Of a stretch of DNA of 64,000 bases, positions 1 to 64,000 are shown piece after piece. The position numbers and the translations under genes were made by a program. The stretch is from positions 13,775 to 77,774 of the forward strand of contig JAAWGF010000003.1 in assembly GCA_022795155.1 (NCBI GenBank), written 5' to 3'. The first letter of the stretch is position 1. Each line of letters begins with the position of its first letter. Source of the stretch: Bacilli bacterium (GTDB lineage: Bacteria > Bacillota_I > Bacilli_A > RF39 > UBA660). The notes under the pieces were generated by a model. The model had not been told where the DNA came from. It did no database searches and was given only the letters and a program-made list of their open reading frames with translations.

Positions 1-1347
1 ATCTAGGCTTCGACCAAAAATTTCACTTTTCCAAATATTTCCAGCTTCACTATCTTTATCTTTCATTAGATAATCAATTAATTCTTTACTTTGAATTTCT
101 GAGCCAATAATTGGTTCAAATGTCGATTCGACATCAACTCTAATCATATGTATAGAAGGTGCTACTGCTTTTAATTTAATCCCATAACGGCTACCTTGTT
201 TAATAATTTCGGGTGTATCTAATTTCATATCAGATAAACTTGGTGAGGCAACACCATATCCAGTTGTTTTAACCATTTTTAAAGCAACCTTAATTTGATC
301 ATATTCTTGTTTAGCTTCATTATAATCTTGAAATAAAGTTAATAAATCGGCCCTATTTTCAATATTAACACCAATAATATCCTTTAATACTTGATTATAT
401 AATTCATTAGGAGCATCTAAAGTGACTGTTACTTCACCAGTCGAAGTATTAACTTCTGACAAATATGCTTTACTAATATATTCACAATCAGTAAAATATG
501 AAGTTATATTTTCAATATCACGTAATTTATCAATTTCAATAACACTCTCACGAATTTTATCCATATAAACTTTCTTTAACCAATTATTCGGAGCTAAACA
601 TGCTATCCATTCTGGCATATTAACTTTGACTTCCATAACGGGGAATTCATAAAGTGCTTCTCTTAAAATTGAATAAATATCTCTTTCAGTCATATTTTCA
701 ATACTAATAGGTAGTACTGGGACACCATATTCAGTATTAAGTTTTTCAGCTAAACGTTCTGTTTCTGGTAACATTGGGTGGGTTGAGTTCATAACAACAA
801 TAAATGGTTTTCCTATCTCTTTTAGTTCCATGACAACACGTTGTTCAGCCTCTATATAATCATTACGATTTAATTCGCCAATTGAGCCATCAGTTGTAAC
901 AACAATCCCAATTGTTGAGTGATCTTTAATAACCTTTTCCGTTCCAATTTCAGCTGCTTCTATAAAAGGTATTTCTTCATCATACCATGGTGTCTTAACC
1001 ATTCTAGGCCCATTTTCATCTTCATACCCTTTACAATTAGGTATAACATAACCTACGCAATCAACTAATCTAATATTAGCTGAAAAATCATCAATAAAAA
1101 TTTTAGCTGCATTACTTGGTACAAACTTAGGCTCGGTTGTCATAATCATTTTACCTTGCGCACTTTGAGGAATTTCATCTAAGGCACGTTTTTTTTCATA
1201 TTCGTCTTCAATATTAGGAACAACTAAATTTTCAATGACTTTTTTTATAAATGTCGATTTACCAGTTCTAACCGCTCCAACAACACCTAAATAAATGTCC
1301 CCTCCAGTACGCTCTGTAATGCTTTTTATAATCTCTATTTTTTCCAT
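1..1347 (-). CDS. spoIVA: Stage IV sporulation protein A (SpoIVA), partial; C-terminus lies beyond the window start
   Basis: Not in the ORF track (no stop in window). Own translation of the reverse complement from ATG at 1347: MEKIEIIKSITERTGGDIYLGVVGAVRTGKSTFIKKVIENLVVPNIEDEYEKKRALDEIPQSAQGKMIMTTEPKFVP... Walker-A GAVRTGKST and an N-terminus near-identical to the SpoIVA family. Confidence 0.8.
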   Translation of the reverse strand, partial: MEKIEIIKSITERTGGDIYLGVVGAVRTGKSTFIKKVIENLVVPNIEDEYEKKRALDEIPQSAQGKMIMTTEPKFVPSNAAKIFIDDFSANIRLVDCVGYVIPNCKGYEDENGPRMVKTPWYDEEIPFIEAAEIGTEKVIKDHSTIGIVVTTDGSIGELNRNDYIEAEQRVVMELKEIGKPFIVVMNSTHPMLPETERLAEKLNTEYGVPVLPISIENMTERDIYSILREALYEFPVMEVKVNMPEWIACLAPNNWLKKVYMDKIRESVIEIDKLRDIENITSYFTDCEYISKAYLSEVNTSTGEVTVTLDAPNELYNQVLKDIIGVNIENRADLLTLFQDYNEAKQEYDQIKVALKMVKTTGYGVASPSLSDMKLDTPEIIKQGSRYGIKLKAVAPSIHMIRVDVESTFEPIIGSEIQSKELIDYLMKDKDSEAGNIWKSEIFGRSLD

Positions 1348-1425
1348 ATATTCCCTACTTTCCATAATTCACTTAATTATATTGTAAAACTCTCTAAAAT
1401 ATGAAAAAAAGTAATTAAAATTTAA

Positions 1426-3825
1426 TTACTTTATAACAATATTAACGATTTTAGATTGAATTACAATAATTTTAACAATTTCTTTTCCATCAATAAATTT
1501 TTTAACATTATCTATTTCAAGCGCTAATGCTTCCATTTCTTCTTTGGATGTATTAATATCAACTTCTAATTTTCCTCGAACTTTACCATTAACTTGAACA
1601 ACCATTTGATATTTTTCTTCTTTTGTCTTATTAATATCAAACTCTGGCCATCTAGAATAACTAATAGTATCATTATTCCCTAAAATTTGCCATAATTCCT
1701 CTGTTATATGCGGTACTACCGGATTAAGTAGTTTTAAGAAATTTAAAGCATACGCAAGTGGAAATACCTCTTCTTTATAAACGGCATTAATAAAAATCAT
1801 CATTTGACTAATAGCTGTATTAAAATTCATCGTCTCATAATCTTCGGTTACTTTTTTTACTGTTTGATGATATATTTTCTCTAAATTTTTATTATCGCTA
1901 TCTTTAATTTTATTCTCTTCAACATATAAACGCCAAACACGATCTAAAAATTTTTTTGACCCTTCAATACCATTTGGATCCCATGGTTTAGCGGCATCGA
2001 TGGGTCCCATAAACATTTCATAAAGTCGTAAACTATCAGCACCATAAAGGTTTACCATATCATCAGGATTAATAACATTTCCTTTTGATTTACTCATTTT
2101 TTCACCATTTGGTCCCAATATCATACCTTGATGACGCAATTTATGAAATGGTTCTTTAGTTGTTGTATATCCTTTATCAAATAAATAATTATTCCAAAAT
2201 CTTGAATATAATAAATGCCCTACAGCATGCTCTGGACCACCAACATATAAATCAACTGGCATCCAGTGCTCTAATAGTTTTTTATTAGCAAAATCTTCAT
2301 TATTGTCTGGATCAATATATCTTAAAAAATACCAACTTGAGCCAGCTGATCCAGGCATTGTACTTGTTTCTCTTTTACCCTTAACACCATCAATCTCTAT
2401 ATTAACCCAATCCTCAGCTTTATTAAGGGGGCTAGCACCTGTTTTACTTGGACTATAATCCTCTAAAGTAGGTAAAACTAGTGGTAATTTTGAATCATCT
2501 AAAACAATATCTTGATTATTTTCTAGATGGACAATTGGAATTGGTTCTCCCCAATATCTTTGACGAGCAAAAATCCATTCTCTTAAACGATAATTAATTT
2601 TTTTATTGCCTAACTTTTTATCCTCTAACCAATTAATCATCTTATCAATAGCGTCTTTTTTATTTAAACCATCAAGGAAATCAGAATTAATATGAGTACC
2701 ATCGCCAATATAAGGAAGTTCTGTATTATTACTATCTATGTTTTTAATAACAGGAGCAATTTCAATATTAAATTTTTGTGCAAATTCAAAATCGCGTTCA
2801 TCATGGGCAGGAACGGCCATAATCGCACCTGTCCCATAAGTTGCTAAAACATAATCAGCAATCCAAATAGGAATCTTTTTGCCATTTACAGGATTAATCG
2901 CATAGCTACCTGTAAAAACACCAGTTTTTTCTTTACTTAATTCTGTACGCTCTAATTCACTTTTACTAGCACATATAATCTTATAATTTTTTACATCTTC
3001 TGAACATTCTTCAGTAGTTATTTTATCAACTAAATCATGTTCTGGTGAAAGGACACAGTATGTAGCACCAAACAAGGTATCAGGTCTTGTCGTAAAAACT
3101 GTAAAAGTGTAATCGGTATTATTAACTTTAAAATCGACGTGAGCGCCAATCGATTTGCCAATCCAGTTTCGTTGCATCTCCTTAGTTGATTCAGGCCAAT
3201 CAATTTCATCTAAGCCATCAAGTAATCTATCTGCATATTTAGGAATATCAATAACCCATTGTTTCATATTTTTTCTAACAACTGGAAAACCACCACGTTC
3301 ACTTTTACCATCAATAATCTCATCATTAGCTAAAACAGTTCCTAATGCTTCACACCAATTAACTGGCATGTCAATATTTTTGGCTAAACCATCATTATAT
3401 AATTGTTTAAAAATCCATTGTGTCCATTTATAAAAGTTAGGGTCACAAGTAGAAACTTGTCGATCCCAATCAAAAGAAAATCCTAACATTTTTAATTGTT
3501 TTGTAAAAGTATCAATGTTTTTTTTCGTAAATCCTTCTGGATGATTGCCTGTTTTAATCGCATATTGTTCAGCTGGAAGTCCAAATGAATCAAACCCCAT
3601 AGGGTGCAAAACATTAAATCCCTGCATTCTTTTCATACGTGATACAATATCTGTTGCTGTATAACCTTCTGGATGCCCTACATGTAACCCTTGTCCTGAT
3701 GGATAAGGAAACATATCCAAAGCATAATATTTAGGCTTACTAAAATCCCAGATATCTGTTTTAAAAGTTTTATTCTCTTCCCAATATTTTTGCCATTTTT
3801 CTTCTATTTTTTTAAAATCATACAT
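1426..3825 (-). CDS. leuS: Leucyl-tRNA synthetase
   Basis: 799 aa; class I HIGH-type motif (HVGHPEGY), KMSKS motif, LeuRS length and editing-domain layout. RBS AAAGAGGG upstream. ATG overlaps the TAA of the upstream small ORF (TAATG). Confidence 0.97.
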
Positions 3826-3826
3826 A

Positions 3827-4171
3827 TTATTTACCCTCTTTCTTTAGTAATGACTTAGCTAAAATATGATAGCTAACTAATATAAGTGGAAATAAAGCAA
3901 CAAAGCCCAATAACATTTTTAAAATAAATTTATCAATAAATAAAACAATTATAAATGTCGTTGAAATTATGAAGCTATCGCATAAAGCTATCCGGTTAGA
4001 TAACGTACGTAAATTAATGGTTTCTATATTGATATGATAACGGTTAATTAAATATCTAACTTCCAAACTCTTTTTTAATTTTTCACTAGCTTTTTTCCTT
4101 TTCACAACAAATAAAAAATAAATTATGTAAACAAATATAAAAGTAATAATGTAAGTACCTAAGTATTTCAT
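3827..4171 (-). CDS. Small hydrophobic membrane protein, unknown function, translationally coupled to leuS
   Basis: Track ORF 3827..4192. The start is more likely ATG at 4171 ([11 protein letters not shown]...) because a strong RBS GAAGGAGG sits 5 nt upstream and the 4192 start would make the RBS coding. Two or three predicted TM helices. Sits between the Leu T-box and leuS. Confidence 0.5.
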
Positions 4172-4192
4172 AATGCCTCCTTCAAAACACAA

Positions 4193-4417
4193 AAAAGATA
4201 TTATTCTTTAAGGACGAGGATAACCCGCGGTACCACCTTAATTCATAATAATCTTTATGCTCTTAATATTTTTAACGCAAATGTACGTCATATATTTAAC
4301 ATATATGAAGCTAAGAAAGTAAGTTCATAATATTCAATTAAAAGTTTTCACCAACCACTTTTTCTCTAAAAACATCTATATTATTACTACTCTTTCGTAA
4401 TCACTTTTTATAAACTA
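4193..4417 (-). promoter_or_regulatory. T-box riboswitch leader, leucine-specific (UGGU bulge, putative CUU specifier)
   Basis: Minus strand reads AATTAAGGTGGTACCGCGGG (plus 4224..4244), a near-perfect match to the T-box consensus AAnnnGGGUGGnACCGCG. The UGGU bulge pairs with the ACCA end of tRNA-Leu (discriminator A). Antiterminator: UUAAGG/[UGGUACC]/GCGGG-UUAUC-CUCGU/CCUUAA. Stem I carries AGAGA..AGUGG..GGUGAAA distal-loop-like motifs and GAACUUA (CUU Leu codon). A weak AU-rich hairpin and U-run follow. Confidence 0.8.
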
Positions 4418-4423
4418 AAAGAA

Positions 4424-4452
4424 TTATAACATATATATAGTTATAATTCAAC
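4424..4452 (-). promoter_or_regulatory. Sigma-A type promoter for the Leu T-box / small ORF / leuS operon
   Basis: Minus strand TTGAAT(4452..4447)-17 nt-TATAAT(4429..4424), immediately downstream of the DUF3037-like gene stop. Confidence 0.6.
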
Positions 4453-4460
4453 GGTATTTT

Positions 4461-5249
4461 CTATTTATTATTATCAATTTTGATATTTACAAAATCTTGA
4501 ATAGAAATTATTTTTCCATATTCAGATAGCATTCTCTTATATGAATTCGTTTTCTCATTATTTAGATTATCATCTAAAACAAATATTAGTTCCTTATTCT
4601 CCTTCTTTAACATAATAGAATTAGTTATCCACATCTTTAAAATAGCGACATATCCATTATAATTATCTTCAGTCAAAAAAATCAATTTATAATACTTATC
4701 ATCTATTTTATAATCAAAATTTATATTATTGCCATATTTTTCTTGAATAGCATTTTTATGACCACATCTCTCATAAAAAATATTATTTTCTAAAAAGTGC
4801 TTTTCAATAAAAGCTTTACTTTCCATTTCATTAACTCTTTTTTCTTTGCTAATATCATAATATAAATAAATATTTTTTAAATTATCTAATAAATCTTTGA
4901 AACTATCTTCTGTATTTATTTCATGTATTTCAAAAATAAACTTATTAACAAAGTATTTCGTTAATTCATCTAATAATAAGATATTATCTAGGCTTATTCC
5001 GTCAAAATCACTTAATAAATTGATTGTAAATTGCTCCTTTAAATCATCGACATATTTTTTTAAAAATGGTATATCAGCTTCATCATCAAAACTTCTTACT
5101 CTTTTCCAATTATTAATAATAATCATATCCAATTGCTTGCTTTCTGGATAATGTAAAACGATTGCTATATTTATTCTTTCATTTCGTTCAAGATTTGGAA
5201 CATATTTTAAAACAGCATATTTAGCTTTAAATTTTCCCATTATTATCAC
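4461..5249 (-). CDS. DUF3037-like protein, partner of the upstream HipA_C-like kinase
   Basis: 262 aa. N-terminal motif KYAVLKYVPNLERNERINIAIVL resembles what I recall of the DUF3037 signature. Overlaps the upstream kinase-like gene by 23 nt (5227..5249), implying co-translation. Confidence 0.45.
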   Translation of the reverse strand: MIIMGKFKAKYAVLKYVPNLERNERINIAIVLHYPESKQLDMIIINNWKRVRSFDDEADIPFLKKYVDDLKEQFTINLLSDFDGISLDNILLLDELTKYFVNKFIFEIHEINTEDSFKDLLDNLKNIYLYYDISKEKRVNEMESKAFIEKHFLENNIFYERCGHKNAIQEKYGNNINFDYKIDDKYYKLIFLTEDNYNGYVAILKMWITNSIMLKKENKELIFVLDDNLNNEKTNSYKRMLSEYGKIISIQDFVNIKIDNNK

Positions 5250-6015
5250 CCTTCAAATTTAAAAGTTCTATAATCTCATCAACTCTGTTAAAGCGACCTA
5301 TTATATAATCAACTAATACTTTCTTTTCTTCATTACTAACTTCCCAATCACTTGGAATATCATTCATAATACTTTCAACTAATTCTTTCTTTATATTTTT
5401 TACCTTTTTTATAAATTTATTCAATTCACTATAAAATATATCGTTCAATTTAAGAGAATTCATGATATTTAAATAATTAAACTGATGTAAATATAATACG
5501 CTGAATTTTTCATTTATAAATCTAGGAAGTTGATATTTATCCCAAATAGTTCCTAATCCAAATATATGTGTATGATCTATCATTATGATTTTTTTAGAAA
5601 TGGAATGAATCATTAAATTACCTTTATTCCTATCATAATTACCAATTAATAAATCAAAAATTAAAGTTTTAATAGCATCATAACTATTTTGTGCTCTTGA
5701 GATCATTCCAGCATTCAATATAGTAAGTAATTTATCATCATAAAGTGTCCCAAAAGCAGTTCCTTCAATATGTTTAATATCTTCTTTGTCTATTTTATCA
5801 TAATTTTCTTCTTTTATATTAATTAACTTATATTCCATAATCGGTAATTCTAAGTATTCACACAATTTAGAAGCTACAAATTCATTAACAAGTGCCCTTT
5901 TTCCTTCTGGATTACCTGGAAATTTTACGACATAAGTTTTACCATCATCACACCATACAACATAAGGAACTGTACAGCCATTACCAAGTTTATTTTTTAT
6001 TTCAACAATATTCAA
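5227..6015 (-). CDS. HipA C-terminal-domain-like Ser/Thr kinase-fold protein (short, no HipA N-domain)
   Basis: 262 aa. NEFVASKLCEYLELPIMEYKLI matches the start of HipA_C (NEhltmrLArlaGi.v). GNYDRNKGN aligns to the HipA catalytic loop DxHxxN with H replaced by N. IDHTHIFG is a DFG-like Mg-binding region. Confidence 0.55.
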   Translation of the reverse strand: MNIVEIKNKLGNGCTVPYVVWCDDGKTYVVKFPGNPEGKRALVNEFVASKLCEYLELPIMEYKLINIKEENYDKIDKEDIKHIEGTAFGTLYDDKLLTILNAGMISRAQNSYDAIKTLIFDLLIGNYDRNKGNLMIHSISKKIIMIDHTHIFGLGTIWDKYQLPRFINEKFSVLYLHQFNYLNIMNSLKLNDIFYSELNKFIKKVKNIKKELVESIMNDIPSDWEVSNEEKKVLVDYIIGRFNRVDEIIELLNLKGDNNGKI

Positions 6016-6287
6016 ATAGTACCACCTCGCAAGGTTTTACTATTATAATTCAATTATAACACATATTAAAATAATATATATATTATATAAAGATAATTAT
6101 AATAGTTTACAAAAATATTTACAAAGTCTGTACTAGCCCCTTGAATAAGTGATATTATAACACTTTTAGATTATAATGCAATATACAAATTTATTCCCCA
6201 TACTTTAAATATAGTTTGATTAATAAAGAAAATCCTTCTTAAATAAACAAAAAAACGAAATTTACAATAAATTTCATTTTTCTCTTG

Positions 6288-8714
6288 TTAAACTTCACTA
6301 ATATATTCTAATAATTTTAAGAATAATCGAATGAATTTTCTTTCTAAACCAACTTTTTTTAATTTACGAAGCGCTATTCTTTTTTTCTTAAGTGGTAATT
6401 CACTAAAAATAATTTGATCTATCGTTTCCTTCATTTCCGTTTCAATCTGTAAATCATATAAAATTGATTGAATCTCCTCATTAATTAATCTAACTGTGTC
6501 TATTTCAATGTTTTTACCCTTGCAATTAAGTGTTAATTGACCAATTGTCGGAATCTCATTTATTTCAACTACAAAGTCATTATCTTCAATATAACTTTTA
6601 TATTGGACAGGCTCATTATTAAAATAAATAATAACATCATTAGCCTCTTTCGTATTTCTAAATCGAACTTTATAATTTCGTTTTTCAGGAACAATACCAC
6701 TTTTACCTTCAAGGGCTCTAATTATAACTGTATAATTATTCGGCAAATAATTATATTCAATTGAAGATTTTAAATAATAACCCGTTTTATAAAGATCACT
6801 AACACCATCATCTTCATATAATTCATATTTATTGCTTCGTCCCGGAAAAATTTGAATTTCCATATTTTTAGGTGGTGTTGTATCATTCATATTTTCATTA
6901 TCACCCAATGCAATAATAGATCCAGCTTTGGCAAAAACTGGGTAATCATCATCTTTAAAGAAAGACACATAATTTTTACCACCAGGGAACTTTTTCCCAG
7001 TAACAAAATCATACCAAATCCCCTCTGGCATATAGAATTTGTGAATAACTCGTTGCATAACAGATTCTTTTTTATTTATAATGGGACAAATGAATAGCTC
7101 ACTACCTAAATAATATTCATTTCTATAAATTGGATCATCATACATCTCAGGGTTTTTATAATAAATTGGCTGAATAACAGGAACACCATGTTTATGATAT
7201 TTGTAAGCTTCTGTATATAAATAAGGAATTAAACGATGACGTAATTTTAAATAATCCTTAACAATATTATAAGTTTTATACCCCCATTTCCATGGCTCAC
7301 GACGATAATATTTACCTTTTTCACTACCAAATTTTAAAATGGGACTAAATGTTCCTAATTGAACATAGCGTGTATATAATTCATCATCCTCAATACCTTT
7401 ATAAAAACCACCAATATCATGACTCCACCAACTTACACCATTATTAGCTGCACTTGCATTATGAATTGGAATAAGTTTCAAAGTAGCCCAACTAACAGTG
7501 CTTTTTCCCGAATATAAAACAGGATAACGATGTGGCGCAATTAAGGAATTAGTTGTAAGTAACATTGGTCTTCTTTTATAATTTCGCATCATATCATAAA
7601 AATGATAATGATTTAAAATCCATAAATCATCATTTTTTTTAGGATTGTTATAATCTAACCAAAAGAAATCAACATCTAAATTATCCAATGGATGAATAAG
7701 TAGTTTTAAATATACGTCTAAAAATTTAGGATCTAAAACATTAAAAGGAATAATTGTTCCAGGCGTAACTTGTAAATATTCGCATATCTTATTATAATAA
7801 ACTTCATAAGGATAAATTCCTGAACTCGGATCGATATTTAATCCTAACCTAATTCCTTTCGAATGAAGATAAGCAATTATTTCCTTAGGATTTTTTATTA
7901 GCGTATTATTAAAAGTAAAACCTGTTTCGATATTTGATACTTCATCATACTTATTTAAATGCCATTCATTATTTAAAACAATAACGGAAAGGGGAATATT
8001 TTTATTTTCAAAATTAGAAACCAATTCGCCTAGACTATCATCAGTATATGAGATATTACGACTCCACCAATTTCCTAAAGCATAACGAGGAATTAAAGCT
8101 GGATACCCAGTTAAACGATAATAATCATCTAAACAACCTTGGAAATTTTTATAATACATAAATAAATAAATATCAATATCATTTTTATCATTATTACGTT
8201 CAATAACGCTACCAGTTTCTTCAATTATTAAGCTTTTAGAATCATCAATACTAACAAAGCCATCAATAGAATATAAACCTTTTTTATATTTGGCCCTATG
8301 TTTTTTCCCTTTTTTTTCATATAACTCTAAACCTGGGCTACCGTAATTACGTACTTCAGGATGACCATAATACCAAATGCGATCACTACCTAATAACTCA
8401 ACTTTTAGATTAGCGGTTGGATTTATTTTAGTAGCAGGAAATGGCTTATCTTTTAAATAGGTTAAGCAAAAGTATTTAGTAGTTATTTCTAAATATTTCG
8501 CATCCTGTTTAACTTTAAAGTCAACTACCCCTAAATCCCTATGCCATGCAAACTGGGTTGGTCGATCTTCAAAAATTCCATTTTCACTATACTCTAATCT
8601 AACTAATCTTTCAGTAATAACGGAAATACGATATTTTTGGCCTACCATTATACATTTTGGATTAACTTTAGATAATGTATAATCTATTTCAAATTGTTCG
8701 CCAATCTTATACAT
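6288..8714 (-). CDS. Glycoside hydrolase family 31-like protein (alpha-glucosidase/alpha-xylosidase type)
   Basis: 808 aa. WLDYNNP (nucleophile Asp region) and WSHDIGGF (acid/base region) fit the GH31 TIM barrel. Size and N-terminal beta-sandwich typical. Confidence 0.65.
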   Translation of the reverse strand: MYKIGEQFEIDYTLSKVNPKCIMVGQKYRISVITERLVRLEYSENGIFEDRPTQFAWHRDLGVVDFKVKQDAKYLEITTKYFCLTYLKDKPFPATKINPTANLKVELLGSDRIWYYGHPEVRNYGSPGLELYEKKGKKHRAKYKKGLYSIDGFVSIDDSKSLIIEETGSVIERNNDKNDIDIYLFMYYKNFQGCLDDYYRLTGYPALIPRYALGNWWSRNISYTDDSLGELVSNFENKNIPLSVIVLNNEWHLNKYDEVSNIETGFTFNNTLIKNPKEIIAYLHSKGIRLGLNIDPSSGIYPYEVYYNKICEYLQVTPGTIIPFNVLDPKFLDVYLKLLIHPLDNLDVDFFWLDYNNPKKNDDLWILNHYHFYDMMRNYKRRPMLLTTNSLIAPHRYPVLYSGKSTVSWATLKLIPIHNASAANNGVSWWSHDIGGFYKGIEDDELYTRYVQLGTFSPILKFGSEKGKYYRREPWKWGYKTYNIVKDYLKLRHRLIPYLYTEAYKYHKHGVPVIQPIYYKNPEMYDDPIYRNEYYLGSELFICPIINKKESVMQRVIHKFYMPEGIWYDFVTGKKFPGGKNYVSFFKDDDYPVFAKAGSIIALGDNENMNDTTPPKNMEIQIFPGRSNKYELYEDDGVSDLYKTGYYLKSSIEYNYLPNNYTVIIRALEGKSGIVPEKRNYKVRFRNTKEANDVIIYFNNEPVQYKSYIEDNDFVVEINEIPTIGQLTLNCKGKNIEIDTVRLINEEIQSILYDLQIETEMKETIDQIIFSELPLKKKRIALRKLKKVGLERKFIRLFLKLLEYISEV

Positions 8715-8737
8715 AAATTCAACCCCTTATATATTTA

Positions 8738-9178
8738 TTATTCATTCTTTTTATTCATTTTCCTTATTCTTTTTAATATAAATAGTATTATAAATAGTAG
8801 CACAATTATAATTGTGGCAATTACATAATTATACAGATTGGTGGGTTCTTCTTCTCTTTCTTCAACAATTTCCTCTTGGTCTAAAATGTTGGCAAAAATA
8901 TATTCTCCACTTTCCTTAGAATACAAAAAATATTCTCTTGCATATCTTGCTTTATACTCATCATTTTTTAACTTAGATAATTCTTTAGTTAAATTTGTTT
9001 CATCTTCTTGTAATTTTGTTAAGTTATTTTGTAAGGTTTGTTGTTCTAAACTAAGATTTTTTATATTTAACAGCATCGAAAAAGCACTAAAAATAAAGTA
9101 TGATATTACTACAACACTAAGACCACCAAAAATAATAAGTCTTCTTTTTGATTCTTTTGTTACTTTTCTTTTTACCAC
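8738..9178 (-). CDS. divIC: Septum formation initiator DivIC/FtsB family
   Basis: N-terminal TM, coiled coil, and NDEYKARYAREYFLYSKESGEYIF matching the B. subtilis DivIC C-terminal motif (DEDYVTELARRDLFMSGDGEIIF). Conserved yabP-yabQ-divIC order. Confidence 0.85.
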   Translation of the reverse strand: MVKRKVTKESKRRLIIFGGLSVVVISYFIFSAFSMLLNIKNLSLEQQTLQNNLTKLQEDETNLTKELSKLKNDEYKARYAREYFLYSKESGEYIFANILDQEEIVEEREEEPTNLYNYVIATIIIVLLFIILFILKRIRKMNKKNE

Positions 9179-9209
9179 ATAACCACCACCCTACCGTATA
9201 ATCAGTATA

Positions 9210-9497
9210 TCATTTTTTAGTTTTTTTGGCAATAATACGATTAATACAAATGTCAACAAAAAAGCCAATTATAACCATAATAATTGAATACGGATGAAGA
9301 ATAGCGTTATTTATTTTTTTTATACTAATAAAATAAACTAATACAGCTATAATTATAATTAAAAAAGACGATAGAATTTTTATAAAAGGTTTAGAACTAT
9401 AAATAAATTTATAATTAATATTTAAAAATATGGAAAAAATAAATCCATAAAAAAAAGAAAAAACAATTAAAATTATTTGCGTTTTTAAATCCATCAT
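9210..9497 (-). CDS. yabQ: Spore cortex biosynthesis membrane protein YabQ
   Basis: 95 aa, three TM helices, directly downstream of yabP with a 4-nt overlap (ATGA); B. subtilis synteny. Confidence 0.6.
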   Translation of the reverse strand: MMDLKTQIILIVFSFFYGFIFSIFLNINYKFIYSSKPFIKILSSFLIIIIAVLVYFISIKKINNAILHPYSIIMVIIGFFVDICINRIIAKKTKK

Positions 9498-9784
9498 TTA
9501 AATAACTTATTAAATACTCCGTCTTCTTTACTTTTTTTAGATAAACTTTCCATATATGTTAAACTATTAACTTTTCCCTTAATGGAAACATTTCCTTGGT
9601 ATGTATCTAATTTTACAATTTCTAAATCTTCGCCTTTTAAAACAATATACCCCATATTAGTTTCCATTAAAAATTCTTCATTATCAAAACTATCAATTTT
9701 TTTTACTCCTGTAATAACAATATTTTTACGTTCACTTAAAGTTACAACATGTCCTAATGTATTAAAACTTTCTACCTTGTCCAT
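9494..9784 (-). CDS. yabP: Sporulation protein YabP
   Basis: 96 aa; LTLSERKNIVITGVKKIDSFDNEEFLMETNMGYIVLKGEDLEI matches the YabP family. Confidence 0.8.
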   Translation of the reverse strand: MDKVESFNTLGHVVTLSERKNIVITGVKKIDSFDNEEFLMETNMGYIVLKGEDLEIVKLDTYQGNVSIKGKVNSLTYMESLSKKSKEDGVFNKLFK

Positions 9785-9852
9785 ATAAACCTCCTAATTC
9801 AATATATGTAGAGATTTAAAAAATATTAAAAAAAAATCAATAATTTGATTTT

Positions 9853-10110
9853 TTATTCAGCTTCATTATAAGCATCAAGAATTGCTTTTTCAAACATTTC
9901 TCTTGTTTCTTGATTTATTGGATGAGCTACATCATGACGTTTAGTATCATCGATTTTACGGCTTGGCATAGCAATAAATAATTTGTCATCGCCTTGAATA
10001 ATTCTAATATCACGAACAGCGAAACAGTCATCAATTACTACTGAGACAATTCCTTTCATTCTTGAGTTTTCCTTTTCTGTCTTATGAACATTTACAGATG
10101 TAATTTTCAA
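9853..10110 (-). CDS. spoVG: Septation protein SpoVG
   Basis: 85 aa; MKITSVNVHK...GIVSVVIDDCFAVRDIRIIQGDDKLFIAMPSRK...HDVAHPIN is near-identical to the SpoVG family. Confidence 0.92.
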   Translation of the reverse strand: MKITSVNVHKTEKENSRMKGIVSVVIDDCFAVRDIRIIQGDDKLFIAMPSRKIDDTKRHDVAHPINQETREMFEKAILDAYNEAE

Positions 10111-10197
10111 GTAAATCTCTCCCTTCAGTCTATCTACTACAAGTTTATTGTATACTAAAAAAATTAGAAAATCAATAGTTATTTATAAAAATGCGCA

Positions 10198-10410
10198 TTA
10201 ATAGTCGATTTTTATCGTTTTAGTAATAACATCAGAATATGAAAATGATTTAATCTCATTTTTTATTTTTGATTCTTTAATTTCGACAAGAAAAACATTT
10301 TTATAAAGTTCCTTTATTTTCGCATTATATTTTTCATATTTATTCCGTCCAAGACTACACTTTATGACTACTTCTTTACCTAAAAATTCATTAAGCCTAC
10401 CTCTAATCTG
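10198..10410 (-). CDS. veg: Veg protein (biofilm/sporulation-associated small DNA-binding protein)
   Basis: Track ORF 10198..10497 overlaps yabG. A GTG at 10410 preceded by GAGGAGG gives MTIEQIRGRLNEFLGKEVVIKCSLGRNK...VFLVEIKES..SFSYSDVIT.TIKI, matching B. subtilis Veg (about 86 aa). Confidence 0.85.
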   Translation of the reverse strand, partial: QIRGRLNEFLGKEVVIKCSLGRNKYEKYNAKIKELYKNVFLVEIKESKIKNEIKSFSYSDVITKTIKIDY

Positions 10411-10432
10411 TTCTATTGTCACAAATTCCTCC

Positions 10433-11212
10433 TCATCTAGGATAACCAATATACATTGTCCCTTTTGTTTTGATACCACCCATTCCATCTTTACCATACT
10501 TGGTATTTTCTAAAATATTGATTAAATCAATATCTTTGCTGATGTCGGATAAGCTGACACGAGTCGCAATAATGGCAGGATCTAATGCATGAATATTGAT
10601 GCGTTTAGGACTAGAAGCAAAGTTAGCACCAGCTTTAATTAATTCTTCGTAGTCTGATTGACAAGCACCAGCAATAATAATTAATTTTTCATGACTATGT
10701 TCATATTTTCTCGCCTCTTTAATTGAAGCAACAAAATTTTGGCTATTTTTATATGCTGACAAATCATCACGCCCACCTTTTTTTTTATAATAAGCATCAT
10801 GGCCAGTTATAACTAAGATATTAGGATTGTGAAGTTCTAGTAATTCACGAATTTTAAAAGGAACATTTTCTTCATCTTCTCTAACACCGATGGCCATTAA
10901 ATTGTCTTCTTCATAATATTTTAAACATTTATCTAAATATTCATTATCCCCATCAATATGTAATATTTTGCCTGGTAAATAAAAAAATTCGCTTCGATCT
11001 AGATCCAAATTGGGCTTTATACGTTCTAAAAATTCTTGATCTTCTTCAAATTCTTGATCATATATAATTAAGTCATCAACAGGACTATCCGCAATTAGTC
11101 TAACATTAATTCCTTTTAAATAGCAAATATCATTGTCAATTGATATAATTTTAAAAACCATATCATTATTATAGGAATTTCTAGTAACTAAATCTCCTTC
11201 TTTAAAATCCAT
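10433..11212 (-). CDS. yabG: Sporulation-specific protease YabG
   Basis: 259 aa; the N-terminus MDFKEGDLVTRNSYNNDMVFKIISID..VRLIADS matches the YabG family; yabG-veg adjacency as in Bacillus. Confidence 0.8.
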   Translation of the reverse strand: MDFKEGDLVTRNSYNNDMVFKIISIDNDICYLKGINVRLIADSPVDDLIIYDQEFEEDQEFLERIKPNLDLDRSEFFYLPGKILHIDGDNEYLDKCLKYYEEDNLMAIGVREDEENVPFKIRELLELHNPNILVITGHDAYYKKKGGRDDLSAYKNSQNFVASIKEARKYEHSHEKLIIIAGACQSDYEELIKAGANFASSPKRINIHALDPAIIATRVSLSDISKDIDLINILENTKYGKDGMGGIKTKGTMYIGYPR

Positions 11213-11303
11213 ATTTTATCACCAATATAATTTATGTCATATAAAATATGTTTATGATAAAAAAACCTTTAAGGTTCCTTAAAGATTTCTTTTTAATAAA
11301 TTA

Positions 11304-12104
11304 TTATTTATTAGATTTAGCGAATTTTACACCTAATCCTGCTATTCCTGCTAAACAAATTGCACCAATTACAATATACAATTGTGAACTTACATCAGCT
11401 GTTTTTGGGTTTTCAATAGTTGTAGTTTCTGTTGGCTGTGTTGGTTCAGTAGGATTTGTTGGCTTAGTTGGTTCTGGTGGAACTTCTCCTTTACAAGTAA
11501 TCAGCATATAGTATGTAGTTCCAGTTGCATTGAATTCACTAGTTTGTAAAGTTGCAAATTGATTAGTAAAATAATCAGTCGATAAATTCTTACCTGAGCT
11601 TGTCACGTTATTAGAAGTAATAATTGACTCAATTGAACTACGGTCTTTTATTTCATACAATCTTGTATAACTAGCACTACTAGATTGAATTTTATGCGCA
11701 TATGTTTGAATTTCACCATCTATAACTTTAATTCTAAGTAGATAAATTGATTGTCCATTATCATATCCCATATTGAAATTTTTTGGAATATTAATATACA
11801 TAGTTGCAGAATCTGTTTTTGAATCCCATGTTTGTCCATCTTTAACTTTAAATTCTAATGGAACGACATCAACAATTTGTGAAGTCAAGCTATCTCTATA
11901 AAAATGTGCGATTGCTTGTTTAAAAATGTCTTGTTCTCCATTAGCAATACTCATGTCTAGTTTCCCATTGCCACCAGTCATATAGTATTCATAATATTGA
12001 TTATCAAATCTTATGGTGTAGTCCTCAGCATTTGCTGTTCCCATACCAAATATACCAACTACTGTAAACAAAAATGCAAATAATATTTTTCCTATTTTTT
12101 TCAT
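11304..12104 (-). CDS. Cell-wall-anchored surface protein (sortase substrate, NPKTA sorting signal)
   Basis: Start chosen at ATG 12104 (MKKIGKILFAFLFTVVGIFGMGTANA signal peptide, RBS AGGAGAG). C-terminus: PT-rich stalk (PTKPTNPTEPTQPTETTT), NPKTAD, hydrophobic TM, KFAKSNK tail. Confidence 0.7.
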   Translation of the reverse strand: MKKIGKILFAFLFTVVGIFGMGTANAEDYTIRFDNQYYEYYMTGGNGKLDMSIANGEQDIFKQAIAHFYRDSLTSQIVDVVPLEFKVKDGQTWDSKTDSATMYINIPKNFNMGYDNGQSIYLLRIKVIDGEIQTYAHKIQSSSASYTRLYEIKDRSSIESIITSNNVTSSGKNLSTDYFTNQFATLQTSEFNATGTTYYMLITCKGEVPPEPTKPTNPTEPTQPTETTTIENPKTADVSSQLYIVIGAICLAGIAGLGVKFAKSNK

Positions 12105-12272
12105 TTCTATCTCTCCTATCTTTAAGCAAATTATATCAACTATTTTTAATATGGTCAATAATAATGAACTTCATACCTTTTTATTAGACACAATTTTACA
12201 TTAACGCATTTTTTTATATTTCAGTTAATTGATAATATATAATAACTAGGTTATAATATATATGGTGATACT

Positions 12273-13112
12273 ATGAAAAAACAAACAAAAAAATTTTGGG
12301 TTTCATATATATTATTTACAATTATTTTAAGTTTTTCCCTATATAAAATTACAGCTAAGCAAATTAATTATCGTGAGATTGAAAGTCAAGAAATAGATAT
12401 AAGAAAATTAGCATCTATTATAGAAATAAAAGATATGAATGATAATACAGAAATAATTAATCCACCTGAAGAAAATATTGAACCTGAAGAACCAGATATT
12501 AATATTCCACCAAATGATTACTGGTATTATATAAATATCCCACTTATTAGTGTCGATTTTAATTCTTTGATTGCTAAAAATAATGATACAGTAGCTTGGA
12601 TAGCATTAAATGGCACTAACATTAATTACCCAGTTGTTCAAGCTAGCGATAATGACTATTATCTATATCACGCCTATGACCACTCTGATAATCAAGCTGG
12701 TTGGGTATTTATGGATTATCGTAATGATCCAATAGAATTTAGTAAAAATACGGTTATTTATGGTCATGGCATGAATAACAATACAATTTTTGGAACACTT
12801 AGATATATCACTGAAAATTGGTGGTATAATAATCCAGATAATCATATTGTTAAATTATCAACACCAAGCGAAAACACATTATGGCAGGTTTTTAGTGTCT
12901 ATACTATTCCTGAAGAAACATACTATATTCAGACAGATTTTACAGATAACAATATATATAAAGAATTCTTAAGCAAATTACAAGCTAGAAGTATTTACAA
13001 TTTTAATGCAAGTGTAAATGAAAATGATAAAATAATTACTCTTTCATCTTGTTATAATAATGATTTAAGAGTTGTCTTACACGCTAAATTAATTAAAAGA
13101 GAAAAAAGATAA
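12273..13112 (+). CDS. srtB: Sortase (class B-like)
   Basis: 279 aa; N-terminal membrane anchor, VIYGHGMNNNTIFG (catalytic His region), ITLSSCYN (TLxTC catalytic Cys), conserved Arg near the C-terminus. Divergent from its putative substrate. Confidence 0.85.
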   Translation: MKKQTKKFWVSYILFTIILSFSLYKITAKQINYREIESQEIDIRKLASIIEIKDMNDNTEIINPPEENIEPEEPDINIPPNDYWYYINIPLISVDFNSLIAKNNDTVAWIALNGTNINYPVVQASDNDYYLYHAYDHSDNQAGWVFMDYRNDPIEFSKNTVIYGHGMNNNTIFGTLRYITENWWYNNPDNHIVKLSTPSENTLWQVFSVYTIPEETYYIQTDFTDNNIYKEFLSKLQARSIYNFNASVNENDKIITLSSCYNNDLRVVLHAKLIKREKR

Positions 13113-13132
13113 AACATAATTTTTATCTTTTT

Positions 13133-13873
13133 TTACATTGTAGTTACAAATACTATTAATAAAACAATAGCTACTACAAGAATTATAATTCCCATTATTT
13201 TAAGATATAAAATGGCAAATCTATATAGAAGACTTTTTTCAGCCTTTTCACTAAAATAATAATTTCCTCGATATTTTTTTATAATTTGCTGCATTTTTAA
13301 TTGTTTGAATAATCTAAGATCGTTATTAATTTCTCCCAAAATATTTTCTTTACTAGTTGCATTAAATTTATCCATAGCGTGATATTTCATAAAAGCTTGT
13401 TTGACCATTTCAATATTATTTTGATTATTAGCAATATTATTTGCTTGCACTGATACATAATTTGGATCAACTTCTTGTTTTAATTTTGATATAACACCAC
13501 TTATTCCTAGTAATGTAAAGAAAACTGATATAACTAAATCATGTATAATAGCGTCTCTAAATTCTAGATTGTTATAGATAAATTCTAAATTATTCCAACT
13601 AACAATAAAACCATTTTGATGTAATAAACATAAAGGGATAATAATTAAAGTTGTAGCTACAATAACAATTAAACTTACAATTACAATGATAATTGGTGTT
13701 TTCTTATCAACAATGCCACCAAATTTTTTATATCCTAATAATGCTCCAAAAGCTATAAAAGCCGCTAAAATTGAAAATAACATTTTTCCATATACATATA
13801 GAAGAATCCATGGGATTGTAAATAAAAATCCCCCCAATAATGCTCCAATAATTCCTAAAATTCTCTTACTCAT
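13133..13873 (-). CDS. Hypothetical polytopic membrane protein
   Basis: 246 aa with several hydrophobic helices; no recognisable family. Confidence 0.4.
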   Translation of the reverse strand: MSKRILGIIGALLGGFLFTIPWILLYVYGKMLFSILAAFIAFGALLGYKKFGGIVDKKTPIIIVIVSLIVIVATTLIIIPLCLLHQNGFIVSWNNLEFIYNNLEFRDAIIHDLVISVFFTLLGISGVISKLKQEVDPNYVSVQANNIANNQNNIEMVKQAFMKYHAMDKFNATSKENILGEINNDLRLFKQLKMQQIIKKYRGNYYFSEKAEKSLLYRFAILYLKIMGIIILVVAIVLLIVFVTTM

Positions 13874-13885
13874 AATTTACCTCCA

Positions 13886-14785
13886 CTATATTTTTAAATG
13901 CTTTTTAACAGCACGCCAGCTACCAAACATACCAACAATCATACCAATTGCTACTAAAGCAATTGCGACAAAATAAATAAAAGGTTCTGGCTTTATTAAT
14001 TGAATTATTTGTGTAAATAGCTTGCCACCAAATTTATTATATATAGCAACATAGCCATAAATAGTTATGATAACTGGTAAAATTGAACCAATAATCCCTA
14101 AAACTAAACCCTCTAAGATAAAAGGAATTTTTATATTTATATTAGATGCGCCAACTAATCGCATAATTTCGATTTCTCTACGACGCGAGAAAATAGTAAT
14201 TTTTATTGTATTAGATATTAAGAAAGCTGTAACTAAAATTAGAGCAACAACAACTATTAAACTAACATTTTTAATAGAATCAAAAACCGATACTAATTGT
14301 TCAACCATACCCTCTCCATACTTAACAACATCGACATGTTCAATATCTTTTATTTGATTAGCAATATCGCCAATTTTATCAATGTCAATAACCTTAACTT
14401 GGAAAGTAGCTTGAAGAGGATTTTCGTCTTCAGTCCATTCTGACATAATTGATCCAAAAATATCAGATGAATCCATCATTTCTTCAGTTATATCCGATTT
14501 AGAACGATATATATAGTTTTCAATATTATCAAGTTTTTTTATTTCTTCTTCAACCTTTTTTGTTTCCTCTTCAGTTATATCAACATCAAGGAAAGCAACA
14601 ATTGTAACATCCTTCTCCACTAAAGTAGCGAAGTTATTTACATTATATGTTAAAATAATCGCAACTGCTACAACAATTAAAGTAATGGCTATACATGAAA
14701 TAGATGCTAAAGAGAGAGAAAAGTTTCTAAATACACTCTTAAACGAGTCACGTATATTTCTGCTTAAAATTCTAAATGCCTTCAT
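13886..14785 (-). CDS. ftsX: Cell division ABC transporter permease FtsX
   Basis: 299 aa; four TM helices with a large extracellular loop; REIEIMRLVGAS motif; overlaps ftsE. Confidence 0.9.
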   Translation of the reverse strand: MKAFRILSRNIRDSFKSVFRNFSLSLASISCIAITLIVVAVAIILTYNVNNFATLVEKDVTIVAFLDVDITEEETKKVEEEIKKLDNIENYIYRSKSDITEEMMDSSDIFGSIMSEWTEDENPLQATFQVKVIDIDKIGDIANQIKDIEHVDVVKYGEGMVEQLVSVFDSIKNVSLIVVVALILVTAFLISNTIKITIFSRRREIEIMRLVGASNINIKIPFILEGLVLGIIGSILPVIITIYGYVAIYNKFGGKLFTQIIQLIKPEPFIYFVAIALVAIGMIVGMFGSWRAVKKHLKI

Positions 14786-15467
14786 GTGTATAAGTTCCTT
14801 TCTCGTAATCTTTCAAAATTCTTCCTGCATCTAATAAAATAACTCTCTTTTTCATTATTGATACAATATTAGTATCATGCGTAACCATAATTATTGTTGT
14901 ACCTAATTTATTAATTTCCTCAAGAACTTTCATAATTTCCATGCTCGTTGTTTCATCAAGATTTCCAGTTGGTTCATCACAAATTAATAATTTTGGTCCA
15001 TTAACAATAGCTCTAGCTATAGCTACTCTTTGTTGCTCTCCACCTGACAATTCAGTTGGATAATGCTTAGCTTTGTTTTTTAATCCAACTAAATCTAGAA
15101 CCTTTAAAACTTTTTCATGTATTTCCCCTTTTGGAAGCCCAAAAACTTCTAAAGCAAAGGCTACATTTTCATAAACAGTTAATTTTGAAAGTAACTTAAA
15201 GTCTTGAAAAACAACTCCTAATTTTCTTCTAAGTTTATATACTTTACCATTACGCAATTTAGCAACATCTAATCCACCAACAATAATTTTTCCACTAGTC
15301 GGTTTTTCTTCACGATATAGCATTTTAATTAAGGTTGATTTTCCACAACCTGTTGAACCAATGATGAAAACAAAATCACCCTTTTCAATTGTTAAATCTA
15401 AATCATAAATGGCTGTAACACCATTTTTATATTGCTTATTAACGCCTTTCATTCTTATTAGATTCAT
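14772..15467 (-). CDS. ftsE: Cell division ATP-binding protein FtsE
   Basis: Walker A GSTGCGKST, ABC signature LSGGEQQR, Walker B LLICDEPT. Confidence 0.95.
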   Translation of the reverse strand: MNLIRMKGVNKQYKNGVTAIYDLDLTIEKGDFVFIIGSTGCGKSTLIKMLYREEKPTSGKIIVGGLDVAKLRNGKVYKLRRKLGVVFQDFKLLSKLTVYENVAFALEVFGLPKGEIHEKVLKVLDLVGLKNKAKHYPTELSGGEQQRVAIARAIVNGPKLLICDEPTGNLDETTSMEIMKVLEEINKLGTTIIMVTHDTNIVSIMKKRVILLDAGRILKDYEKGTYTHEGI

Positions 15468-15484
15468 ACAACACCTCTATTCTT

Positions 15485-16360
15485 CTAAATTCCACCAGAC
15501 ACTTCATAAGCATCTGTGACAATGAAAAATGCCTCTTTATCAATTTGGTAAATGCCTTCTTTTACCATAAAATATTCCTTGGTTGGAATAATACACATAA
15601 TTATCTTTTGATTATTACCTGTATAACCACCTCGACCGTCTAATACTGTAATCCCATGCTTTAAAGTATTAGTAATATATCTTTTAACCTCTGTTTCATG
15701 TTCTGTAATAATATAAAAAGCTTTTGATTGAGAAATACCTAGTATAACTTTATCAGTCATGATACTTATAATATAAAGTGAAATAAGTGAATACATCAAC
15801 TTTGTCCAACCAAAAACAAATACACTACTAGCAATAATTAGACCATCTGTAAAAAACATTGATGTACCTAATGACATTTTAAAATATTTGGAAACAATTT
15901 GATTTAAAATATCAGTTCCACCAGTTGTAAATCCAGACTTAAAAATTAGTCCTAAACCAAAACCAGCAATAACAGCTCCAAAGATAACAATAATAATAGG
16001 ATCAGCATCGCTTAAATTTACGTATCTAGGTATCCATTCTGTTAAACTAACAAAAACAGGATATAATAAAGAACCAATAATCGAATTTTTAGTTTTTTCA
16101 ATACCTAATAATAGGAAACTTAAAATTAATAATAAAATTGAACCAATTAAAATTACAACTGATGGGCTCCAATTAAAAATTTGTTTAAACATAACACCCA
16201 ACCCGCCAACGCCATATACAACTGAACTTGGTATCATAAATAAATTATACGAAAGGGCAGTAATAATCATTCCTAAAATAAACTGAGTATAGCGTTTTAA
16301 ACGACCACGTTCATATATTTTTTTTAATATATTCTCTTCATTCTTTCTTTTAAAAAACAT
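15485..16360 (-). CDS. YitT-family membrane protein (DUF161 + DUF2179)
   Basis: 291 aa; TM core with GGTDIL-like motif and a C-terminal soluble DUF2179-like domain. Confidence 0.7.
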   Translation of the reverse strand: MFFKRKNEENILKKIYERGRLKRYTQFILGMIITALSYNLFMIPSSVVYGVGGLGVMFKQIFNWSPSVVILIGSILLLILSFLLLGIEKTKNSIIGSLLYPVFVSLTEWIPRYVNLSDADPIIIVIFGAVIAGFGLGLIFKSGFTTGGTDILNQIVSKYFKMSLGTSMFFTDGLIIASSVFVFGWTKLMYSLISLYIISIMTDKVILGISQSKAFYIITEHETEVKRYITNTLKHGITVLDGRGGYTGNNQKIIMCIIPTKEYFMVKEGIYQIDKEAFFIVTDAYEVSGGI

Positions 16361-16361
16361 T

Positions 16362-17463
16362 CTAAATTCTCCTCTTTAAATTAGCTGTTATAAAAATATC
16401 GATATCACCATCTAAAACTTTTGAAACATTACTTGTTTCTACATTTGTTCGGTGATCTTTAACCATAGAATATGGATGCATAATATAACTACGAATTTGT
16501 GAACCAAAATTTATATCTTTTAAATCGCCCTTCAATTCGCGCAAATCTTTTTCTCTTTTCTCAATTTCTAATTGATATAATTTACTTTTTAGAATTTCTA
16601 AGGCCTTTTCTTTGTTTTGAATTTGACTTCTCTCATTTTGAACAGTTACAACAATTTTAGTTGGTAAATGTGTTATTCGAACAGCCGAATCAGTTGTATT
16701 AACACCTTGACCACCACAGCCACTTGAACGATATACATCAATACGAAGATCAACATCATTAAGCTCTATAGTAATATCTTTATTTTCAAATAATGGTGTT
16801 ATATCAACTGAAGCAAATGAAGTATGACGTCTAGAATTAGAGTCAAATGGTGAAATCCTAATTAGCCGATGAACACCTTTTTCATTTTTTAAATATCCAT
16901 AGCTATTAATACCATGAATTAATAATACAGAACTTTTAATACCAGTTTCTTCGCCAGATTGTTCATCAACTAATTCATATTTATAGCCCTTTAAATCACA
17001 CCATCTAAGATACATTCTTTTTAACATTAAAGCCCAGTCACAAGCCTCCGTTCCACCTGCACCACTATGAATTTCAATCATCGCATCTCCATGGTCATAA
17101 GGGCCATCTAATAGCAAATCTACCTCTAAATGGGTTAAATCTTGACCAAGTTTTTCTTGCTGCGTATTTAAAATCTCAATCAGTTCTAAATCGGGCTCTA
17201 ATTTCAGTAGTTCTAATGTCTCAATATCATTTTCAATATTTTGTTTGTATTGTTCAATATCATTTAATTGCTTCCTTAAATAATTAAGTTCACTAATTAC
17301 TTTTTCACTACTTGCTCTATCACTCCAAAAATCACTTGCTTCCATTTCTTTTTCTAATTCTAAAATTCTTTTTCTTTTTTTATCAGGTTCAAAGTGACCT
17401 CCATAAATCTTTTATTCGTATTAAATAGTTATTATAAACATTAACTAATTCATTTATTTCCAT
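16362..17463 (-). CDS. prfB: Peptide chain release factor 2, expressed via programmed +1 ribosomal frameshift
   Basis: Track ORF (327 aa, 16362..17345) lacks the RF2 N-terminus. Upstream ATG at 17463 (RBS GGAGGATAG) opens a 25-codon ORF (MEINELVNVYNNYLIRIKDLWRSL) ending at CTT TGA (minus 17394..17389). This is preceded by an internal SD GGAGG 3 nt upstream, as in the E. coli prfB shift site. The +1 frame continues EPDKKRKRILELEKEMEASDFW into the annotated ORF. SPF and GGQ motifs are present. Confidence 0.93.
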
Positions 17464-17546
17464 AACTATCCTCCAATCTTTAATTATTATACCATTTATA
17501 AATAAATAAGTAAATTAACTAAGAAAAAAAGATAAATATTATCTTT

Positions 17547-19124
17547 TTAATCAACCCACTTAACTGTTTGTTTTTCTAAATTGTAATATTCTAAATACCA
17601 TGGTTCAACATAAGAAAATTCCTCTGGCATATGAAAAGCATATTGAGAATATTTTAATTTTTTTAAATAAATATCAATTACAAAAGTTCGATCAGTATTA
17701 TTGATAATATCTAAATTATAATCGAAAATCTTCGAATTTTCATAATAATAATAAATACATTTTGAAAAATTGAAAATATTAAATAAAATTAGTATTCCAA
17801 TTAAACTATATTTTAAATAAGACATCTGGTTATTACAAAATTTATTAATGATAATCAAGGCAATAAACATAGTAAGTCCTAATATCCAGTGTACACATAA
17901 ACAAAATATTAATAAAATAAACATTTTTAATTTATTATCACCATTATAATAACTATAATATATATATATTAAAAAAACAACAAGTAATGGAAAAAAGAAC
18001 CTATATGCAGTATATTCAATTAAAACAATTGATGTTAAATTGGCAATAATTCCACCTAAAAGTAAATATCCCAATTCTTTATTATGTGTTTTAACGCCAA
18101 GACAAGCATAAATATTAATAAATAGATAGATAAAAAACATTATATACATTATTAAAGATAAATGATTAAAATCAATAAAATGATAAATAGACATATTTAT
18201 AAATATAATGGAATTTATGATAATTAGATATATACTAGCAATTTTATTAATTTTGTTTTTCGTTTGTAAAAGATAATATGCCAAAATAAATGAAACAATA
18301 AACAGAATAGGAGTAAAACTAGAAGAAAATAAGTAACCAAAATAGTCTGGTAGTTTTATAATAAATTTTTCGATAATATTGGCTTCAAAAAAGAACGTCT
18401 CTTGCTTTGATAAACGATTAAGATTTCCAGGGATAAAGTAGCTACTAGCAAGCATTATTAAGGAAAAAGCAAAGAAAATTAACATTTTTTTATTAATATC
18501 CTTTTTTAAAACGTTATTAATGTTAATCATAAATAAAAATACGACAATTAATACAGTTGTGCTTTCCATCGTAAAATTAATAATAGTGAAAAATAATAAA
18601 CTTAGAATAAATCGCAAGATGGAGTAATGTTTATTATTAATATAATAATCTAAAATAAAGTATATAATTAGCAACATTGGTATATAAGCCCATAAATATA
18701 AAATAGTTCCATCGGCCCAATATAAAAGTTCATTAAGCATACTTATATTTAAACCTAATATAGTTAGTGTAATAAAAAAAGTTATTTGTAAAGTGTTATA
18801 TTGTTTTTTAATATTAATTATTTTGGCAACATAAAAGCAAAATAAAAATAAAAATAGAGGATTTAAAATTCTAAAAAATTGAATTCCAAATAAATAGAGA
18901 CCACTAGTAACAACTGCGTGTCCAATTAAACGTCCTGACCAGTTTTTAAAATAAAATATATAAAGATACTCTAACAGATTATTACTTCTTCTTAAAAGAG
19001 CAACAATATTGTAATCATCAGCATACATCTGAACATTTTGCATTTGAATAAAAAATAATAAATAAACAATTATTAATAAAATTGGATATTTATATTTTTT
19101 AACGAAATCGATTGTTTTTTTCAA
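17547..19124 (-). CDS. Hypothetical large polytopic membrane protein (possibly a GT-C-like glycosyltransferase or membrane-assembly protein)
   Basis: 525 aa with more than 10 predicted TM helices; no clear motif. Confidence 0.4.
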   Translation of the reverse strand: MKKTIDFVKKYKYPILLIIVYLLFFIQMQNVQMYADDYNIVALLRRSNNLLEYLYIFYFKNWSGRLIGHAVVTSGLYLFGIQFFRILNPLFLFLFCFYVAKIINIKKQYNTLQITFFITLTILGLNISMLNELLYWADGTILYLWAYIPMLLIIYFILDYYINNKHYSILRFILSLLFFTIINFTMESTTVLIVVFLFMININNVLKKDINKKMLIFFAFSLIMLASSYFIPGNLNRLSKQETFFFEANIIEKFIIKLPDYFGYLFSSSFTPILFIVSFILAYYLLQTKNKINKIASIYLIIINSIIFINMSIYHFIDFNHLSLIMYIMFFIYLFINIYACLGVKTHNKELGYLLLGGIIANLTSIVLIEYTAYRFFFPLLVVFLIYIYYSYYNGDNKLKMFILLIFCLCVHWILGLTMFIALIIINKFCNNQMSYLKYSLIGILILFNIFNFSKCIYYYYENSKIFDYNLDIINNTDRTFVIDIYLKKLKYSQYAFHMPEEFSYVEPWYLEYYNLEKQTVKWVD

Positions 19125-19407
19125 TGTTTTTATCTAACTTTCTTAATATAAAATAGCGACATTCATAAGCACAATGTTCTTTTATATAGTCTTGATGATG
19201 CGAAAAATCGTTGATTTTATTACAATTTTTACTTTCACTTTTATAAAATCCTTTTAAACGTAATTTACCATAAGCCCAATCACCAATAATATAATCATAA
19301 TCATAAAAATAATCAGTATATTTATTTTTGGTTTCTTCGTAATCAAAACCATCTTTATAGTTTTCTAGTAACTCATATTCTATATTTTCCAACACATATT
19401 TTTTCAT
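19099..19407 (-). CDS. YutD-family protein (DUF1027)
   Basis: 102 aa; YDYIIGDWAYGKLRLKGFY matches the B. subtilis YutD core YDYIVGDWGYGQLRLKGF; C-terminal CAYECRYFIL. Confidence 0.55.
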   Translation of the reverse strand: MKKYVLENIEYELLENYKDGFDYEETKNKYTDYFYDYDYIIGDWAYGKLRLKGFYKSESKNCNKINDFSHHQDYIKEHCAYECRYFILRKLDKNIEKNNRFR

Positions 19408-19409
19408 AT

Positions 19410-21101
19410 CTAATACTCCTTTTGAAAAGATGGGGCAATATATTTATATTTTACCAAACTTGAACCAGAATTCCAAGTCATATAACCACCTTTTAAGTCA
19501 GCATCATATAAACCTTGAATTTGATCAGATATTTTGGATGAATCATAAACAATATATGGGCTTTTAATTGTATCATAAGCTTGTACCCACGTTCTAACAA
19601 TTGCTGGAGTTGGTATTTCTTTTTGACGGTTTGCTGCATAGGTTCCCCAAGTATACATAAGTTTATAAGGAACTGTCCAAACAACTTCAGAAATACCGAA
19701 ATCATGAGCATTAAAGTGATCTGGATATGGCATCGCACTAATGACATCAACAACATTGGATATGCTTGGCCAATATTGACCATAAGCAGCTACATAAGTA
19801 TAAGCTGATTCCCCAAAAACATCTGCAGATACATAAGCACCAACAGAGTGAATTTCGTCACAAGCATACATTAAAAAGCGTTGAATAGCTTGAGCTTTTT
19901 CTTCACCATAATCATTTCGCATATTCATTGTTCCATTTTCTTCTAACTTATAAGTACGATCTGGAAAACGTACATAATCAAATTGAATTTCATTAAAACC
20001 CATTTCGGTTACAGCTTCTTTAGCTAATTTGACATTAAATTCCCAAACTTTACGTTGATATGCACTTGGCCAATAAGAACCGTTATGTGAAAATAAGGCC
20101 CCATTGCCACTATTAACAATCGCATATTCAGGATGATCTTGGGCAAAATATTGATCTTTAAAAACAGTGATTCGCCCAATTACATAGAAACCATTATCTT
20201 TTAATTTTTTTATAATTGCTTGATAATTTCCAAAAGAATTAATCGCATGACTATAATTAGTCGGAGATAGCTCCTCCATAACTTTTGATGCATAAGAAGG
20301 AGAGCCGCTATCTTTTATATCCACTACAAAAGCATTTATATTGCTTTGTTTGGCCAAGGCGATATACTCATCAACATTCCCTAAAACGCCACCATTTAAA
20401 TATAGACTTCTAACCTCGCTAGGCATAATATTATTATCGAACACAGGTTTTTGATAAGGGAAATAATCCAAATTACCACCTGATCCACCACCATATATAT
20501 CAGTCCTTTTTAAATGAATTTGATAATTACCATCTTGATCATAATTTTGCTTAGCTTCATCTAATGTATTAACAGTATATTTTTGATAGATATAACCTTC
20601 TATATCATTATATTTTATTTTATATTTTGATACATTACCATCACTTAAAATTTTATCAAATCCTATAATTTCTACTTTTTCCCCTTTTTTAACGATTCCT
20701 AAAAGATCAACATTTTCACTATCTTTATAAATAGAAGCCGGAGTTCGAACAAAACGTTCAGTTTCTAAAACAGTATTTTGTAGTTCATCAACTAAATCAT
20801 TTTTTAAAATTAAATATTCCTTTTCATCATAACTAATTTTGATATAAGTATTATTATCTTCTTCATTATTTTCATTAGTCAAATCTTTTTCAAAAACTTT
20901 AACCTTTGTTCCTCTAGCAATTTTTTCCGTCTCATTATATTCTAAATCAAATAATTGAACAGATAATTCACTACTAGCAATATACATATCCTTTTCAACT
21001 ATTTTCTTAGGAATTACTTTTTTAAAAAATATATTTTTCATAATAAAAAATAAGCTTACTACGACTAAAATTGTTACAATAAATATTATTACTTTTTTCA
21101 T
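19410..21101 (-). CDS. Membrane-anchored putative glycoside hydrolase (YngK/DUF4015-type TIM barrel) with N-terminal SH3-like repeats
   Basis: 563 aa; N-terminal TM; FNEIQFDYVRFPD motif typical of GHL/DUF4015 putative glycosidases. Confidence 0.45.
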   Translation of the reverse strand: MKKVIIFIVTILVVVSLFFIMKNIFFKKVIPKKIVEKDMYIASSELSVQLFDLEYNETEKIARGTKVKVFEKDLTNENNEEDNNTYIKISYDEKEYLILKNDLVDELQNTVLETERFVRTPASIYKDSENVDLLGIVKKGEKVEIIGFDKILSDGNVSKYKIKYNDIEGYIYQKYTVNTLDEAKQNYDQDGNYQIHLKRTDIYGGGSGGNLDYFPYQKPVFDNNIMPSEVRSLYLNGGVLGNVDEYIALAKQSNINAFVVDIKDSGSPSYASKVMEELSPTNYSHAINSFGNYQAIIKKLKDNGFYVIGRITVFKDQYFAQDHPEYAIVNSGNGALFSHNGSYWPSAYQRKVWEFNVKLAKEAVTEMGFNEIQFDYVRFPDRTYKLEENGTMNMRNDYGEEKAQAIQRFLMYACDEIHSVGAYVSADVFGESAYTYVAAYGQYWPSISNVVDVISAMPYPDHFNAHDFGISEVVWTVPYKLMYTWGTYAANRQKEIPTPAIVRTWVQAYDTIKSPYIVYDSSKISDQIQGLYDADLKGGYMTWNSGSSLVKYKYIAPSFQKEY

Positions 21102-21122
21102 AAAACACCACTCTACTTCTTT

Positions 21123-21893
21123 TTAATTTGGAATTGTTAATGGAATTGAACTATTTGTTAAACCTCCTAATAAATAATCTGGTACAATTCCTTGGACTAA
21201 TTTCATCGCAACAGGAATATCTGTTTCAACAGTAATTGTATCAGTTATAAATGGTAAAATTACTCTTGCTTCCACTTGAACGTTAATACTTACTTCGATT
21301 AAGGCATTATTTATACCATAATTGGTAACTTTGGTGTTGACATTACTAACAATATCTCCTACTAAACTTAATTTAACGGGAATTTTTGGTCCGATATTTG
21401 CAAGTAAAGAATTTTTGAAAATAACACCACTTGGAATTTCGTAGATAATTCCTTTAGATAATTTTTCCTCATCATAATCAATTAAAACATTATCAGGAAG
21501 TTCTAATAAATCTAATTTGCCTTCTTCTAAATATTTTAGATTCAACTGAATTGTATTGACTATTTTGTTTAAAGTTTTATTAACAACAATTGGATCAAAA
21601 TCGATTGTTCGAATTTCACCCGCCTCTGATCTTGTTATTATAAACATATCTTCAACATTTAAATCCTCGGCAATCTGTTTAGAAATAGCCCTATTAATAA
21701 TTAAATTTGAAAATTTTCGTACCTGACTAGAGGCATAGCCCATTAGAACAGGTACAACATTTTTATTAAGATAATTTATCGAAAAAAAAGTCATAGTTAA
21801 TATTAAAACTAGAATAATAATAATAGTATTACCTATTCCAAATTTTAATTTTTTTGCTTTTTTTAAATGAATTTTTCTTCGCATTTTCTTCAC
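21123..21893 (-). CDS. yunB: Sporulation protein YunB-like
   Basis: 256 aa; basic N-terminus plus a single TM; size and topology fit YunB, and a yutD-family gene lies nearby as in the Bacillus yut/yun locus. Confidence 0.5.
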   Translation of the reverse strand: MKKMRRKIHLKKAKKLKFGIGNTIIIILVLILTMTFFSINYLNKNVVPVLMGYASSQVRKFSNLIINRAISKQIAEDLNVEDMFIITRSEAGEIRTIDFDPIVVNKTLNKIVNTIQLNLKYLEEGKLDLLELPDNVLIDYDEEKLSKGIIYEIPSGVIFKNSLLANIGPKIPVKLSLVGDIVSNVNTKVTNYGINNALIEVSINVQVEARVILPFITDTITVETDIPVAMKLVQGIVPDYLLGGLTNSSIPLTIPN

Positions 21894-22036
21894 TTCCTAA
21901 TATAATTATATAAAAATATTAGGAAATAAGAATTGTATGTTATCATTCATTATTATTATACCAAAAATAATAACTAATAAACCAAATTTTTGCGAATATA
22001 TTTTGTAAAGTGTCAAATAATATAAAAGGTGATAAT

Positions 22037-22495
22037 ATGTATATAAAAGATATAATGTCCAAAAGTTTAGTCATCGGTAGCATAACTAATAATTTAACGG
22101 AAATTGCGACATTAATGAAAAAATACGATATTGGCTTTTTACCAATTAGTGATCAAAAAAAGATTATTGGTGTTATAACCGACCGTGATATAATAGTGAA
22201 CGCTTTAAGTAATAATTGTAGTCAAAATGATATTGTTGATAAATATATTGTAAGAAATATTATTTCCATCAATCAAGATGAGAAAATAGAAAACGCGATT
22301 AAATTAATGGGCGAAAAAAAAGTTAGGAGATTAATTGTCACAAATAATAATAAAATATCAGGAATCTTGTCTTTAGCCGATATTTTACCTATAAAAGACT
22401 ATACAGATTTAATTAATGATAATTTACAGAGAATATTTGAAATTAATCGTAATGATGATTTATTTAAAACGGAAATTGATGAATTTTACTTATAA
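22037..22495 (+). CDS. CBS-domain pair protein
   Basis: Two CBS motifs (IKDIMSKSLVIGS...GFLPI and IVRNIISINQDEK...RRLIV). Start likely at the second ATG (MYIKDIM). Confidence 0.75.
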   Translation: MYIKDIMSKSLVIGSITNNLTEIATLMKKYDIGFLPISDQKKIIGVITDRDIIVNALSNNCSQNDIVDKYIVRNIISINQDEKIENAIKLMGEKKVRRLIVTNNNKISGILSLADILPIKDYTDLINDNLQRIFEINRNDDLFKTEIDEFYL

Positions 22496-22534
22496 AAAAA
22501 ATATGAAAAATATTTTGATATAATTTCATATTTT

Positions 22535-23689
22535 TTATTTTTTTAAAGTTACTAATATATTTTTTAAATTACGATAAATATTAAAAGCCACATAATAAAT
22601 AGAATAAAATAATCGATTGACGACAAAATCAAATTCACCAATATATTCAATAACATTACCACCAAATCCTCTTTTAAATTCATAAACACCATAATCTTTA
22701 GAACCCAAAACAAAATTACCACTAATTCCCCCAAAATCATAAAAAGGCAATTTTTTATCTTTGGCATATTTAATCATATCAAATTGAAGTTTATATTGAG
22801 CCATCAAAGGCATATATTCTTTATAAGTACCACCATAAACATAATGCATATAATATTTATCATAAATGAATACTCCAGCTGATAGAGGAATTAACTTTTC
22901 GTTTCGATTTTTTATCTTATTATATAATTTATCTTCCTTGAAATCAGACAAATACTTTTCTTTATCCAAATAGACGATTAATAATACTGCTGTATCATTA
23001 AATGTTTCTTTTATTTTTTGATAATACTCAATTGTTCGATCAAAACAATTATGTCTTTTACAAGTATGTTCCATAATTTTTTTAAATTCTTCAATGTTTT
23101 GTCTATTTACTTCTTTGGTTATTAAAGGATAATTTTGAGCCTTCTTTAAGGATCGGCGACATCTTTTATCCATATCAACTATAATATCATCTAGTGATTT
23201 ATCAATTTTTAAATAAAACGACCAACGATATTGGATTTCCTTAGTATAACCTACTGTAAAACCATTATGATGATAACCTAAATTTTTCAAGAAATTAACT
23301 AAATTACTTTTATTTTGTGAAGAAATTATTCTTCCATCTTTATTTCTCTTACAATACTCAATAAAAGGATCGATTTTTAAAACAATGCCACCATATTTTT
23401 TTATATATTTTTTTATCTCTTTTGTAAAAAATTCTAATATTTCGTAATTATTATAAGTTGTTAAAAATCCCCTTGGTGCATAAAAAATGCTTTTTTTCAA
23501 AAAAAGACATTTTGAAATTAGCAAAGCCAAACAAATAACCGAATTATCTTTCATAACTCCAACATAATGACTTTTCCAACCTGTTATGTTTTTTAAATCC
23601 CCCCAAGCGGTAGTTTGACAATAATTGCTATTAGAAAAATTATCTTGTAACCGCTGAAATTGTTTTTTATTTAATTCAATAAACTCCAT
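22535..23689 (-). CDS. FemAB-family aminoacyltransferase (peptidoglycan interpeptide bridge formation)
   Basis: 384 aa; N-terminal FQRLQDNFSNSNYCQTTAWGDLKNITGWK resembles the FemX/FemA N-terminus (QS..W...K...W); GNAT-like duplication and length fit. Confidence 0.7.
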   Translation of the reverse strand: MEFIELNKKQFQRLQDNFSNSNYCQTTAWGDLKNITGWKSHYVGVMKDNSVICLALLISKCLFLKKSIFYAPRGFLTTYNNYEILEFFTKEIKKYIKKYGGIVLKIDPFIEYCKRNKDGRIISSQNKSNLVNFLKNLGYHHNGFTVGYTKEIQYRWSFYLKIDKSLDDIIVDMDKRCRRSLKKAQNYPLITKEVNRQNIEEFKKIMEHTCKRHNCFDRTIEYYQKIKETFNDTAVLLIVYLDKEKYLSDFKEDKLYNKIKNRNEKLIPLSAGVFIYDKYYMHYVYGGTYKEYMPLMAQYKLQFDMIKYAKDKKLPFYDFGGISGNFVLGSKDYGVYEFKRGFGGNVIEYIGEFDFVVNRLFYSIYYVAFNIYRNLKNILVTLKK

Positions 23690-23778
23690 TTTATCAACTC
23701 ACTTCTTAATATTTTCTATATTAAGAATAAGCGATGTTTGTATCAAAAAAAGATAATTATTGTATCATTTTTGCAAAT

Positions 23779-24534
23779 TTAATAATCGAACTCATTTTTA
23801 TCATACTTAACCTCACTATAAATATCCTTACTATGAACTGATAAAAATAAGACATCGCAGCCTTCATAACACGAATCAAAATTAGCAATTACATTATAAA
23901 CGACATTTTGATCTACATTTAAATATTTTCGAAAATCATTTTCAAGATTTTCAAACAGTGGCTTAATATCAAAAGGATAATATTTAGTACCTGCATTAGT
24001 AATATTTAGATGAAAAATAGTATTATCATAAGCATCCATAACTACATATACACTAAAAACATCATTAGAATAAATAACGTTTTTTAAAGTTAGACCATGA
24101 TAATCATCAGAATTTAAATAATTTTTAGAGATATCAAAATTTTGTAAATATCCATAATCAAACATAAAGTTTTCTTCATAAATATTTGCAAGTAAAGGAT
24201 TTATTTTTTCTAATTCAGCTTTAATACTATTTATATTATGTTCATAATTTTCCCGTGTTGGAACTTCTAACATTTGCATATTATTATAATTACCAGAAAA
24301 TAAAATCTCAAATTTTTCATCATTAGTTAAATTATAATTGTCGTAGATATTTTCTAAATTAAGACTTTTTTTACTAATACTATTAAGCATTTTTTTATCA
24401 TGCAAGTAAAAATATGCCTTTGGAAAATTAATGATAAAAAAAGAAATTACTAAAAAGATAAAAAACGCCAATATATATTTGAGTTTAGTTATCATGTGAT
24501 ACCTCCACTGAGAAAGATATTTTAGTTCCAACAT
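23779..24534 (-). CDS. Hypothetical membrane-anchored protein downstream of the two-component system
   Basis: 251 aa; N-terminal TM helix; no recognisable domain. Confidence 0.35.
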   Translation of the reverse strand: MLELKYLSQWRYHMITKLKYILAFFIFLVISFFIINFPKAYFYLHDKKMLNSISKKSLNLENIYDNYNLTNDEKFEILFSGNYNNMQMLEVPTRENYEHNINSIKAELEKINPLLANIYEENFMFDYGYLQNFDISKNYLNSDDYHGLTLKNVIYSNDVFSVYVVMDAYDNTIFHLNITNAGTKYYPFDIKPLFENLENDFRKYLNVDQNVVYNVIANFDSCYEGCDVLFLSVHSKDIYSEVKYDKNEFDY

Positions 24535-25885
24535 TTATTTTACTCGTAATTAAAAGCTCACTTTTATGTAAAGCAGCAATCTCCTTGCATAAGGCTAATC
24601 CTAACCCTGCACCACCCTGTTTTCTAGCTCGAGATTTATCGACCATGTAAAATGGTTCTGTTACTTTTTTTAAATGTTCTTCATCAATACCTTTTCCAAA
24701 ATCTTGAACAGAAATAGTATATAAATAGTCTTTTTTTATACCACTAATAATTATTTTATTATTCTCATCCGAGGCTTTACAAGCATTATCAACTAAGTTA
24801 TATAAAAGAGATTTTAATAAAATGGGTTCGATAGAAATTGTGACTTCCTCAATATTTAATTCCAATTTAATATTATATTTTTTTAAAAGGATAGCTAAAG
24901 TTTGGGTTAGTTCTCTAAATAATTGTTTAGAATTATATTCTTTAAAAGGAAATTCATCTTGTTTTAAAATAATTAAGTTAAGTAAATGAAAAGATAAATC
25001 TTCTAATCGTTTTCCTTCTTTAAAAATATAATTAGCTAATTCATATCTTTTTTTAGGTTCAATATCATAAGTACGTAAAATATCTGCATAGCCAATTATA
25101 GAAGTTAAAGGTGTTTTTAATTCATGAGTAAATCTTGATATAAAATCCTCTTGTCGTTCATTATAATCTTCTAATTTCTTTATATAATTTTCAATTTTAT
25201 CAGTCATATGATTAAAATCGGTTGCTAAAGCGACCAATTCTGGAGATTTCATTGTCTTTAGAGAATTATCATTTCGAATATCAAGATTACCTTTGGCAAT
25301 TTGATTAGTTGTTTGCTGTAATTTTTTTAAAGGGTTTGTAATATAAATCGAGAAAAAAGCTATTATGCTAGAACTAATTAAAGAACCGACAATTAAAAAT
25401 AAGCAATATAATTTATAATTTTGATTTCTAATTTCATAAATATCCGTTATATTAACTAGATTCTCTAAATAAGCAGCTCTATCATTAATATTCAATTTTG
25501 TAACGACTTGAAAAAAATATTGTTCATCCTTTTTAAGTATCTGACTACCTTGTTCACTATAATTTAATTCATCAACAAAACTATTATTATCAATAAACTT
25601 AAGATTAGATCTTTCGCCAATAAATACTTCACCATTATTACTAATATTTTGAAATTGTTTTAAAATATAATCTGTCATATTGAATTCATATTCATACTCA
25701 TTCATACCATTTAAAGAAATACTGTAGTATATCATTGTTAGCATTTTATTACTATTGATAGTGCTATCTTTTTTTATTAATAATTCATTATTAAAATTAG
25801 AGTTAATAATTAAAAATCCCCCAATACCTAATAAACTAATAACAAGAAAAAAGGATATAATAAATATTTTAAAACTGAATTTCAT
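24485..25885 (-). CDS. Sensor histidine kinase (two TM helices, HAMP, HisKA, HATPase_c)
   Basis: H-box FTHELKTPLTSIIGYADIL; C-terminal G-boxes (GLGLALCKEIAALH); overlaps the response-regulator stop. Confidence 0.9.
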   Translation of the reverse strand: MKFSFKIFIISFFLVISLLGIGGFLIINSNFNNELLIKKDSTINSNKMLTMIYYSISLNGMNEYEYEFNMTDYILKQFQNISNNGEVFIGERSNLKFIDNNSFVDELNYSEQGSQILKKDEQYFFQVVTKLNINDRAAYLENLVNITDIYEIRNQNYKLYCLFLIVGSLISSSIIAFFSIYITNPLKKLQQTTNQIAKGNLDIRNDNSLKTMKSPELVALATDFNHMTDKIENYIKKLEDYNERQEDFISRFTHELKTPLTSIIGYADILRTYDIEPKKRYELANYIFKEGKRLEDLSFHLLNLIILKQDEFPFKEYNSKQLFRELTQTLAILLKKYNIKLELNIEEVTISIEPILLKSLLYNLVDNACKASDENNKIIISGIKKDYLYTISVQDFGKGIDEEHLKKVTEPFYMVDKSRARKQGGAGLGLALCKEIAALHKSELLITSKINVGTKISFSVEVSHDN

Positions 25886-26556
25886 TCTAAAGCCTCAAAA
25901 CGATAGCCAATTTTATAGACCGTTTTTATTTCCTTTTCTAAATTCAATTTTTTTCGAATACGCTGAATATGTAAATCAACAGTTCTAGTATCACCAAAAA
26001 ATTCATCACCCCAAATTCGTTCATAAATGACTTCACGATACAAGGCAACATTTCTATTATGTAAAAATAATAACAGTAAATCAAATTCTTTTTTAGTTAA
26101 ATCGATAATTTCGCCATCTTTTTTTACAAAATGCGATGTAACATCTATTTCAATATTTTTATAAATTATTTTGTTACTAGTTTTATTATTTCTTCTAAGC
26201 ACAACTTCGACTCTAGCTAATAATTCTTGTATATCAAAAGGCTTCGTGATATAATCGTCAGCCCCTAATTTTAAACCTTTAACTTTATTATCAACATTAG
26301 AAACAGCCGTAATAAAGATAACAGGTATTTTTAATTCTTTAATATAGTTCATAATTTCAAAACCATCTATTTTGGGCAACATTATATCTAAAAGAATTAA
26401 ATCATATTTATTTTGATTTATTTTATCTAAAGCCATTTCCCCGTCATAAGTAGTATGGCAATTATAACCAGCTTGTGTCAAACTTATTTTAAGTAAATTA
26501 GAAATAGCCTCTTCATCCTCAACTATCAAAATATCAATCATAAAAGGTTCCTCCAT
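25882..26556 (-). CDS. OmpR-family response regulator
   Basis: Receiver domain (DILIVEDEE, LILLDIMLPKIDG) plus winged-helix trans_reg_C (VDLHIQRIRKKL). Confidence 0.9.
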   Translation of the reverse strand: MEEPFMIDILIVEDEEAISNLLKISLTQAGYNCHTTYDGEMALDKINQNKYDLILLDIMLPKIDGFEIMNYIKELKIPVIFITAVSNVDNKVKGLKLGADDYITKPFDIQELLARVEVVLRRNNKTSNKIIYKNIEIDVTSHFVKKDGEIIDLTKKEFDLLLLFLHNRNVALYREVIYERIWGDEFFGDTRTVDLHIQRIRKKLNLEKEIKTVYKIGYRFEALE

Positions 26557-27207
26557 ATTATTAATAACAAAAATTTGTATCGTAATTGTATAATAAAACT
26601 TTTAAATCAATTTTATTTTAACATAGAAACACTTTATTTGCTAATAATCAACATAAATTTGTTAAAGAAAATAGTTGGAATTTTACAATTTATAATATTA
26701 TTTTAACAATTAGAACAAAACTCAAAAATGTAGAATAAATTTTTAAGTGTCCACTTAAGAGTTTCTGTTTCAAAGATTCGTTACCTACCTAATTCACAGA
26801 CTTAAATTCTGATAGTTGCTACCATACTTAATTTTAATTTATTACTTTTTATTTTATCTTTTAGATTTGCTCATCTATATTATAACTTCTTTCATATATC
26901 TTTTATATATTAAACATAACATTTTCACTAACATTGTAATCTCTATCTAGATAACGCTCACAATTTGGATATTCATAATTTCTTATATTTAAGTTTTTAA
27001 TTATTTCATTTTTACAACCACATTTTGAGCATATTTAACCGCTTGGATTATATATATTTTATACATTATTTTTCCTTTTAATTTCGTTTTATATTCTAAT
27101 TGTCTTAGTATTTCAGATAGAAATGTATTGGAAAGTGATTTAGTTAGTTTGTGATTTTTATAAGCGATTGATATTAGATTTGTTTTTTTTAGGGATCTTT
27201 CCTAGTA

Positions 27208-27244
27208 GATTAAAAAAATTGTAAGAATTTCTCACAATTTTTAT
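27208..27244 (-). terminator. Rho-independent terminator downstream of glyQS
   Basis: Minus strand AAATTGTGAGA-AAT-TCTTACAATTT followed by a T-run, immediately after the glyQS stop. Confidence 0.6.
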
Positions 27245-28615
27245 TTAAAATTTTATCTTCTCACCAATATAATTAATAACTTCATCAATATTCAAAATAA
27301 TTTGCTCCATAGTATTCCTATCTCTCAAAGTAACAGTATTATTATTTATGGTGTCATCATCAATAGTTAGACAATATGGTGTACCACTAACATCTTGTCT
27401 ACGATAACGTTTACCAATATTTCCTGATTCATCATAGGTAGTCATGAAATGCTTCGTTAGCATTTGGTATATTTCTAAAGCTTTTTCTCCATGATGTTTT
27501 TTAATAAGTGGCAAAATTGCAACTTTATATGGAGCTAAAGCGGGAATAAATTTCATAACCTCTCTCGTTGTCCCATCAGGTAATGTTTCTTCCATATATG
27601 ATTCACTTAAAATTGCTAAGGTTAAACGATCACAACCAACTGATGATTCAACAACGTAAGGAATATACTTCTCATTTGTTTCAGAATCAAGATATTCCAT
27701 TGATTTTTTTGAATATTCTTGATGCCTCGATAAATCATAATTAGTTCGATTATGCGTTCCCCATAATTCCCCCCATGAAAAAGGAAAATTATACTCGATA
27801 TCACAGGCTTCTTTAGCATAATGGGCTAACTTTTCATGGTCTTTAAAGCGAATATGTTCTTCTGTTATACCTAAATCAATTAAAAATTGATGAGCATATT
27901 TTTTATAAAATTGATAAAATTCACTATCAGTTCCATCTTTACAAAATAATTGATGCTCCATTTGTTCAAATTCAATTGTTCTAAATGTAAAGTTGCCTGG
28001 TGTTATTTCATTTCTAAATGCTTTACCAATTTGCCCAATTCCAAATGGTATTTTAGCCCGCATTGTTCTTTGAACATTTAAAAAATTAACAAATTCTCCT
28101 TGGGCTGTTTCGGGACGCAAATAAACTAAATTTGTCGCATCTTTAACAACACCACGATTAGTTTCAAACATCAAATTAAATTCACGTATATCAGTATAAT
28201 CTACTTTACCACATTTAGGGCAAGGTATTTTATGCTTGTTAATATACTCTAGCATTTCAGAATCAGTTAAAGTATCAGGATTTATTTCGTCAGTAAATCC
28301 TTCAATCAACTTATCAGCTCGATGTCTTGTCTTACAATTTTTGCAATCTAAAAGTGGGTCAGTAAAACTACCAACATGGCCACTTGCTTCCCAGACGCGC
28401 GAATTCATTAAAATAGCTGCATCAATTCCAAAGCTATTTTTATTTTCTTGAACAAAGCGTTTCCACCAACATTTTTTGATATTGTTTTTTAGTTCTACAC
28501 CTAATGGTCCATAATCCCAAGTATTTGCTAAACCATCATAAATTTCACTACCTTGAAATACAAATCCATATTGTTTACATACATTAGCCAATTTTTCCAT
28601 TGTTAACTTTTCCAT
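27245..28615 (-). CDS. glyQS: Glycyl-tRNA synthetase, single-chain (alpha2) type
   Basis: 456 aa; N-terminus YGFVFQGSEIYDGLANTWDYGPLGVELKNNIKK matches the Gram-positive single-chain GlyRS; class II motifs. Confidence 0.95.
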   Translation of the reverse strand: MEKLTMEKLANVCKQYGFVFQGSEIYDGLANTWDYGPLGVELKNNIKKCWWKRFVQENKNSFGIDAAILMNSRVWEASGHVGSFTDPLLDCKNCKTRHRADKLIEGFTDEINPDTLTDSEMLEYINKHKIPCPKCGKVDYTDIREFNLMFETNRGVVKDATNLVYLRPETAQGEFVNFLNVQRTMRAKIPFGIGQIGKAFRNEITPGNFTFRTIEFEQMEHQLFCKDGTDSEFYQFYKKYAHQFLIDLGITEEHIRFKDHEKLAHYAKEACDIEYNFPFSWGELWGTHNRTNYDLSRHQEYSKKSMEYLDSETNEKYIPYVVESSVGCDRLTLAILSESYMEETLPDGTTREVMKFIPALAPYKVAILPLIKKHHGEKALEIYQMLTKHFMTTYDESGNIGKRYRRQDVSGTPYCLTIDDDTINNNTVTLRDRNTMEQIILNIDEVINYIGEKIKF

Positions 28616-28790
28616 TATTTTTTCCTCCTTAAATTTAAAAAAACTCCTAGAAAAACATAAGGACTCAAGATATGAGCGGTTCCACCTTATTTATTCTAGA
28701 AGAATCAACTTTAAAATATATTGCTCCGAGTTTCCAACCTCATCATCACATTTCAATAAAAACATTCTAAATAAAGTATACCATATTTTT
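28616..28790 (-). promoter_or_regulatory. T-box riboswitch leader, glycine-specific (UGGA bulge)
   Basis: Minus strand AATAAGGTGGAACCGCTC (plus 28674..28692) fits the T-box consensus. The UGGA bulge matches discriminator U of tRNA-Gly, as in the glyQS T-box. Antiterminator: AUAAGG/[UGGAACC]/GCUC-AUAUCUU-GAGU/CCUUAU. Candidate promoter TTGACT(28802..28797)-16 nt-TATACT(28780..28775). U-run GAGTTTTTTTAAATTT before the RBS AAGGAGG. Stem I and the specifier (GGA or GGU) are not confidently resolved. Confidence 0.7.
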
Positions 28791-28802
28791 TTTAATAGTC
28801 AA

Positions 28803-29519
28803 TCAATTATTAAATATAAAAACAAAACGGTCTCTTAACTGTAAATCTTTTTCAATTGTTACTTTGCCATTTGGAAAATACTTTAAAGCAATATTTTTAA
28901 TCTGTTCGCCTTGACTCTCCCCAATTTCAAAGGCAATTAAATTTTTTTCATTTAAATAATTAATAGCTTTTTTTAATATTTCCTCATAAAAGTATAGTCC
29001 ATTTTTTTTAGCATATAAGGCATTATTTGGTTCGTTATTTTTAACAATATCCATTATTTCCTCATCATAAGCTATATATGGAGGATTGCTTATTAAGCAA
29101 TCATACTTATCATTAATATTGTCAAATATATCACTTTGAATGAAATTTACTTCTAAGTTGTTTTTTTGGGCGTTTTCTTTGGCTACCTCTAAAGCTTTAA
29201 TAGATATATCTGAGGCATCCACAATACAATTTTTTAACTTTTTCTTTAAAGTTAAAGCAATGCACCCACTACCAGTCCCCATATCCAAGATTTTAATAGA
29301 AGATGAAAAATATTTATTAATATAATCAAGTGTTTTTTCAACTAATTCTTCAGTTTCAAAACGTGGTATTAAAACATTTTTATTAACATTCAAATTCAAG
29401 TCAAAAAAATCAACATTGCCAATAATATATTGAACCGGTTCGCCATTTTTTAATCTTTCTAAACCCACTTCTAATTTACTAGGTTCCAAATATTTTTCTA
29501 AATATTCACGAGTTTTCAT
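28803..29519 (-). CDS. prmC: Release factor glutamine N5-methyltransferase PrmC/HemK
   Basis: 238 aa; SAM-binding LDMGTGSGCIA; catalytic NPPY (ISNPPYI); downstream of prfA. Confidence 0.9.
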   Translation of the reverse strand: MKTREYLEKYLEPSKLEVGLERLKNGEPVQYIIGNVDFFDLNLNVNKNVLIPRFETEELVEKTLDYINKYFSSSIKILDMGTGSGCIALTLKKKLKNCIVDASDISIKALEVAKENAQKNNLEVNFIQSDIFDNINDKYDCLISNPPYIAYDEEIMDIVKNNEPNNALYAKKNGLYFYEEILKKAINYLNEKNLIAFEIGESQGEQIKNIALKYFPNGKVTIEKDLQLRDRFVFIFNN

Positions 29520-29523
29520 ATTA

Positions 29524-30582
29524 TTAAATATCGCCTTTTAATTTACGAATCTGATCCTCATGGATTAAGGCTTCAATAATTTCTCCTAAATCACCATCCA
29601 TAACTCTATCTAGTTGTTTTAAGGTAAAACCAATGCGGTGATCTGTAACACGATTTTGGGGATAATTATAAGTACGAATTTTTTCACTACGATCTCCAGT
29701 TCCAATTTTACTTCTTCGCTCAACTCCAAGCTCTTGCTCTCTTTCTTGATTTTTTAGATCATAGAGTCTTGTTTGTAAAATTTTGATAGCTTTTTCTTTA
29801 TTTTTTATTTGTGATCGCTCAGTTTGTGAATATACAACAAGGCCAGTTGGAATATGGGTTAATCTAACTGCTGAATCTGTTGTATTAACACCCTGACCAC
29901 CACAGCCACTACTTCTTGTAATATCGATGCGTACCTCATTCATATCAAGCGTAAAATCGACTTCTTCTGCTTCTGGCATAACCAAAACAGTAGCAGTTGA
30001 AGTATGAACCCTACCTTGTGTTTCTGTTGATGGTACTCTTTGTACTCGATGTGCACCACTTTCATATTTAAGTTTTGAATAAACGCTTTCTCCTTTTACC
30101 ATAAAACTAATTAGCGCATAACCACCAGCCTCAGAGTGCTCTTCTTCAATAATATCAATCTTCCAGTTTTCATTTTCAGCATATTTTTTATACATTTCGA
30201 ATAAGTCGCCAGCAAAGATATTGCCTTCATCACCACCAGCAGCCCCCCTAATTTCAACAATAACATTTTTTAAATCGTTAGGATCTTTTGGCAATAATAA
30301 AATTTCAAAATTGCTTTCTAAGTTTTGTTTTTTAGTCTCCAAATTAGTTAATTCTTCTTTGGCAAATTCGCTCATTTCTTCATCTTTTAGCATTTCTTTA
30401 GCTGCATCAATATCCTCTAATATTTTTTTATATTCTTGATAAGTTTCATAGGCTTCTTTAATTGAAGCTTGTTCTTTACTAAGTTCTGTCATTTTTTTTA
30501 TATCAGTGATATTAGTTGGGTCTAGAAGTTCTGTAGATATTTGATTATATCGTTGTTCAATGGAATCTAGTCTTTCAATCAT
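29524..30582 (-). CDS. prfA: Peptide chain release factor 1
   Basis: 352 aa; GGQ motif (SSGCGGQGVNTTDSAVRLTHIPTG); RF1-type tripeptide region RVQRVPSTETQGRVHTS. Confidence 0.95.
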   Translation of the reverse strand: MIERLDSIEQRYNQISTELLDPTNITDIKKMTELSKEQASIKEAYETYQEYKKILEDIDAAKEMLKDEEMSEFAKEELTNLETKKQNLESNFEILLLPKDPNDLKNVIVEIRGAAGGDEGNIFAGDLFEMYKKYAENENWKIDIIEEEHSEAGGYALISFMVKGESVYSKLKYESGAHRVQRVPSTETQGRVHTSTATVLVMPEAEEVDFTLDMNEVRIDITRSSGCGGQGVNTTDSAVRLTHIPTGLVVYSQTERSQIKNKEKAIKILQTRLYDLKNQEREQELGVERRSKIGTGDRSEKIRTYNYPQNRVTDHRIGFTLKQLDRVMDGDLGEIIEALIHEDQIRKLKGDI

Positions 30583-30692
30583 AAATAAGTTCCTTTCTAG
30601 TAAAGATTTGACCTTTCTATTATACTATAAAAATTTAATTTAGGCAAACTGTCAACACATATAATCGATTAATTAGTCTATACTAATAATAG

Positions 30693-31235
30693 GTGAATTA
30701 TATGAATTTAAAAAAATTAAAAATAATTAGTGTATTTGGTTGCTTTTTGCTAGCCTTTTTAACACATTTTTTATACGATTGGTTCCCAAATATTATGTTT
30801 TCAATTTTTTTCCCAGTTAATGAAAGTATTTGGGAACATATGAAGATGTTATATTCTACTATATTATTATATGAATTTATTGAATATATTATTTTAAAAG
30901 TTAAAAATATTAAAATAAATAATTTTTTGCTCGCTAGTTTTACATCAGCAATTTTGAGTATTCCTATATATTTAATTATGTTTTTACCTATTTTTTACAA
31001 AATTGGAGAAAATATGATTATAACACTGACTATTATGCTTATTACCATTATTATTGTCCAAATTATTAATTATAAGCTTATAAATTATAAAGAGTTGCAC
31101 TTAAATATATTAACTATTATTTGTATAATTATTACTTATATAGGTATAGGAGTTTTAACTTATTATCCACCAGAGACTGATTTATTTTTTGATTCTAAAA
31201 ATGAAAAATATGGTGTTAATAAATATGTAATTTAA
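30693..31235 (+). CDS. Hypothetical small polytopic membrane protein
   Basis: 180 aa; 4 to 5 hydrophobic helices. Confidence 0.4.
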   Translation: MNYMNLKKLKIISVFGCFLLAFLTHFLYDWFPNIMFSIFFPVNESIWEHMKMLYSTILLYEFIEYIILKVKNIKINNFLLASFTSAILSIPIYLIMFLPIFYKIGENMIITLTIMLITIIIVQIINYKLINYKELHLNILTIICIIITYIGIGVLTYYPPETDLFFDSKNEKYGVNKYVI

Positions 31236-31248
31236 AAATGTATATAAC

Positions 31249-31872
31249 TTATATACATTTATGATACTTTTTTTGATATATATTGTTTGAATTTATTTTG
31301 TTTACTAATCGTTTTAGTTCATTAGTTGGAAGTTGGCAAGAACTATTTATTGCATTAAAAATATCAAAATAATATTCATTTAGTTCCAATTCAAAGTCTT
31401 TTATTACTTCATTTTTTTCCTCTAAATTTCTAAATTTCATACATAGTAACTCATAAATATAACAAATAGTATCAAAAATCTTATATTTAAATAAATTTGA
31501 TATATTTTTTTCAGAAAGAAGCGCTATCAAACTGTTTAAATTTTTAACAACACATTCAACTTCATATATATTATTAGTCACTGTTGCAACACTATATATT
31601 GCACTAACAAAACGATAATATATATATTTATTACTTAATAAAATTAAATTATCCAAATTACTTGATATTGGAGTTAACGTTTTTTTTAATTTACTGAGTC
31701 TATCATTTATTAATACTTTATTTAATCCATTTACAACTTCATCATTTAAATTATTATCTTTATTTATTTTATCATATATTGTTAATATATCACTAGGCAT
31801 AATTTTTTCATTCATAAGTTTTTCTATCGTAGATTGTTGGAAATCCATAAAATTTATTACCCTTTCTTTCAA
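31249..31872 (-). CDS. Hypothetical protein
   Basis: 207 aa soluble; no recognisable motif. Confidence 0.35.
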   Translation of the reverse strand: MKERVINFMDFQQSTIEKLMNEKIMPSDILTIYDKINKDNNLNDEVVNGLNKVLINDRLSKLKKTLTPISSNLDNLILLSNKYIYYRFVSAIYSVATVTNNIYEVECVVKNLNSLIALLSEKNISNLFKYKIFDTICYIYELLCMKFRNLEEKNEVIKDFELELNEYYFDIFNAINSSCQLPTNELKRLVNKINSNNIYQKKYHKCI

Positions 31873-32737
31873 AGCCGCTTTTTCATGATATCATTCTAAA
31901 ATCAAAAAGTCAACTATTTTTTTTATAAAATTTAAATAAAAAATTCGACAAAATAACACATAAAAGAACCAGTTAATAGTTGGTTCTTAATCTATATAAA
32001 ACGCTAAAAGCATTAGCGTACTAATTAACAAGTATAGATTATCTAAAATTAATTTTATACTATCATCTATACTTGTCGTAAAATGATTAATACTATATTT
32101 ATATAATTTTTTAATAACTTAATAGTGAAGACAACACAATAGAAGAATATTTTAAAATAAGCACATTTAATAATATGTTGGTAATAATATTTATAGAACT
32201 ATAATGTCCTATTTTTAATATATCCAATTTTGGTAAATTATTCATCTTTATAACATATTCTTTACTCTCAATCTCAATATCCTCCATAATAATATATTCT
32301 AATTATTTAATTTGGTGAATAAAATTAAACCAATTTGTATTCTCCAGCAATAATTCCATCATCAAAATAGAATTCTATTACATATTTATTATATTTCTTA
32401 CAAATAATTATCACTATAGTCTTATTTTGAATAATTTTCTTAAGATTTTTATAAACATAATTCATATAAACTTGTATTGCCCAATATATTTTTTCTTAAG
32501 TTGCCTATTTGATAATTTTTTTGCTATAACCTTTACCAAATTCTATAATTAATCTTTTGAAATATTCTTTAATTATGCCTTCACCATAATATTTACTAGC
32601 TTCACTTGACATTTTTCTAACATTATAATAAGTATTTAAATCATTTTTATTTATTGAATAATTCTTAACCTTCCTATTTATTTCATTATTTTACGGTTCA
32701 CTCCTTATCCATTATGATAATTCATCTATACGCCTTT

Positions 32738-34861
32738 TTATGATGGACAAGTTTCTATTTCTAATTTATTACCTTTAATTTTAAACCTAACACTCCCATC
32801 TGTATCTGTTCTATATATTTTAGACATTTCTAAATTTTCTAATATGTCATTATTAGGATGACCATACCTATTATTCTTTCCCACTGATATTATTGAATAT
32901 TTCGGATTGATATAATCAATAAAATGTTTTCCACTACTTGTTTTACTACCATGATGACCTACCTTTAATATATCTATTTTTGGTAAATTATATTTCGATA
33001 AAATATATTTCTCACTATCTATTCCGACATCACTCATAAATAATATATTATGATTGTTGATTTTTACTAAAATAATTAAACTATCTTCATTTTCAGAATT
33101 TAAGTCACTATCATTTAAGAAATAAAACTTATAATTGGAAATAGAAAGCATATTTTGACTAAAGTGTTTTATATTAATGTTGTACTTTTTAGCAACTAAA
33201 AGAATCTCTTGCTCTAATGAGTTATCATTTCCGCTATTTAAAATAAGGTTGGAAACATAATAATTACTAATTAACTTCTGTGCTTCGCCAGCATGATCAT
33301 AATCACCATGGCTCAAAATCAAATAATCTAGTTTTTTAATTCCTAATGATTTTAAATAAGGTATTGTTTTATTTAATGCAATCGAATATTCACTTATTTC
33401 TAGTAATCCCTTTTTATTATAATTAACTACTCCCCCTGTATCTATTAAAATATTTCCTTTATTATGCGGTAAACTAATTAAAATGCTATCTCCTTGTCCA
33501 ACATCAAGCATTGTAATAATAGGATATTTATTAAATATTAAAATATTATTATGAATGAACAAAACGGGAACTAAGATTAAAATACTTTGATATTTTCCTT
33601 TCTTAAATAAACATAATATTACTGTTATTAAAATATAATAACCAATAATAAGGTATATATTTAACTTACATAAAGTAATATTCAAAAAATCTATTTTTGA
33701 ACAAAATAATGACATATTTTCTAAAATATTAAGAAAAAATATTAAGATATGATTAAATAATGGAAAAATAAAAGTTATTAATGTTAATGGAAACACAAGA
33801 TAAGACACAAGTGGAACAAAGACTAAATTAAAAATAATGGAAAGCAAATTAATACTAAAAAAATTATTAATGACAATTGGTAGGCTTGCTAGAAATGATA
33901 TAATAGAAGTTACCAATAATTTAACATAATAATTTCTATGATTATTTATCAATTCGCTAAAAATAATTAAATAAAAAGTAATTATGAAACTGAAGACAAA
34001 TCCTATACTATAAATATAAAAAGGATTATAGAAAAGTAAACAAATACATGTTAAAATTAATAAATTAATTGTTTTAATTTTAAAATTAAATATCTCGTTT
34101 ATAGATACTAAAATAAAAAATAAAACAGTTCGCATTATAGATGGCGTAAAATTAGCCATAAAAGCATAAATTAAAAGGAATAAAGTAAGAAGTATTTTAT
34201 TTAATATATCATTTTTAGATATTTTTTTTAAAAAATATAAAATTAGAGTTGAAAATAAAGTAACATGCATACCAGAAATAGCGAACAAATGACTAACACC
34301 ATTAATTTGATAACTATTCTTGATATTATTATCTATTAAACTAGTATCTCCTAATATAAATGCATTTAAATAATTAGAACTAGATAGTTTATTAATTCTA
34401 GAGATAATCATGTTTTTTATTCGATAATGAAAAGAAATATTATTATTTATTTTTGTTATCGAGGTAGCATTATAAAGACGATATATCTTCTTACTTTTTA
34501 AATAATTACGATAATTAAATAAATTAAAAACCGTATTTTTATTTGGAATTATAAAAGTTCCATTAACAACCAATTTATCACCAAGTTGATATCTAGCTTT
34601 AATATCCACTAACTCTTTATCATCTTTTACATAATAAGTAACAATAATTTTTTCTTGTGCAATCAATTCTAATTTAAGTTTATTTCCATCAATCTTAATT
34701 GAATTTATAATACCGATTATTGTTTGTTCAGAGCCATTATATTTAAAAGGTGGATTGATATTTTTATAGATTACATAAATAAGTGTAAATAAAATTAAGA
34801 TAAAATATAAATGTCTAGATTGTAATATTGTCTTTAATTTGCTCAAATACTTTTTCACCAA
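32738..34861 (-). CDS. comEC: DNA internalisation competence protein ComEC/Rec2
   Basis: 707 aa; polytopic competence domain plus a C-terminal metallo-beta-lactamase fold (LILSHGDYDHAGEA). The true start is probably an internal Met, since the track ORF overlaps comEA by 47 nt. Confidence 0.9.
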   Translation of the reverse strand: MVKKYLSKLKTILQSRHLYFILILFTLIYVIYKNINPPFKYNGSEQTIIGIINSIKIDGNKLKLELIAQEKIIVTYYVKDDKELVDIKARYQLGDKLVVNGTFIIPNKNTVFNLFNYRNYLKSKKIYRLYNATSITKINNNISFHYRIKNMIISRINKLSSSNYLNAFILGDTSLIDNNIKNSYQINGVSHLFAISGMHVTLFSTLILYFLKKISKNDILNKILLTLFLLIYAFMANFTPSIMRTVLFFILVSINEIFNFKIKTINLLILTCICLLFYNPFYIYSIGFVFSFIITFYLIIFSELINNHRNYYVKLLVTSIISFLASLPIVINNFFSINLLSIIFNLVFVPLVSYLVFPLTLITFIFPLFNHILIFFLNILENMSLFCSKIDFLNITLCKLNIYLIIGYYILITVILCLFKKGKYQSILILVPVLFIHNNILIFNKYPIITMLDVGQGDSILISLPHNKGNILIDTGGVVNYNKKGLLEISEYSIALNKTIPYLKSLGIKKLDYLILSHGDYDHAGEAQKLISNYYVSNLILNSGNDNSLEQEILLVAKKYNINIKHFSQNMLSISNYKFYFLNDSDLNSENEDSLIILVKINNHNILFMSDVGIDSEKYILSKYNLPKIDILKVGHHGSKTSSGKHFIDYINPKYSIISVGKNNRYGHPNNDILENLEMSKIYRTDTDGSVRFKIKGNKLEIETCPS

Positions 34862-35513
34862 TACCTGTTACATTCATAATATCCTCTATTTTAGTAAAAT
34901 TTCCATATTCCTCTCGATATTTAATAATAGCCTTGGCTTTGGACTCACCAATACCTGATAATGTTTGTAACTGATCTATAGTAGCTGTATTTAATGATAT
35001 TTTTTGATTAATACTAAAATTACCATTACTTACATTATTATTACTTTCATTATCCTTTACTAAGCATGCATCATTTTCTAGTTTTGGACAATTGCATTCA
35101 TGCTCGACATATTGAACTAATACATTATTTCCTTTCATAGCTTGAACCTCATCATATGTATAAATAATAATAACCATTTCATCAAAAAGGCTTTTGCTTA
35201 AATTTATAACTGATGTATCAGCTGTTTCTAATAATCCTCCGCTTTTTTCGATTGCATCGATAACCCTTTCACCATTTTCAAAACTATAAACACCTGGATT
35301 CACAACTGCTCCTTTAATATTAACCTTGGTATTGTTAGAAGAAATTTGTAAGTTATCATTGCTATTAATTAATAATTCATCAAGTGTATCAATAGTTGGC
35401 GCTTTATTTTTAATACCAATCAAGTAGATAATTACTATTAGTATAATTAAAGGTCCTATAATTAAAATGGCCTTTCGATAATATTTTTTTATGTATATCA
35501 TTTTATCACCCAA
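34815..35513 (-). CDS. comEA: Competence protein ComEA (SLBB + tandem helix-hairpin-helix DNA-binding)
   Basis: N-terminal TM; VNIKGAVVNPGVYSF SLBB motif; C-terminal LNTATIDQLQTLSGIGESKAKAIIKYREEYGNFTKIEDIMNVTGIGEKVFEQI HhH pair. Confidence 0.85.
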   Translation of the reverse strand: MGDKMIYIKKYYRKAILIIGPLIILIVIIYLIGIKNKAPTIDTLDELLINSNDNLQISSNNTKVNIKGAVVNPGVYSFENGERVIDAIEKSGGLLETADTSVINLSKSLFDEMVIIIYTYDEVQAMKGNNVLVQYVEHECNCPKLENDACLVKDNESNNNVSNGNFSINQKISLNTATIDQLQTLSGIGESKAKAIIKYREEYGNFTKIEDIMNVTGIGEKVFEQIKDNITI

Positions 35514-35564
35514 TTATAAATATATACATAAATTATTAAAAACCCTTTTTTCACAAAAAAAAAT

Positions 35565-36107
35565 CTATTTTCTAGATTTTTTTACTTTGATATTTTTTTT
35601 ACTAAATTCGGTCCAAGCATTAAAAATGTCCTCAAGACACTCATTCTCCATTTCTAAATATGTATTAAAATCTCTAATGTCTATTGGTTCTAGAAACAAT
35701 AGTTTATTTTGACTAATTGTAAATAATACATCGTCTTCTCTTAAATGATTAGACATAATAGTCGAACTAGTACAATAGTCATTATTTTTAATTAAGTGGA
35801 CAATTGGAATTATTTTGCCAGTTTTAATTTCCTTAACATAATTATCATTAACTACAGTTACTAAAATGCTACCCATAAGATTAAAAACATCTTCATATTT
35901 ATTGTCTTCTACATAATATGGCTGCTTTTCATCTTTAAAGCTATATAAAAGTATTTTATACATATCTGAATGTAAAATATTATTAATATTGCTAATATGA
36001 TTATGACCTATAAGATATCTACATTGTGTTCGAATAGGATTTTTTCCGTTAACTATATCTATTACTTCTTGATTAGGTTTGCTGATATATTTTTTATTAT
36101 TATCCAT
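35565..36107 (-). CDS. Hypothetical protein
   Basis: Track ORF 35565..36170; a start at MDNNKKY (36107) is more plausible. No family recognised. Confidence 0.35.
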   Translation of the reverse strand: MDNNKKYISKPNQEVIDIVNGKNPIRTQCRYLIGHNHISNINNILHSDMYKILLYSFKDEKQPYYVEDNKYEDVFNLMGSILVTVVNDNYVKEIKTGKIIPIVHLIKNNDYCTSSTIMSNHLREDDVLFTISQNKLLFLEPIDIRDFNTYLEMENECLEDIFNAWTEFSKKNIKVKKSRK

Positions 36108-36183
36108 TATATCCCCCTTTGCATTGCATATACTATCACTATTAATATATAAAGTCAAGAAAAAAATCAAATAGATATTTGAT

Positions 36184-36495
36184 TTAGAAAAACTTATCTA
36201 TATCTTTTGGAACCTTATCATTAACAACAGCTTCAATTATTTTATTTTCTTTTTCTTTTGGAACTTCTTTTCCAGTTAGCGCTCCAAGTTCTTGAATAAC
36301 CTCTCTTAGAGTAGCCTCATTCTTTAAATCATTTTGTTGAAGTTTTTTAGCCAGTTCTAGGATAGTATCCTTTCCAACATTAGTCTTCTTTTCAATTTTA
36401 TTGAAAAATTTATCAGAAAAATTAAACATATACTTTCCTCCTAATGTAGTATATGTTTTTATCTTTTTTTGGTTAATACTATAGTTCCTGTTCAC
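36184..36495 (-). CDS. Small K/E-rich hypothetical protein (weak resemblance to small sporulation proteins such as SpoVIF)
   Basis: 103 aa by the track; real start likely MFNFSDKFFNKIEKKTNVGKDTILELAKKL...; family assignment is weak. Confidence 0.3.
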   Translation of the reverse strand: MNRNYSINQKKIKTYTTLGGKYMFNFSDKFFNKIEKKTNVGKDTILELAKKLQQNDLKNEATLREVIQELGALTGKEVPKEKENKIIEAVVNDKVPKDIDKFF

Positions 36496-37801
36496 CTTTA
36501 TTCTTAAAATTAATAACTATTGGCGTTCCTTCAAAATCAAATGATTCGCGGATTTTATTTTCTAAATAACGCTTATATGAGAAATGAACTAATCCTTTAC
36601 TATTAACTTGAATATTAAAGGTTGGTGGACATGTATCTGCTTGATTAGAAAAATAAATTTTTAAACGTTTACCTTTATAGGAAGGTGGCAGATTTAGAGC
36701 ATAAGCTTCATTAATAACATCATTTAAGACACTTGTCTTAATTTCTTTTTTACTATTGTTATATACTTTGATTACTTCAGGCATTAAAGTATGAATTCGT
36801 CTTTTAGTTAAAGCTGATAAAAAGACAATTGGTGCATATGGCATAAATTGAAAATTAGCTCTTATATCTTTAATAAATTTTTTCATATTTTCATCTTTTT
36901 CATCAATTAAATCCCATTTATTAACCGCTATAATAATAGCCTTTCCTGCCTCTAAAGCATAACTCGCGATATGTTTATCATGTTCAATAATGCCTTCTTC
37001 GGCATTAATAACTAGAATACATACATCTGATCTATCAATAGCTCTTAGACTTCTAAGTAAACTATATTTTTCTATTTTTTCATAAACTTTACCTTTTTTG
37101 CGCATTCCAGCCGTATCAATAACAACAAATTCTTCACCATGATAAGAAAAAACGGTATCAATCGCATCCCTTGTCGTTCCCGCCTCACTACTAACAATTA
37201 CCCTATCTTCATTTAAAATTGCATTAACAAGACTGCTTTTACCAACATTAGGACGTCCAATAATCGAAAATTTAATCATAGCCGAATTATATTCGTCATT
37301 AATAATTTCTTTAAAATTTTCCGTAATTTTATCTAGTAATTCAAATATGCCATTATTTTGTTCACCACTTATATTAATATAAGTATCAAAGCCTAATTCG
37401 TAAAAATCATATTGATGTTCTAAAAATAATTTGCTATCAGTTTTATTTATAGCAACAATAACACGTTTTTGAGACTTTAGTAACATATCTCTAACAATTA
37501 AATCATTAGAGGTAAGGCCCTGTTTTCCATCAACAACGAAAACAATCGTATCTGCTTCATCAATAGCTAATTCAACTTGAACTTTTATTTCATCATTGAA
37601 AATTTCTTTACTAATATCAATTCCACCTGTATCAATTAAATGGAATTTATAATTTTCAAATTCGACCATTCCATACACACGATCTCTTGTAACACCCGGT
37701 GTATCTTCTATTATGGCGATTCTTTTACCAACTAAACAGTTAAAAAGAGTGGATTTACCGACATTTGGTCTTCCTACTAATGCAACAACTGGCTTTTTCA
37801 T
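36479..37801 (-). CDS. der: Ribosome-biogenesis GTPase Der (EngA)
   Basis: 440 aa; two tandem G domains (GRPNVGKSTLFN and GRPNVGKSSLVN) plus a C-terminal KH-like domain. Confidence 0.96.
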   Translation of the reverse strand: MKKPVVALVGRPNVGKSTLFNCLVGKRIAIIEDTPGVTRDRVYGMVEFENYKFHLIDTGGIDISKEIFNDEIKVQVELAIDEADTIVFVVDGKQGLTSNDLIVRDMLLKSQKRVIVAINKTDSKLFLEHQYDFYELGFDTYINISGEQNNGIFELLDKITENFKEIINDEYNSAMIKFSIIGRPNVGKSSLVNAILNEDRVIVSSEAGTTRDAIDTVFSYHGEEFVVIDTAGMRKKGKVYEKIEKYSLLRSLRAIDRSDVCILVINAEEGIIEHDKHIASYALEAGKAIIIAVNKWDLIDEKDENMKKFIKDIRANFQFMPYAPIVFLSALTKRRIHTLMPEVIKVYNNSKKEIKTSVLNDVINEAYALNLPPSYKGKRLKIYFSNQADTCPPTFNIQVNSKGLVHFSYKRYLENKIRESFDFEGTPIVINFKNKGEQEL

Positions 37802-37840
37802 CTTATCACCTCTAATATTAAAAAAACTTATCTAAGTAAG

Positions 37841-38338
37841 TTATTTATTATAAAACAATAAATTGTTTTTTTTCATAATTCCTTCTATATCATAACATAT
37901 TTCTTTGCAATATTCTAGTAAATTACCAAAATTTATATTATCAATTTGATCATTTAATTTAATATATAATTCATTATTGTATTTATATAGAGAATAATTA
38001 ATATTATTTAAATAATTTTTAGCTCCAAAGAAATCTGCTATTTTATATAAAAAATTGGCGTTATTATGAATAGTTACTTGCGTATCGATTTGGTCAATTA
38101 AATAATCATAATATTCAATATCTTCATGTCTCATTGTAATGATAACGCCATAGTTATTATCTATATATGCATCAATGTTATAATAACCGCTTATTTTAAG
38201 ATTGTAAGAATTTTTTAAATTAAAAAATAAATCGTTCATATACTCTTCTAAAGCATTTAAATCTAAAAAATCAGTTTGTTTTGTATAATACCTATTTAAA
38301 TAAATAGTAATATCTTCATCACTCACATTAACTTTCAT
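37841..38338 (-). CDS. MecA-like adaptor protein (possible; shorter paralog)
   Basis: 165 aa; N-terminus MKVNVSDEDITIYLNRYY versus MecA MEIERINEHTVKFYMSY; C-terminus SLYKYNNELYIKLND...NLLEYCKEI versus MecA LYSFENRYYLYVDF...ILLEYATES. Confidence 0.4.
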   Translation of the reverse strand: MKVNVSDEDITIYLNRYYTKQTDFLDLNALEEYMNDLFFNLKNSYNLKISGYYNIDAYIDNNYGVIITMRHEDIEYYDYLIDQIDTQVTIHNNANFLYKIADFFGAKNYLNNINYSLYKYNNELYIKLNDQIDNINFGNLLEYCKEICYDIEGIMKKNNLLFYNK

Positions 38339-38381
38339 CTTATCACCTAAATTATTGTATGAATAAGATTAAAATTTGCGC

Positions 38382-38963
38382 TTACATTGTTCGTTCAATT
38401 TTTTCTAGTGTTTCATCACGACCTAATTTAGTAACATTTGAAAACATAACAAAATCGTCTCCTACAACTAATTCTAAATCTTCTAGCAATTGCGCTCTTT
38501 GCTTTTGTTGTAAGGTAATTCCAACTTTATCAGTTTTGGTAGCGACAATCGTAACTGGTATCTTATAATGTTTTAAAAAATTATACATCATTGTATCATC
38601 ACTACTTAACTTATTACGAAAATCAATTAACATAAAAACTTGTTTTAAATTAGGACGATTAACTAAATAGTCCTCCATCATTAAACCAAATTTTTTTTGT
38701 TTTTGCTTACTTAAATTAGCGTATCCATAACCAGGTGCATCAACTAAATAAAAACTATTATTAACTAAATAAAAATTAATTGTTTGTGTTTTACCTGGAT
38801 TTGAAGATGTTCTAGCATAATTTTTACGACTTATAATCGTATTAATAAAACTACTTTTTCCAACATTAGAACGTCCTACTAATAAATATTCAGGTAATTC
38901 GTCAGTCGGATATTGACTACGTCTTACAGCACTAATAACTAAATCAACACTAGTGATTTTCAT
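38382..38963 (-). CDS. engB: Ribosome-biogenesis GTPase EngB (YsxC/YihA)
   Basis: 193 aa; G1 GRSNVGKSSFIN, G3 DAPGYG, G4 TKTDK. Confidence 0.92.
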   Translation of the reverse strand: MKITSVDLVISAVRRSQYPTDELPEYLLVGRSNVGKSSFINTIISRKNYARTSSNPGKTQTINFYLVNNSFYLVDAPGYGYANLSKQKQKKFGLMMEDYLVNRPNLKQVFMLIDFRNKLSSDDTMMYNFLKHYKIPVTIVATKTDKVGITLQQKQRAQLLEDLELVVGDDFVMFSNVTKLGRDETLEKIERTM

Positions 38964-39095
38964 TTTTTCACCTTTTTTCTACTAAATACTATTTTAATTA
39001 TACTCTAACGTTTATTTTTAGTCAACTTATGATTTTTATTGACATTATAATTATTAATGTTATAATACTTGAAAAAAAAGGTGGGGGGGGAAGTT

Positions 39096-39992
39096 ATGAG
39101 CAATCGGATTATAAAAGGTATAAATATTTTGTCAAATCAAATGATAAATTTGCACATCGATAAAGAACCTATAATCATTGATGAAATGCAACTAACATAT
39201 GAAAATGATAGCCAAAAAGCTGAAGTAATTTCTACGGAAACAGGCATACCAGTTAAATATATATATGACTATTCAAAAAATTATACTAAAAATTGGATTA
39301 AAATTGATGGTAAATGGTTTTTCGTAAAGAAAACATATGATAATTTAAAATTTTTTAATGAATTACTCGGTCAAGAAATATCTAGTTATTTTCAACTAGA
39401 AACAGTTAATTATAAAATTGCTAAAAAATTTGAAGACTGTTATTTTGACAATTGTTTATTATCAGAAAACTTTTTTGATAATAATTATGATTATCTTACT
39501 TTTGAAGATTTACAAATAGATACTATAGATAAAAAATTAGCCGAAAGATTAAATTTAATCAAACAAGTATGTAAAAAATATAAAGATGAAAATTATTTAT
39601 TATTAGAAGATATTATAAAAATGAGCATTCGCGATTTATATTCTAATATGCATGACCGTCATAATCGAAACTTCTTCTTTAAAAAAAATGATAATGGCAT
39701 TAGACTGGCACCACTATTTGATTATGAACATTCTTTTATAACACCACCTTCTTTATATCAGAATCCACTATTAAGATTAGACATTTACGATAAAGAAACT
39801 GGAGAATTAATAAAAAATGATGATAATTTTCAAGAATCAATTAATAGATTAATGGATATAAACATTGAAAAATTATTAGAAATTACCCAAGAAAAAAATG
39901 GTATAAGTATTTCAGACGGACTTAAAAATATATTTATTAATCATGATAGAAATGCTAAAAACATCGTTAAAAGTTTTTACTTAAGAAAATAG
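39096..39992 (+). CDS. HipA C-terminal-domain-like kinase, orphan (no adjacent partner gene)
   Basis: Start taken at ATG 39096 (MSNRIIKG), 5 nt after a G8 tract acting as the SD; the track ORF starts at 39069. Catalytic loop MHDRHNRNFFF is a perfect DxHxxN. LAPLFDYEHSF matches HipA LAPAYDL. NELLGQEISSYFQLETVNYKI matches the HipA_C start. Confidence 0.5.
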   Translation: MSNRIIKGINILSNQMINLHIDKEPIIIDEMQLTYENDSQKAEVISTETGIPVKYIYDYSKNYTKNWIKIDGKWFFVKKTYDNLKFFNELLGQEISSYFQLETVNYKIAKKFEDCYFDNCLLSENFFDNNYDYLTFEDLQIDTIDKKLAERLNLIKQVCKKYKDENYLLLEDIIKMSIRDLYSNMHDRHNRNFFFKKNDNGIRLAPLFDYEHSFITPPSLYQNPLLRLDIYDKETGELIKNDDNFQESINRLMDINIEKLLEITQEKNGISISDGLKNIFINHDRNAKNIVKSFYLRK

Positions 39993-40010
39993 AGACAATT
40001 TTTTGTCTCT
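39991..40010. terminator. Bidirectional hairpin terminator between convergent genes
   Basis: AGAGACAA-TTTT-TTGTCTCT perfect 8-bp inverted repeat flanked by T/A runs. Confidence 0.65.
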
Positions 40011-40021
40011 ATTTTATAATA

Positions 40022-40735
40022 CTAACGAATATATTTTTTCTTTGGCGCTAATTTTGATAATAGAGCAATTATTCCAACTAAAGAAATTATTACTACTATA
40101 ATAAATCCATTATTGCTTAAATCTAAAGTTTTTGGATTTGTTGCATTAGTTTCAACTAAAACATAAGTGCTAAAATGGTCTGTTTCAAATTCAGCATAAT
40201 TATCTTTAACAGATACATTAAATTTAGTTAAATCTCCATTATCTTCATTTGCTCTTGTATCATTAAATTTTATATTATTATTTATTAAATAAGAACGTTT
40301 ATATATTTTACCATGCATATAAACAAAATTAGCTTCATACATTTCTCGCTTATTATCATGTTCATATAAAATATTACTAATAACTAAATCCGTTTTTGTT
40401 TCTTTAATTTTTTTATATAGTAATTCTACGGAATAACAATTATAAAAAGTATCATCAGCATCAATAAACATAATATATTCGGAATTACTATTATCTATAC
40501 CATACTGTCTAGCAATACCTGGTCCACTATTTTTTTAAAGTGTTAATTCCACTATATTAATCCAATTTTTTAAAAAAGAAATTTCTTCTTGATAATTATA
40601 ATCAGATGCATCATTTACTATATAAACATTTAAACAGTTCTTTATTGTTTGTAAAGAAATACTTGCTAATGTTTTAAAAATTGTTTCTTTGGCATTATAG
40701 GCTGGTATTATTATATCAATCATTTCAATCACCAC
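40022..40735 (-). pseudogene. Family-2 glycosyltransferase pseudogene: in-frame TAA splits it, and the remnant is fused in frame to a sortase-type cell-wall-anchor tail
   Basis: Track ORFs 40535..40735 (IIIPAYNAKETI...SISLQT, GT2 N-terminus) and 40022..40471 lie in the same frame, separated by TAA at minus 40537..40535 next to an A7 run. Read-through gives ...ELTL*KNSGPGIARQYGIDNSNSEYIMFIDADD (GT2 DxD motif). The second ORF ends ...FSTYVLVETNATNPKTLDLSNNGFIIVVIISLVGIIALLSKLAPKKKYIR, which is an NPKT sorting signal plus TM plus a basic tail. Confidence 0.6.
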
Positions 40736-40748
40736 ATTTTATTATTTT

Positions 40749-42530
40749 TTATAAATTATTTAAGAATTCTAATAAATTTTTAGCTACTTTTTCAGGAAGT
40801 ATTTCTGATAATTCCTGTGTGCTAGCTTCTTTCATTTTAGTTAAATTATGATATTTTTTAAGCAATTCTTTCTTTCTTTTTTCGCCAATACCTTCAATAT
40901 TATCAAGTGTACTAGATAGACTCCCTTTGCTCCTTATCTGTTTATGATAATTAATCGTAAATTTATGAACTTCATCCTGCATTCGCTCTAAATAATAAAA
41001 TAAATTACTTTTCCTATCAATTGGTATTTCAACAATTGGATTATGTGCTAGTAGCGCATTAGTAGCATGATGATCATCCTTTTTTAATCCGACAATAGGA
41101 ATATTTAAACCAAGGGAAGTAATAACTTCTCTAGCAACATTAATTTGTCCTAGCCCACCATCGACAATAATTAAATCAGGTTTAGTTAGGTCATCTTTTA
41201 AAACACGGAAATATCTCCGATATATAGCTTCATGCATTGTCCCATAATCATCATTTTTATCTAAGGTTATTTTAAATTTTCGATAATCATTTTTACTAGG
41301 TTTACCATCAATGAAAACAACCATACCTGATACATTAAATGTTCCAAAAAGATGAGCATTATCAAAAAGTTCAATACGATCTAATTTACTTAAATTTAAA
41401 ATATTTTTAAGTTCTTCATTCGCACCAATTGTTTTTTCTTCATCTCTTTTAATAAGTTCGAATTTTTCTTCTAATAAAATTTTCGCATTATTATTAGCCA
41501 TTTCAACTAATTTATTTTTAACACCTTTTTGCGGTTTAATAATTTTTACATTTAAATATTCAAATAAAAGTTGTTCATCAACAACACTTGGTACAATAAT
41601 TTCTTTTGGCAGTATTATACCTTTATCATAAAATGTTGCTATATATCTATTTACTTCCGCTTCTAATTCATCAATTAAAGGCATAATTTTTGAGTGCTTT
41701 TCAACTATTTTCCCACCACGAATAAAAAATACTTGCATTGATAAATAGCCTTTATCGGTATAAAAGCCAAATATATCCGTATTAATATTGTCTTTTATTT
41801 CAACTTTTTGTTTTGTTAAAACTAGTTTTATATAATCAAGCATCTCTTTTAACTCTTTTGCTTTTTCATAATTCATATTTTCACTTTGAAGATACATCTC
41901 ATCCTCAATTTTCTTAGTTATAAAACTATGATCCCCATTTAAAAAATGGATTATTTCATTTTTTATTTGGTCAATTATTACTTTATCAATTTTATATTGA
42001 CAATACCCTAAACATTCATGAATATGGTAATATAAACATGGTTTTTTATCAAATGTTTTACATTTACGTAAAGGATACAACCTATTTAATAAGTTAACCG
42101 TATTTCTAGCGGCCGTAACATTAGGATATGGTCCATATAAATTGGTATTCTTTTTACGTTTGCGATTAATATTTCGAACAATTGATAACTTCGGTATATC
42201 TTCATTTATAAATTCAATATATGGATAACTTTTATCATCACGTAACAAAATATTATATTTTGGATCATATTTTTTAATTAAATTATTTTCTAAAATTAAA
42301 GACTCAATTTCTGATTCAACAACAATATATTCAAAATCGACAATCTCACTAACTAATTTAGCTGTTTTACCAGTATGAGTTCCTCTAAAATAAGAGCTTA
42401 GACGCCTTTTTAATCTTTTGGCCTTGCCAACATAAATAATCACCCCATCGCAATTTTTCATTTGGTAACAGCCAGGTTTCTCTGGCACTAAACTCAATTT
42501 TTGTTTTATTTTTTGATTTACATTATCCAT
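40749..42530 (-). CDS. uvrC: Excinuclease ABC subunit C
   Basis: 593 aa; N-terminal GIY-YIG (GCYQMKN...IIYVGKAKRLKRRLSSY), UvrBC-interaction region, RNase H-like endonuclease domain and C-terminal HhH. Confidence 0.96.
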   Translation of the reverse strand: MDNVNQKIKQKLSLVPEKPGCYQMKNCDGVIIYVGKAKRLKRRLSSYFRGTHTGKTAKLVSEIVDFEYIVVESEIESLILENNLIKKYDPKYNILLRDDKSYPYIEFINEDIPKLSIVRNINRKRKKNTNLYGPYPNVTAARNTVNLLNRLYPLRKCKTFDKKPCLYYHIHECLGYCQYKIDKVIIDQIKNEIIHFLNGDHSFITKKIEDEMYLQSENMNYEKAKELKEMLDYIKLVLTKQKVEIKDNINTDIFGFYTDKGYLSMQVFFIRGGKIVEKHSKIMPLIDELEAEVNRYIATFYDKGIILPKEIIVPSVVDEQLLFEYLNVKIIKPQKGVKNKLVEMANNNAKILLEEKFELIKRDEEKTIGANEELKNILNLSKLDRIELFDNAHLFGTFNVSGMVVFIDGKPSKNDYRKFKITLDKNDDYGTMHEAIYRRYFRVLKDDLTKPDLIIVDGGLGQINVAREVITSLGLNIPIVGLKKDDHHATNALLAHNPIVEIPIDRKSNLFYYLERMQDEVHKFTINYHKQIRSKGSLSSTLDNIEGIGEKRKKELLKKYHNLTKMKEASTQELSEILPEKVAKNLLEFLNNL

Positions 42531-42573
42531 TTAAATCACCAACTATTTTTATTATAACAAAAAGAAGGCTAAT

Positions 42574-42942
42574 TTAAGCCCCTTTTATGACAATTTTTTT
42601 AACTTTTACTTTTTTAGGTTGGCGTTTTTGATGCTTAATACAATAGTTATTTAAAATGGCCAGTGCTTGATTACGAGAAATAAATTCTTTATCTATATTA
42701 ACAAGTTTTATAATCATAACACGTGTTTCTCCATTTTGATATTTTCCTAAATTATCTTGATTAAAATAATTATATTTACCATCATTTAAAACATCAACAA
42801 AATCATATTTATCATTGTTTATTCTTCCTAGAATATAACTTTCTACCATAAAGAATTGCCCAATAGAATTATTAAAAATTTTGATTGCAAGAGCAATACA
42901 CAGTCCATTTGTTCCAATACTTTCTATATTTTCTATATTCAT
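42574..42942 (-). CDS. Hypothetical protein
   Basis: 122 aa; basic C-terminus; no recognisable family. Confidence 0.35.
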   Translation of the reverse strand: MNIENIESIGTNGLCIALAIKIFNNSIGQFFMVESYILGRINNDKYDFVDVLNDGKYNYFNQDNLGKYQNGETRVMIIKLVNIDKEFISRNQALAILNNYCIKHQKRQPKKVKVKKIVIKGA

Positions 42943-43110
42943 TATATTATTCCCCCATTTAAAATTGACGATATTATAACACCTAATTTAAATTATGTAA
43001 ATAATTTTTATCAGCAAACAGTTAAAAATTTTCGACAAAATATGATAAATAATTATTAGATGAAGTTTGAAAAAACATACTAAATCATATATAATTATAA
43101 CGGTGATTAA

Positions 43111-43704
43111 ATGAAAACGATTAAAAAAAATGTAACTAATGAAATTATCATAAATAAATCAAGATTTATTACTAAATTAATAAAGATTAATAATGAAGAA
43201 GAAGTAAGAGAAAAATTAGCTCTTTTAAAAAGAGAATACAAAGACGCTACTCATTATTGTTATGCCTATATTACTGGTAATATTAAAAGATTTAACGATG
43301 ATGGAGAACCTAGTGGAACAGCTGGTATGCCGATTTTAAATGTTTTAGAAAATAATAATTTAACGAATATTTTGGGGGTTGTCATTAGATATTTTGGTGG
43401 TATTAAACTAGGTGCTGGTGGTTTAGTTAGAGCTTATACGAAAGCTATAACAGAATGTTTAAATCATATTGAAATAGTTAATTTAACTAGTGGCATAAAT
43501 TTTAAAATTGAATTTACTTATGATTTTGTCAAAAAAATTGATAACATTTTAAAAAACCAAAAAATTACTTATAAAGAATATGATAACAATATTATTTATG
43601 AATGTAGTTTAACAAAAGATAATTTTCAAAAATTAAAAAAAGAATTAGAAACTAACTCTTTAACTTTAGAAATAATAGATGAAACATTAGTCGAGATTGA
43701 TTAA
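43111..43704 (+). CDS. yigZ: YigZ/IMPACT-family protein (UPF0029)
   Basis: 197 aa; KSRFI..., DDGEPSGTAGMPIL, VIRYFGGIKLGAGGLVRAY are hallmark IMPACT N-domain motifs. Confidence 0.85.
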   Translation: MKTIKKNVTNEIIINKSRFITKLIKINNEEEVREKLALLKREYKDATHYCYAYITGNIKRFNDDGEPSGTAGMPILNVLENNNLTNILGVVIRYFGGIKLGAGGLVRAYTKAITECLNHIEIVNLTSGINFKIEFTYDFVKKIDNILKNQKITYKEYDNNIIYECSLTKDNFQKLKKELETNSLTLEIIDETLVEID

Positions 43705-43712
43705 TGTTTTTT
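43590..43712 (+). repeat. Direct repeat copy 1 (the native 3' end of yigZ)
   Basis: About 120 bp, about 95% identical to 44427..44549 (same orientation); includes the yigZ stop codon. Confidence 0.85.
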
Positions 43713-43727
43713 GATTTATAATATACA

Positions 43728-44030
43728 TTACTTAAATAATTCACTGTGGCTTCCAGTTGCAAAAAGTAATAAAATTAACTTTTCATCTTCCATTTGATAA
43801 ACCAAAAGCCAATCAGGTTCAATATGACATTCATAACAATCTTTATAAATCTTATTATTTATAAGATTATGATTTTTATATTTAGAGTCTAATGCTTGAC
43901 CATTCGCTAATACTTTAAGAACATCTAAAAATTTATTTTCATCTTTGCCCTGTTTCAAGATTCTCTTGAAATCTTTTTTAAATTGGCTAGTAAATTTTAC
44001 TTCATATTTGGTATTTTGCAAATCAAGCAT
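43728..44030 (-). CDS. yafQ: Type II toxin, RelE/ParE superfamily (YafQ-like mRNA interferase)
   Basis: 100 aa; YKDCYECHIEPDWLLVYQMEDEKLILLLFATGSHSELFK matches the YafQ C-terminal signature (ECHIKPDWLLIY...RTGSHSDLF). Confidence 0.8.
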   Translation of the reverse strand: MLDLQNTKYEVKFTSQFKKDFKRILKQGKDENKFLDVLKVLANGQALDSKYKNHNLINNKIYKDCYECHIEPDWLLVYQMEDEKLILLLFATGSHSELFK

Positions 44031-44321
44031 TTACTTTTTTAAATCCTCAAGCATTTCATACATATTGTGGTAGCCTTTTGTTTTCATCTTTCCATTTAAT
44101 ATATTTTCACCATCCTGTAGTGCTTCCAATAAATTTTCACTGGGTTTCGGATTTTTAACTTCAAATGGCAAACCGTCTTTATATATCAATTGTTTAATAG
44201 CCATATTTACAAATGTACTCATATTAAGCCCTAGACTTTTCAAAATTCCATTGGCAACTTCTTTGTCATGATTATCTACTTGTACACTAATTGCACTTGT
44301 AAGTGTTTCCATATTATACAC
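44031..44321 (-). CDS. dinJ: Type II antitoxin, DinJ/RelB family
   Basis: 96 aa; LKSLGLNMSTFVNMAIKQLIYKDGLPFEV matches the DinJ ribbon-helix-helix family. Stop abuts the toxin start (TAATG-type coupling). A palindromic operator lies upstream. Confidence 0.75.
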   Translation of the reverse strand: MYNMETLTSAISVQVDNHDKEVANGILKSLGLNMSTFVNMAIKQLIYKDGLPFEVKNPKPSENLLEALQDGENILNGKMKTKGYHNMYEMLEDLKK

Positions 44322-44426
44322 CTCTTTTTCAATTTTATGTTATCATATAATATTGTATATTGTCAATATAATATTTTAATTATATTCAATAATATTATAT
44401 GCAGATCAAAAAAATATATTAGCGAA

Positions 44427-44549
44427 ATTATTTATAAATATAGTTTAACAAAAGATAATTTTAAAAAATTAAAAAAAGAATTAGAAACTAACTCTTTAAC
44501 TTTAGAAATAATAGATGAAATATTAATCGAAAGTGATTAATGTTTTTTA
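44427..44549 (+). repeat. Direct repeat copy 2 (duplicated yigZ 3' fragment, non-functional)
   Basis: Encodes ...YSLTKDNFKKLKKELETNSLTLEIIDEILIESD, a duplicate of the yigZ C-terminus, without the rest of the gene. The track ORF 44268..44540 is an artefact of this fragment. Confidence 0.85.
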
Positions 44550-44797
44550 CAATTTTGTAAAGATTTATTAGACTTTTTACTATCTTTCAAAAGTTCATCT
44601 AAATTCACATTTAAATTCCTATACAACTTAATAGCTTCTTTATGCATAATATATGGTCGTGGTGGTGAAACAACTGGTCTTATCTGACAAGTACCAATAT
44701 CTTCAACATTACAAACTGAACAATAATCATCATATAAAGTTTTTGCAAAAATATCTTGATAATATTTTTTATAATTTTTTTCTATAATTCGTGCCAA
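44537..44797 (-). CDS. Hypothetical small Cys-containing protein
   Basis: 86 aa; CSVCNVEDIGTC motif; convergent with the yigZ duplicate (stops overlap). Confidence 0.35.
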   Translation of the reverse strand: MARIIEKNYKKYYQDIFAKTLYDDYCSVCNVEDIGTCQIRPVVSPPRPYIMHKEAIKLYRNLNVNLDELLKDSKKSNKSLQNCKKH

Positions 44798-44970
44798 AGT
44801 AATAAGATGAGGCTCTCCAAATTTACTTACAGTTTCAATTACCCAAATACCATATCCACAATCAATATATCTACATCAACACATGGTCTTAAAGCAACAA
44901 TATAAATATTTTAGTTGATATTTTCCTATTAAATAAATTTTCAAACATATTTATCACCTATAGTTGTTTA

Positions 44971-45375
44971 CTATAAACTCTTTATTAAATCAATAATTTT
45001 AGGAACGAAGATAATAAGCCCAGAAATAGCAGCTGTAATAGCAAAAACAAAAACAGCGGCTGAAGCCGTATCTTTGGCGATTTTGGCTAAAGGATGAATT
45101 TTCGGACAAGTTAAATCAACAACTGCCTCTATGGCTGTATTAATTAGCTCAGTCGCAATAACTAGCCCACATAAAATAATACAAATAATCCATTCCATTA
45201 ACGATATTCTTAAAATTAGACCAAAAATAATAACAAAGCATAACATCGTAAGATGAATAAACATACTTTGTTCATATTTATAAGCATATTTTAATCCTTC
45301 AATTGAATAACCGAAACTTTTAAAAAATCTTTTTAAGCCCCTTTTTTTTTGTTCATCGCGTGATGCCGAATCCAT
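44971..45375 (-). CDS. dgkA: Diacylglycerol/undecaprenol kinase (DAGK_prokar family)
   Basis: 134 aa; three TM helices; N-terminal amphipathic segment; overlaps ybeY as in the yqf operon of Bacillus. Confidence 0.85.
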   Translation of the reverse strand: MDSASRDEQKKRGLKRFFKSFGYSIEGLKYAYKYEQSMFIHLTMLCFVIIFGLILRISLMEWIICIILCGLVIATELINTAIEAVVDLTCPKIHPLAKIAKDTASAAVFVFAITAAISGLIIFVPKIIDLIKSL

Positions 45376-45799
45376 TTAATATCTCCTCCTGTTTTGCAAA
45401 CATTACTTTTTCTTCTGCTTCTTCCATATGATCATAACCTAAAAGATGTAAAAAACCATGTATCATTAAAAAACAAATTTCACGTAAATTACTATGACCA
45501 TATTCTTTAGCTTGTTCATAAACTTTATCAATAGAAATATAAATATCACCCAAGACACGTAAATTACTTTGGATTAAATCTGCATTATCTTCTAACGCAA
45601 AACTAATAACATCAGTTGGTCGATCAATACCACGATATTCCTTATTTAACTTATGAATATAATTATTATCAACAATAATTATATTAAAAATAACATTTTT
45701 GATTTTTTCATATTCTATTGCATAATTAATTAAATTTCGCATTGTTTCAATATAATCTAAATCAATCTCTGTTTCATTTATTATTTCGACATTATTCAT
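45353..45799 (-). CDS. ybeY: rRNA maturation endoribonuclease YbeY
   Basis: 148 aa; zinc-binding HGFLHLLGYDH motif. Confidence 0.95.
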   Translation of the reverse strand: MNNVEIINETEIDLDYIETMRNLINYAIEYEKIKNVIFNIIIVDNNYIHKLNKEYRGIDRPTDVISFALEDNADLIQSNLRVLGDIYISIDKVYEQAKEYGHSNLREICFLMIHGFLHLLGYDHMEEAEEKVMFAKQEEILNGFGITR

Positions 45800-46413
45800 A
45801 AAATACCACCAATACTTATAAAGTTAAATAAATATAAAATTATCAAAATTATTATAACAATTACACAAAAATTTAAGAAAATTTGACTTTTAAAAAAATT
45901 AGGCAAATGATTTTTTATTTTATTCAAATAAATAAATATATAAAAACCTAGCATACCACCTAAAATATTAAGCATGATATCATCAATATCAAATACTCGT
46001 CCAATTAGCATTTGTGTTACTTCAATAGAAATTGATGTAATTAAACTTAATATTAGGCCAACATACCATTTTTCACTGCGAACATAATATCCAACAAAGA
46101 AGCCATATGGTAAAAACATTAGCATATTACCTAAAATATTTTTAATAAATAATTTACTACCAAATTCATAACGCATAATTTCTCTAAACGGTACAAAATT
46201 AGAAGTACTCCAATCAACATCTTGAAAAGTTACAACATAGAATAAAAACATAATATATAAAACAAAACCAAGTGTTAATAATTCTTTATATAAAATAAAT
46301 TTTATCTTGTTATGAATTAAATAAGTGACTCTTAATGAAGAAACAATAATTGTGAATAAAAATAATGTTGGCCACACATTAGATAATAGTTCGATAATTG
46401 TCCTTTGTAACAC
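45796..46413 (-). CDS. VanZ-like family membrane protein
   Basis: 205 aa; 4 to 5 TM helices; pattern FxPFxE...N..MFLPxG....E..Q...gRxFDIDD typical of VanZ-like. Confidence 0.6.
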   Translation of the reverse strand: MLQRTIIELLSNVWPTLFLFTIIVSSLRVTYLIHNKIKFILYKELLTLGFVLYIMFLFYVVTFQDVDWSTSNFVPFREIMRYEFGSKLFIKNILGNMLMFLPYGFFVGYYVRSEKWYVGLILSLITSISIEVTQMLIGRVFDIDDIMLNILGGMLGFYIFIYLNKIKNHLPNFFKSQIFLNFCVIVIIILIILYLFNFISIGGIL

Positions 46414-46417
46414 AACA

Positions 46418-47611
46418 TCACTCCTGTTCTTGTTCCTCCAAACTAATGTTATCTATAACTTGATAATCTGTTATATCTTCATAGACGGAAAAAAACATTT
46501 CTAATTCTATTTTACTCTCTTTTATATCAACTTTCAAATCTTTTGAAGAAATTATATATTCTTTGTCATTCAATTTACTTTCCATCGCTTTAATACTCTT
46601 TTCTCTAGCAATAGCGATGGCCTCATCAATCGTATATATTTTATCAATTTTTTCTACTTCTCGTTGGGTTTCATAAACAAAACCAATTGGTAAAAAGTTA
46701 TGACTCAATAATTTTTTTTCTTCAATTTCTTTATCCTTAAATTTATGGAAATTAAATAATTCAAAGCGATGATTCAAAAACTTAAATGTTAATACTTTTT
46801 TAGTATTTGATGTATAATTTGTTTCATTATAAACAAATGGTACTTCAACAGTACTTTTATACCATACTTCACCATAAACAGTTCCTTTAGCGGATACAAC
46901 GTTTTTCAATGTTTCATTTAAATAGACACTACCAGAGACAATAACATCTCCCGGTTTAACATAGTCATTAATATTTTTAACAACAACGCCATTTTCCGCT
47001 ATAATTGTTTTTATTACAGCTGCTTTCTTGGCAACAATATTTCTATTTTCTTCTTTTTCATTAGTACCTGGTATCTTCCTTTCTTCTACTCTAACAATAT
47101 ATTTAGTTCCACTACGCTCAATCTCAATCCATTCTAATTTATCTTTATATTTATTTAAAATTTCCTCTTTTATTTTTTCTACGTCCTTAAAGCTTTTAAT
47201 AAATCTCCTTTCAGTTATTCCGTACTTTTTTAATTCACTAATTAAAAGTTCTTGTATTTCTTTTTTATTATGAACAACTTCAACATCAAAAATAATATTT
47301 GTTAATAATAACAATAAAGCTATTCCTATAAACATAAAAATGAATAATATTTTATTTTTATTTAATATTTTTTTAATTTTAATAAAACCATAAATATTTA
47401 CTTCTTGTAGTTCATATGTTGTCTTAATTTTCTCTACTTTTTCTAAATCGCTTTTATAAATTCTTATTTCGACTTCTTTATAATTAATATTTTTCAAATC
47501 AAGTATCTCTATATTTTGTTTAACTAAACGATTAATAAAACGATTAATATTTTTGCCTTTAATATTTAATTTAATAGAACTTTTGAAGCTAGATAAAAAA
47601 GAATTCTTCAT
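46418..47611 (-). CDS. yqfD: Sporulation protein YqfD
   Basis: 397 aa; N-terminus MKNSFLSSFKSSIKLNIKGKNINRFINRL matches YqfD (MKNkwlsff.G.i.l...G..iERllN); single TM near residue 90. Confidence 0.8.
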   Translation of the reverse strand: MKNSFLSSFKSSIKLNIKGKNINRFINRLVKQNIEILDLKNINYKEVEIRIYKSDLEKVEKIKTTYELQEVNIYGFIKIKKILNKNKILFIFMFIGIALLLLLTNIIFDVEVVHNKKEIQELLISELKKYGITERRFIKSFKDVEKIKEEILNKYKDKLEWIEIERSGTKYIVRVEERKIPGTNEKEENRNIVAKKAAVIKTIIAENGVVVKNINDYVKPGDVIVSGSVYLNETLKNVVSAKGTVYGEVWYKSTVEVPFVYNETNYTSNTKKVLTFKFLNHRFELFNFHKFKDKEIEEKKLLSHNFLPIGFVYETQREVEKIDKIYTIDEAIAIAREKSIKAMESKLNDKEYIISSKDLKVDIKESKIELEMFFSVYEDITDYQVIDNISLEEQEQE

Positions 47612-47615
47612 ATAT

Positions 47616-47855
47616 TCACCTTAATTCTATTTTTTTTATTACTCCAGATATTAAAATTTCATCATTCAATAATTTTTTTAAAACTAATTTTTCACCAGTT
47701 ATTAATATATTTTTATCATCACTATTTACAGATATTTTATTATCATCAATAGTTCCTAAACTTGTATAATTAATAATGTTAATTTTATCATTATAGATAT
47801 TTATTACAAATTCATTGTTAACCATATATTCGCGAAAGTTATCAATTATTTTCAT
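47616..47855 (-). CDS. yqfC: Sporulation protein YqfC
   Basis: 79 aa; C-terminal ...LLNDEILISGVIKKIEL matches the YqfC family; immediately upstream of yqfD. Confidence 0.7.
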   Translation of the reverse strand: MKIIDNFREYMVNNEFVINIYNDKINIINYTSLGTIDDNKISVNSDDKNILITGEKLVLKKLLNDEILISGVIKKIELR

Positions 47856-47914
47856 AATACCACCTATATAATTTTATTATAATTTAGGTTCATTATGATT
47901 TAATCATAAAAAAA

Positions 47915-47950
47915 ATCAAACAAATTTATTCGTTTGACTTTCTTATTAAA
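47915..47950 (-). terminator. Rho-independent terminator (minus strand) between yihY-family gene and yqfC
   Basis: Minus strand TCAAAC-GAATAAATTT-GTTTGA followed by T8. Confidence 0.55.
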
Positions 47951-48075
47951 TAAAAAAGGAGAAAATTACCTATATCCATACTTCTTTAGTTCCAATTAAA
48001 CTAGGTTTAGTACGCTACAGTCTATATCTAAATACATACTGGTAACACATATGTATCTAATATTATTATAATTAG

Positions 48076-48912
48076 TTAATTTGTATCTATACTACCACTT
48101 TTTAACATTTCATAGGAATTACTATTAATGGCAATACCTAAAACTAAAATATATGATAAAAAATAGATATACATCATTAAAATAATAATGTTTGATAAAC
48201 TTCCATAAAAAATATCATATTTAGAAAAATGGGACACATAATAAGAATAAATAGCAGTTGTTAAAATCCATCCTAAAGTAGTAAAAATAGCGCCTTTATT
48301 TACATATTTACTAGGTACACTTTTATCTGGAGCGATGGTATATATAAGTTTAATACTAAAAAAGATAATGAAAAAAGCAATTGGCCATTTTAAATATACA
48401 AATAATGAATAAGCAAAATTAGAAACATTTTTTAAAACACCTATTTCAAAAATTGCTTTTAAAATAATATTCCCAAAAGCTAAAACAACAATGATAAATA
48501 TAAATAGAGTTACTAATAATATGGTTAAAATTATAGCTTTTATACGACGATTTAAATAACTTCCTTGTTCAAAATTATAAAGTGTGTTAGAAGTAACAAT
48601 AATTGAATGTGGACCGTTAGATGCTAAAATAAAGGCAGTGATTGTGAAAAATCCGACATTAAAATCAATTCCCTTTCCACTAATAAAAGTTGCTAAAAGC
48701 TCTGTTACCTGTGAAGGCAAATTTTCACCAATAAAATCCAGTACAACATCTAAAGAAAGCGAAAAAGTTGACGCTATTAAACCAATTAAAATGAAAATAG
48801 GAACTACAGATAACACAAGAAAAAAAGCTAAATTAGCGGGTAAAATAAGCATCTCTGGTTTACGAATTATACAGTACAACTTTTTTAAAATTGCTTTGAT
48901 TCTTTTAGCCAT
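48076..48912 (-). CDS. YihY/BrkB-family membrane protein
   Basis: 278 aa; six TM helices; N-terminal PANLAFFLVLSVVP motif of the family. Confidence 0.8.
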   Translation of the reverse strand: MAKRIKAILKKLYCIIRKPEMLILPANLAFFLVLSVVPIFILIGLIASTFSLSLDVVLDFIGENLPSQVTELLATFISGKGIDFNVGFFTITAFILASNGPHSIIVTSNTLYNFEQGSYLNRRIKAIILTILLVTLFIFIIVVLAFGNIILKAIFEIGVLKNVSNFAYSLFVYLKWPIAFFIIFFSIKLIYTIAPDKSVPSKYVNKGAIFTTLGWILTTAIYSYYVSHFSKYDIFYGSLSNIIILMMYIYFLSYILVLGIAINSNSYEMLKSGSIDTN

Positions 48913-48941
48913 TCTTTTTCTCCTTTTAAAAGAAGCAAATA

Positions 48942-50990
48942 TTAATTATTCGCTTCCTCTTTATTGTTTCGCATTTCTAGTGTCGCTTCGTTAATCGCAT
49001 CATCGATAGTTTTAATAGCATCATTAATCATACTATAACCTAAAGCTACACCAAAGCCATGAGCTAATTCTTTAAATTCTTTATTTAGTTTTCTTATATA
49101 AGAAATGATTTGCTTTTCTTCATAACCAACTAAATATATTAAGAATTCATTACCATTAGTTCTAATAATCTCAGAATTAGAGATTTGATTTTTAATCAAG
49201 ATATTTGCTGCTTCTTTAATTAAATTGTCCCCCTCATTATGACCATAATTGTCATTGATGTAAGCAACATTATTTAAATCAGCTATAACAATAGTTTGTG
49301 GATATACTTCACTATTATCCCATTTTTCAATATTATCATTTAAATAATTTCTGTTTTTTAAAGATGTTAACATGTCTATATAACGCAATTTATCTTCTTT
49401 ACTTAAATTATTAGAAGCTTTTTTATTTTTTGATAAATTTTTAATAAGAAGCAATGCTAAAACTAATAAGACAATAATTCCGCCAGTTGTTATTAATATG
49501 CGATAATTGAAATCACTTGTAACTTCTGTAGAAATAGAATTGTATTTACCATTAATTAGCTTTTTATCATTCATAAATGATAGATAATAATTAAGTAAAT
49601 TATAAAATATTTCATTATCGGAAATATCCCTAATAATATAATTATAATCATCATTAAGATTAAATATATATTTTAAATCACTATCTAAAAAATAGGTATT
49701 AAAATAATATTTATATGTAAGATAGTCAACAATAATTAAATCTGAAGAATCGATATTATTCATAATTTGATCAATATTTTTATGACCATTAACATCAAAC
49801 CCCTGACTATCTAAATAAGCAGCTATCTTAGTATCACTTATAACATTGATATCATGGTTTAATAAAGAATTAATTGAATTAATAACTAGGTCATTATCTT
49901 TATTTGATACAACAACAAATACTTCATCATAATTTGACGTTGTCGTAAATACATCCAATTCATAATCTTTATTAGCAACATTATTAAACATAAAGTCTAT
50001 CTTGTTTTCATTAAATGCATTAATTAAATCGCTATATGAATTAAAACGCTCAAAAGAAACTTCTGTGTTTGAAAATTTCATAAAGTCATTTATTATCTGG
50101 GTATTTATCCCATTCTCATCCATATCAAATGGAGCATTATTTACATATCCATAAGTATAACGTTTACTACGAAATTGAACTTTTTGTTTTTCGTCTATAT
50201 CATTAGCCGAAAAATATATATCAAGCAAATAATCATTAAAAGAATTATCAAAATTTTCTGTTGCCCATTTATTATAATATTTAATTAAAATATCATTTAA
50301 TCGATCATTATCACCTAATTTTAATACAACTTTTTTTGAAAATTCGGTAATATTATAACTAATATTATAATCTTTATAAGTTAAAATTTTATCCAAATAA
50401 ATAGTTTTAGGTAAAATAATGGCATCAACAAGAGGAACAATATTATTTTTAGGATCATTATTAATTGCCTCAAACAAACCATCAATATCTTCACTAGTCT
50501 TAAAAGTTGCATTAGCACCTTTTAAATAATAATCAATTTTTGAGACTTCCGAACTTAAAGTTCCAATAACCAAGTTATCAATATCTTTTAAATTTTCGTA
50601 TCTAACATTTTTATTAGTAAGAATAACATAGTTATCCTCATAAATTAAAATTTCGTCCTCTTCAATAGAATCAACAATATCAAAGCCATAATCAGATGTT
50701 GAATCAGCATCTAATTTAGTTGATATACGATTAAATTTTAACCCAGTGACCTCTTCCATATTATCTAAAAAGTCCAAAAAGATTCCCTTTCCTTCATAAC
50801 TAAACAATGGAACATCTGTAACAACTGAAAAATCAAAGCGCTGGTTTTTGTTACTCTCAATCCATTGTTTTTCAATGATATTTAAAGTTGTTGTTTGATC
50901 TTCTTTAGTTAAAAGGACATAAACTGATATTCCTGATATAATAACAACTATACTAGCAATAATGCCTATTAATAATTTATTTTTTTTCAT
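48942..50990 (-). CDS. Membrane sensor protein with large extracytoplasmic domain and degenerate C-terminal GGDEF domain
   Basis: 682 aa; TM1 near the N-terminus, roughly 470-aa ectodomain, TM2. The C-terminal domain aligns to diguanylate cyclases, but the signature reads RTNGNEFLIY (NGNEF instead of GGDEF/GGEEF). Confidence 0.65.
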   Translation of the reverse strand: MKKNKLLIGIIASIVVIISGISVYVLLTKEDQTTTLNIIEKQWIESNKNQRFDFSVVTDVPLFSYEGKGIFLDFLDNMEEVTGLKFNRISTKLDADSTSDYGFDIVDSIEEDEILIYEDNYVILTNKNVRYENLKDIDNLVIGTLSSEVSKIDYYLKGANATFKTSEDIDGLFEAINNDPKNNIVPLVDAIILPKTIYLDKILTYKDYNISYNITEFSKKVVLKLGDNDRLNDILIKYYNKWATENFDNSFNDYLLDIYFSANDIDEKQKVQFRSKRYTYGYVNNAPFDMDENGINTQIINDFMKFSNTEVSFERFNSYSDLINAFNENKIDFMFNNVANKDYELDVFTTTSNYDEVFVVVSNKDNDLVINSINSLLNHDINVISDTKIAAYLDSQGFDVNGHKNIDQIMNNIDSSDLIIVDYLTYKYYFNTYFLDSDLKYIFNLNDDYNYIIRDISDNEIFYNLLNYYLSFMNDKKLINGKYNSISTEVTSDFNYRILITTGGIIVLLVLALLLIKNLSKNKKASNNLSKEDKLRYIDMLTSLKNRNYLNDNIEKWDNSEVYPQTIVIADLNNVAYINDNYGHNEGDNLIKEAANILIKNQISNSEIIRTNGNEFLIYLVGYEEKQIISYIRKLNKEFKELAHGFGVALGYSMINDAIKTIDDAINEATLEMRNNKEEANN

Positions 50991-51006
50991 TTCTTACACC
51001 TAACTT

Positions 51007-51459
51007 TTAAAACGTAAATCCTGTTTTTGTTTTATGCTTATAACCAATAACTGGATAATTTTGATTTTCTGAATCTTCATTAACTAGCATGACTTGAATA
51101 TCATAAAAACTTTTAACATCATCTGGCAAAAATTCAAGAATCTTATCGGCAAATCCTTTAGAAGTAATGATATCAACATCAGACTTTACTTTAATTATAA
51201 AGTCAGCTCTTCTACCTACAATATTATTATCAACACTAATAATTTGCTCTAAATTTTCTAATTCACTTTCAATTTTATCTAAATGCTCGTTTGTCATCTT
51301 ATGTTCTTCTATACCATCTAATCTATTACCAAAGATATCACCATGACTAGAGAAAAATAAATTTTTAGCAACAACAGCCCCTACAATTAAAACAATCAAA
51401 ATAATTACTAAAGCAATAACTAAAAGGCAATGCTTTTTAACAAATTCTAAAAATTTCAT
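51007..51459 (-). CDS. Hypothetical membrane-anchored protein
   Basis: 150 aa; single N-terminal TM. Confidence 0.35.
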   Translation of the reverse strand: MKFLEFVKKHCLLVIALVIILIVLIVGAVVAKNLFFSSHGDIFGNRLDGIEEHKMTNEHLDKIESELENLEQIISVDNNIVGRRADFIIKVKSDVDIITSKGFADKILEFLPDDVKSFYDIQVMLVNEDSENQNYPVIGYKHKTKTGFTF

Positions 51460-51596
51460 ATATTCACCTCAATAATAATAATTATACTATAAATAATTAT
51501 ATTTTTCAAATTTTTAATTTATTTACACGTTTAATTGTATATATATCGTAAACAAAAATGACAACCTCTTATCAAATCTAGAAGTTGTCGTTATTA

Positions 51597-52019
51597 TTAT
51601 TTTTCAATTCCTTCAAGTTTTTTTAAGACCTCGCGGGTTACAGCAATAGCTTTTTCTCTAACAGCTACAGCAGCATCCTCTAAAACTGGAGTACCCTTTT
51701 CAATCGCATAGCTAACCAATTCTTCAGCCATATTTTTTATATCATTAGCTTTTTTCTTAGCAATTTTTAAAACTTTCTCTTTATCTAAATCTTCTAATTC
51801 AGTTTTAATCTCAAAAATTTTAGCTTCAATATTTTCTTTTACTTCTTTAGCGTCTATATTTTTTACTTTTTCAATTAATTCATCAATTTTTTGTTTTAGT
51901 TCTTTTCTTGTTTCACTACCTTTTTTAGGAGCAAATAAAACGCCTAGAGTTGCTCCTACTCCTGCTCCTAATATAAATTTACCTAATCCTCTTTTTTTCT
52001 TTCCTTCTTTATTCTTCAT
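51597..52019 (-). CDS. ytxH: YtxH-family protein
   Basis: Start probably the internal Met (MKNKEGKKKRGLGKFILGAGVGATLGVLFAPKKGSETR), which matches the YtxH N-terminal glycine-zipper motif; coiled-coil remainder. Confidence 0.7.
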   Translation of the reverse strand: MKNKEGKKKRGLGKFILGAGVGATLGVLFAPKKGSETRKELKQKIDELIEKVKNIDAKEVKENIEAKIFEIKTELEDLDKEKVLKIAKKKANDIKNMAEELVSYAIEKGTPVLEDAAVAVREKAIAVTREVLKKLEGIEK

Positions 52020-52335
52020 TGTCCTCGTCTCCTTTTCTCTTTTTTCTCTTAAATAGTTTTCTAATACCATTAGCTATAAAACTTACAACTTTATCATTGA
52101 TGCTTGACAAAGTATCGGTCAAACTATCAATTACATCAAAAGCACCATCTAATTTACTAACCTTAGTATTTACATTAGTGACAATTTCATCAACTTTCTT
52201 TAAAGTATTAATCATTCTAAACACTAAAATAATTAATACTACTAATAATATAATCGCTAATATAAATAATATGACAGGAAAAACATCATACATTAAATCC
52301 ATTTTAATCGTCACCTTTCTCATACATTGAATCAA
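52009..52335 (-). CDS. DUF948/YtxG-like small membrane protein
   Basis: 108 aa; one TM then a coiled coil; ytxG-ytxH-like adjacency. Confidence 0.5.
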   Translation of the reverse strand: MIQCMRKVTIKMDLMYDVFPVILFILAIILLVVLIILVFRMINTLKKVDEIVTNVNTKVSKLDGAFDVIDSLTDTLSSINDKVVSFIANGIRKLFKRKKRKGDEDNEE

Positions 52336-53362
52336 TTAAATTAAATAAATCGCTTTGGGTTAAATCATCATCATCTTTAGTTTCTTCAATTCTTGTATTA
52401 TTATTCATAATATAATCTTCAACTAAATGATCATCCTCATCATAAGAATTGATAATTAAATCATCTAAAGATGATGTATCCTCTTTTTCTTTTTCTCCGT
52501 CTATGTTATCTAAGGTACTATTAATAGATAATTCTAAATTATCTAAAGTATTATTTAAATCAAAATCATTATCAACTTCGTCATCTTGTTCATGCTTTGC
52601 TTTATATTCTTCAATTGGTGAATTTAAAAACTCATCAACACTACTATACTCATTGTCGTCAACCAAATCCGTTAAAAGATTGTTTTTACTCTCCTCTTTT
52701 TCTTCTTTAGCACTATCGGGTTCCATAAATATTGATGATTTTGTAAATAATGACGTTTCTAAATCATCTTCTAATGTACCGTAAGCTTTTTTTCTTACAT
52801 CATCAATTGTTAATGGTTTTGATGGATCACGATATTCAGAATGAGTAACCTTTTTTGAGGAAATATCCTCTTTATGATAATTTTTATCAAGTACACCATA
52901 AATAGGTGAAATAATTGGCGTTGGCTTAAAGATCTTTGGTTCCTCTTTTTTTTCGATTTTAGCGCCATATATTTCTTTTTTTTCGGGCATTTTCTTTGTT
53001 TCAACTTTTTTGGTCTTCTCTTCTATTTTTTCAAAATCTTTATCATCAAAATAAACTGGAAAAACAAATTTCTCTTCTCTTTTTAAAATCTTTTTTTCTT
53101 CAACAGGTGCGATATTTTTTTCTTCATGTTGGAGAATTGGCTCGTCTAACGTATATTTTTTAATAATATCATTGTCTTCTAAAGATGTAGTAGTTCGTGA
53201 TAAATTTATTCTTGTAGGTGTAACTTTAGGTTGATATTCACTACTTCTTTTTAGCGGTTCTTCCTTTTCAATGCGTTCACTTTTAATTGATTGTTTAGTT
53301 TCAACTACTTCTTCCTCAACCTCTTCTGTAAACATGTTTTTAAATTTATCTATTAATCCCAT
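52304..53362 (-). CDS. Highly acidic, low-complexity E/K/D-rich protein, unknown function
   Basis: 352 aa; N-terminus MGLIDKFKNMFTEEVEEE; long E/K repeats; acidic C-terminus. Confidence 0.35.
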   Translation of the reverse strand: MGLIDKFKNMFTEEVEEEVVETKQSIKSERIEKEEPLKRSSEYQPKVTPTRINLSRTTTSLEDNDIIKKYTLDEPILQHEEKNIAPVEEKKILKREEKFVFPVYFDDKDFEKIEEKTKKVETKKMPEKKEIYGAKIEKKEEPKIFKPTPIISPIYGVLDKNYHKEDISSKKVTHSEYRDPSKPLTIDDVRKKAYGTLEDDLETSLFTKSSIFMEPDSAKEEKEESKNNLLTDLVDDNEYSSVDEFLNSPIEEYKAKHEQDDEVDNDFDLNNTLDNLELSINSTLDNIDGEKEKEDTSSLDDLIINSYDEDDHLVEDYIMNNNTRIEETKDDDDLTQSDLFNLIDSMYEKGDD

Positions 53363-53384
53363 TTAAATCACCTTATTCTTTCAT

Positions 53385-53984
53385 TTATTCATTAATATCG
53401 TATTTTAAATTGTCTGTATTTTCAACTCGTGATGTAAAAATATCATATTTTTCTTCTTTATTAACAAAATACTCATCGTTAAGCATTAATTTAATGACAT
53501 TATTATTAAATTTAATTGTTGATAAAATATATGTTGAATTTAAAATAACATCATTTATATCATCTTCATATACCATGGCTTCTATTTTAGCATAATTATA
53601 CATAAATTCAATTAAATAGCGATCATTTATCTTATTAATTTCTAAATATCCTTCTTGCCCATTAATATCAATATAGCGAGAATAATAAGCATCTTCATTT
53701 TCTTTATAGGTAAAAGCAATTTTATTATAATAACTAATTACATCAATATAAAGATAGTAATAATAGCCATTAGAGTACAATTTGTCATTCAACTCAGTTG
53801 TATCAATGTAGCTCATTCCACGAGGCACGTAATATTTATAGCCTTTTCCAACACGGTTATAAAGTTTATTATTTTTTGATAGTACTACATCAATAATATT
53901 ATCAATACTATCAGTATCTATTCTAACAATTGTACAACCAGTAAATAAAATTAAACAAAGTACAATTAAAATTATCTTTTTCAT
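53385..53984 (-). CDS. Lipoprotein, unknown function
   Basis: Signal peptide with lipobox LFTGC; 199 aa; Y/N-rich. Confidence 0.6.
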   Translation of the reverse strand: MKKIILIVLCLILFTGCTIVRIDTDSIDNIIDVVLSKNNKLYNRVGKGYKYYVPRGMSYIDTTELNDKLYSNGYYYYLYIDVISYYNKIAFTYKENEDAYYSRYIDINGQEGYLEINKINDRYLIEFMYNYAKIEAMVYEDDINDVILNSTYILSTIKFNNNVIKLMLNDEYFVNKEEKYDIFTSRVENTDNLKYDINE

Positions 53985-54052
53985 ATTTCACCACTCTTAT
54001 ATAAGTATAACAAAATTACAAAATTAAATAAAGTTTTTTGAGATGAAAATAT

Positions 54053-54682
54053 TTATTTAGTTACCTCAATATAATAAATTCGCATTCCCTTAGAAACAAA
54101 TTTTGTTTCATATTCAGTTGGAATATTTAAGCTTATATCATCAGCGTATAAATCTAGGCTAAGACTTTCTATCTTATAGCCATAATCAGTAAATGTTTTT
54201 ATGGAGTATTCAAACAAATGGCGATTATCCGTTTTCATAATAATTTTTTTGCTATTTTCAAAAATAGAATCATACTTTTCTAAAAAAGGAAAACTAGTCA
54301 ATCGACGATTAGTATGTCTCTTTTTTGGCCAAGGATCAGAAAAATTTAAATATAAACAAGCAATTTCTTTATGAAAAATATTCGCGATTTCTAACGCATC
54401 AATATTAATTAATTTTAAATTAGGTAAATCTGTATTTTCTAACTTTTCGACCGCCCTAACCATAACACTATCAAATTTCTCAATACCAATAAAATTAATA
54501 TCAGGATACTCGCAAGCATTTTTAATAATAAAGTCTCCTTTACCCATTCCTATTTCAATATATATTGGATTGTCATTTTTAAAAATATTATTAAATCGGC
54601 CTTTATAAGTTGTGGGATTTTTTATTATATATTTTGATTTGTCTATTTTTATTTGAGCGTTTTTAACTTTTCTAAGTCGCAT
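54053..54682 (-). CDS. trmB: tRNA (guanine46-N7)-methyltransferase
   Basis: 209 aa; SAM-binding IEIGMGKGDF; NFSDPWPKKRH motif typical of TrmB. Confidence 0.9.
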   Translation of the reverse strand: MRLRKVKNAQIKIDKSKYIIKNPTTYKGRFNNIFKNDNPIYIEIGMGKGDFIIKNACEYPDINFIGIEKFDSVMVRAVEKLENTDLPNLKLINIDALEIANIFHKEIACLYLNFSDPWPKKRHTNRRLTSFPFLEKYDSIFENSKKIIMKTDNRHLFEYSIKTFTDYGYKIESLSLDLYADDISLNIPTEYETKFVSKGMRIYYIEVTK

Positions 54683-54766
54683 AAAATCACCATACTTTAA
54701 TTAATTATATCACATATTTATGATAATAGCATATAATTAATTAGAATAATTAAAGGAGAGTGTAAA

Positions 54767-55093
54767 GTGAAAAAAGATAGAAATTGTGGAATGAATCCAT
54801 ACCCTGTTTATCAACCATACCAACAAGTAGGTCCTATGATGAATCCTGGTATGATGGCTCCTAGTATGATGCCACCTGTTATGGCACCAGGAAATATCCA
54901 AATGCCACCACAATATTCAATAAGCCAAGATAGTGTTAGTTCTAATACTATTGAACAGCAAATGGCTCAAATGCAACGACAAATCAATAATTTAGATGCC
55001 CGTGTTTCTAAATTAGAGAGTTCTATAAATACGATTGGTAATTCTTCATTTAATTCCAATCAATATTCAAGTGGCAACTACCACATTGTTTAA
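54767..55093 (+). CDS. P/M/Q-rich small protein (spore-coat-like composition), GTG start
   Basis: 108 aa; RBS AAAGGAGAG then GTG; Pro/Met/Gln-rich N half (PYPVYQPYQQVGPMMNPGMMAPSMMPPVMAPG) and coiled C half. Own terminator follows. Confidence 0.4.
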   Translation: MKKDRNCGMNPYPVYQPYQQVGPMMNPGMMAPSMMPPVMAPGNIQMPPQYSISQDSVSSNTIEQQMAQMQRQINNLDARVSKLESSINTIGNSSFNSNQYSSGNYHIV

Positions 55094-55118
55094 AAAACGT
55101 CTAAGACGTTTTTATTTT
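55094..55118 (+). terminator. Rho-independent terminator
   Basis: AAAACGTC-TAA-GACGTTTT followed by TATTTT. Confidence 0.6.
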
Positions 55119-55168
55119 AATTATAGTGATATAAAATTTAGTACAAAAAAAACAACATAGTTGTTTTT

Positions 55169-55921
55169 TTACTTTATTATTTCATATTTAATTAGAATAT
55201 ATTTTTCTTCTTGTTTTTTAAAAGTATATTTATATTCAGTTAATTTTTCTTTTAGTTCGTTTTTATGTTCATTGTAATAAGCTTCTAACAATTTTTTATT
55301 TTCTTCTAAATTTTCAGTCAGCTCTATTGTAAAAAGAGCGTTATCTAAATTATAATCATTGTTTTTTGATAATAATGCATTTTCATAACTACCAAAAAAA
55401 CCATTTTTTAAATTACCGTCTTGCATATTATAGAATATTTTCGTTATAGTTAATTCATAAGTATCATCATTATCTTTAAAATCAACAATATCAATATAGT
55501 CCGATACAACAAAATTTTTATTATTATATTCGCTATTTAAGTTAAATTTATGATCCTCATATTTATAGATAATAGTATCTCCATCAGTTATATCAGTAAA
55601 TTCGATATCTATATCACTACCAAAAATATTTATTAAATAATTTTTTACATCTTCTTCAGTAGTTGATTCAATACTATTAAGAGCTAATTGTAATTTAAAA
55701 TTGTTAGGTAATTCATTTATATTATCAATTGATGAATTATTTCTATCTATATATTCTAATTTATTCTCTTTAATAAGGTCTAAAAAATATTCCTCAGACA
55801 TTTTTTCTTTTTTCGTTGAATTAGTAAATAGTTTAATTATATTAAAAATCAAAAAAGCGCTTAGTATAACTAATATAACAATTCTAAATATATCTATTTT
55901 ATTTAAATTTAGTTTTTTCAT
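55169..55921 (-). CDS. Hypothetical membrane-anchored protein
   Basis: 250 aa; N-terminal TM; the stop sits in a palindrome AAAACAAC-ATA-GTTGTTTT (55144..55170) that can serve as a bidirectional terminator. Confidence 0.4.
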   Translation of the reverse strand: MKKLNLNKIDIFRIVILVILSAFLIFNIIKLFTNSTKKEKMSEEYFLDLIKENKLEYIDRNNSSIDNINELPNNFKLQLALNSIESTTEEDVKNYLINIFGSDIDIEFTDITDGDTIIYKYEDHKFNLNSEYNNKNFVVSDYIDIVDFKDNDDTYELTITKIFYNMQDGNLKNGFFGSYENALLSKNNDYNLDNALFTIELTENLEENKKLLEAYYNEHKNELKEKLTEYKYTFKKQEEKYILIKYEIIK

Positions 55922-55934
55922 AATCTCTCCTATT

Positions 55935-57299
55935 TTAATTATTACATATAAATTCTTTAGCTGTTTCTAAATCGCTAAAGTGAATTTTTTCATGATTTAT
56001 AATTTGATAATCCTCATGACCTTTTCCTAAAATAAGTAAAATATCATTTTGGTTAAGCATTTTGATACCTTCTATAATAGCCTCTTTTCGATTATATTTA
56101 ATTGTAAAATTATTTTTTATTAGTGGCTTAGTAATGTCATCCATGATAGCCTTTTCATCCTCTGTTCGTGGATTATCATTAGTAAATATAACAAAATCAG
56201 ATTTTTCAGTAGCAATAGTTCCCATTATTGGGCGTTTCGTTTTATCACGATCACCACCACAACCAATAATGGTAATAATACGCCCTTTTTTATATTCAGT
56301 GACACTATTTATAATGTTTTCGACAGCATCTGGTGTATGTGCATAATCAATGACAATAACAGCTTCCTTATATCTTAGCGTTTCAAAGCGACCATTTGGG
56401 GCTGTTAAGTTCTGTGATAGTCCAATAATTTGTTCAATACTATAACCCATTTTGTGCAAAATAATAAGTAAATTCATATAGTTATAGACATTATACTTAC
56501 CTGGTATATTTAATTTAACATCATATTCTTTTCTATCATAAATAAAAGTAAACTCACTTGAATCAATATTTAAATTATAAGACGTAATTCTATAATCAGA
56601 ATTAATATTAGTACCATAAATAACATTATTATTTTGTTCTAGGCAAAAATCTTTATAATATGGATCATCGCCATTTATAACAGCAATTTTATCATTTCTT
56701 AAATTTTCAAATAATTTAATTTTGGCTTTTTCATAATTTTCTAAACTCTCATGAAAATCTAAATGGTCTTGAGTCAAATTAGTGAATGATGCATAATCGA
56801 ATCCTAGTCCTAAAACACGGTCTAAAGCTAAAGCATGGCTACTTACTTCCATAGCTATTACTTCAACCTTATTTTGAATGCAATAGTCAAACATTTCATA
56901 TAAATCAATTAAGTCAGGGGTTGTATTATCCAAATCTTTTACTTTTCCATCAACATAAAAACCAATTGTACCTATATAAGCTGTTTTAACACCTAATTTA
57001 TTTAAAGCTTGATAAATAAGATAACAACTAGTTGTTTTACCATTAGTCCCTGTTATGCCGATAAATTTTATTTTCGATAAATCTTCTTTATATTTTTCTT
57101 TTAAGTAATTAGCTAGATAAACACGAGTATTTTCGACAATTTTAGTCTTAACACTATAGTCACCTTTTTCAGCAATTATTTCTGTAGCTCCATTTAAAAT
57201 AGCTTTATCAATAAAATCGTGCCCATCAATATTTAAACCTTTAATAGCTACAAAAGTGTCACCACTTTTTACTTTACGTGAATCAACTTGAATACTCAT
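55935..57299 (-). CDS. murE: UDP-N-acetylmuramoyl-L-alanyl-D-glutamate--2,6-diaminopimelate (or L-Lys) ligase MurE
   Basis: Start more likely the internal MSIQVDSRKVKSGD (57299). P-loop GITGTNGKTT; C-terminal DNPR motif (FTNDNPRTEDE), usually associated with meso-DAP-adding MurE. Confidence 0.9.
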   Translation of the reverse strand: MSIQVDSRKVKSGDTFVAIKGLNIDGHDFIDKAILNGATEIIAEKGDYSVKTKIVENTRVYLANYLKEKYKEDLSKIKFIGITGTNGKTTSCYLIYQALNKLGVKTAYIGTIGFYVDGKVKDLDNTTPDLIDLYEMFDYCIQNKVEVIAMEVSSHALALDRVLGLGFDYASFTNLTQDHLDFHESLENYEKAKIKLFENLRNDKIAVINGDDPYYKDFCLEQNNNVIYGTNINSDYRITSYNLNIDSSEFTFIYDRKEYDVKLNIPGKYNVYNYMNLLIILHKMGYSIEQIIGLSQNLTAPNGRFETLRYKEAVIVIDYAHTPDAVENIINSVTEYKKGRIITIIGCGGDRDKTKRPIMGTIATEKSDFVIFTNDNPRTEDEKAIMDDITKPLIKNNFTIKYNRKEAIIEGIKMLNQNDILLILGKGHEDYQIINHEKIHFSDLETAKEFICNN

Positions 57300-57300
57300 A

Positions 57301-58902
57301 TTATCCTCCCTCATTAAATAAATCTGGCAAGTCATTTTCTAATAAGACGAATGTCTCCTCACCTTTTAATTTCTCGATTAACACAAATGCTTCTTTAACA
57401 TCATTTAATATATATATATGCTTTTTGTCATATTTTTTTAGTATTAATCCATCATAAATTGGTTTAGTTTGTTGTTCACCAACTAAAATTACATCATCAC
57501 AAACATCGGCAATATATTCACCAAATTTATTATTTAACTCATACTGACTACTTCCAAGTTCAATCATTCCAGGCGTCACAATGATCTTTTTACCTGGCAT
57601 TAAATTTAAAACTTCTAAAGCCATTTTTGAACCAGTTGGATTAGAATTAAAAGCATCATCAATTAAATACATATCTTTATATTTTTTTAATTCTAAACGA
57701 TGTTCGATTGGCATTAAAGATTTAACTGCTGCTTGCATTTTAGGAATTGGGATATTTAATTCATAGCCTAATGCTAAAGCATCTAAAATATTATAAATGT
57801 TATGGCGCCCCAATAATTTTGTTTCAAAATCATATAATTTATCATCATTTTTAAATTTAACTTTAAAAGTTGTTCCTGTATGTGACAACTTAAGATTTGA
57901 GGCCATAACATCAGCTTTATTTTCAATACCAATCCAAATAATTTTACAAGTATTTTTAATTTTATAATTAACTTGTTTACTATCATCACGATTTAAAATC
58001 GCTACTCCATCACTAGGTAAAGTTTCAATAAGTTCAAATTTACCTTTAACAATATTTTCTTCACTTTTAAATGTTTCCAAATGAGCTACTCCAATTGTTG
58101 TTATAATCCCATATTTAGGTTTAGCTAAATTACATAAAATTTTTATATCTTTAAGTTTACAAGCTCCCATTTCGGCAATAAAAACATTATCAAATTTATC
58201 AAGTCCATTATTAATAGATTTCATAAGTCCATATGGGGTATTAAAACTTTTAGGCGTTGGGTAAGAATTATATTCACTACTTAGAATTGTATTTAAAATA
58301 TTTTTACTACTAGTTTTTCCATAGCTACCTGTAATACCTACAATTTCTAAATTAGGCATATTTTTTAATTTTTTCTTAGCTTTATTTAAATAGTAAAGAT
58401 AAACAAACTTTTCAGCTGGTATATTTATAATATTGATTATATAGGTTATTATAAATGATAGATAGCCAAATAAAGCAATAATTAAATAATAGTATAATAT
58501 ATACTCATCATTATAATTTCTATAGATAAAATATATTAAAGTTAAAAACAGAATAAATAAAGTTACAAATAATCGTTTAACGCGACTAGTTATAACAAAT
58601 GGTTTTTTTTGTTGTTCTTTTTTTATTAATTTTAATTCTATATAAAAGCATAGCGAAAATAATAAAAAGGCTACATATATATAATAATCTTTTAATATTA
58701 AAATTATTAATAATAATGGAAAAAGAGATAAATCATAAGTAATTAAAGTTTTAAATGGATTTTTAAATACCCATTTTATATATCGGTTGCTTACATTATA
58801 GGAGTTTTGTTGCAACATATAAATGGCTTTACGATATTTTAGAATCATATACAAAATAAATGGTATTAACGAAATTAATAAATTATTCATACTACTCACC
58901 AA
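57301..58902 (-). CDS. murF: UDP-MurNAc-tripeptide--D-Ala-D-Ala ligase MurF with unusual N-terminal polytopic membrane extension
   Basis: 533 aa. Residues after about 165 are a normal MurF (P-loop GITGSYGKTSS, central and C-terminal Mur ligase domains). The first roughly 150 aa are 4 to 5 hydrophobic helices in place of the usual MurF domain 1. Confidence 0.8.
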   Translation of the reverse strand: MVSSMNNLLISLIPFILYMILKYRKAIYMLQQNSYNVSNRYIKWVFKNPFKTLITYDLSLFPLLLIILILKDYYIYVAFLLFSLCFYIELKLIKKEQQKKPFVITSRVKRLFVTLFILFLTLIYFIYRNYNDEYILYYYLIIALFGYLSFIITYIINIINIPAEKFVYLYYLNKAKKKLKNMPNLEIVGITGSYGKTSSKNILNTILSSEYNSYPTPKSFNTPYGLMKSINNGLDKFDNVFIAEMGACKLKDIKILCNLAKPKYGIITTIGVAHLETFKSEENIVKGKFELIETLPSDGVAILNRDDSKQVNYKIKNTCKIIWIGIENKADVMASNLKLSHTGTTFKVKFKNDDKLYDFETKLLGRHNIYNILDALALGYELNIPIPKMQAAVKSLMPIEHRLELKKYKDMYLIDDAFNSNPTGSKMALEVLNLMPGKKIIVTPGMIELGSSQYELNNKFGEYIADVCDDVILVGEQQTKPIYDGLILKKYDKKHIYILNDVKEAFVLIEKLKGEETFVLLENDLPDLFNEGG

Positions 58903-58966
58903 TATAATTATACAATAAATTTAAAAAAATTAATAATAAAAAAGAGATTTTTATTCTCTTTTCCAT

Positions 58967-61444
58967 TTATCTACGCTTTCCTAAATCATTATTTTCTTCA
59001 AAAGATATATTGCTATAATTTTCTGGATGACTTAATTTATCTTTTTCAATATAAGATTTACTAAAATAGCCTTTTGTTTCAGGAATATAATAATTATTCA
59101 TGTAATTATTAGCAATATTATCATAAAATCCATAATCATTAGAATCATATACAAAATCATATGTCTTATTATTATACATATTATATAAATCAAATAAAGT
59201 AATATTTAAGTTTCTTTTCCTATGAGGGATATCCTCTTCATATAGTATTGAATCTTCAAAACAATTCATAGCATTTTCTATGTCATCATAACCAAATAAA
59301 GATAATTTTTCTCTTATTAATTTATCACTGCCTGTAAAATAGTAATATTTTAATGATTCACTGCCAACTAACTCCATTAAAATTTTTGTTGCCTTTTCTT
59401 CCATTAACGAAAGTTCATCTTTTTTAGACAATTCTATTCCATAATATTCTTCTAATATAATATTAATACATGCGTTATATAAAATGTAATTACTGTAATT
59501 TTCTGATAACAGTTTTACAAATTGTTCTACTTTCTCTTTTTTATAAACATCAGCATATAGAAGGTTATTTTTAGAAGCATATTGTTTACAATTATTTTCA
59601 CTTATTACTATTTCACAGTTTTCTAAATCAATAGCGCTAATTCTATAAGGAAATTTATCATTTGAATCCGATCCTATTATACATCTATCATCATTAGTTA
59701 TTCGCAAATTTTTTAAACATTTTATAATATTATAATGATTATAATATAATTCAACATTACCATTTTCACTTATTCTATCATTTAAATACATCCTTGTATA
59801 ATAAATATAATCGTTGATTAATTCTTCATTAAAAAGGATATCTTTTTCCTCATTACTTAAATTTTGATTGTTATAAAATGCTTGTTTTAAAGTGAAAAAG
59901 TCCAAATCATTAAGTAAATCTTCTGTATCTACTCTAACTGAGATTTGATTATAAGCAGGGTGATAAGTATTTGTTGCTAACTTATAATTTAATGCATCGT
60001 ACAAATCATCTTCATTTTTTGGCTTATCACAATTATTAAAATAATATTTACTAAAAGTATAATCTAAAGCCTCTAAATACTTATTAATAGCTGAGTTGGC
60101 TCTCATTGAACAATTGTATTTATTGTAGTAAACGAATGAATAAATTGTTTTCATATTACTTATATTTTGCTGCCACTGTTCTTCAGTAATAGTTTTGCCT
60201 ATGGAACCTTCTGTTCTCTTATATATTTCTAGTAATTTGTTTACATCTTCTATAGGTAGATACTTTTCTAATTCTTCTTTAATTGGCTCAATACTACCTG
60301 TAAAGTTATACCTTATTACTGGTTCTTTACCAATGATTTCCATTAAAATAGCAGTATATTTAGGTTTGGTATTATCAATAAATGAATATTTATTCATTAA
60401 ACTAACTGTTTTTGATGACTCTCCAATCATTTCATAATCTCCAATATTTTTATTATATTCATATTCTGGAGATGTTACAACACTTTCTGTTTTATGAAAT
60501 TCTTTGCCCATAATGGTAGCACAACCTTCAAATAAAAAAGAATATTCGTTAGGTGGTTGAAAAAGATGCGAAAACTCATGTAACATAACTTCTTTATATT
60601 CTTCATAAAAATTTTCTCCATTAGACCTTTTAATTAAATCAAGATTGAGGCTTAATGTATAATCATTTGAATTCCATGTGCCTAATAGTTTTTCTCCCAT
60701 ATCTTTTTCTACAATCGTAAAATTTGGCAATATAATATTATATAGCTTAGCAGCATATTCTTTATTTTCATTTACATATTGACTTGCAAATTCAATAATA
60801 CCACTATTTAATAAAATTCCCTTATTACTATCATTTATATTTTTATTATTTTTAATAAGATCTGAAATTATCTCAGTTGTTAATGTTGGTGTATTATTCA
60901 TCAGCTCTGCTAAATAAATAGATTGCTCACTATCTATTTCTATAGAATCAGATATTGCTATCGATTCAATAGGTGGATTATTATCTATCAACTGATCAAG
61001 TTTCGAAATAAAATTACATTCAGCAAATATTAAAAGAGAAAGACTTGTTACTCTCAAAAGTCTAACGGTATTATCATCTCGATCTAATAAATTATCAGTA
61101 TATTTAATGTTCCTATTATCAGCAATAATGACATCTTCAAAATTATTTATAAATAAATTAAAATTTTCTTTCCCATTTAAAAAGTAATGTTTTAAATTAG
61201 TATCTAAATCTAAAATAACATCATAACTATGATTATCTTTTTCATAATCACCAATTTTTTTAGCATTATTTCCAATTTTTAATTTATTTAATTCTTTAAA
61301 TACATCTTCATTTAAAGGATAAAAATGATTATTTTCATATATATAACCATATATTTTTGGATGTTCAGTATTTATATTATCACTAAAAATATTATAAATT
61401 CTATTATTTGCTGTTAAGCGCATTAATTCCATATCATTCACCAT
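58967..61444 (-). CDS. Large (825 aa) hypothetical protein with HExxH zinc-metallopeptidase-like motif
   Basis: No signal peptide or TM; a single HEFSH motif (EVMLHEFSHLFQPP) roughly 300 aa from the N-terminus; N/Y/D-rich; no family recognised. Confidence 0.45.
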   Translation of the reverse strand: MVNDMELMRLTANNRIYNIFSDNINTEHPKIYGYIYENNHFYPLNEDVFKELNKLKIGNNAKKIGDYEKDNHSYDVILDLDTNLKHYFLNGKENFNLFINNFEDVIIADNRNIKYTDNLLDRDDNTVRLLRVTSLSLLIFAECNFISKLDQLIDNNPPIESIAISDSIEIDSEQSIYLAELMNNTPTLTTEIISDLIKNNKNINDSNKGILLNSGIIEFASQYVNENKEYAAKLYNIILPNFTIVEKDMGEKLLGTWNSNDYTLSLNLDLIKRSNGENFYEEYKEVMLHEFSHLFQPPNEYSFLFEGCATIMGKEFHKTESVVTSPEYEYNKNIGDYEMIGESSKTVSLMNKYSFIDNTKPKYTAILMEIIGKEPVIRYNFTGSIEPIKEELEKYLPIEDVNKLLEIYKRTEGSIGKTITEEQWQQNISNMKTIYSFVYYNKYNCSMRANSAINKYLEALDYTFSKYYFNNCDKPKNEDDLYDALNYKLATNTYHPAYNQISVRVDTEDLLNDLDFFTLKQAFYNNQNLSNEEKDILFNEELINDYIYYTRMYLNDRISENGNVELYYNHYNIIKCLKNLRITNDDRCIIGSDSNDKFPYRISAIDLENCEIVISENNCKQYASKNNLLYADVYKKEKVEQFVKLLSENYSNYILYNACINIILEEYYGIELSKKDELSLMEEKATKILMELVGSESLKYYYFTGSDKLIREKLSLFGYDDIENAMNCFEDSILYEEDIPHRKRNLNITLFDLYNMYNNKTYDFVYDSNDYGFYDNIANNYMNNYYIPETKGYFSKSYIEKDKLSHPENYSNISFEENNDLGKRR

Positions 61445-61515
61445 TTTAATTTTACTACATTAAAATTTTTTTAGCAAATTATAAAAGAAAAATGATAACA
61501 TTGAATATTATCATT

Positions 61516-63336
61516 TTACGCTTCATTAAAATATCTATCATACCAAACTAAGAAAATATAGATTGTCCATACCTTTCGACTATTATCATATTTACTATTC
61601 TTATGGTCATCTAATAGTTTAACAATTTCGTTAGTATTAAAAAATTCACTAGCGTCTAAAAATCTTGTCTTAATTTTATTATAAATATCATCTTCTTTAA
61701 TCCAATTTCTAATTGGTACTGGAAAACCTAATTTCTTTTTATTAGAAACTTTATCATCTAATACTTCATTTGCAACTTTCCTAAAGCATTTTTTAGTTGT
61801 ATTTTTATCTACTTTATATTTAGTTGGTAAATGTCTTGCATAATCAATTACAATTCTGTCTAGATATGGTACTCTAACCTCTAAAGAATTAGCCATACTC
61901 ATTTTATCTGCTTTAAGCAAAATATCGCCAATTAACCAAAAATTAAAGTCTATATATTGCATTTTTATAACATCATCTTTTCCTTTAACTTTTTCATAAT
62001 ATGGTTTAGTTAAATGTTGATAACCATTTTTAATTGGTTTATAAGCTAATATTTTTTTTACTTCTTTATTATTGAATATAAAAGCATTTCCTACATATCT
62101 ATCTTCCAATTTTTGTCCACGCCTTATTAAAAAATTAATACCTCTTTTATGTTTAAATATAGAAGCACAACTTCCAATTAATTTTCTAATTGGATAAGGA
62201 ATTTTATAATACCAACTCCATGTATATGGCTCTGAATAAATATTATAACCACCAAAAATTTCATCGGCTCCTTCACCAGATAATGAAACCTTAACATTTT
62301 GACTAGCAATATTAGCAACAAAATATAAAGCAATACATGATGGATCAGCCAATGGTTCATCCATATAATACATAATATCAGAAATACTATCAAAGTACTC
62401 TTCCTTAGTTATAACTTTACTAATATTTTTTGTGTTAATCTTTCCTGATAAATCTTTAGCGTAATCTATTTCACTATAATTTTTATTTTCAAAACCTACT
62501 GTGAATGTTTTGTCCACATTGCTTAAAGTCGCAATTAAGGAAGAATCAACTCCGCTTGATAAAAATGAACCAACCTCCACATCACTTACTTTATGGGCTT
62601 TAATCGAATCATCTAAATGTTCTCTAATTCCCTTTTCCCATTCTTCGAGTGTTTTGCTATCATCAGCTTCTAATTCTAATTCATAATACTTGCTTATTTC
62701 CAATTTCTGATCTTTATATTTTAAATAATGCCCTGGTCTTAATTTATAAACATTTTTGAAAAACGTTTCTTCACCCACACTATATTGAAAAGTTAAATAA
62801 CTTTCTAGCATTTCTTTATTTAATTCTTTTTTAAAATTAGGATGCGCTAAAAAGCTTTTTATTTCTGATGAAAACAAAAATTCATCAGTTGTCAAATAGT
62901 AATAAAAGGGTTTAATTCCATAAAAATCTCGAGCTGCAAACACTTCTTTTAGATTAGTATCATAAATTACAAAGGCAAACATGCCACGTAGTTTCAATAA
63001 TATTTCTTCATTGTATTCTTCATATCCATGTAGAATAACTTCTGTATCAGCATTAGTTTTAAATGTATGACCTTTGGCAATCAGTTCCTCTTTAATTTCT
63101 TGATAGTTATAAATTTCACCATTAAAAACAATAACCTTGGTATTATCCTCATTATAAATGGGTTGTGAGCCAGTATCTAAATCAATAATACTAAGACGAC
63201 GAAATCCTAAAGCGACCTCAGAATCACAAAAATAGCCATCAGAATCTGGTCCACGATGTTTAATTAAGTCAGCCATATCTTTAACAATTTTTTTCTTATT
63301 TTTTTCTTTGTCGACAAAACCTACAAAACCACACAT
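61516..63336 (-). CDS. asnB: Asparagine synthetase B (glutamine-hydrolysing)
   Basis: 606 aa; N-terminal MCGF (Cys2 nucleophile), SGGVDSS PP-loop. Confidence 0.92.
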   Translation of the reverse strand: MCGFVGFVDKEKNKKKIVKDMADLIKHRGPDSDGYFCDSEVALGFRRLSIIDLDTGSQPIYNEDNTKVIVFNGEIYNYQEIKEELIAKGHTFKTNADTEVILHGYEEYNEEILLKLRGMFAFVIYDTNLKEVFAARDFYGIKPFYYYLTTDEFLFSSEIKSFLAHPNFKKELNKEMLESYLTFQYSVGEETFFKNVYKLRPGHYLKYKDQKLEISKYYELELEADDSKTLEEWEKGIREHLDDSIKAHKVSDVEVGSFLSSGVDSSLIATLSNVDKTFTVGFENKNYSEIDYAKDLSGKINTKNISKVITKEEYFDSISDIMYYMDEPLADPSCIALYFVANIASQNVKVSLSGEGADEIFGGYNIYSEPYTWSWYYKIPYPIRKLIGSCASIFKHKRGINFLIRRGQKLEDRYVGNAFIFNNKEVKKILAYKPIKNGYQHLTKPYYEKVKGKDDVIKMQYIDFNFWLIGDILLKADKMSMANSLEVRVPYLDRIVIDYARHLPTKYKVDKNTTKKCFRKVANEVLDDKVSNKKKLGFPVPIRNWIKEDDIYNKIKTRFLDASEFFNTNEIVKLLDDHKNSKYDNSRKVWTIYIFLVWYDRYFNEA

Positions 63337-63519
63337 TTAAAACACCTCCATAGTGAATATATTTATATTCTAGCACATAAAAATACAAAATTCTAGGTAT
63401 AAACATATATTTACATGTAAAAGAAAAGCTAAAAATATTATGACCAATAACATAAATTTTATTAAAAAATAGAATATAAATACATTTTTAGACCAATATA
63501 TATTTAAGGAGAGTAAATT

Positions 63520-63723
63520 ATGCAAATAGATATAAGAGAAAGTATTAAAAAAAATTTCAAGGATGTAAGTACTAATGATATAAAATTGTCTATTGAAGAG
63601 GCTATATCAGAAAATGACGAAATAACATTACCAGGATTAGGGGTTTTTTTTGAAACTTTATGGAAAAGTTCAACAGATAAACAAAAAGAAGAAATCTTAA
63701 ATAAAATTAAAAAAAATATATAA
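63520..63723 (+). CDS. sspI: Small acid-soluble spore protein I
   Basis: 67 aa; ITLPGLGVFFETLW matches SspI (MLPGLGVLFEVIW). Confidence 0.75.
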   Translation: MQIDIRESIKKNFKDVSTNDIKLSIEEAISENDEITLPGLGVFFETLWKSSTDKQKEEILNKIKKNI

Positions 63724-63752
63724 AAAAGACTAGATACCTTGTACCTGGCCTT

Positions 63753-64000
63753 TTATTTTATCATAAAGCTAACACCCTTCCTCTCATTTTTTACGATAAT
63801 TTCATAACCCAGAAGCGCTACTGTCTTTTTAACAATTGATAATCCAAAACCAAATTGTCCTTTAATGCCTTTAGTATATGGAGTGAATATATCATCTAAG
63901 ACATTTTCATTTATATTTGGTCCATCATTATAAAATATAATTTTTCCATTTTTTATAGTAATTTTAATTAATTTTTCTGCATAGCGCATGAAATTATTTA
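63753..64000 (-). CDS. Sensor histidine kinase, C-terminal HATPase_c fragment (partial; gene continues beyond window end)
   Basis: YNDGPNI...GFGLSIVKKTVALLGYEIIVKNERKGVSFMIK are the G1/G2-box ends of a histidine kinase. Confidence 0.6.
   Translation of the reverse strand, partial: NNFMRYAEKLIKITIKNGKIIFYNDGPNINENVLDDIFTPYTKGIKGQFGFGLSIVKKTVALLGYEIIVKNERKGVSFMIK

Follow-up and report, generated by a model that had tools for sequence, protein, structure and literature searches.

A kinase/DUF3037 gene pair of the HipAD/DS-6 family, a candidate anti-phage system, in the chromosome of a gut Bacilli bacterium

Layout of the cassette and its flanks

The window, the whole 64,000-nucleotide stretch of DNA analysed here, carries a two-gene cassette on the minus strand. 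Checking its open reading frames, we found a kinase gene (5227-6015) overlapping a gene for a DUF3037 partner (4461-5240), in agreement with an earlier sequence-only reading that had placed two genes here. The cassette and its surroundings comprise the following features.

5227..6015, minus strand: hipA-like kinase gene, 262 aa, TTG start, Pfam HipA_2
6022-6028, minus strand: Shine-Dalgarno (SD) sequence of the kinase, GAGGTGG
5617-5643, minus strand: GNYDRNKGN, catalytic loop, kinase residues 125-133
5566-5577, minus strand: DHTH (D147-H-x-H150), Mg site, kinase residues 147-150
5227-5229, minus strand: kinase stop
5227..5240, minus strand: kinase/partner overlap of 14 nt, kinase 3' end and partner start
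5246-5254, minus strand: partner SD GAAGGGTGA, within the kinase coding sequence
4461..5249, minus strand: partner open reading frame from a GTG, 262 aa
4461-5240, minus strand: partner open reading frame from the ATG at 5240, 259 aa
4836..5240, minus strand: N-terminal DUF3037 domain of the hipD-like partner, residues 1-135
4461..4835, minus strand: C-terminal domain of the hipD-like partner, residues 136-259 and stop codon, without Pfam annotation
6016..6124, minus strand: cassette upstream region with SD, two promoter matches and an inverted repeat
6124..6096, minus strand: sigma-70-like promoter match TTGTAA-17-TATAAT
6069..6042, minus strand: sigma-70-like promoter match TTAATA-16-TATAAT
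6039-6050 / 6095-6106, minus strand: perfect 12-nt inverted repeat ACTATTATAATT, weak candidate operator
4207-4410, minus strand: T-box leader for leuS, Rfam RF00230, 120.9 bits against a gathering score of 93, full model 1-219
1426-3825: LeuRS gene
6288-8714: GH31 gene

Judged from the sequence, the ATG at 5240 is the most probable start codon of the window partner. This ATG is the partner start in all homologues and the first codon of a 259-aa database protein (P0068) that is 100% identical to the window partner; it lies 5 nt downstream of the SD GAAGGGTGA, and the GTG falls within that SD. With this start and the kinase stop at 5227-5229, the genes overlap by 14 nt, not by the 23 nt reported earlier, and the partner has 259 rather than 262 residues. 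The location of the partner SD within the kinase coding sequence suggests that the partner is translationally coupled to the kinase. Coupling and a kinase-first order had both been proposed, and this order is kept in 15 of 15 complete relatives. Overlap or abutment of the two genes is likewise retained in relatives, and all contigs of the window species have both reading frames intact.

The cassette does lie between the leuS operon and a GH31 gene, as previously described, but the further claim that it was inserted there found no support: in the window species it is fixed between housekeeping genes and present in every contig, and none of 10 places from the species showed an empty site. At this locus we found neither defence genes nor mobile genes nearby, and no direct or inverted repeats that convincingly flank the cassette. 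Apart from the T-box, a search for RNAs, tRNAs included, gave no match. The strong promoter ascribed to the neighbouring operon indeed belongs to that operon; more exactly, it is the promoter of the T-box leader. Upstream of the cassette, the inverted repeat ACTATTATAATT was equalled in 12 of 300 Markov simulations, and thus is only a weak candidate for an operator. Part of this upstream sequence is also conserved among cassettes from different genomic contexts.

The kinase and its two-domain partner

In Pfam searches, the window kinase matched HipA_2 (PF20613) with 90.4 bits against a cut-off of 27 (E 1.4e-25, profile positions 1-221 of 240), whereas HipA_C (PF07804) reached 16 bits, below its cut-off of 30.5. 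The earlier label of HipA_C-like was thus imprecise: of the two Pfam families it had named, DUF3037 was recovered and HipA_C was not, HipA_2 taking its place. No N-terminal HipA domain was matched in the 262-aa protein, as had been noticed, and an NCBIfam search gave no match for kinase or partner. The motifs that had been singled out, DRNKGN and a DHT region, are present at residues 125-133 (GNYDRNKGN) and 147-150 (DHTH). We found a Gly-rich loop (G13-x-T15-x-P17) and a set of invariant residues, K31, E45, D128-R-N130-x-G-N133 and D147-H-x-H150. K31, E45, D128, N133 and D147 are unchanged across 39 aligned relatives, and DRNxGN, including Asn130, is invariant in 39/39, down to 33% identity. 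An AF2 model of the kinase (pLDDT 92, pTM 0.90) has a kinase fold, and Foldseek with this model retrieved CtkA, PI3K/PI4K and HipA. PDB sequence searches with the single kinase and partner sequences returned nothing significant; a search with the kinase profile returned CtkA as its sole match.

The window kinase departs from the DxHxxN motif: its loop reads DRNKGN, with an Asn, invariant in the clade, at the His position. The sequence-only reading asked from this substitution whether the kinase is active, and one could accordingly picture the protein as an inactive pseudokinase, and the pair as a decaying remnant or as having a non-catalytic role, since HipA, CtkA and PI3K all carry His in their DxHxxN/DRHxxN loops. 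However, the invariance of Asn130 and of all other catalytic residues in the 39 relatives points to purifying selection on the kinase. In addition, the validated, functional DS-6A has Thr at the position of Asn130 and needs the adjacent Asp, and both reading frames are intact throughout the species. These comparisons show that a catalytic loop with Asn (or Thr) at this position is normal for the HipAD/DS-6 kinase family. We rejected the pseudokinase idea on residue conservation and on the comparison with DS-6A, and regard it as extremely improbable.

The partner matched DUF3037 (PF11236) with 52.6 bits against a cut-off of 22.6 (E 6.6e-14), which upholds the DUF3037-like N-terminus seen earlier. 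We built a partner family profile of 53 sequences from a 1.8-billion-protein representative search; all 53 representatives match DUF3037, and R135, the end of the domain, is present in 53/53. Across this family, the C-terminal half matched neither DUF1829 nor any PDDEXK family in Pfam, and a PDB search with the profile gave nothing significant; the DUF1829 assignment published for DS-6B has an HHpred probability of only 0.78 (PMC13092281). The C-terminal half was modelled as an alpha-beta-beta-beta-alpha-beta, restriction-endonuclease-like fold, for which the Foldseek similarity was not significant. Within it, D176, K185 and K202 are conserved, D176 and K185 almost invariantly. Position 171, usually acidic in the family, is Asn in the window partner, and Tyr183, two residues before K185, occupies the (D/E) site of (D/E)xK. 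We hypothesize that the unannotated half of HipD is endonuclease-like in fold and carries a conserved set of Asp and Lys residues, a modest new point that could guide experiments on trigger and target.

In the close clade, the partner is better conserved than the kinase (for example, 73.9% versus 60.9%), an unusual pattern for an antitoxin. Two relatives, L010 and L030, have a nonsense codon in the partner and an intact kinase. We considered an alternative genetic code for these split partners and rejected it, as the stop codons are TAA. These nonsense codons suggest that survival of the kinase may not strictly require a complete partner.

Relatives and family assignment

The pair had been described as not characterised. 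It is, however, the PADLOC phage-defence candidate PDC-M66 (PMC12548924), and it has been validated both as DS-6/HipAD (PMC13092281) and as a module beside Retron-Sda1 (PMC12548924). DS-6 defends E. coli against phage, and its D139A mutant does not (PMC13092281). In the HipA/DUF3037 pair beside Retron-Sda1, deletion of the kinase abolishes defence and deletion of the DUF3037 gene is toxic, while the reverse transcriptase (RT) and ncRNA of that locus are dispensable for this defence (PMC12548924). The name HipAD for DS-6 is that of Brenes & Laub 2025, as cited in PMC13092281, and GenBank PV340545.1 (E. coli phage PhiR5_1) annotates the pair as 'HipA toxin' and 'HipD antitoxin'.

Both window proteins matched the PADLOC models, the kinase PDC-M66A (E 8e-22, residues 4-249) and the partner PDC-M66B (E 9.9e-8, covering only the first ~70 residues). 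We also compared them with the DS-6A/B reference sequences from the supplement of PMC13092281. The kinase aligned with DS-6A by BLASTP (E 4e-14, 27% identity) and by hhalign (99.4%, E 1e-21), and D128 aligns with D139 of DS-6A. For the partner, direct BLASTP and a narrow-profile hhalign aligned residues 1-135 only, and from these N-terminal alignments we entertained a swapped C-terminal domain; this was rejected, because the broader, 53-sequence profile gave full-length homology to DS-6B (hhalign 97.2%, E 3.9e-11, residues 4-252 on 1-265). Going by their scores, the family matches of the cassette are far beyond chance. By homology, we conclude that the window cassette is a member of the HipAD/DS-6/PDC-M66 family, a known system. 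The Pfam, PADLOC and DS-6A/B results agree with the sequence-only reading insofar as it saw a HipA-derived kinase and a DUF3037 protein in a toxin-antitoxin or defence-type module.

A species-level genome scan found a DUF3037 reading frame directly downstream of the kinase in all 15 complete true-relative loci; E. coli and S. aureus phage 52A have the same kinase-to-partner order. Loci L033-L096 (Acidobacteriota and others) were discarded as unrelated kinases, with a catalytic-loop match only and no DUF3037 neighbour. We counted at least 8 distinct genomic contexts for the pair, which moves between them as a unit. One relative (L016) sits in a defence island with a methyltransferase, SNF2, AAA_21+RloB and SocA_Panacea, and another (L014) with NERD and a transposase; others lie in S. 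aureus temperate phages and in an E. coli lambdoid phage, where the pair is annotated as HipA toxin/HipD antitoxin. Most close relatives sit among housekeeping genes. These relatives extend HipAD/DS-6 from Enterobacteria and Bacteroidota/Pseudomonadota to uncultured gut Bacilli, Tenericutes-like lineages and staphylococcal temperate phages.

Proposed mechanism and comparison with known systems

We propose, as the probable reading, that the window cassette is a chromosomal HipAD two-gene anti-phage system, a kinase toxin with a coupled, two-domain HipD-type partner. The compact HipA_2-family Ser/Thr kinase would be the toxin, and the partner would bind it, hold it inactive and probably also bind DNA. 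Phage infection would release or activate the kinase, which would then phosphorylate an essential host component; by analogy with HipA and HipT this would most likely belong to translation, an aminoacyl-tRNA synthetase being one example. Growth of the infected cell would stop, and the phage could not multiply. Here we infer the trigger and target of HipAD, the physical neutralisation of the kinase by its partner, and the activity of the window copy. Our analysis supports this reading with the homology of both proteins, the intact catalytic residues, the gene order and coupling, and the mobility of the pair as a unit. Experiments on homologues showed that defence depends on the kinase and on its catalytic Asp, and that cells suffer toxicity when the DUF3037 gene is lost (PMC13092281, PMC12548924). 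Against the HipAD reading, we count the low identity, the fixation among housekeeping genes, the better-conserved partner and the partner nonsense codons of L010 and L030.

The fixation of the cassette at a core chromosomal locus away from defence genes, together with the housekeeping surroundings of its close relatives, would also fit a conventional toxin-antitoxin or addiction module with the same kinase/partner logic, serving stress tolerance, persistence or locus stabilisation and having no anti-phage role in this host; indeed, HipA-family modules first became known for persistence (PMC8262856). Two independent homologues, however, give phage defence (PMC13092281, PMC12548924), and more distant relatives occupy defence islands and prophage accessory loci. 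We therefore consider a purely conventional module unlikely, while noting that the two roles are not mutually exclusive. Less probable again, and in our view quite doubtful, is that the partner is the effector, its PD-(D/E)xK-like C-terminal domain acting as a nuclease or a nucleic-acid sensor that the kinase regulates or with which it acts jointly. Of D176, K185 and K202, validated E. coli HipD keeps only K185; the window partner itself has Asn at 171 and Tyr at the (D/E) of (D/E)xK, and its Foldseek similarity was not significant. Moreover, the toxicity of partner deletion and the loss of defence upon kinase deletion in homologues (PMC12548924) fit the kinase as the toxin.

The cassette adjoins the leuS operon in two genomes, on opposite sides: the window has it upstream of the T-box, L023 downstream of leuS. 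This adjacency might point to a functional link with leucyl-tRNA synthetase, which could be the target of the kinase or have its T-box operon regulated by read-through. So might two further facts: we detected no terminator in the stretch from the partner stop to the T-box promoter, and aminoacyl-tRNA synthetases are targets of HipA and HipT (PMC10627512, PMC8262856). At least six other contexts, however, have no nearby leuS, and the window and L023 cassettes share upstream sequence, which may reflect one ancestral placement followed by rearrangement. Such a link is hardly credible to us, although, given the repeated adjacency, one may speculate that LeuRS is the kinase target in the window lineage. 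Within the HipAD reading, we tentatively suggest, while thinking it rather less than likely, that HipD-type partners are the sensing half and not passive antitoxins: the C-terminal domain would recognise or cut a nucleic-acid feature of the phage and thereby free the kinase held by DUF3037. If true, this would explain why the partner is conserved above the toxin and how natural DUF3037-only truncations coexist with an intact kinase.

Among known systems, E. coli HipAD/DS-6 (WP_000389051.1 and WP_000210934.1) shares with the window a HipA_2 kinase followed by an overlapping gene for a DUF3037 protein (~260-275 aa). Both kinases are compact (~250-260 aa) and lack the HipA N-subdomain; homology spans the full length of kinase and partner alike, with the catalytic Asp aligned. 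Nevertheless, the kinases are only 27% identical and the partners ~20%. The loop is a compact DRNKGN in the window and DRTLTDKGGN in E. coli, and the genes overlap by 14 nt and 4 nt, respectively. Of D176, K185 and K202, all kept in the C-terminal domain of the window partner, E. coli HipD has only K185. The window cassette occupies a chromosomal, housekeeping locus in a gut Bacilli MAG; the E. coli pair belongs to the immunity region of a lambdoid prophage. Both PDC-M66 HMMs match the window, although PDC-M66 is a bioinformatic candidate class and not a mechanism. The Retron-Sda1 pair, compared by domain description, has the same domains and shows standalone defence with toxin/neutraliser genetics (PMC12548924); unlike at that locus, no reverse transcriptase or ncRNA lies near the window cassette.

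The closest solved structure to the window kinase is Helicobacter pylori CtkA (PDB 3AKJ/3AKK; Foldseek E 3.5e-7, profile E 5.7e-4 over the full length). Their GNxDR(H/N)xGN loops align, but CtkA has DRHNGN and is a secreted, stand-alone proinflammatory kinase without a DUF3037 partner. We rejected membership in canonical HipBA, as HipA_C is under threshold and both HipB and DxH are missing: no HTH protein of the HipB type was found upstream, where a 272-nt intergenic region is followed by GH31, and the sole partner is the downstream DUF3037 protein. The term 'DUF' does not occur in the Gerdes HipA survey paper, nor HipA in Payne et al. 2024. Canonical HipBA (E. coli K-12) and HipBST/HipIN resemble the window in kinase fold, in catalytic logic and in pairing a toxin kinase with a cognate protein that neutralises it. 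HipBA differs in its loop (DxHxxN versus DRNxGN) and in HipA_C, for which the window kinase scores 16 bits against the 30.5 required; the partner is HipB, HipS or HIRAN in those systems, and DUF3037 plus a modelled endonuclease-like fold in the window. HipT, HipI and HipJ, like the window kinase, lack N-subdomain-1, and the window partner, like that of hipIN, is a downstream two-domain protein, with one domain that probably binds nucleic acid (PMC8262856).

Organization of the cassette and probable activity of its kinase

As the sequence-only reading had described, two overlapping ORFs occupy positions 4461-6015; both lie on the minus strand. The features of the cassette and of the operon that follows it are:

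6022-6028, minus strand: Shine-Dalgarno (SD) sequence GAGGTGG, 6 nt before TTG 6015
5227-6015, minus strand: kinase ORF, 262 aa, TTG start at 6015
4451..4423, minus strand: T-box promoter TTGAAT-17-TGnTATAAT, near-consensus, extended -10
4207-4410, minus strand: T-box leader (RF00230), full-length, 120.9 bits
3827-4171, minus strand: 114-aa membrane protein gene, driven by the T-box promoter
1426-3825, minus strand: leuS, driven by the T-box promoter, after the 114-aa membrane protein gene

A start at GTG 5249 would give the partner 262 aa and the 23-nt overlap originally proposed. Because an identical (100%) database protein, P0068 ('DUF3037 domain-containing protein', MAG Bacilli bacterium), and all homologues begin at ATG 5240, 5 nt downstream of the SD GAAGGGTGA, and because GTG 5249 forms part of that same SD, the partner is, as judged from sequence, 259 aa long and the overlap 14 nt.

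The kinase matched Pfam HipA_2 (PF20613; E 1.4e-25, 90.4 bits) and PADLOC PDC-M66A (E 8e-22), with a borderline match to PI3_PI4_kinase. The partner matched PDC-M66B (E 1e-7) and Pfam DUF3037 (E 6.6e-14), the latter over residues 8-70 only (11-73 in the 262-aa GTG-start translation; 259-aa numbering is used throughout). NCBIfam returned nothing for either protein. The predicted DUF3037 assignment thus held, and in place of the predicted HipA_C, which scored 16 bits against a cut-off of 30.5, HipA_2 matched.

The earlier reading had also questioned kinase activity, citing a His-to-Asn substitution in the catalytic loop. In a PDB profile search this loop aligned with LLGNFDRHNGN of CtkA, so that Asn130 does occupy the His position. 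Across two alignments, with 19 and 39 relatives and identities as low as 33%, residues K31, E45, D128, R129, N130, G132, N133, D147, H148 and H150 are invariant; Asn130 is thus, on these alignments, the norm within the clade, and DS-6A, the functional E. coli kinase, has Thr at this position. Modelled singly, the kinase gave a confident AF2 structure (pLDDT 92, pTM 0.90), whose best structural matches were CtkA, PI3K/PI4K/ATM and HipA. Because the catalytic residues are invariant, Asn130 is typical of the clade, DS-6A has Thr and the model is confident, we infer that the window kinase is very probably active, and the substitution no longer argues against it.

The partner and its C-terminal half

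In the AF2 model of the partner (pLDDT 83, pTM 0.77), residues 1-~130 form an N-terminal domain, and the C-terminal part folds as an alpha-beta-beta-beta-alpha-beta unit. Pfam recognized no family in the C-terminal half of any of 53 members, and Foldseek listed an endonuclease-like class for this unit, below significance; for DS-6B, the validated E. coli partner, a DUF1829 call has been published (HHpred probability 0.78; PMC13092281). Among the 53 representatives, R135 is kept in all 53, K185 in 51, and D176 and K202 in 49 each, and position 171 is acidic in 42. The window clade carries Asn171 and has Tyr in place of the (D/E) of (D/E)xK, and E. coli HipD retains, of the conserved C-terminal residues, the Lys alone. 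The modelled C-terminal half is probably an endonuclease-like domain that binds nucleic acid; catalysis by it is doubtful.

Within the close clade (window versus L007-L023), partners are 71-77% identical and kinases 57-69% (e.g., 73.9% versus 60.9%, and 72.9% versus 57.4%). The partner is thus consistently more conserved than the kinase, the reverse of usual toxin-antitoxin pairs and a poor fit to a plain antitoxin. In two relatives an in-frame TAA interrupts the partner while the kinase ORF is intact: one after ~residue 137, just past the DUF3037 domain (L010:7190-7192; GAA to TAA relative to locus L009, a single G-to-T change), and one at ~residue 111 (L030:3311-3313), downstream of its kinase. 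These nonsense codons could be sequencing errors; should they prove genuine, neutralising or tolerating the kinase may require no more than the N-terminal domain.

Regulatory surroundings and genomic contexts

The AT-rich DNA and strong promoter noted earlier 3' of the partner proved to be the T-box leader and promoter of the leuS operon. This promoter begins 10 nt past the partner stop codon, and we found no terminator-like site between it and the cassette. Two promoter-like sites lie 5' of the window kinase, as does a perfect 12-nt inverted repeat (6039-6050 / 6095-6106), which is weakly unusual (reached in 4% of simulations). At a similar place, three relatives (L007:5930-5970, L017:4926-4971, L020:4923-4974) have instead a 15-19-nt inverted repeat, TGTACTAAAATTT ... 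AAATTAAAGTACA, around a predicted -10 box. These repeats are candidate autoregulatory operators. Because the upstream region is conserved among relatives in different contexts, the cassette seems, from sequence comparison, to bring its own regulatory DNA.

In L023, from a gut Bacilli MAG (kinase 58% identical; L023:554-5579 versus window 1426-6015), the cassette lies directly 3' of the same TM-protein/leuS operon; the window has it 5' of the leuS T-box. Both cassettes are preceded by a common segment, GCTAGTACAG(A/G)C(C/T)TTGT. This adjacency could stem from an ancestral placement that was later rearranged, or from a hotspot; any functional connection with LeuRS is purely speculative. Genes for sporulation and cell division (divIC, yabQ-like, yabP, spoVG, veg, yabG-type peptidase U57, spoIVA) lie elsewhere in the window (8738-11212 and the 1-1400 region), which suggests that the host, whose intergenic DNA is ~20% GC, forms endospores.

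When one genome per species was scanned, 16 true relatives emerged, belonging to uncultured Bacilli, 'Tenericutes', Acholeplasmataceae and Clostridium sp. CAG:594. The pairing is conserved: a DUF3037 ORF immediately follows the kinase in all 15 complete loci. The other 64 loci of the scan were discarded as relatives, since the catalytic loop alone matches. These proteins (L033-L096, Acidobacteriota and other MAGs) share only the GNxDRNxGN region with the window kinase, have no DUF3037 neighbour, sometimes occur in tandem (four adjacent ORFs in L068), and look like a separate kinase family.

Contexts of the pair in relatives and phage
L007: capsule locus and PBP5
L011: ABC transporter and DUF1287
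L014: NERD and Y1 transposase
L016: clear defence island (methyltransferase, ParB_N, SNF2, AAA_21+RloB, SocA_Panacea)
Further loci: neighbours Mn-catalase, GpsA/Obg, Ddl, UDG or HAD
L108 (Staphylococcus phage 52A, NC_007062.1), 2489-4027: HipA_2 kinase then ORF019, in the endolysin-integrase accessory locus

In temperate phages of S. aureus and S. epidermidis (52A, SAP-26, PhiSepi-HH1 and others), the endolysin-integrase accessory locus encodes a HipA_2 kinase under the annotation 'phosphatidylinositol kinase' and, after it, ORF019, which Pfam does not recognize and which the DUF3037-family partner profile matches at 99.2%. These phages carry an apparently unannotated HipAD-like pair. Given the many contexts and the carriage by S. 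aureus phages, the cassette moves as a unit, at times phage-borne. Within the species of the window the cassette is fixed: it was present in all 10 places with the neighbouring 114-aa protein gene, and no empty site was found among them. The earlier description of the cassette as inserted is plausible.

Relationship to HipAD/DS-6

The architecture had been called uncharacterised, a view that is out of date because the pair has been published both as a Retron-Sda1 neighbour module and as DS-6/HipAD. A HipA-like kinase and DUF3037 gene adjoin Retron-Sda1; defence against phage Bas51 was lost when the kinase was deleted, deletion of the DUF3037 gene was toxic, and the RT and ncRNA were dispensable (PMC12548924). 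The same study describes DUF3037 and HipA-like genes as strongly associated, the PADLOC name for the pair being PDC-M66. The E. coli pair DS-6 was validated by the DefensePredictor study: DS-6A D139A lost defence, and AF3 predicts a DS-6A/DS-6B complex and, more weakly, DNA binding (PMC13092281). That paper states that Brenes & Laub 2025 independently discovered DS-6 and gave it the new name HipAD. In Escherichia phage PhiR5_1 (PV340545.1), a 'HipA toxin' and 'HipD antitoxin', with Pfam scores equal to those of DS-6A/B, are annotated between cI and kil.

Using reference sequences from the supplement of PMC13092281, we found that the window kinase is 27% identical to DS-6A over ~240 residues (BLASTP, E 4e-14), that its profile matches the DS-6A sequence (99.4%, E 1e-21), and that D128 aligns with D139. 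Direct comparisons of the partner with DS-6B aligned only the N-terminal ~100-135 residues; the idea of a different C-terminal domain was dropped once a 53-sequence profile aligned full length. When 1.8 billion representative proteins were searched exhaustively, 222 partner relatives emerged, most of 245-290 aa, aligning full length at 23-33% identity. Because residues 4-252 of the 53-sequence profile, which was built from these relatives, align with 1-265 of the enterobacterial HipD group (97.2%, E 3.9e-11), both partner domains are, by profile alignment, homologous to HipD.

The broad reading of a kinase toxin and partner forming a defence or toxin-antitoxin module was right: the pair is a member of the already named, experimentally validated HipAD/DS-6 family, and only its lineage and particulars of the C-terminal domain of the partner are new. 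E. coli DS-6 has the same gene order and overlapping arrangement, with an overlap of 4 nt.

Follow-up and report, generated by a model that had tools for sequence, protein, structure and literature searches.

A HipA/CtkA-fold kinase gene with a putative poly-G ribosome-binding site, probably a self-contained single-gene unit, in a low-GC Bacilli genome

In the 64,000-nucleotide stretch of Bacilli DNA analysed in the current work (hereafter the window; GC 25.5%), a kinase gene was found which we consider probably to be a self-contained single-gene unit, in which a HipA/CtkA-fold kinase is produced from a poly-G ribosome site that is not a phase switch. Hip-type kinases have been studied as persistence toxins, almost always in the company of an antitoxin. 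The protein described here belongs to an unnamed family of short HipA/CtkA-fold kinases which has been missed by both Pfam and NCBIfam and which is encoded without a partner gene. A sequence-only reading of the locus had proposed phase-variable translational control through slippage in a G tract, and the outcome is modest for this claim because evidence of phase variation was not found. The features on which the analysis is based are the following (coordinates refer to the window):

38382..38963, minus strand: ysxC/engB, ribosome-biogenesis GTPase (TIGR03598, 209.7 bits versus a cut-off of 124)
38997..39025, minus strand: engB promoter, TTGACT-17-TATAAT, adjoining the kinase promoter in back-to-back orientation (11/12 match)
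39039..39066, plus strand: kinase promoter of the sigma-A/sigma-70 type with a TG-extended -10 box (12/12 match with TG, promoter scan)
39072..39095, plus strand: predicted short 5' leader, A8-GGT-G8-AAGTT, unstructured
39083..39090, plus strand: G8 homopolymer, putative Shine-Dalgarno (SD) element, 5 nt 5' of the ATG (sequence read)
39096..39992, plus strand: coding sequence of the 298-aa HipA/CtkA-fold kinase (ORF list; stop codon 39990..39992)
39108..39135, minus strand: second perfect promoter match, TTGACA-16-TATAAT, in codons 5-14 and directed towards engB (promoter scan, 12/12)
39327..39362, plus strand: K78 codon (39327..39329, end of a beta-strand) to E89 codon (39360..39362, next helix) (conservation, model)
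39654..39671, plus strand: catalytic loop D187-R-H-N-R-N192 (inside the HipA_C match, residues 148-232)
39705..39728, plus strand: LAPLFDYE, with the D209 codon (39720..39722) for the predicted Mg2+-binding Asp (alignment to HipA D332 in LTPFYD)
39986..40015, no strand assigned: 13-bp hairpin between the convergent kinase and glycosyltransferase genes (RNA fold)
40022..40735, minus strand: family-2 glycosyltransferase (GT2) pseudogene with an in-frame TAA at 40535..40537 (both fragments match Pfam Glycos_transf_2)

The ORF that had been reported at 39069/39096..39992 on the plus strand is present in the sequence, and the ATG at 39096, favoured as its start, is backed by homologs which align from the Met encoded at this position. 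The upstream in-frame ATG that had been placed at 39069 is a TTG codon. It begins 3 nt past the -10 box (39061..39066), so that the predicted transcript starts at or after this codon, making initiation there implausible. A 44-aa ORF (39029..39163) was also rejected as an alternative start, since it begins upstream of the -35 box; the 319-aa form P0002 represents a gene-caller extension in a relative where the 44-aa ORF happens to be in frame.

The kinase promoter is composed of TTGACA (39039..39044), a 16-nt spacer, TG (39058..39059) and TATAAT (39061..39066). Matches of 12/12 occur twice in the window as compared to 0.22 expected, and both hexamers of the kinase promoter are kept in six homologous loci (alignment A3). 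Transcription is predicted to start at ~39072..39074, generating a leader which folds no better than shuffled sequence (39073..39160; MFE -7.1 kcal/mol, z +0.5) and which is the sole poorly conserved part of the intergenic alignment; the engB promoter is invariant in 7/7 aligned loci. At the other end of the gene, the hairpin at 39986..40015 (MFE -15.5 kcal/mol, z -5.9; 0/200 shuffles fold equally well), which was not called by a simple terminator scan, is likely to be a bidirectional intrinsic terminator that closes the single-gene unit.

The genes flanking the kinase are those that had been named previously, with YsxC/EngB on the left and, on the right, a glycosyltransferase gene whose decay consists of the single TAA. 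This GT2 pseudogene is a lineage-specific insertion: it is absent from the homologous loci L001, L002, L030, L033 and L034, in which kinase and uvrC are direct neighbours. In L034, the same engB-uvrC gap contains an inserted ePK-like gene which weakly resembles PD-T4-6. The engB gene is not a kinase partner, and in relatives where kinase identity falls to 57-85%, that of EngB is still 97-100%. The dS of the kinase gene (0.24-0.65) is the same as for engB, uvrC and der, while its dN is 5-20 times above that of the neighbours (dN/dS 0.21-0.28). On account of this shared dS, allelic replacement or horizontal transfer was rejected as the origin of the low kinase identity between strains; the gene has been inherited vertically at the engB-uvrC site. 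Relatives of the kinase were not found in a tblastn search against phages and plasmids. The fast evolution of the protein suggests that its role is an accessory one, related to conflict or stress, and not a housekeeping function.

At the protein level, similarity to HipA is weak. The HMM search for HipA_C that had been suggested as a check did return this family (PF07804; E 2.4e-4), with a match which covers residues 148-232 only and which, at 21.2 bits, falls below the gathering cut-off of 30.5. An NCBIfam search with the protein gave no match, PHROGs returned one marginal match (E 0.011), to a family without assigned function, and when the family alignment was searched as a profile against all PDB sequences, neither HipA nor CtkA was retrieved, the sole match being a spurious choline-binding repeat. 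The claim of a HipA-like kinase is instead borne out by the fold and the catalytic residues. An AlphaFold model (pLDDT 87.3, pTM 0.86) was matched by Foldseek to CtkA, HipA and HipT with probability 1.00 (E 2.5e-7 to 1e-4, TM ~0.45-0.57), the order among PDB entries being CtkA 3akj (E 2.5e-7, TM 0.53), HipA, Legionella HipT, E. coli HipT and PI4KII; the latter (E 7e-4), Fam20 and CotH are also among the fold neighbours.

The previously noted motifs DRHNRN and LAPLFDYE correspond to D187-N192 and L204-E211, respectively. The former had been called perfect, a somewhat loose term, since only D187 and N192 are invariant among 21 homologs, H189 not being so. In the same 21 sequences (alignment A1), K78, E89 and D209 are also invariant, and in a diverse 54-member alignment (A2) K78, E89, D187 and D209 are conserved at 90% or more, with N192 below 90%; D187 and D209 are invariant in both sets. 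By hhalign, D187, N192 and D209 are placed on HipA D309, N314 and D332, at a probability of only 17%. K78 and E89 are predicted to form the Lys-Glu pair that anchors ATP, and the GKxYxxK...NE pattern surrounding them aligns with the other HipA-like protein of the window, the existence of which had correctly been pointed out (5227..6015, minus strand; HipA_2 PF20613, 90 bits). The hairpin preceding K78 (W67-IKIDGKWFFV-K78) has a single Gly with partial conservation, lacks a conserved Ser/Thr, and is not aligned to HipA by hhalign; a HipA-type Gly-rich loop was not recognised, and ATP binding may therefore differ. The N-terminal extension of ~65 aa is poorly conserved, matches neither an HTH nor any other Pfam domain, and is modelled as two short strands and two helices. 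A segment in this protein (KAExISxETGIPxxYIY) resembles an HTH only on visual inspection and lacks conservation across the wider family. The protein sequence shows no sign of a signal peptide or a membrane segment.

The family comprises 732 representatives at E<=1e-3, all of ~260-310 aa, and its ~730 clusters at 50% identity derive from low-GC mammalian gut Bacilli. A weak HipA_C match (E<=0.01) was obtained for only 8 of 54 diverse members, and a second protein-database search with the diverse alignment yielded 25 matches at E<=1e-5, two of them new, with uninformative names. The statement that a HipB/HipS-like partner is lacking can be extended, as none was seen here or in ~25 homologous loci, and no Couple_hipA/HipS-like match was obtained among the neighbours and small ORFs scanned. 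Neighbouring genes differ across these loci (queA, def, hpf, secA, dus and others) and none is conserved; therefore, the designation orphan applies to the family as a whole. Most members have promoters scoring at least 10/12 and are typically single-gene units. The RelB-YafQ pair in the same window is bicistronic, as expected for a toxin-antitoxin system. XRE-HTH neighbours were considered as HipB analogues and rejected, being adjacent in only 2 of ~20 distant loci (L043 and L045) and in differing architectures, one of them fused to a CYTH domain.

The G8 run was found where it had been reported, between GGT and AAGTT, which is followed by the ATG at 39096, and is thereby located outside the coding sequence and downstream of the -10 box. 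It is the sole run of at least six G's in the window; an order-1 model predicts 0.008 G8 runs, making its presence far beyond chance. The suggestion that the tract doubles as the SD element agrees with its position and with that of the G-rich sequences at the same place in relatives (GAGGGG, GGGAGG, GGGGG, GGGGG and GGTGTAG). The longest G run at the SD is 8 in the window, 4 in L029, 3 in L030, 5 in L033, 5 in L001 and 2 in L002, and the kinase of L034 possesses its own SD with a G4. From this comparison, the G8 appears to be a strain-specific expansion of an ancestral GGGGG/GGGAGG SD element, and it is probably used as such. The SDs typical of the genome are GGAGG and AGGTGA, and the anti-SD is therefore taken to be canonical. 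Using a 16S 3' tail which was assumed and not read from the source genome, pairing of G8 to CACCUCCU is predicted at -12.9 kcal/mol. With this same assumed tail, the predicted duplex amounts to -12.9, -12.9 and -13.0 kcal/mol for G7, G8 and G9, respectively, with unchanged spacing, and at G4-G5, the lengths found in relatives, it is still -9 kcal/mol.

These values bear directly on the proposed phase variation. A change in tract length had been expected to alter the SD spacing; since the tract itself is the SD, the 5 nt between its 3' end and the ATG are the same whatever its length. Slippage by one G would leave both pairing and spacing essentially unchanged, and the tract is therefore probably not an on/off phase switch. 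Phase-variable control also finds no support in assemblies, as G8 was present in 10/10 independent ones from different sequencing runs, in which minority lengths are hidden by the consensus; these ten represent one clone, with 100% identity over up to 6.9 kb. Other tract lengths were also sought in JGI metagenomes with the leader and a variable gap, which yielded 0 matches, and a protein scan of these metagenomes recovered only 5 loci.

In a weaker version of the same idea, slipped-strand changes in the leader and SD would adjust how much of a potentially harmful kinase is made in different cells or lineages. We regard such tuning as improbable. Eight G's is a length that readily slips in other low-GC bacteria and reaches the simple-tract length criterion of contingency loci. 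The G run alone varies within an otherwise highly conserved intergenic region. Runs of at least four G's at the SD are enriched in the family, occurring in 15/25 family loci versus 9/232 control ORFs (p 4e-12, uncorrected for shared ancestry, which weakens the statistic), and the only runs of at least seven G or C in ~300 kb, the G8 of the window and a G7 in L007, are both situated at family SDs. A precedent exists in H. pylori, where a variable leader G-repeat sets the expression of tlpB together with the sRNA RepG, according to PMC8295292. Against this, the constancy of G8 in all ten assemblies, the length-independent distance to the ATG and the equal predicted pairing of G7 to G9 all argue, and no tract length produces an OFF state. 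A different kind of control may be exerted by the predicted promoter at 39108..39135, with its -35 box at 39130..39135, whose putative transcript would start at ~39101, opposite the ATG, the G8 and the leader. The only two 12/12 promoters of the window thereby face each other, ~28 nt apart, across the SD and the ATG. Among the relatives, the antisense match drops to 11/12 in L029, which is 85% identical, to 10/12 in L034 and to at most 9/12 elsewhere. Its presence enters the reading of the gene as a growth-arresting Hip-type toxin, the antidote of which is not a neighbouring protein but the N-terminal 65 residues in cis, a small molecule, or an antisense RNA. The cis version is modelled on a proposal for the HTH extension of HipH/YjjJ, and c-di-GMP has reportedly been called an antitoxin in the title of a paper that mentions HipH. 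In the antisense version, RNA from 39135..39108 would pair with the leader, G8 and AUG, and RNA polymerases would collide. The HipA/HipT-like fold with its catalytic residues, the facing promoter pair exceeding expectation and the near-retention of the antisense promoter in the closest relative are consistent with a lone toxin, and growth-arresting single-gene Hip kinases are known, as PMC8262856 and PMC9948734 report for HipH/YjjJ and HipL. We nevertheless hold this reading to be unlikely: the antisense promoter is missing in most of the family and in the syntenic L001 and L002, where the genes are intact; its -10 box merely coincides with Ile-Ile-Lys codons; the N-terminus lacks an HTH or other Pfam domain; a consensus promoter with a strong SD would be odd for an unguarded toxin; and the gene is stable at one site with dS up to 0.65. 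A toxin role appears doubtful on the grounds of this promoter and SD combination without an antitoxin, vertical descent, and the lack of plasmid or phage relatives. A combined reading, to which we likewise assign a low probability, is a lone growth-arresting Hip-like kinase whose dose would be set by a selected, mutable poly-G SD and whose restraint would be type I-like, through a C8-containing antisense RNA that in this strain would run from the convergent promoter in the first codons over the leader, G8 and AUG. To our knowledge, no member of this superfamily has been reported with such an organisation.

Two further readings concern the purpose and substrate of the enzyme. It might act as a single-gene anti-phage system of the abortive-infection kind, in which the kinase would lie dormant and, once triggered, shut the cell down by phosphorylation. 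Residues 82-214 match the HipA-like component of the PADLOC candidate PDC-M03A (29.4 bits, E 1.4e-7), the kinase evolves fast next to nearly fixed neighbours, tandem kinase paralogs occur in L006 and L009, the engB-uvrC gap behaves as a variable islet with the GT2 insertion here and the ePK-like gene in L034, and the window contains another HipA-like candidate defence pair, PDC-M66A/B. The PDC-M03 match is nonetheless weak and its B partner is absent, the unit holding no second gene; the neighbours in other loci are housekeeping genes and not defence islands, phage or plasmid relatives were not recovered, and the family has no known defence phenotype, so that we judge a defence role rather unlikely. 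Because lipid and atypical kinases are among the fold neighbours, a non-protein substrate is also conceivable, the enzyme then being a small-molecule or lipid kinase, or a CotH/Fam20-type kinase of coat or secreted substrates. Apart from the matches to PI4KII, CotH and Fam20, this is favoured by weak PI3_PI4_kinase or Fam20C matches in some family members, by sporulation-type genes in the genome (SpoVIF, YabP, DivIC) and by the lack of a recognised HipA-type Gly-rich loop with an autophosphorylated Ser. It is very improbable given that the top fold matches CtkA, HipA and HipT are all protein Ser/Thr kinases, that the protein has no evident signal peptide or membrane segment, and that no context among the family loci connects the kinase with genes for sporulation or lipids.

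In the single-gene kinase reading that we prefer, a TG-extended consensus promoter would yield a transcript with an unstructured leader of ~24 nt, in which the G8 run would serve as ribosome-binding site by pairing with CCUCC via one G-U wobble; translation would proceed from ATG 39096 and a strong hairpin would end the transcript. The product would be a cytoplasmic ATP-dependent protein kinase, most likely specific for Ser/Thr, with HipA-like chemistry: K78 and E89 would hold ATP, D187 would act as catalytic base, and N192 and D209 would bind Mg2+. The absence of an antitoxin at all examined loci, together with the vertical stay at engB-uvrC, implies that it is not a classical type II toxin-antitoxin toxin. 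Control of its activity would then have to be post-translational or triggered. This account leaves uncovered the preference of the family for G runs at the SD, which represents a small, testable puzzle of translational tuning, and the facing antisense promoter.

The nearest points of reference are found among Hip-type kinases. Compared with E. coli HipA (hipBA), the present protein has the same fold, with D187, N192 and D209 aligning with D309, N314 and D332; it differs in remaining below the Pfam cut-off, in lacking the ~100-aa N-subdomain, a recognisable Gly-rich loop with Ser, and HipB, and in being encoded by a single-gene unit. The HipBST organisation, with HipS and HipB upstream in the operon, is not present, as the upstream gene is the divergent engB. 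Known targets of these relatives are GltX for HipA and TrpS for HipT. By the Hip criteria of Gerdes et al. 2021 (PMC8262856), the catalytic D-x-H-x-x-N-type motif and the Mg2+-binding Asp are found, whereas a partner gene is not, the neighbours being engB and the GT2 pseudogene. HipG, HipI, HipJ and HipM belong to the same size class (279-321 aa) and consist of the core only, yet these have an adjacent putative antitoxin (HipR, HipS, HipS-HIRAN or resolvase-like) and four Hip motifs (PMC8262856), while the present kinase has no partner and its Gly-rich loop was not found. HipH/YjjJ and HipL share the lack of an adjacent antitoxin gene (PMC8262856; PMC9948734). HipH carries an N-terminal extension of ~100 aa with an HTH, and HipL carries HipS-like and HIRAN domains (PMC8262856); the present protein has neither, no HTH family match being obtained for its ~65-aa extension, and the weak HipA_C is its sole Pfam domain. 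Within the window itself, the HipA_2 (PF20613)-DUF3037 pair of the PDC-M66 type (5227..6015 with 4461..5249) aligns with the kinase in the GKxYxxK...NE N-lobe and the DRxxxN loop (profile comparison to HipA_2: probability 52%, E 1.4e-4), the difference being that the kinase has neither a PF20613 match nor a DUF3037 partner.

For the leader, the tlpB/RepG system offers a likeness, since there too the short 5' leader of a gene in a low-GC genome contains a homopolymeric G run, with which a C-rich antisense RNA could in principle pair. The tlpB repeat differs in that it varies between strains and is read by a trans-acting sRNA (PMC8295292), whereas the present tract is constant in its strain (10/10 assemblies) and is not known to be read by an sRNA, and its antisense promoter is only predicted. 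The best structural match is CtkA (JHP0940) of Helicobacter pylori, which PMC5536186 describes as a stand-alone HipA-like Ser/Thr kinase (PDB 3akj/3akk), encoded by the tfs3 conjugative element and acting on host cells via a type IV secretion system. Both proteins are of similar size (~275-300 aa), consist of a kinase core without the HipA N-subdomain and have no antitoxin (E 2.5e-7, TM 0.53-0.57 over 270 columns); they differ in sequence (15% identity) and in setting, the present gene being located between housekeeping genes without a mobile-element or secretion context. If the members of this family are active kinases, the range of single-gene Hip-like kinases would widen beyond HipH, HipL and CtkA, and with it the question of how such enzymes are restrained.

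In this stretch, whose G+C content is 25.5%, the kinase gene begins at ATG 39096, within ...TTGACATTATAATTATTAATGTTATAATACTTGAAAAAAAAGGTGGGGGGGGAAGTTATGAGC..., 5 nt downstream of a run of eight G residues (G8), precisely as the sequence-only reading had placed it. G8 is the single run of at least six G's in the 64-kb window, where 0.008 G8 runs are expected under an order-1 model. The motifs DRHNRN and LAPLFDYE noted in that reading are likewise present (residues 187-192 and 204-211 of the protein), and the neighbours that it named were confirmed, these being YsxC/EngB on the left (TIGR03598, 209.7 bits) and, on the right, a decayed family-2 glycosyltransferase (GT2) gene. The features of the locus are as follows.

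39025..38997: conserved promoter of engB itself
39039..39066, plus strand: kinase promoter, a perfect TTGACA-16-TATAAT with a TG extension
39083..39090, plus strand: G8
39096..39992, plus strand: kinase ORF, 298 aa from the ATG, stop codon 39990..39992
39135..39108, minus strand: second 12/12 promoter, inside kinase codons 5-14 and pointing at the sense promoter
39986..40015: 13-bp hairpin after the kinase stop codon (-15.5 kcal/mol, z -5.9)
40022..40735, minus strand: GT2 gene, in two fragments, inactivated by one TAA at 40535..40537

An alternative in-frame ATG had been proposed at 39069, where the sequence reads TTG; this TTG is not a credible start codon, because the kinase promoter would, from its position, place the transcript start near 39073. 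Since the gene possesses both this promoter and the hairpin following its stop codon, it constitutes a single-gene transcription unit, the leader of which does not fold (z +0.5).

The proposal that G8 serves as the Shine-Dalgarno sequence (SD) is supported by the syntenic relatives, which carry G-rich SDs at the same position. The 130-nt region between engB and the kinase gene shows 85% identity per column across seven aligned loci, both divergent promoters being intact in 7/7 and the SD representing the sole varying part. Because the relatives carry other G-rich SDs at this position, G8 is a strain-specific expansion of such an SD.

SD of the kinase gene by locus (window and syntenic relatives L029 to L002), followed by the identity of the kinase to that of the window
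Window: GGTGGGGGGGG, 100%
L029: GAGGGG, 85%
L030: GGGAGG, 81%
L033: GGGGG, 79%
L001: GGGGG, 72%
L002: GGTGTAG, 57%

The sequence-only reading had gone further, regarding G8 as a slippage-prone switch whose changes in length would alter SD spacing and might so make translation phase-variable. The spacing argument fails because the tract is itself the SD, its 3' end staying 5 nt from the ATG at any length. Typical SDs in this genome (GGAGG, AGGTGA and GAGGTG) imply a canonical anti-SD, and pairing was computed with the 16S tail of Bacillus, assumed to represent that of this genome; with this tail the predicted leader:anti-SD duplex amounts to -12.9, -12.9 and -13.0 kcal/mol for G7, G8 and G9, respectively, with the distance to the AUG unchanged, and remains near -9 kcal/mol at G4-G5. 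At consensus level, G8 is present in 10/10 contigs that encode an identical kinase protein, each coming from a separate sequencing run or assembly; these contigs show 100% identity with the window across as much as 6.9 kb and represent one widespread clone. With pairing flat from G7 to G9 and a uniform tract in this one clone, phase variation is unsupported.

G runs before the start codon are a more general trait of the family. A run of at least four G's within 22 nt of the start was found in 15/25 family loci (the window, L001-L018, L029-L034 and L043-L047) versus 9/232 other ORFs of the same loci (Fisher p 4e-12, uncorrected for shared ancestry), and in 2/58 other genes of the window itself. 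Across the approximately 300 kb examined, the only runs of at least seven G's or C's are the window's G8 and a G7 in the homologous locus L007 (7883..7889), both at the SD position of a family member. On the point of shared ancestry, however, the sequences preceding the gene in distant members cannot be aligned.

The two perfect TTGACA-N16-TATAAT promoters of the 64-kb window, where 0.22 are expected, face one another across the kinase start codon and G8, with predicted starts approximately 28 nt apart. RNA from the promoter at 39135..39108 is predicted to be antisense to the AUG, G8 and leader, because this promoter points at the sense promoter. It may provide a real antisense restraint, may act as a second promoter for engB, which has its own conserved one, or may be a chance feature of the lineage. 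Its -10 box corresponds to the Ile-Ile-Lys codons of the kinase and nothing more, and the perfect form is specific to the window's lineage, scoring 11/12 in L029, 10/12 in L034 and at most 9/12 elsewhere.

At the sequence level the relationship of the kinase to HipA is weakly indicated. The HipA_C assignment of the sequence-only reading yielded a sub-threshold Pfam match (21.2 bits, with the cut-off at 30.5, over residues 148-232), no NCBIfam model matched, and a profile search of PDB sequences with the kinase family did not recover HipA. Alignment of the family profile with E. coli HipA by hhalign placed D187/N192/D209 on D309/N314/D332, with low probability and a single-sequence template. 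The predicted structure, by comparison, points clearly to a HipA/CtkA-type fold. A confident AlphaFold model built on 21 homologs (pLDDT 87.3, pTM 0.86) best matched Helicobacter pylori CtkA among PDB entries in Foldseek (E 2.5e-7, TM 0.53-0.57), followed by E. coli and Shewanella HipA, Legionella and E. coli HipT, PI4KII, Fam20 and CotH. All 21 homologs share K78, E89, D187, N192 and D209; a set of 54 diverse members retains D187 and D209 without exception, with conservation of K78 and E89 at 90% or above. A beta strand of the model finishes at K78, and the helix that follows contains E89, suggesting the usual Lys-Glu pair of kinase-like folds. The kinase-like reading therefore holds on fold and catalytic residues; no Gly-rich loop of the HipA type, carrying an autophosphorylated Ser, was recognised.

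The other HipA-like protein of the window, also identified previously, is a HipA_2 kinase (PF20613, 90 bits; 5227..6015, minus strand), whose alignment with the kinase family covers GKxYxxK...NE and DRxxxN (probability 52%). It overlaps a DUF3037 gene (4461..5249, minus strand) by 23 nt, the two genes together matching PDC-M66A/B, a candidate defence pair in PADLOC (75.7 and 29.8 bits); a further match of the HipA_2 kinase is to phrog_3162 (E 1.8e-40). Upstream of a small ORF (3827..4192) and a 799-aa ORF (1426..3825) lies a T-box leader (Rfam RF00230, 120.9 bits; 4207..4410, minus strand). Sporulation- or Bacillus-type small genes, namely SpoVIF (36184..36495), DivIC (8738..9178), YabP (9494..9784) and Veg (10198..10497), all on the minus strand, are present, the genome having 25.5% G+C and its relatives being catalogued as uncultured Bacilli or Tenericutes; under genetic code 11, long ORFs are intact.

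In the indexed database 23 relatives of the kinase were retrieved, every one unnamed and derived from a gut metagenome or a MAG of uncultured Bacilli or "Tenericutes". An exhaustive profile search recovered 732 representatives at E<=1e-3, of which 417 reach E<=1e-10; almost all measure 260-310 aa. A minority weakly matches HipA_C, PI3_PI4_kinase, Fam20C or HipA_2, and the kinase weakly matches the HipA-like component of the PADLOC candidate system PDC-M03 (29 bits); phage and plasmid collections contained no relatives. The earlier orphan claim holds for the kinase and the whole family. The genes flanking the kinase in some 20 more distant loci bear no relation to one another; they include ones resembling queA, def, hpf, secA, dus and a class II aminoacyl-tRNA synthetase (N-terminal sequences read by eye) as well as one for a rhodanese-domain protein (Pfam); a DNA-binding regulator adjoins the kinase in just three loci, each time of another type (XRE, XRE-CYTH, WYL); and most members have their own promoter (at least 10/12) and a short leader. 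Toxin status in the classical sense looks unlikely. Tandem paralogs occur in L006 (about 4959..5825 and 7899..8765) and L009 (3586..4518 and 4604..5536), and a homolog split into 57-aa and 188-aa pieces in L010 (6613..7496) is probably a pseudogene. The window also holds, in contrast to the orphan kinase, a canonical type II toxin-antitoxin pair, RelB-YafQ (43728..44321):

43728..44030, minus strand: YafQ/ParE-family toxin
44031..44321, minus strand: RelB-family antitoxin

Across six syntenic relatives, dS against the window is 0.24-0.65 for the kinase and 0.21-0.85 for engB, der and uvrC, and because these values are the same the kinase has descended vertically with its neighbours. The corresponding dN is 0.07-0.24 versus 0-0.046; in L030, EngB is 100% and the kinase 81% identical to the window's. 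A dN/dS of 0.21-0.28 in five colinear relatives (~0.37 for L002, the most distant syntenic one) shows that the kinase is constrained yet fast-evolving, varying most in residues 1-45, 136-150 and 226-240 and least in 166-210 and 256-270. A 165-aa protein between der and engB (37841..38338, minus strand), syntenic in all relatives and matching nothing in Pfam or NCBIfam, also changes far more rapidly than the genes beside it (74-93% identity, dN 0.03-0.17).

The gap between engB and uvrC behaves as a small variable islet. In L001, L002, L030 and L033 the kinase lies directly between these genes. The GT2 gene, identical in 10/10 assemblies, is absent from these loci and from L034, the kinase abutting uvrC in all five. 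In L034, whose HipA-like kinase is 74% identical to the window's, a 268-aa eukaryotic-type protein-kinase-like gene (1681..2487, plus strand; CQDLSFENILV...DIDG), found also in L035-L039, has the conserved promoter on one side and, 13 nt downstream, the HipA-like gene on the other; it matches Pkinase (21 bits) and, weakly, PADLOC PD-T4-6 and mad6.

Four motifs are common to Hip kinases, and the study describing them also made a neighbouring antitoxin gene one of its selection criteria (Gerdes et al. 2021, PMC8262856). The kinase has the catalytic and Mg-binding motifs but lacks a recognisable Gly-rich loop and falls below the HipA_C threshold. It shares the short size class of the core-only HipG, HipI, HipJ and HipM (279-321 aa), all of which have partners (PMC8262856), whereas it has none; and it differs from the single-gene exceptions, HipH/YjjJ with an N-terminal HTH and HipL with HipS-like and HIRAN domains (PMC8262856), in having neither HTH nor HIRAN domain. 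CtkA, the closest by structure, is likewise partner-less but resides on a conjugative element that has a type IV secretion system (PMC5536186). For the G-rich leader, the sole G-repeat precedent found is H. pylori tlpB with RepG (PMC8295292). From these comparisons the kinase is therefore filed in the HipA/CtkA kinase-fold superfamily as an unnamed family, outside HipA_C and the named Hip families, and its interest lies in three features of this uncharacterised Hip-like family without partners: G runs as SDs, rapid evolution of the protein, and consensus promoters that face each other.

Follow-up and report, generated by a model that had tools for sequence, protein, structure and literature searches.

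A probable chimeric pseudogene between uvrC and engB: part of a GT2 glycosyltransferase gene joined in frame to a sortase-signal tail

How did a reading frame that begins as a GT2 glycosyltransferase come to end as the anchor of a surface protein, and does anything made from it still work? The question is raised by positions 40022..40735 on the minus strand of the window (the whole 64,000-nucleotide stretch of DNA that was analyzed). Translated in a single frame, this segment reads VVIEMIDIIIPAYN...VELTL, an internal stop, KNSGPGIARQYGI...FIDADD...RANEDNGDLTKFNVSVKDNYAEFETDHFSTYVLVETNATNPKTLDLSNNGFIIVVIISLVGIIALLSKLAPKKKYIR, and a terminal stop; the internal stop is the only one. We conclude, with high confidence, that 40022..40723 (minus strand) is a nonfunctional chimeric pseudogene that marks the loss or replacement of an island between uvrC and the hipA-like and engB genes.

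Layout of the reading frame

The chimeric pseudogene (40022..40723, on the minus strand like each of its parts) consists of 62 GT2 codons, a TAA, 100 further GT2 codons, and a 70-codon tail. It starts at the ATG at 40723, and the GTG at 40735 was ruled out as a start; MIDIIIPAYN opens every orthologue. Codons 1 to 62 (MIDIIIPAYN...VELTL; 40538..40723) are 97 to 100% identical to the N termini of P0001 and P0002. The in-frame TAA at codon 63 (40535..40537) stands where intact alleles and uninterrupted fusion alleles have TCA (Ser). Codons 64 to 163 (KNSGPG...FIDADD...RANEDNG; 40235..40534) contain the DxD motif and end at the junction. The region as a whole is of low complexity, with a G+C content of 25%.

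The GT2 part matches Pfam PF00535 over residues 4 to 146 (E = 6.6e-22; 78.7 bits against a gathering threshold of 23.3) and includes FIDADD. Intact orthologues are 312 amino acids long, and the closest share ~97% identity with the fusion through ...RANEDNG (codon 163) and are unrelated to it beyond. Matches to the intact, 312-amino-acid proteins P0002 to P0009 (74 to 97% identity) are limited to the first 70% of the query, while P0001 (233 amino acids) is 97% identical from end to end, has no internal stop, and represents the fusion allele. Among the 120 best GT2 homologues, 118 cover only the first 67 to 88% of the query and end at the junction or slightly beyond it; none of these 118 matches the sorting signal. 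Most homologues are 303 to 341 amino acids long and have a conserved C-terminal half that differs from that of the fusion; P0113, with 98% query coverage at a weak 43% identity, also ends in the usual GT2 half. An alignment of 18 sequences showed that the fusion diverges after G163 and lacks the conserved C-terminal half, including the invariant or nearly invariant positions F164, T182, Y183, N188, S191, T193, N211, Y244, and F307. Judged from its sequence, the pseudogene is the remnant of a GT2 family member and not a working enzyme. The original prediction of a decayed GT2 gene was borne out by the PF00535 match, the truncation at codon 163, and the TAA. Its view that the C-terminal 70 residues are not GT2 also held, since the 312-amino-acid orthologues diverge exactly after ...NEDNG; alignment to intact homologues thereby places the fusion point right after codon 163.

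The foreign tail (DLTKFNVSVKDNYAEFETDHFSTYVLVETNAT-NPKTLD-LSNN-TM-SKLAPKKKYIR) occupies 40025..40234 and is followed by its stop codon at 40022..40024. It has the architecture of a sorting signal, NPKTLD-LSNN-GFIIVVIISLVGIIALL-SKLAPKKKYIR: a class B sortase-type motif, NPKTLD, with Asp at P2′ (40121..40138); a hydrophobic segment, GFIIVVIISLVGIIALL (40058..40108); and, directly after it, the basic tail SKLAPKKKYIR (40025..40057). A phmmer search of 1.84 billion proteins with the tail returned 53 matches at an E value of ≤1e-3, all at extreme C termini. Of 52 tail relatives, 35 have an NPxTxD motif with a hydrophobic stretch and then a K/R tail behind it, and full-length relatives carry signal peptides, starting with MKK and a hydrophobic stretch. 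On this similarity, the tail would be the C-terminal end of a surface protein, a putative class B sortase substrate. B. anthracis SrtB recognizes NPKTG and requires the following Asp (P2′) for full activity (PMC11987632).

A class B sortase is encoded 27 kb from the tail, at 12273..13112 on the plus strand (TIGR03064 sortase_srtB, 164.8 bits versus a cutoff of 153.75). Adjoining it is a gene for a likely genuine SrtB substrate (11304..12104, minus strand) with a signal peptide, a Pro/Thr-rich stalk, NPKTAD, a transmembrane segment, and KFAKSNK. In a six-frame scan of the window, the tail and this NPKTAD protein were the only two credible sorting-signal C termini. The tail had been predicted to be an NPKTxD sorting signal like that of the NPKTAD protein, and its homology to NPxTxD surface-protein C termini agrees with this. 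By inspection, the N terminus of the chimera, MIDIIIPAYNAKETIF, is the first beta-strand of the GT2 fold and not a signal peptide, and a sorting signal so placed would never be presented to the enzyme. The locus is thus a warning for automated surface-proteome prediction: a perfect sorting signal lies on a protein that would have no way of being sorted.

On its left, the variable site is flanked by the conserved uvrC (40749..42530, minus strand), which ends 25 nucleotides before the pseudogene start; given this short gap, read-through cotranscription from uvrC into the pseudogene is likely. The pseudogene shares a bidirectional terminator hairpin (39986..40015; 13-bp stem, ΔG of −14 kcal/mol, z = −5.4, followed by UUUUCUU) with a convergent hipA-like gene. 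A consensus terminator scan gave no match; direct folding gave this strong hairpin. The hipA-like gene (39096..39992, plus strand) encodes 298 amino acids, with a HipA_C match (E = 2.6e-4) that is below the cutoff. Beyond it lies the conserved right flank, the engB/ysxC GTPase gene (38382..38963, minus strand).

The variable site and the origin of the fusion

Comparison with other strains identified what occupies this site elsewhere. Island-bearing strains of the same species (L001/L011; state A) carry 16,957 bp at the fusion site: the 3′ half of the GT2 gene, a second GT2 gene, and a type VII secretion (T7SS) island encoding three WXG100 proteins, a 2411-amino-acid protein, a 1545-amino-acid FHA plus FtsK/SpoIIIE (EssC-like) ATPase, a DUF4176 protein, and an 84-amino-acid YukD-like protein. 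Between uvrC and the hipA-like gene of the window, genes for WXG100 proteins, an EssC-type ATPase, and a YukD/EsaB-like protein are absent. The 5′ part of the GT2 gene is 97.6% identical in DNA sequence to that of state-A strains, and homology to strains in all locus states resumes at the terminator. The 210-bp tail had no BLAST match in state-A or state-C loci. Intact orthologues down to 77% identity are all followed by the order GT2-WXG100-giant protein; we know of no description of two GT2 genes heading a T7SS island. The tail does not derive from within the state-A island: its 2411-amino-acid protein ends in ...EIEILDEID without a sorting signal, and its last gene is the one for the 84-amino-acid YukD-like protein. 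The locus had also been predicted to be the relic of a lost surface-protein/glycosylation cluster. In that form this part is not supported: what same-species strains carry here is the GT2-GT2 plus T7SS island, without the tail. The scar shows that a single uncultured, spore-forming Bacilli species of low G+C content includes strains with and strains without a 17-kb GT2 plus T7SS island and that the site of this variation lies between uvrC and engB.

Comparison thus shows that codons 1 to 163 of a GT2 gene with 312 codons were put in frame with the last 70 of an NPxTxD-type surface-protein gene, whose product would be a class B sortase substrate. The junction zone, codons 160 to 163 (E-D-N-G, GAAGATAATGGA; 40235..40246), is a candidate microhomology for an illegitimate join. 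In the GT2 alignment, E160 and D161 never vary and N159 and G163 hardly do, and tail relatives have EDNG, KDNG, EDDG, EENG, or NDNG immediately upstream of the segment homologous to the tail. The position of the junction in an EDNG motif common to both parent families suggests a microhomology join. Illegitimate recombination would have taken place within this 12-nucleotide stretch, at a place where both parent families have the motif, either as an internal deletion in an island variant that has not been seen or as a one-step replacement of the resident 17 kb by foreign DNA for which homology toward engB served as the anchor.

Searches for the donor of the tail covered several collections. No complete surface-protein gene was found at the fusion site in any relative examined, and no tail relatives were found in GTDB species representatives or in JGI metagenomes. 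The phmmer search described above, made against a 50%-cluster library, recovered the family and no near-identical donor, with a best non-self match of 62%. This protein, P0121, was rejected as donor; it is a dockerin-repeat protein encoded at an unrelated locus beside a reverse transcriptase gene and murC. A chimeric query composed of the upstream sequence of P0121 and the tail of the window matched only P0001 and relatives at 46 to 59% identity. A search for the donor lineage by way of the hipA-like protein gave L037 alone among GTDB representatives, and exact-protein look-up led only to loci of the TAA type. Beside the further intact GT2 orthologues P0003, P0004, and P0008, T7SS genes were found each time and a surface-protein gene never. 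Since the donor was not found, the parental arrangement and the microhomology are inferred from the family consensus.

Sequence divergence around the hipA-like gene bears on how the tail arrived. A block of 1.2 kb (~39038..40234), which includes this gene, is 87% identical to state A, while its flanks are ~99% identical, and its right boundary, near 39038, is sharp. The block is 86% identical to the sister-lineage allele; between the state-A and sister-lineage alleles, identity is 93.5%. The hipA-like allele of the window (allele B) and the fusion are completely linked, and the tail is 100% identical across all fusion-bearing assemblies. In L037, where the site is empty, the hipA-like protein has 57% amino acid identity and EngB is nearly identical. 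The original prediction of a deletion that joined two unrelated genes therefore stands only in part: the in-frame join of unrelated genes is confirmed, and, because the tail is linked to a divergent hipA-like allele, the join could have come about by either of two routes, of which a simple internal deletion is one.

In the first of these, to which we would give close to an even chance, there was an island variant in which the GT2 gene was followed at some distance by a surface-protein gene, the terminator, and hipA-like allele B, and an internal EDNG-to-EDNG deletion then fused the co-oriented genes, so that two steps would have been needed. Both genes would have shared a strand, and the tail stop lies 5 to 7 nucleotides from the shared terminator, where the last gene of the state-A island ends. 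The hipA-like gene is hypervariable among close relatives, as the 57% amino acid identity in L037 illustrates, so a different allele could simply mark another resident island type. Against this route, no such island variant was found, all intact orthologues down to 77% identity precede the GT2-WXG100-giant protein order, and no closer relative of the tail was found in any of the collections searched.

The second route, which we regard as only slightly less likely, requires one step, a homology-facilitated illegitimate recombination, a mechanism well established among naturally transformable bacteria. By such an event, DNA from a more divergent relative would have come in, carrying the hipA-like gene, the terminator, and the 3′ portion of a surface-protein gene, with homology on the engB side as the anchor and EDNG as the illegitimate joint in the GT2 gene, and 17 kb would have been replaced. 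The divergent block between ~99% identical flanks, about equally distant from state-A and sister-lineage alleles that are themselves much closer, speaks for such an import, as do its sharp right boundary and the complete linkage of fusion and allele B. Competence genes comEA and comEC (Pfam) a few kb away also favor it, but natural transformation is at most putative for this organism. No donor lineage was identified, and the divergence of the hipA-like gene may come from diversifying selection rather than foreign origin. If this route is correct, the scar may record the one-step removal of a 17-kb T7SS island by homology-facilitated illegitimate recombination in a natural population.

The codon-63 stop and decay of the fused gene

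The TAA was read in assemblies from five samples (L014, L015, L018/L029, L030, and L031) and is implied by gene calls in two more. In six metagenome assemblies, codon 63 of the fusion is TCA (Ser), as it is in state-A strains. SRR27310443 and SRR27304291 are among the samples with TAA, and SRR27022951 is among those with TCA. Since the TAA recurs in at least five samples and TCA occurs in six assemblies that already have the fusion, the stop is real and later than the fusion. The TAA allele is no less widespread than the uninterrupted one. Both halves of the GT2 part share one frame and TCA (Ser) became TAA, in agreement with the earlier reading of the lesion as a nonsense mutation and not a frameshift. 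The order of events is given by the same comparison: the fusion came first and still circulates as an uninterrupted 233-codon allele; one sublineage, which includes the window, then gained the codon-63 stop (TCA to TAA) along with S30C, F51L, and K128M; and R122H followed in the window's own branch.

Two lesions thus disable the gene, the truncation and fusion at codon 163 and the nonsense mutation at codon 63. The pattern of substitutions was compared with that in intact orthologues. In fused lineages, six specific changes are nonsynonymous or nonsense and at most one is synonymous; among intact orthologues, nonsynonymous-to-synonymous counts were 20:31, 22:38, and 25:45 (dN/dS of about 0.15). 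The ratios differ (Fisher P = 0.008, with only seven substitutions on the fused side), consistent, on these small numbers, with relaxed selection. The product was probably useless already at the fusion stage, without the conserved C-terminal 149 residues of the enzyme and without a signal peptide, and being useless would have left the gene to drift neutrally. Separately, the last 130 nucleotides before the junction contain a cluster of four synonymous differences from state A, which may point to a more complex mosaic history.

The main alternative to a pseudogene is that the uninterrupted 233-amino-acid fusion is a functional new gene for a membrane-tethered, truncated GT-A domain and that the TAA allele of the window is a recent loss-of-function variant. 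A young gene born in this way would hold its GT-A domain at the membrane by a recycled sortase-signal helix. The uninterrupted allele does occur in six samples, is one amino acid change away from the intact enzyme, and keeps the Pfam GT2 core (residues 4 to 146) with its DxD and ED motifs. We nevertheless consider this reading very unlikely. The C-terminal 149 residues, with their invariant positions, are gone; there is no signal peptide, and a single transmembrane segment with a basic tail would be at odds with an N-terminal domain in the cytoplasm; the null allele is found at least as widely; and the substitutions in fused lineages are all nonsynonymous.

It is scarcely credible that the locus is an artefact, whether through a sequencing error at the TAA, a chimeric assembly, or a tail that is the normal C terminus of a GT2 subfamily. 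Low complexity, 25% G+C, and a homopolymer beside the stop could invite such errors, but the identical TAA and junction were found in independently assembled samples from different sources, which refutes a sequencing error, a possibility left open by the original prediction. Likewise, in 118 of the 120 best GT2 homologues the match stops at the junction or shortly after it, and only P0001, the fusion allele, matches from end to end.

Equally negligible is the idea that the stop is programmed, with phase variation by slippage at the adjoining homopolymer tract (an A7 run at 40530..40536), or read-through or recoding of the stop, restoring a full-length product: the run was itself made by the mutation (TCAAAAAAT to TAAAAAAAT), in which a C-to-A change lengthened A6 to A7; the two halves share a frame and the TAA precedes the run, so that no change in run length removes the stop; the only alleles seen are TCA+A6 and TAA+A6 (= A7), a base substitution and not a length change; and elsewhere in the window TAA serves as a normal stop. 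The A7 run plays no part in the mechanism, and slippage in it cannot remove the TAA.

The preferred reading therefore remains a chimeric pseudogene, and the locus should be annotated as such; two small ORFs or a "surface-anchored glycosyltransferase" would be the wrong labels. Scars of gene-island loss are ordinary, and this one, though well documented, matters little by itself. It also serves as a dated marker, with the order fusion, nonsense mutation, and further drift, and it offers what appears to be a clean case, from nature, of two genes joined in frame through four codons of microhomology.

Comparison with known systems

As in the GT2 family (PF00535, GT-A fold), residues 1 to 163 of the pseudogene form the N-terminal core that binds the nucleotide sugar, with the PAYN, NSGPG..AR, DADD (DxD), and NED motifs; unlike in working members, the frame is broken by a TAA and the conserved C-terminal 149 residues are swapped for foreign sequence. 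The nearest solved relative by sequence is PDB 5hea (putative GalT1), which matches residues 1 to 124 of the intact orthologue (E = 3.8e-11). The counterpart of Firmicute T7SSb islands, which carry WXG100/EsxA, EssC, EsaB/YukD, and large polymorphic effectors, is found in same-species strains, where the island begins with the intact GT2 gene; the window retains nothing of the island except the 5′ half of that gene, and the island is context and not part of the feature.

Like class B sortase substrates (IsdC, with NPQTN in S. aureus and NPKTG plus Asp in B. anthracis), the tail has NPKT-x-D and, after a short spacer, ~17 residues of hydrophobic segment that lead into an end rich in K/R. Its P1′ residue is Leu (Ala in the genuine substrate of the window), versus Gly or Asn in the known ones, and its signal sits on a cytoplasmic enzyme fragment without a signal peptide. 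The closest parallels to the locus as a whole are chimeric pseudogenes formed by microhomology deletion or homology-facilitated illegitimate recombination. Here the donor sequence was not recovered, and the microhomology and route are read from the family consensus; in other respects the likeness is close, with a short shared sequence at which two unrelated ORFs meet in frame, the loss of a large segment between them, and then neutral decay through a nonsense mutation and an excess of nonsynonymous changes.

Reading frame and break point of the pseudogene

Window positions 40022..40735 on the minus strand translate in one single frame as VVIEMIDIIIPAYN...NIVELTL*KNSGPGIARQYGI...FIDADD...RANEDNGDLTKFNVSVKDNYAEFETDHFSTYVLVETNATNPKTLDLSNNGFIIVVIISLVGIIALLSKLAPKKKYIR*, with an internal in-frame TAA at 40535..40537 (minus strand); ORF listing splits the region into ORFs of 66 and 149 amino acids. 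The original prediction had begun the region at 40735, but all orthologues begin MIDIIIPAYN, and the ATG at 40723 was therefore taken as the true start codon. Its view that the lesion is a nonsense mutation and not a frameshift agrees with the shared frame on both sides of the stop and with the change of TCA to TAA. The A7 run beside the stop (40530..40536), which it had noted, is irrelevant; codon comparison with intact genes showed that the C-to-A change itself lengthened an A6 run to A7. Slippage would not bring the gene back, given that the stop lies ahead of the run and the two halves already share a frame.

With the stop masked, Pfam Glycos_transf_2 covered residues 4 to 146 (E = 6.6e-22), and the last ~87 residues had no Pfam match in the same profile search. 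A search of 5.8 billion proteins for homologues of the translated pseudogene recovered a 233-amino-acid protein without the stop (P0001; 97% identity end to end) and intact 312-amino-acid GT2 orthologues that align to the first 70% of the query only (97% identity for P0002 and 74 to 89% for P0003 to P0009). At the break the intact gene reads ...FNDTRANEDNGFNNLLLLLGIKYD... and the window and P0001 read ...FNDTRANEDNGDLTKFNVSVKDNY.... At the DNA level, in the uvrC-to-engB direction, the first 533 nt are 97.6% identical to the intact gene; the following 210 nt (about 40018..40227) have no match in strains with the intact gene or without the gene, and homology (~87%) returns past the tail, beginning with the terminator and continuing in the hipA-like gene. 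An end-to-end match of the C-terminal region to intact GT2 proteins, which would have spoken against a fusion, was looked for, and the orthologues diverged at the break instead. Because the C-terminal region does not align in this way, the in-frame fusion of GT2 with an unrelated tail is real.

The fusion is probably not functional. Although the nucleotide-binding core survives together with the DxD and ED motifs, the conserved stretch of 149 residues at the C-terminus is gone, and the product would be useless for that reason. In an 18-sequence alignment, F164, T182, Y183, N188, S191, T193, N211, Y244, and F307 were invariant or nearly invariant beyond the break in the intact family, and the fusion has none of them. 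Because there is no signal peptide, the sorting motif could not get to the sortase, which acts at the outer face of the membrane, and the topology would be awkward, with the N-terminal domain in the cytoplasm and a single hydrophobic helix and a basic end behind it. A gap of 25 nt separates uvrC from the start of the pseudogene, whose other end lies at a strong bidirectional terminator hairpin (39986..40015; dG of -14 kcal/mol, z = -5.4); the pseudogene probably remains part of the uvrC transcript, at its 3' end.

States of the locus and order of events

Exact-protein look-up recovered the locus, flanked by uvrC on one side and by the hipA-like and engB genes on the other, from many assemblies. 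In state A, the interval from uvrC to the hipA-like gene holds two GT2 genes (312 and 259 amino acids), three WXG100 genes, two small ORFs, a 2411-amino-acid protein, proteins of 180 and 237 amino acids, a DUF4176 protein, a 1545-amino-acid FHA and FtsK/SpoIIIE (EssC-like) ATPase, and an 84-amino-acid YukD-like protein. This state was seen in the window's own species (flanks 98.7 to 99.5% identical) and in orthologues down to 77% identity. State B, the uninterrupted 233-codon fusion, was found in six samples (L005 to L010). State B', the fusion with TAA, was read from sequence in the window, L014 (GCA_948714555.1), L015, L018/L029, L030, and L031, and is implied by gene calls in two further assemblies. 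In state C the interval is empty, as in a sister lineage ~90% identical (L013 and L017) and in L037.

The original prediction saw the locus as the relic of a lost surface-protein/glycosylation cluster. Same-species strains carry a GT2 and type VII secretion island instead, and because state A holds type VII secretion genes without the tail, that island is the cluster that was lost. The state-A segment replaced by the 210-bp tail spans 16,957 bp (contig coordinates). Origin of the tail within this island was ruled out, as neither the 2411-amino-acid protein nor the 84-amino-acid last gene has such an end.

In relatives down to 77% identity (L001, 10001..20873; L011, 1..8949, GCA_022800535.1, contig JAAWQO010000001.1; also L019, L023, and L026), the island always begins with the tandem GT2 pair, whose two members share ~71% nucleotide identity. 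The giant protein after the WXG100 genes has 2411, 2794, or, where the gene call meets a contig end, 1262 amino acids and no Pfam domain. L037 (CAYOYB010000009.1), a GTDB representative, is titled "uncultured Muribaculaceae bacterium"; its near-identical EngB and Bacilli-type gene order (yqfD, ybeY, uvrC, hipA-like, engB, der) suggest that the bin label is probably wrong.

All B and B' assemblies share a 100% identical tail, so the fusion arose once. Substitutions were compared codon by codon and polarized with intact genes. The B' lineage carries S30C, F51L, S63* (TCA to TAA), and K128M, with R122H added in the window's branch and absent from L015; the B lineage carries T111M. The four differences separating the fused alleles from the state-A allele are all synonymous. 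Within the fused lineages six changes are nonsynonymous or nonsense and no more than one is synonymous, a ratio near the neutral expectation for 397 nonsynonymous and 92 synonymous sites, whereas intact orthologues differ at ratios of 20:31, 22:38, and 25:45 (dN/dS of ~0.15). Small as the numbers are, Fisher's exact test (6:0 versus 21:30) gave a P value of 0.008. Given near-neutral change in the fused lineages and constraint on the intact genes, the gene appears to have drifted neutrally since the fusion; the fusion came first, and the TCA-to-TAA change at codon 63 is a later decay step in the B' lineage.

Origin of the join

At the break, the GT2 part reads N-E-D-N-G (GAAGATAATGGA), with E160 and D161 invariant in the GT2 family. 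Just 5' of the tail-homologous segment, tail relatives read EDNG (P0127 and P0147), KDNG (P0173), EDDG (P0121), EENG (P0174), or NDNG (P0178), and the donor very probably also read ..EDNG-DLTKFNV.. at this point. If so, a crossover within ≤12 nt of shared sequence would have produced a microhomology-mediated illegitimate join. The donor surface-protein gene was not found in GTDB representatives, JGI metagenomes, a cluster-library phmmer search, or a chimeric-query search; short-query negatives of the word-indexed protein search are uninformative, as it missed P0001 for a 70-amino-acid perfect substring and P0121 for a query holding 85 of its residues.

The joining of two genes is borne out, but the deletion originally proposed as its route is unproven. 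DNA may have been imported in a one-step replacement anchored by homology on the engB side: the tail belongs to a 1.2-kb block spanning the hipA-like gene (about 39038..40234). Identity of this block is only 87% with the allele of state A and 86% with that of the sister lineage, whereas those two are 93.5% identical to each other, and identity rises to 99 to 100% at about 39038. The hipA-like gene is, however, hypervariable: in L037 its protein identity is only 57%, next to a nearly identical EngB. The other route would be a deletion inside an island variant, not yet met with, whose last gene encoded a surface protein.

The four synonymous differences from the state-A GT2 (L001; codons 121, 143, 157, and 158) lie within the last 130 nt before the junction (window 40235..40362), and the first 360 nt have almost none; recombination near the break could have been more mosaic than one join. 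The hipA-like gene (39096..39992, plus strand; weak HipA_C match, E = 2.6e-4) is preceded by a promoter of its own, a perfect -35/-10 match at 39039..39066. It shows 87% nucleotide identity to same-species strains, versus 99% in the flanks, lies in other assemblies at 8975..9874 (L011), 8977..9873 (L013), 6283..7179 (L037), and 3707..4667 (L005), and is broken into two ORFs in L005, L006, L008 to L010, and L015.

Farther along, two minus-strand genes (43728..44030 and 44031..44321) encode a toxin-antitoxin pair made up of a YafQ/ParE-family toxin (Pfam E = 1.8e-30) and RelB, with copies of a 173-nt direct repeat on either side (83% identity; 43573..43745 and 44409..44581). The repeat is the duplicated 3' end of an Impact_N/YigZ-family gene (43111..43704), its second copy forming the end of a 90-amino-acid ORF (44268..44540), and the arrangement looks like the footprint of a cassette insertion; L013 has a 132-amino-acid ORF at this position. 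The sole Rfam match in the window was a T-box leader (4207..4410, minus strand; RF00230, 120.9 bits), and the 64 kb yielded no tRNA genes.

The sorting-signal tail and its relation to known systems

Exhaustive phmmer with the 70-amino-acid tail against 1.84 billion cluster representatives (E ≤ 1e-3) gave 53 matches, all of which, except the fusion itself, align at the very C-terminal ends of proteins that differ widely in length. These ends read ...V(Y)R/Y..[ED][DE]NG....V.VKDGYA.FETDHFS.Y.L.E..., then NPxTxD (in 35 of 52 matches), a hydrophobic stretch, and a K/R tail. Full-length relatives start with typical signal peptides, and their bodies match no Pfam model. A six-frame scan of the window found two credible signal-like C-termini only, the tail and that of a surface protein at 11304..12104 (minus strand; signal peptide, Pro/Thr stalk, NPKTAD), which adjoins a class B sortase gene (12273..13112, plus strand; NCBIfam equivalog, 164.8 versus a cutoff of 153.75). 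The predicted likeness of the two signals is therefore upheld. From the C-terminal relatives, the signal motif, and the sortase in the window, we read the tail as a true sorting signal of the class B type, preceded by the final beta-strands of a domain from a surface protein.

A gene for the sporulation protease YabG (10433..11212; Pfam E = 4e-92) is the immediate neighbour of the sortase and its NPKTAD substrate, all within 10433..13112; YabG, with nearby YqfD, YabP, and SpoVIF, points to a spore-forming Bacilli lineage of ~25% G+C.

With a GT2 remnant 5' and a class B sortase substrate signal 3', the locus belongs to a familiar class of chimeric pseudogenes, and nothing here requires a new mechanism. 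The original observation and most of its interpretation hold, with corrections to the lost cluster, the route, the A7 run, and the start codon. Its main use is to mark how strains gain and lose the type VII secretion island, and it is a caution for automated surface-protein prediction.

Motifs that begin with Asn (NPQTN and NPKTG) are targets of class B sortases. The Bacillus anthracis enzyme requires an Asp following NPKTG for full activity (PMC11987632), and the tail's NPKT-x-D fits this requirement. Compared with GT2 enzymes, the 5' part is the remnant of an ordinary GT2, whose nearest solved relative by sequence is putative GalT1 (PDB 5hea; E = 3.8e-11).

Follow-up and report, generated by a model that had tools for sequence, protein, structure and literature searches.

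Insertion of small gene units between long direct repeats of their own target has been described for restriction-modification genes as 'insertion with long target duplication' (Nobusato et al., 2000, Gene 259:99; Furuta et al., 2010, NAR, PMC2853133). In the published cases the direct repeats are long and variable (46-423 bp) and frequently include a stop codon, mobility genes are lacking, and a relative has the site empty (PMC2853133). The screen of Furuta et al. (2010) accepted inserts of <20 kb without other mobile-element genes, flanked by a direct repeat of >30 bp, with a single-copy empty site and a restriction-modification cargo, and Kobayashi's group proposed for such units a life cycle of entry by crossover and exit through the repeats (PMC2853133). 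For chromosomal toxin-antitoxin pairs, the mechanisms of integration have been called poorly characterised (Belot et al., 2026, MBE, PMC13617665); ParE/RelE pairs of Photorhabdus are flanked by two copies of a palindrome that is present once at the empty site (Belot et al., 2026, PMC13617665).

The locus described here lies at the 3' end of yigZ in a 64-kb stretch of DNA (the whole stretch analysed, hereafter the window) and shows all structural features of the Furuta screen: the insert measures 714 nt, the flanking 122-bp repeat is 94% identical between its copies and the target is single-copy in the related locus L002. Its cargo is a toxin-antitoxin pair and not a restriction-modification unit, the latter having been a requirement of the authors' screen and not of the rearrangement. 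Like the published cases, it is thus a small addiction-type unit without mobility genes, bounded by long repeats that are single at the empty site and that span a stop codon, leaving the neighbours intact. It differs in that the restriction-modification cargo brings a nuclease that could make breaks, whereas an RNase-type pair has no DNA-cutting activity, and in that the yigZ event appears to be old and cross-species, with later repeat decay and gene conversion. The Photorhabdus pairs are likewise solitary and chromosomal, lack mobility genes and are accompanied by a hairpin-forming sequence found twice, and once at the empty site; however, the palindrome there resembles a Tn3 res site, suggesting resolvase-type recombination, whereas here the repeat is ordinary local sequence of 24-122 bp that differs from site to site. 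With integrase-mediated islands at the 3' ends of tRNA or protein genes the locus shares direct repeats that reproduce the target-gene 3' end, but it has no integrase and no further cargo, and other genomes show no reuse of the site. The pair itself resembles E. coli DinJ-YafQ and Helicobacter pylori HP0892/HP0894 in Pfam families, antitoxin-first order and YafQ catalytic residues; its toxin, however, is only 34% identical to E. coli YafQ, and its host is an uncultured low-GC gut Bacilli lineage. In the reading favoured here, which is given a probability of roughly 0.78, a DinJ/RelB-YafQ operon was inserted once at the yigZ end with long target duplication and has since descended vertically, the second repeat copy (copy B) having decayed or undergone conversion.

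The yigZ locus and its inserted cassette

The G+C content of the window is about 24%, the standard bacterial code fits its reading frames, and its nearest relatives are metagenome-assembled genomes of uncultured gut 'Bacilli' or 'Tenericutes'. Housekeeping genes surround the locus, the features of which are collected in Table 1. An earlier note on this DNA had described a direct duplication of the yigZ 3' end at about 95% identity, and alignment of the two copies bore this out (94.3% identity, seven mismatches, no gaps). The repeat starts at yigZ codon 161 and hence spans 37 codons (161-197) and the stop, instead of the 33 codons and stop counted before; its right end lies 8 nt beyond the stop. 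Leftward of the 122 nt, weaker similarity may add about 18-30 nt (173 nt at 83%). No third copy was found in the 64-kb window. Between the copies there is solely a toxin-antitoxin operon, as previously noted, and the 714 nt hold only its two genes and their promoter; the description of the insert as a minimal toxin-antitoxin islet without integrase stands. The left junction (43707-43729) resembles the uvrC start (42509-42531) over 23 nt, which was judged an AT-rich chance match.

Table 1. Features of the yigZ locus, with positions in the window
Feature	Position	Strand	Evidence
yigZ (IMPACT/UPF0029 family), 197 aa, intact	43111..43704	+	PF01205, 128.5 bits; orthologs in 71 species-level loci
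Repeat copy A: working yigZ 3' end (codons 161-197 and stop) plus 8 nt	43591..43712	+	aligns with the single-copy target in L002 (6481-6602)
Terminator-like hairpin, 13 pairs and T-run	43681..43712	+	-11.4 kcal/mol, z = -4.3; also in L001 and L002
Inserted cassette, 714 nt: promoter, antitoxin, toxin	43713..44426	-	occupied loci aligned with empty ones; one copy in the window; missing at the empty site
YafQ-family toxin, 100 aa	43728..44030	-	PF15738, 105.5 bits, 1.8e-30 (cut-off 30 bits)
RelB/DinJ-family antitoxin, 93 aa	44031..44312	-	PF04221, 34.2 bits (cut-off 22.4); PDB 9lew_A DinJ, 1.6e-5
Sigma-70-like promoter (TTGACA, 18 nt, TG-TAACAT)	44337..44366	-	top match of promoter scan, 10/12 positions; consensus match only
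7-1-7 palindrome TATATTGTCAATATA, candidate operator	44356..44370		sole exact copy in the window; overlaps the -35 hexamer
Repeat copy B: non-coding relic of the duplicated target	44427..44548	+	115/122 identical to copy A; orthologous B copies deleted, truncated or 31% diverged elsewhere
Pseudogene of a ~140-codon convergent gene, function not assigned	44537..44965	-	three-frame translation follows the L001 and L002 proteins only if two or more frameshifts are allowed

The hairpin at the right end of copy A encloses the yigZ stop codon and was not listed by a simple terminator scan because its stem has too few G-C pairs; one of its stem pairs is C-G in the window and in L001, and U-A in L002. 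On the far side of the cassette, copy B overlaps the stop of a convergent open reading frame exactly as the single yigZ end does in L002, and the claim that the second copy adjoins a small convergent gene in the manner of a native yigZ end holds to that extent. The '86-aa gene' of that claim (44537-44797) is itself a remnant, namely the C-terminal part of the frameshifted ~140-codon gene, for which no Pfam family was found; this open reading frame recurs in independent assemblies.

Matches of the toxin in the PDB include YafQ, HP0892 and HP0894 (E values of 1e-11 to 1e-14). In the BLASTP alignment with E. coli YafQ, toxin residues H54, H69, D73, H95 and F99 stand opposite H50, H63, D67, H87 and F91, respectively, the catalytic residues of the E. 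coli enzyme. Across 24 toxin homologs D73 and F99 are invariant and H54, H69 and H95 are invariant or nearly so, H69 and H95 being missing only from the eroded toxin copy of L086. The antitoxin, first in the operon, likely starts with ATG at 44312 (93 aa, as in gene calls) rather than with GTG at 44321, and its stop codon abuts the ATG of the toxin. Judged by its sequence, the pair is a type II toxin-antitoxin system of the DinJ/RelB-YafQ type; going by family membership, the toxin, with all its catalytic residues intact, would be a ribosome-dependent mRNA endonuclease, and the antitoxin would neutralise it. The 7-1-7 palindrome reported for the operon was found as described and contains the TTGACA of the best promoter match; it recurs in L001, L082, L086, L087 and L093 with two changes at most. 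The antitoxin probably represses its own operon at this palindrome over the -35 hexamer, as would be expected of its family.

Empty and occupied sites and the descent of the insertion

The comparison of yigZ covered one genome per species, giving 71 yigZ loci. The empty site predicted by the earlier note, with yigZ directly against the convergent gene, is present in L002, whose uvrC protein is 94% identical to that of the window: yigZ there overlaps a convergent gene of 139 codons by 4 nt, dgkA follows, and the target is a single copy with conserved flanks on both sides. L003-L007 likewise lack the toxin-antitoxin pair. Occupied loci represent six species-level lineages about 10% apart in DNA (the window, L087/88/90, L086, L001, L082 and L093), of which L001 was found in the yigZ scan and L082, L086, L093 and L087/88/90 through look-ups of toxin relatives. 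Both cassette junctions are identical in all six, and a 9-nt junction segment is common to the window, L086 and L087, with a diverged form in L082. All contigs of the same species as the occupied loci are also occupied. Every source is a metagenome assembly, with many contigs broken at the repeats; the short-read contigs of the window species end within the stretch identical between copies A and B, as expected if both copies were present in those samples.

In DNA distance the pair keeps pace with uvrC and with the part of yigZ outside the repeat (0.046 against 0.064 between the window and L087, 0.079 against 0.097 between the window and L086, and 0.115 against 0.105 between the window and L001). 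Both genes have been under strong purifying selection, an indirect sign of a toxin that arrests growth and an antitoxin that counters it, with dN/dS of 0.08-0.21 for the toxin and 0.02-0.11 for the antitoxin at dS of 0.2-1.0. In L086 the pair is eroded, the antitoxin carrying two nonsense codons and the toxin the changes H69Y and H95Y, by which both catalytic histidines are gone. States specific to copy B and absent from the A copies (e.g., TATAAAT) are common to the B copies of the window, L087, L086 and L093, which therefore descend from one duplication event. Taken together, the junctions shared by six lineages, the divergence in step with uvrC and yigZ and the dN/dS values of 0.02-0.21 point to a single old insertion that would have been inherited vertically since. 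The empty locus L002 sits inside the same star-like radiation (~10% divergence), and its nearest neighbour in uvrC is the occupied L082. The first trees were distorted by partial sequences, and the position of L002 was then judged by site-pattern counts, in which 15 sites speak for L002 as outgroup and 14 for L002 as sister to L082. L002 may accordingly reflect a secondary precise loss, or there may have been more than one gain.

The two repeat copies have had different fates. Copy B is internally deleted in L082 and L093; in L087 a truncation has removed part of it and of the ~140-codon gene, and in L086 38 of its 122 positions (31%) no longer agree with copy A. From these comparisons, copy B is a dispensable non-coding relic without function of its own, and copy A is the working yigZ end. 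The copies differ at only 7/122 positions in the window (94% identity) and at 2/122 in L001 (98%), and some lineage-specific substitutions occur in both A and B (C75 in the window; G21/T24/T26 in L001). Divergence so far below the 31% of L086 requires repeated gene conversion in view of the dS between lineages, with copy A resetting copy B. Unusual states in the yigZ end of the window (KDNFQKL) are also found in B copies of other lineages, which suggests conversion in the opposite direction too, with the relic altering the working yigZ end.

Related cassettes at other sites

A BLAST-based screen for direct repeats (at least 22 nt long, 400-1500 nt apart) covered 80 metagenome loci with members of the cassette family, in about 42 distinct contexts and 306 kb. 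It returned six repeat pairs, five of which enclose a toxin-antitoxin pair, one of these five being the CRISPR repeats of L097 (36 nt). The remaining four are a 73-nt repeat in L096, which starts at the ACCA of a tRNA-Thr and takes in its terminator, a 32-nt repeat in L103 that corresponds to the terminator after a tRNA-Ala, and terminator hairpins of 31 and 24 nt in L129 and L095, respectively. In L174/175/179 a perfect or near-perfect 40-nt repeat surrounds an 868-nt cassette, and the same cassette lies between rimP and nusA in L189 without a flanking repeat. Flanking repeats were equally missing at L083/84 (beside a DUF285 protein), L092 (peptidase S51) and L184 (gyrA-ylbD).

Site-specific repeats are thus present at five sites other than yigZ (73, 40, 32, 31 and 24 nt), and at four of these they are terminator hairpins; with yigZ included, five of six sites have a terminator-like hairpin immediately before the cassette and a duplicate of it on the far side. 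The cassettes of L096 and L103 are about 90% identical, their flanks and repeats being unrelated. Such near-identical cassettes with different repeats at different sites are suggestive of repeats derived from the target at the non-yigZ loci as well, and they hint at a recurrent recombinase-free insertion route. They also run against the yigZ 3' end as an attachment site or recurrent recombination target, since the repeats of the cassette family at unrelated sites (24-73 bp) are different and specific to each site, and they fit insertion with long target duplication better than a homology-guided entry through yigZ.

Origin of the duplication and competing explanations

Under the favoured reading, the operon would have been inserted once, before at least six species-level lineages of a clade of uncultured low-GC gut Bacilli had separated, at the 4-nt overlap of yigZ and the convergent ~140-codon gene. 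At least 122 bp of target would have been duplicated, comprising the last 37 yigZ codons and the stop, the hairpin with its T-run and the final codons of the convergent gene; since this segment carries both gene ends, both neighbours kept complete ends. The pair would then have passed down vertically under purifying selection, eroding in one lineage, and copy B would decay by deletion and substitution unless reset by gene conversion with copy A. As no DNA enzyme is encoded in the cassette, a host process most likely made the duplication, for instance replication template switching at the hairpin, or breaks with a wide stagger that were then filled in.

Conventional mobile elements account poorly for the structure. 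The inverted end-to-end alignment of the cassette scores 10, compared with 9.5 +/- 1.6 in shuffles, i.e. its ends show no terminal inverted repeats beyond chance; a transposon, insertion sequence or MITE is not supported, given this and duplications that are long and variable (24-122 nt). Nor is an integron gene cassette, the repeats being local target sequence that differs between sites with near-identical cassettes. Plasmid and phage collections, searched for a vector of the cassette, yielded only distant YafQ relatives of <60% identity, and thus no candidate carrier.

An alternative of low probability, in line with the idea of the earlier note, is that a circular unit of the pair and one yigZ tail enters related genomes through one RecA-dependent crossover at the 3' end of yigZ and leaves again by recombination between the repeats, the tail acting as a recombinase-free attachment site. 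A single crossover with such a circle yields exactly the observed structure, the resulting 836-bp unit is bounded by 122-bp repeats capable of recombining, and this is the life cycle that Kobayashi's group proposed for restriction-modification units (PMC2853133). Precise excision or patchy spread would also account for the nesting of the empty L002 among occupied lineages in uvrC. On the other hand, the divergence of the pair tracks that of the host genes, B-specific markers are common across lineages, and same-species contigs are all occupied. Nor was the pair with a yigZ tail found beyond the clade in the contig collections scanned, in which the window's lineage is not represented; a conserved 24-nt pattern of the yigZ tail gave 0 matches in these metagenome and viral contigs. 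Finally, a prior event would still be needed to make the duplication in the first place.

It is common for integrative elements to duplicate the 3' end of the gene they target and to carry a toxin-antitoxin pair close to one of their ends. In that light, an integrase-borne island or prophage could once have occupied the locus, with the yigZ 3' end for its att site, and have been deleted since except for the addictive pair, and the 3'-end duplication and toxin-antitoxin pair of the locus agree with these habits; this is nevertheless very unlikely. No integrase or site-specific recombinase was detected within ~4 kb on either side, nor in any of the six occupied lineages, which have no other cargo either. 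Among the 71 species-level loci a duplicated yigZ tail was seen only in L001, where it goes back to the same event; the other 70 species have none, and the remaining matches are terminator palindromes at the gene end. Around related cassettes elsewhere the repeats vary in length (24-73 nt) and start after a tRNA, not within it. The lack of further yigZ-tail duplications in the 70 other species, of an integrase and of terminal inverted repeats therefore leaves the 'attachment site' interpretation unsupported. The same applies to the earlier proposal that the yigZ 3' end is a recurrent recombination target, given one event in six lineages with shared B markers and a pair that tracks the host genes.

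Still less credible is an independent insertion in each lineage, each duplicating the local yigZ tail. It would account for the lineage-specific substitutions that copies A and B have in common in the window, L001, L082 and L093, but it is at odds with the identical junctions, including the 9-nt segment, with the B-specific shared states and with a pair that diverges in step with its host, and L086 shows what copy B looks like without conversion. An assembly artefact, in the form of a chimeric join or a repeat collapsed during metagenome assembly, might be suspected from the nature of the sources and the many short contigs ending inside the repeat, but can be practically dismissed, as independent assemblies from different samples and species (L001, L072, L081, L082, L086, L087, L088 and L093) span the full arrangement, each with lineage-specific differences.

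The locus is real and well resolved, yet ordinary in kind: the toxin-antitoxin family is known, the rearrangement is known but little studied, and the site is now inactive. It constitutes a clean, dated example, with an empty site and six descendant lineages, and indicates that a toxin-antitoxin pair can arrive by a route so far documented for restriction-modification genes. The aftermath is on view as well, in that the pair has been selected through speciation, the duplicated tail has decayed or been homogenised, and the relic has apparently overwritten the working yigZ end at some sites. As a doubtful but conceivable generalisation, solitary DinJ-YafQ cassettes of low-GC gut Bacilli might spread as bare units of promoter and pair that integrate beside intrinsic terminator hairpins by a host-mediated, recombinase-free process, duplicating 24-122 bp of target; long target duplication might then be a general entry route for toxin-antitoxin and restriction-modification addiction modules, whose repeats would later permit RecA-mediated loss or transfer. 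What makes the locus of interest is chiefly the hint that solitary toxin-antitoxin cassettes recurrently enter by long target duplication at terminators, and the terminator-linked repeats around the cassette relatives would, if they hold up, provide a signature for genome-wide screening and experimental testing.

Sequences bordering the yigZ insertion

The DinJ-YafQ pair of the window lies beyond a yigZ gene whose last codons, including the stop, form a hairpin of 13 pairs followed by a T-run, also present at the empty site L002. One stem pair varies between species (C-G vs U-A), and the hairpin is probably a terminator common to both convergent genes. The convergent gene downstream of copy B, the duplicated target beyond the cassette, is a conserved gene of ~140 codons, of which the 86-aa gene in the earlier note is the C-terminal part. 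It is intact in L002 and in two related loci with the same insertion (L001 and L082), is deleted in three others (L087, L088 and L090), and carries at least two frameshifts in the window, where the 86-aa ORF is the same in independent assemblies of the species. On the other side of yigZ, the ORF that separates it from uvrC is variable: in the window it has 122 aa and no Pfam match, in L002 it reaches 128 aa, and in L001 it is broken into fragments.

Coordinates of the features described
Feature	Locus	Position	Strand	Remark
ORF between uvrC and yigZ	window	42574-42942	minus	122 aa
Convergent gene	window	44537-44965	minus	broken
yigZ-end hairpin	window	43681-43712
yigZ-end hairpin	L002	6571-6602
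CRISPR array	L097	1874-3041		encloses the pair
DinJ-YafQ pair	L097	2253-2794
Transposase gene context	L174/L175/L179	2331-3360		DDE, PF01609
Antitoxin	L086	~341-622		yigZ-linked
Toxin	L086	623-928		yigZ-linked

Related cassettes at other sites

Relatives of the cassette occupy other sites in metagenome loci. In L097 the pair lies in the 738-nt gap that splits a CRISPR array, with eight copies of a 36-nt repeat (GTTTGAGAGTCTTGTTATTCTGTATGGTTCTAAAAC) at a 65-66-nt period, into four and four repeats; no cas genes were found within the 4.7 kb of sequence. In L174, L175 and L179 a transposase gene begins ~25 nt past the toxin, its called 5' end overlapping the second 40-nt repeat copy, and it is possible that the cassette entered an insertion sequence at its end. 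In L103 the tRNA-Ala-linked cassette has a toxin gene (2501-2797) interrupted by an in-frame stop (LLVY*YED); the closely related toxin of L096 is intact. L096 also contains, ~650 nt past the toxin-antitoxin insertion, a tyrosine-integrase-like gene (3444-4424) that adjoins tRNA-Ser (3345-3435). Within this gene a 23-nt direct repeat occurs as two exact copies, one close to each end (3483-3505 and 4323-4345).

Assembly breaks and erosion at yigZ

In the window's species, many contigs from short reads (L074-L080) stop within copy B (equivalent to window ~44470-44510), in a stretch shared without differences with copy A, the working yigZ end. The repeat breaks assemblies, so short-contig collections may underestimate the number of occupied sites. 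The yigZ-linked pair is being eroded in the L086 lineage, where two nonsense codons interrupt the antitoxin, tyrosines replace both catalytic histidines of the toxin (H69Y, H95Y), and the divergence of copy B from copy A has reached 31%.
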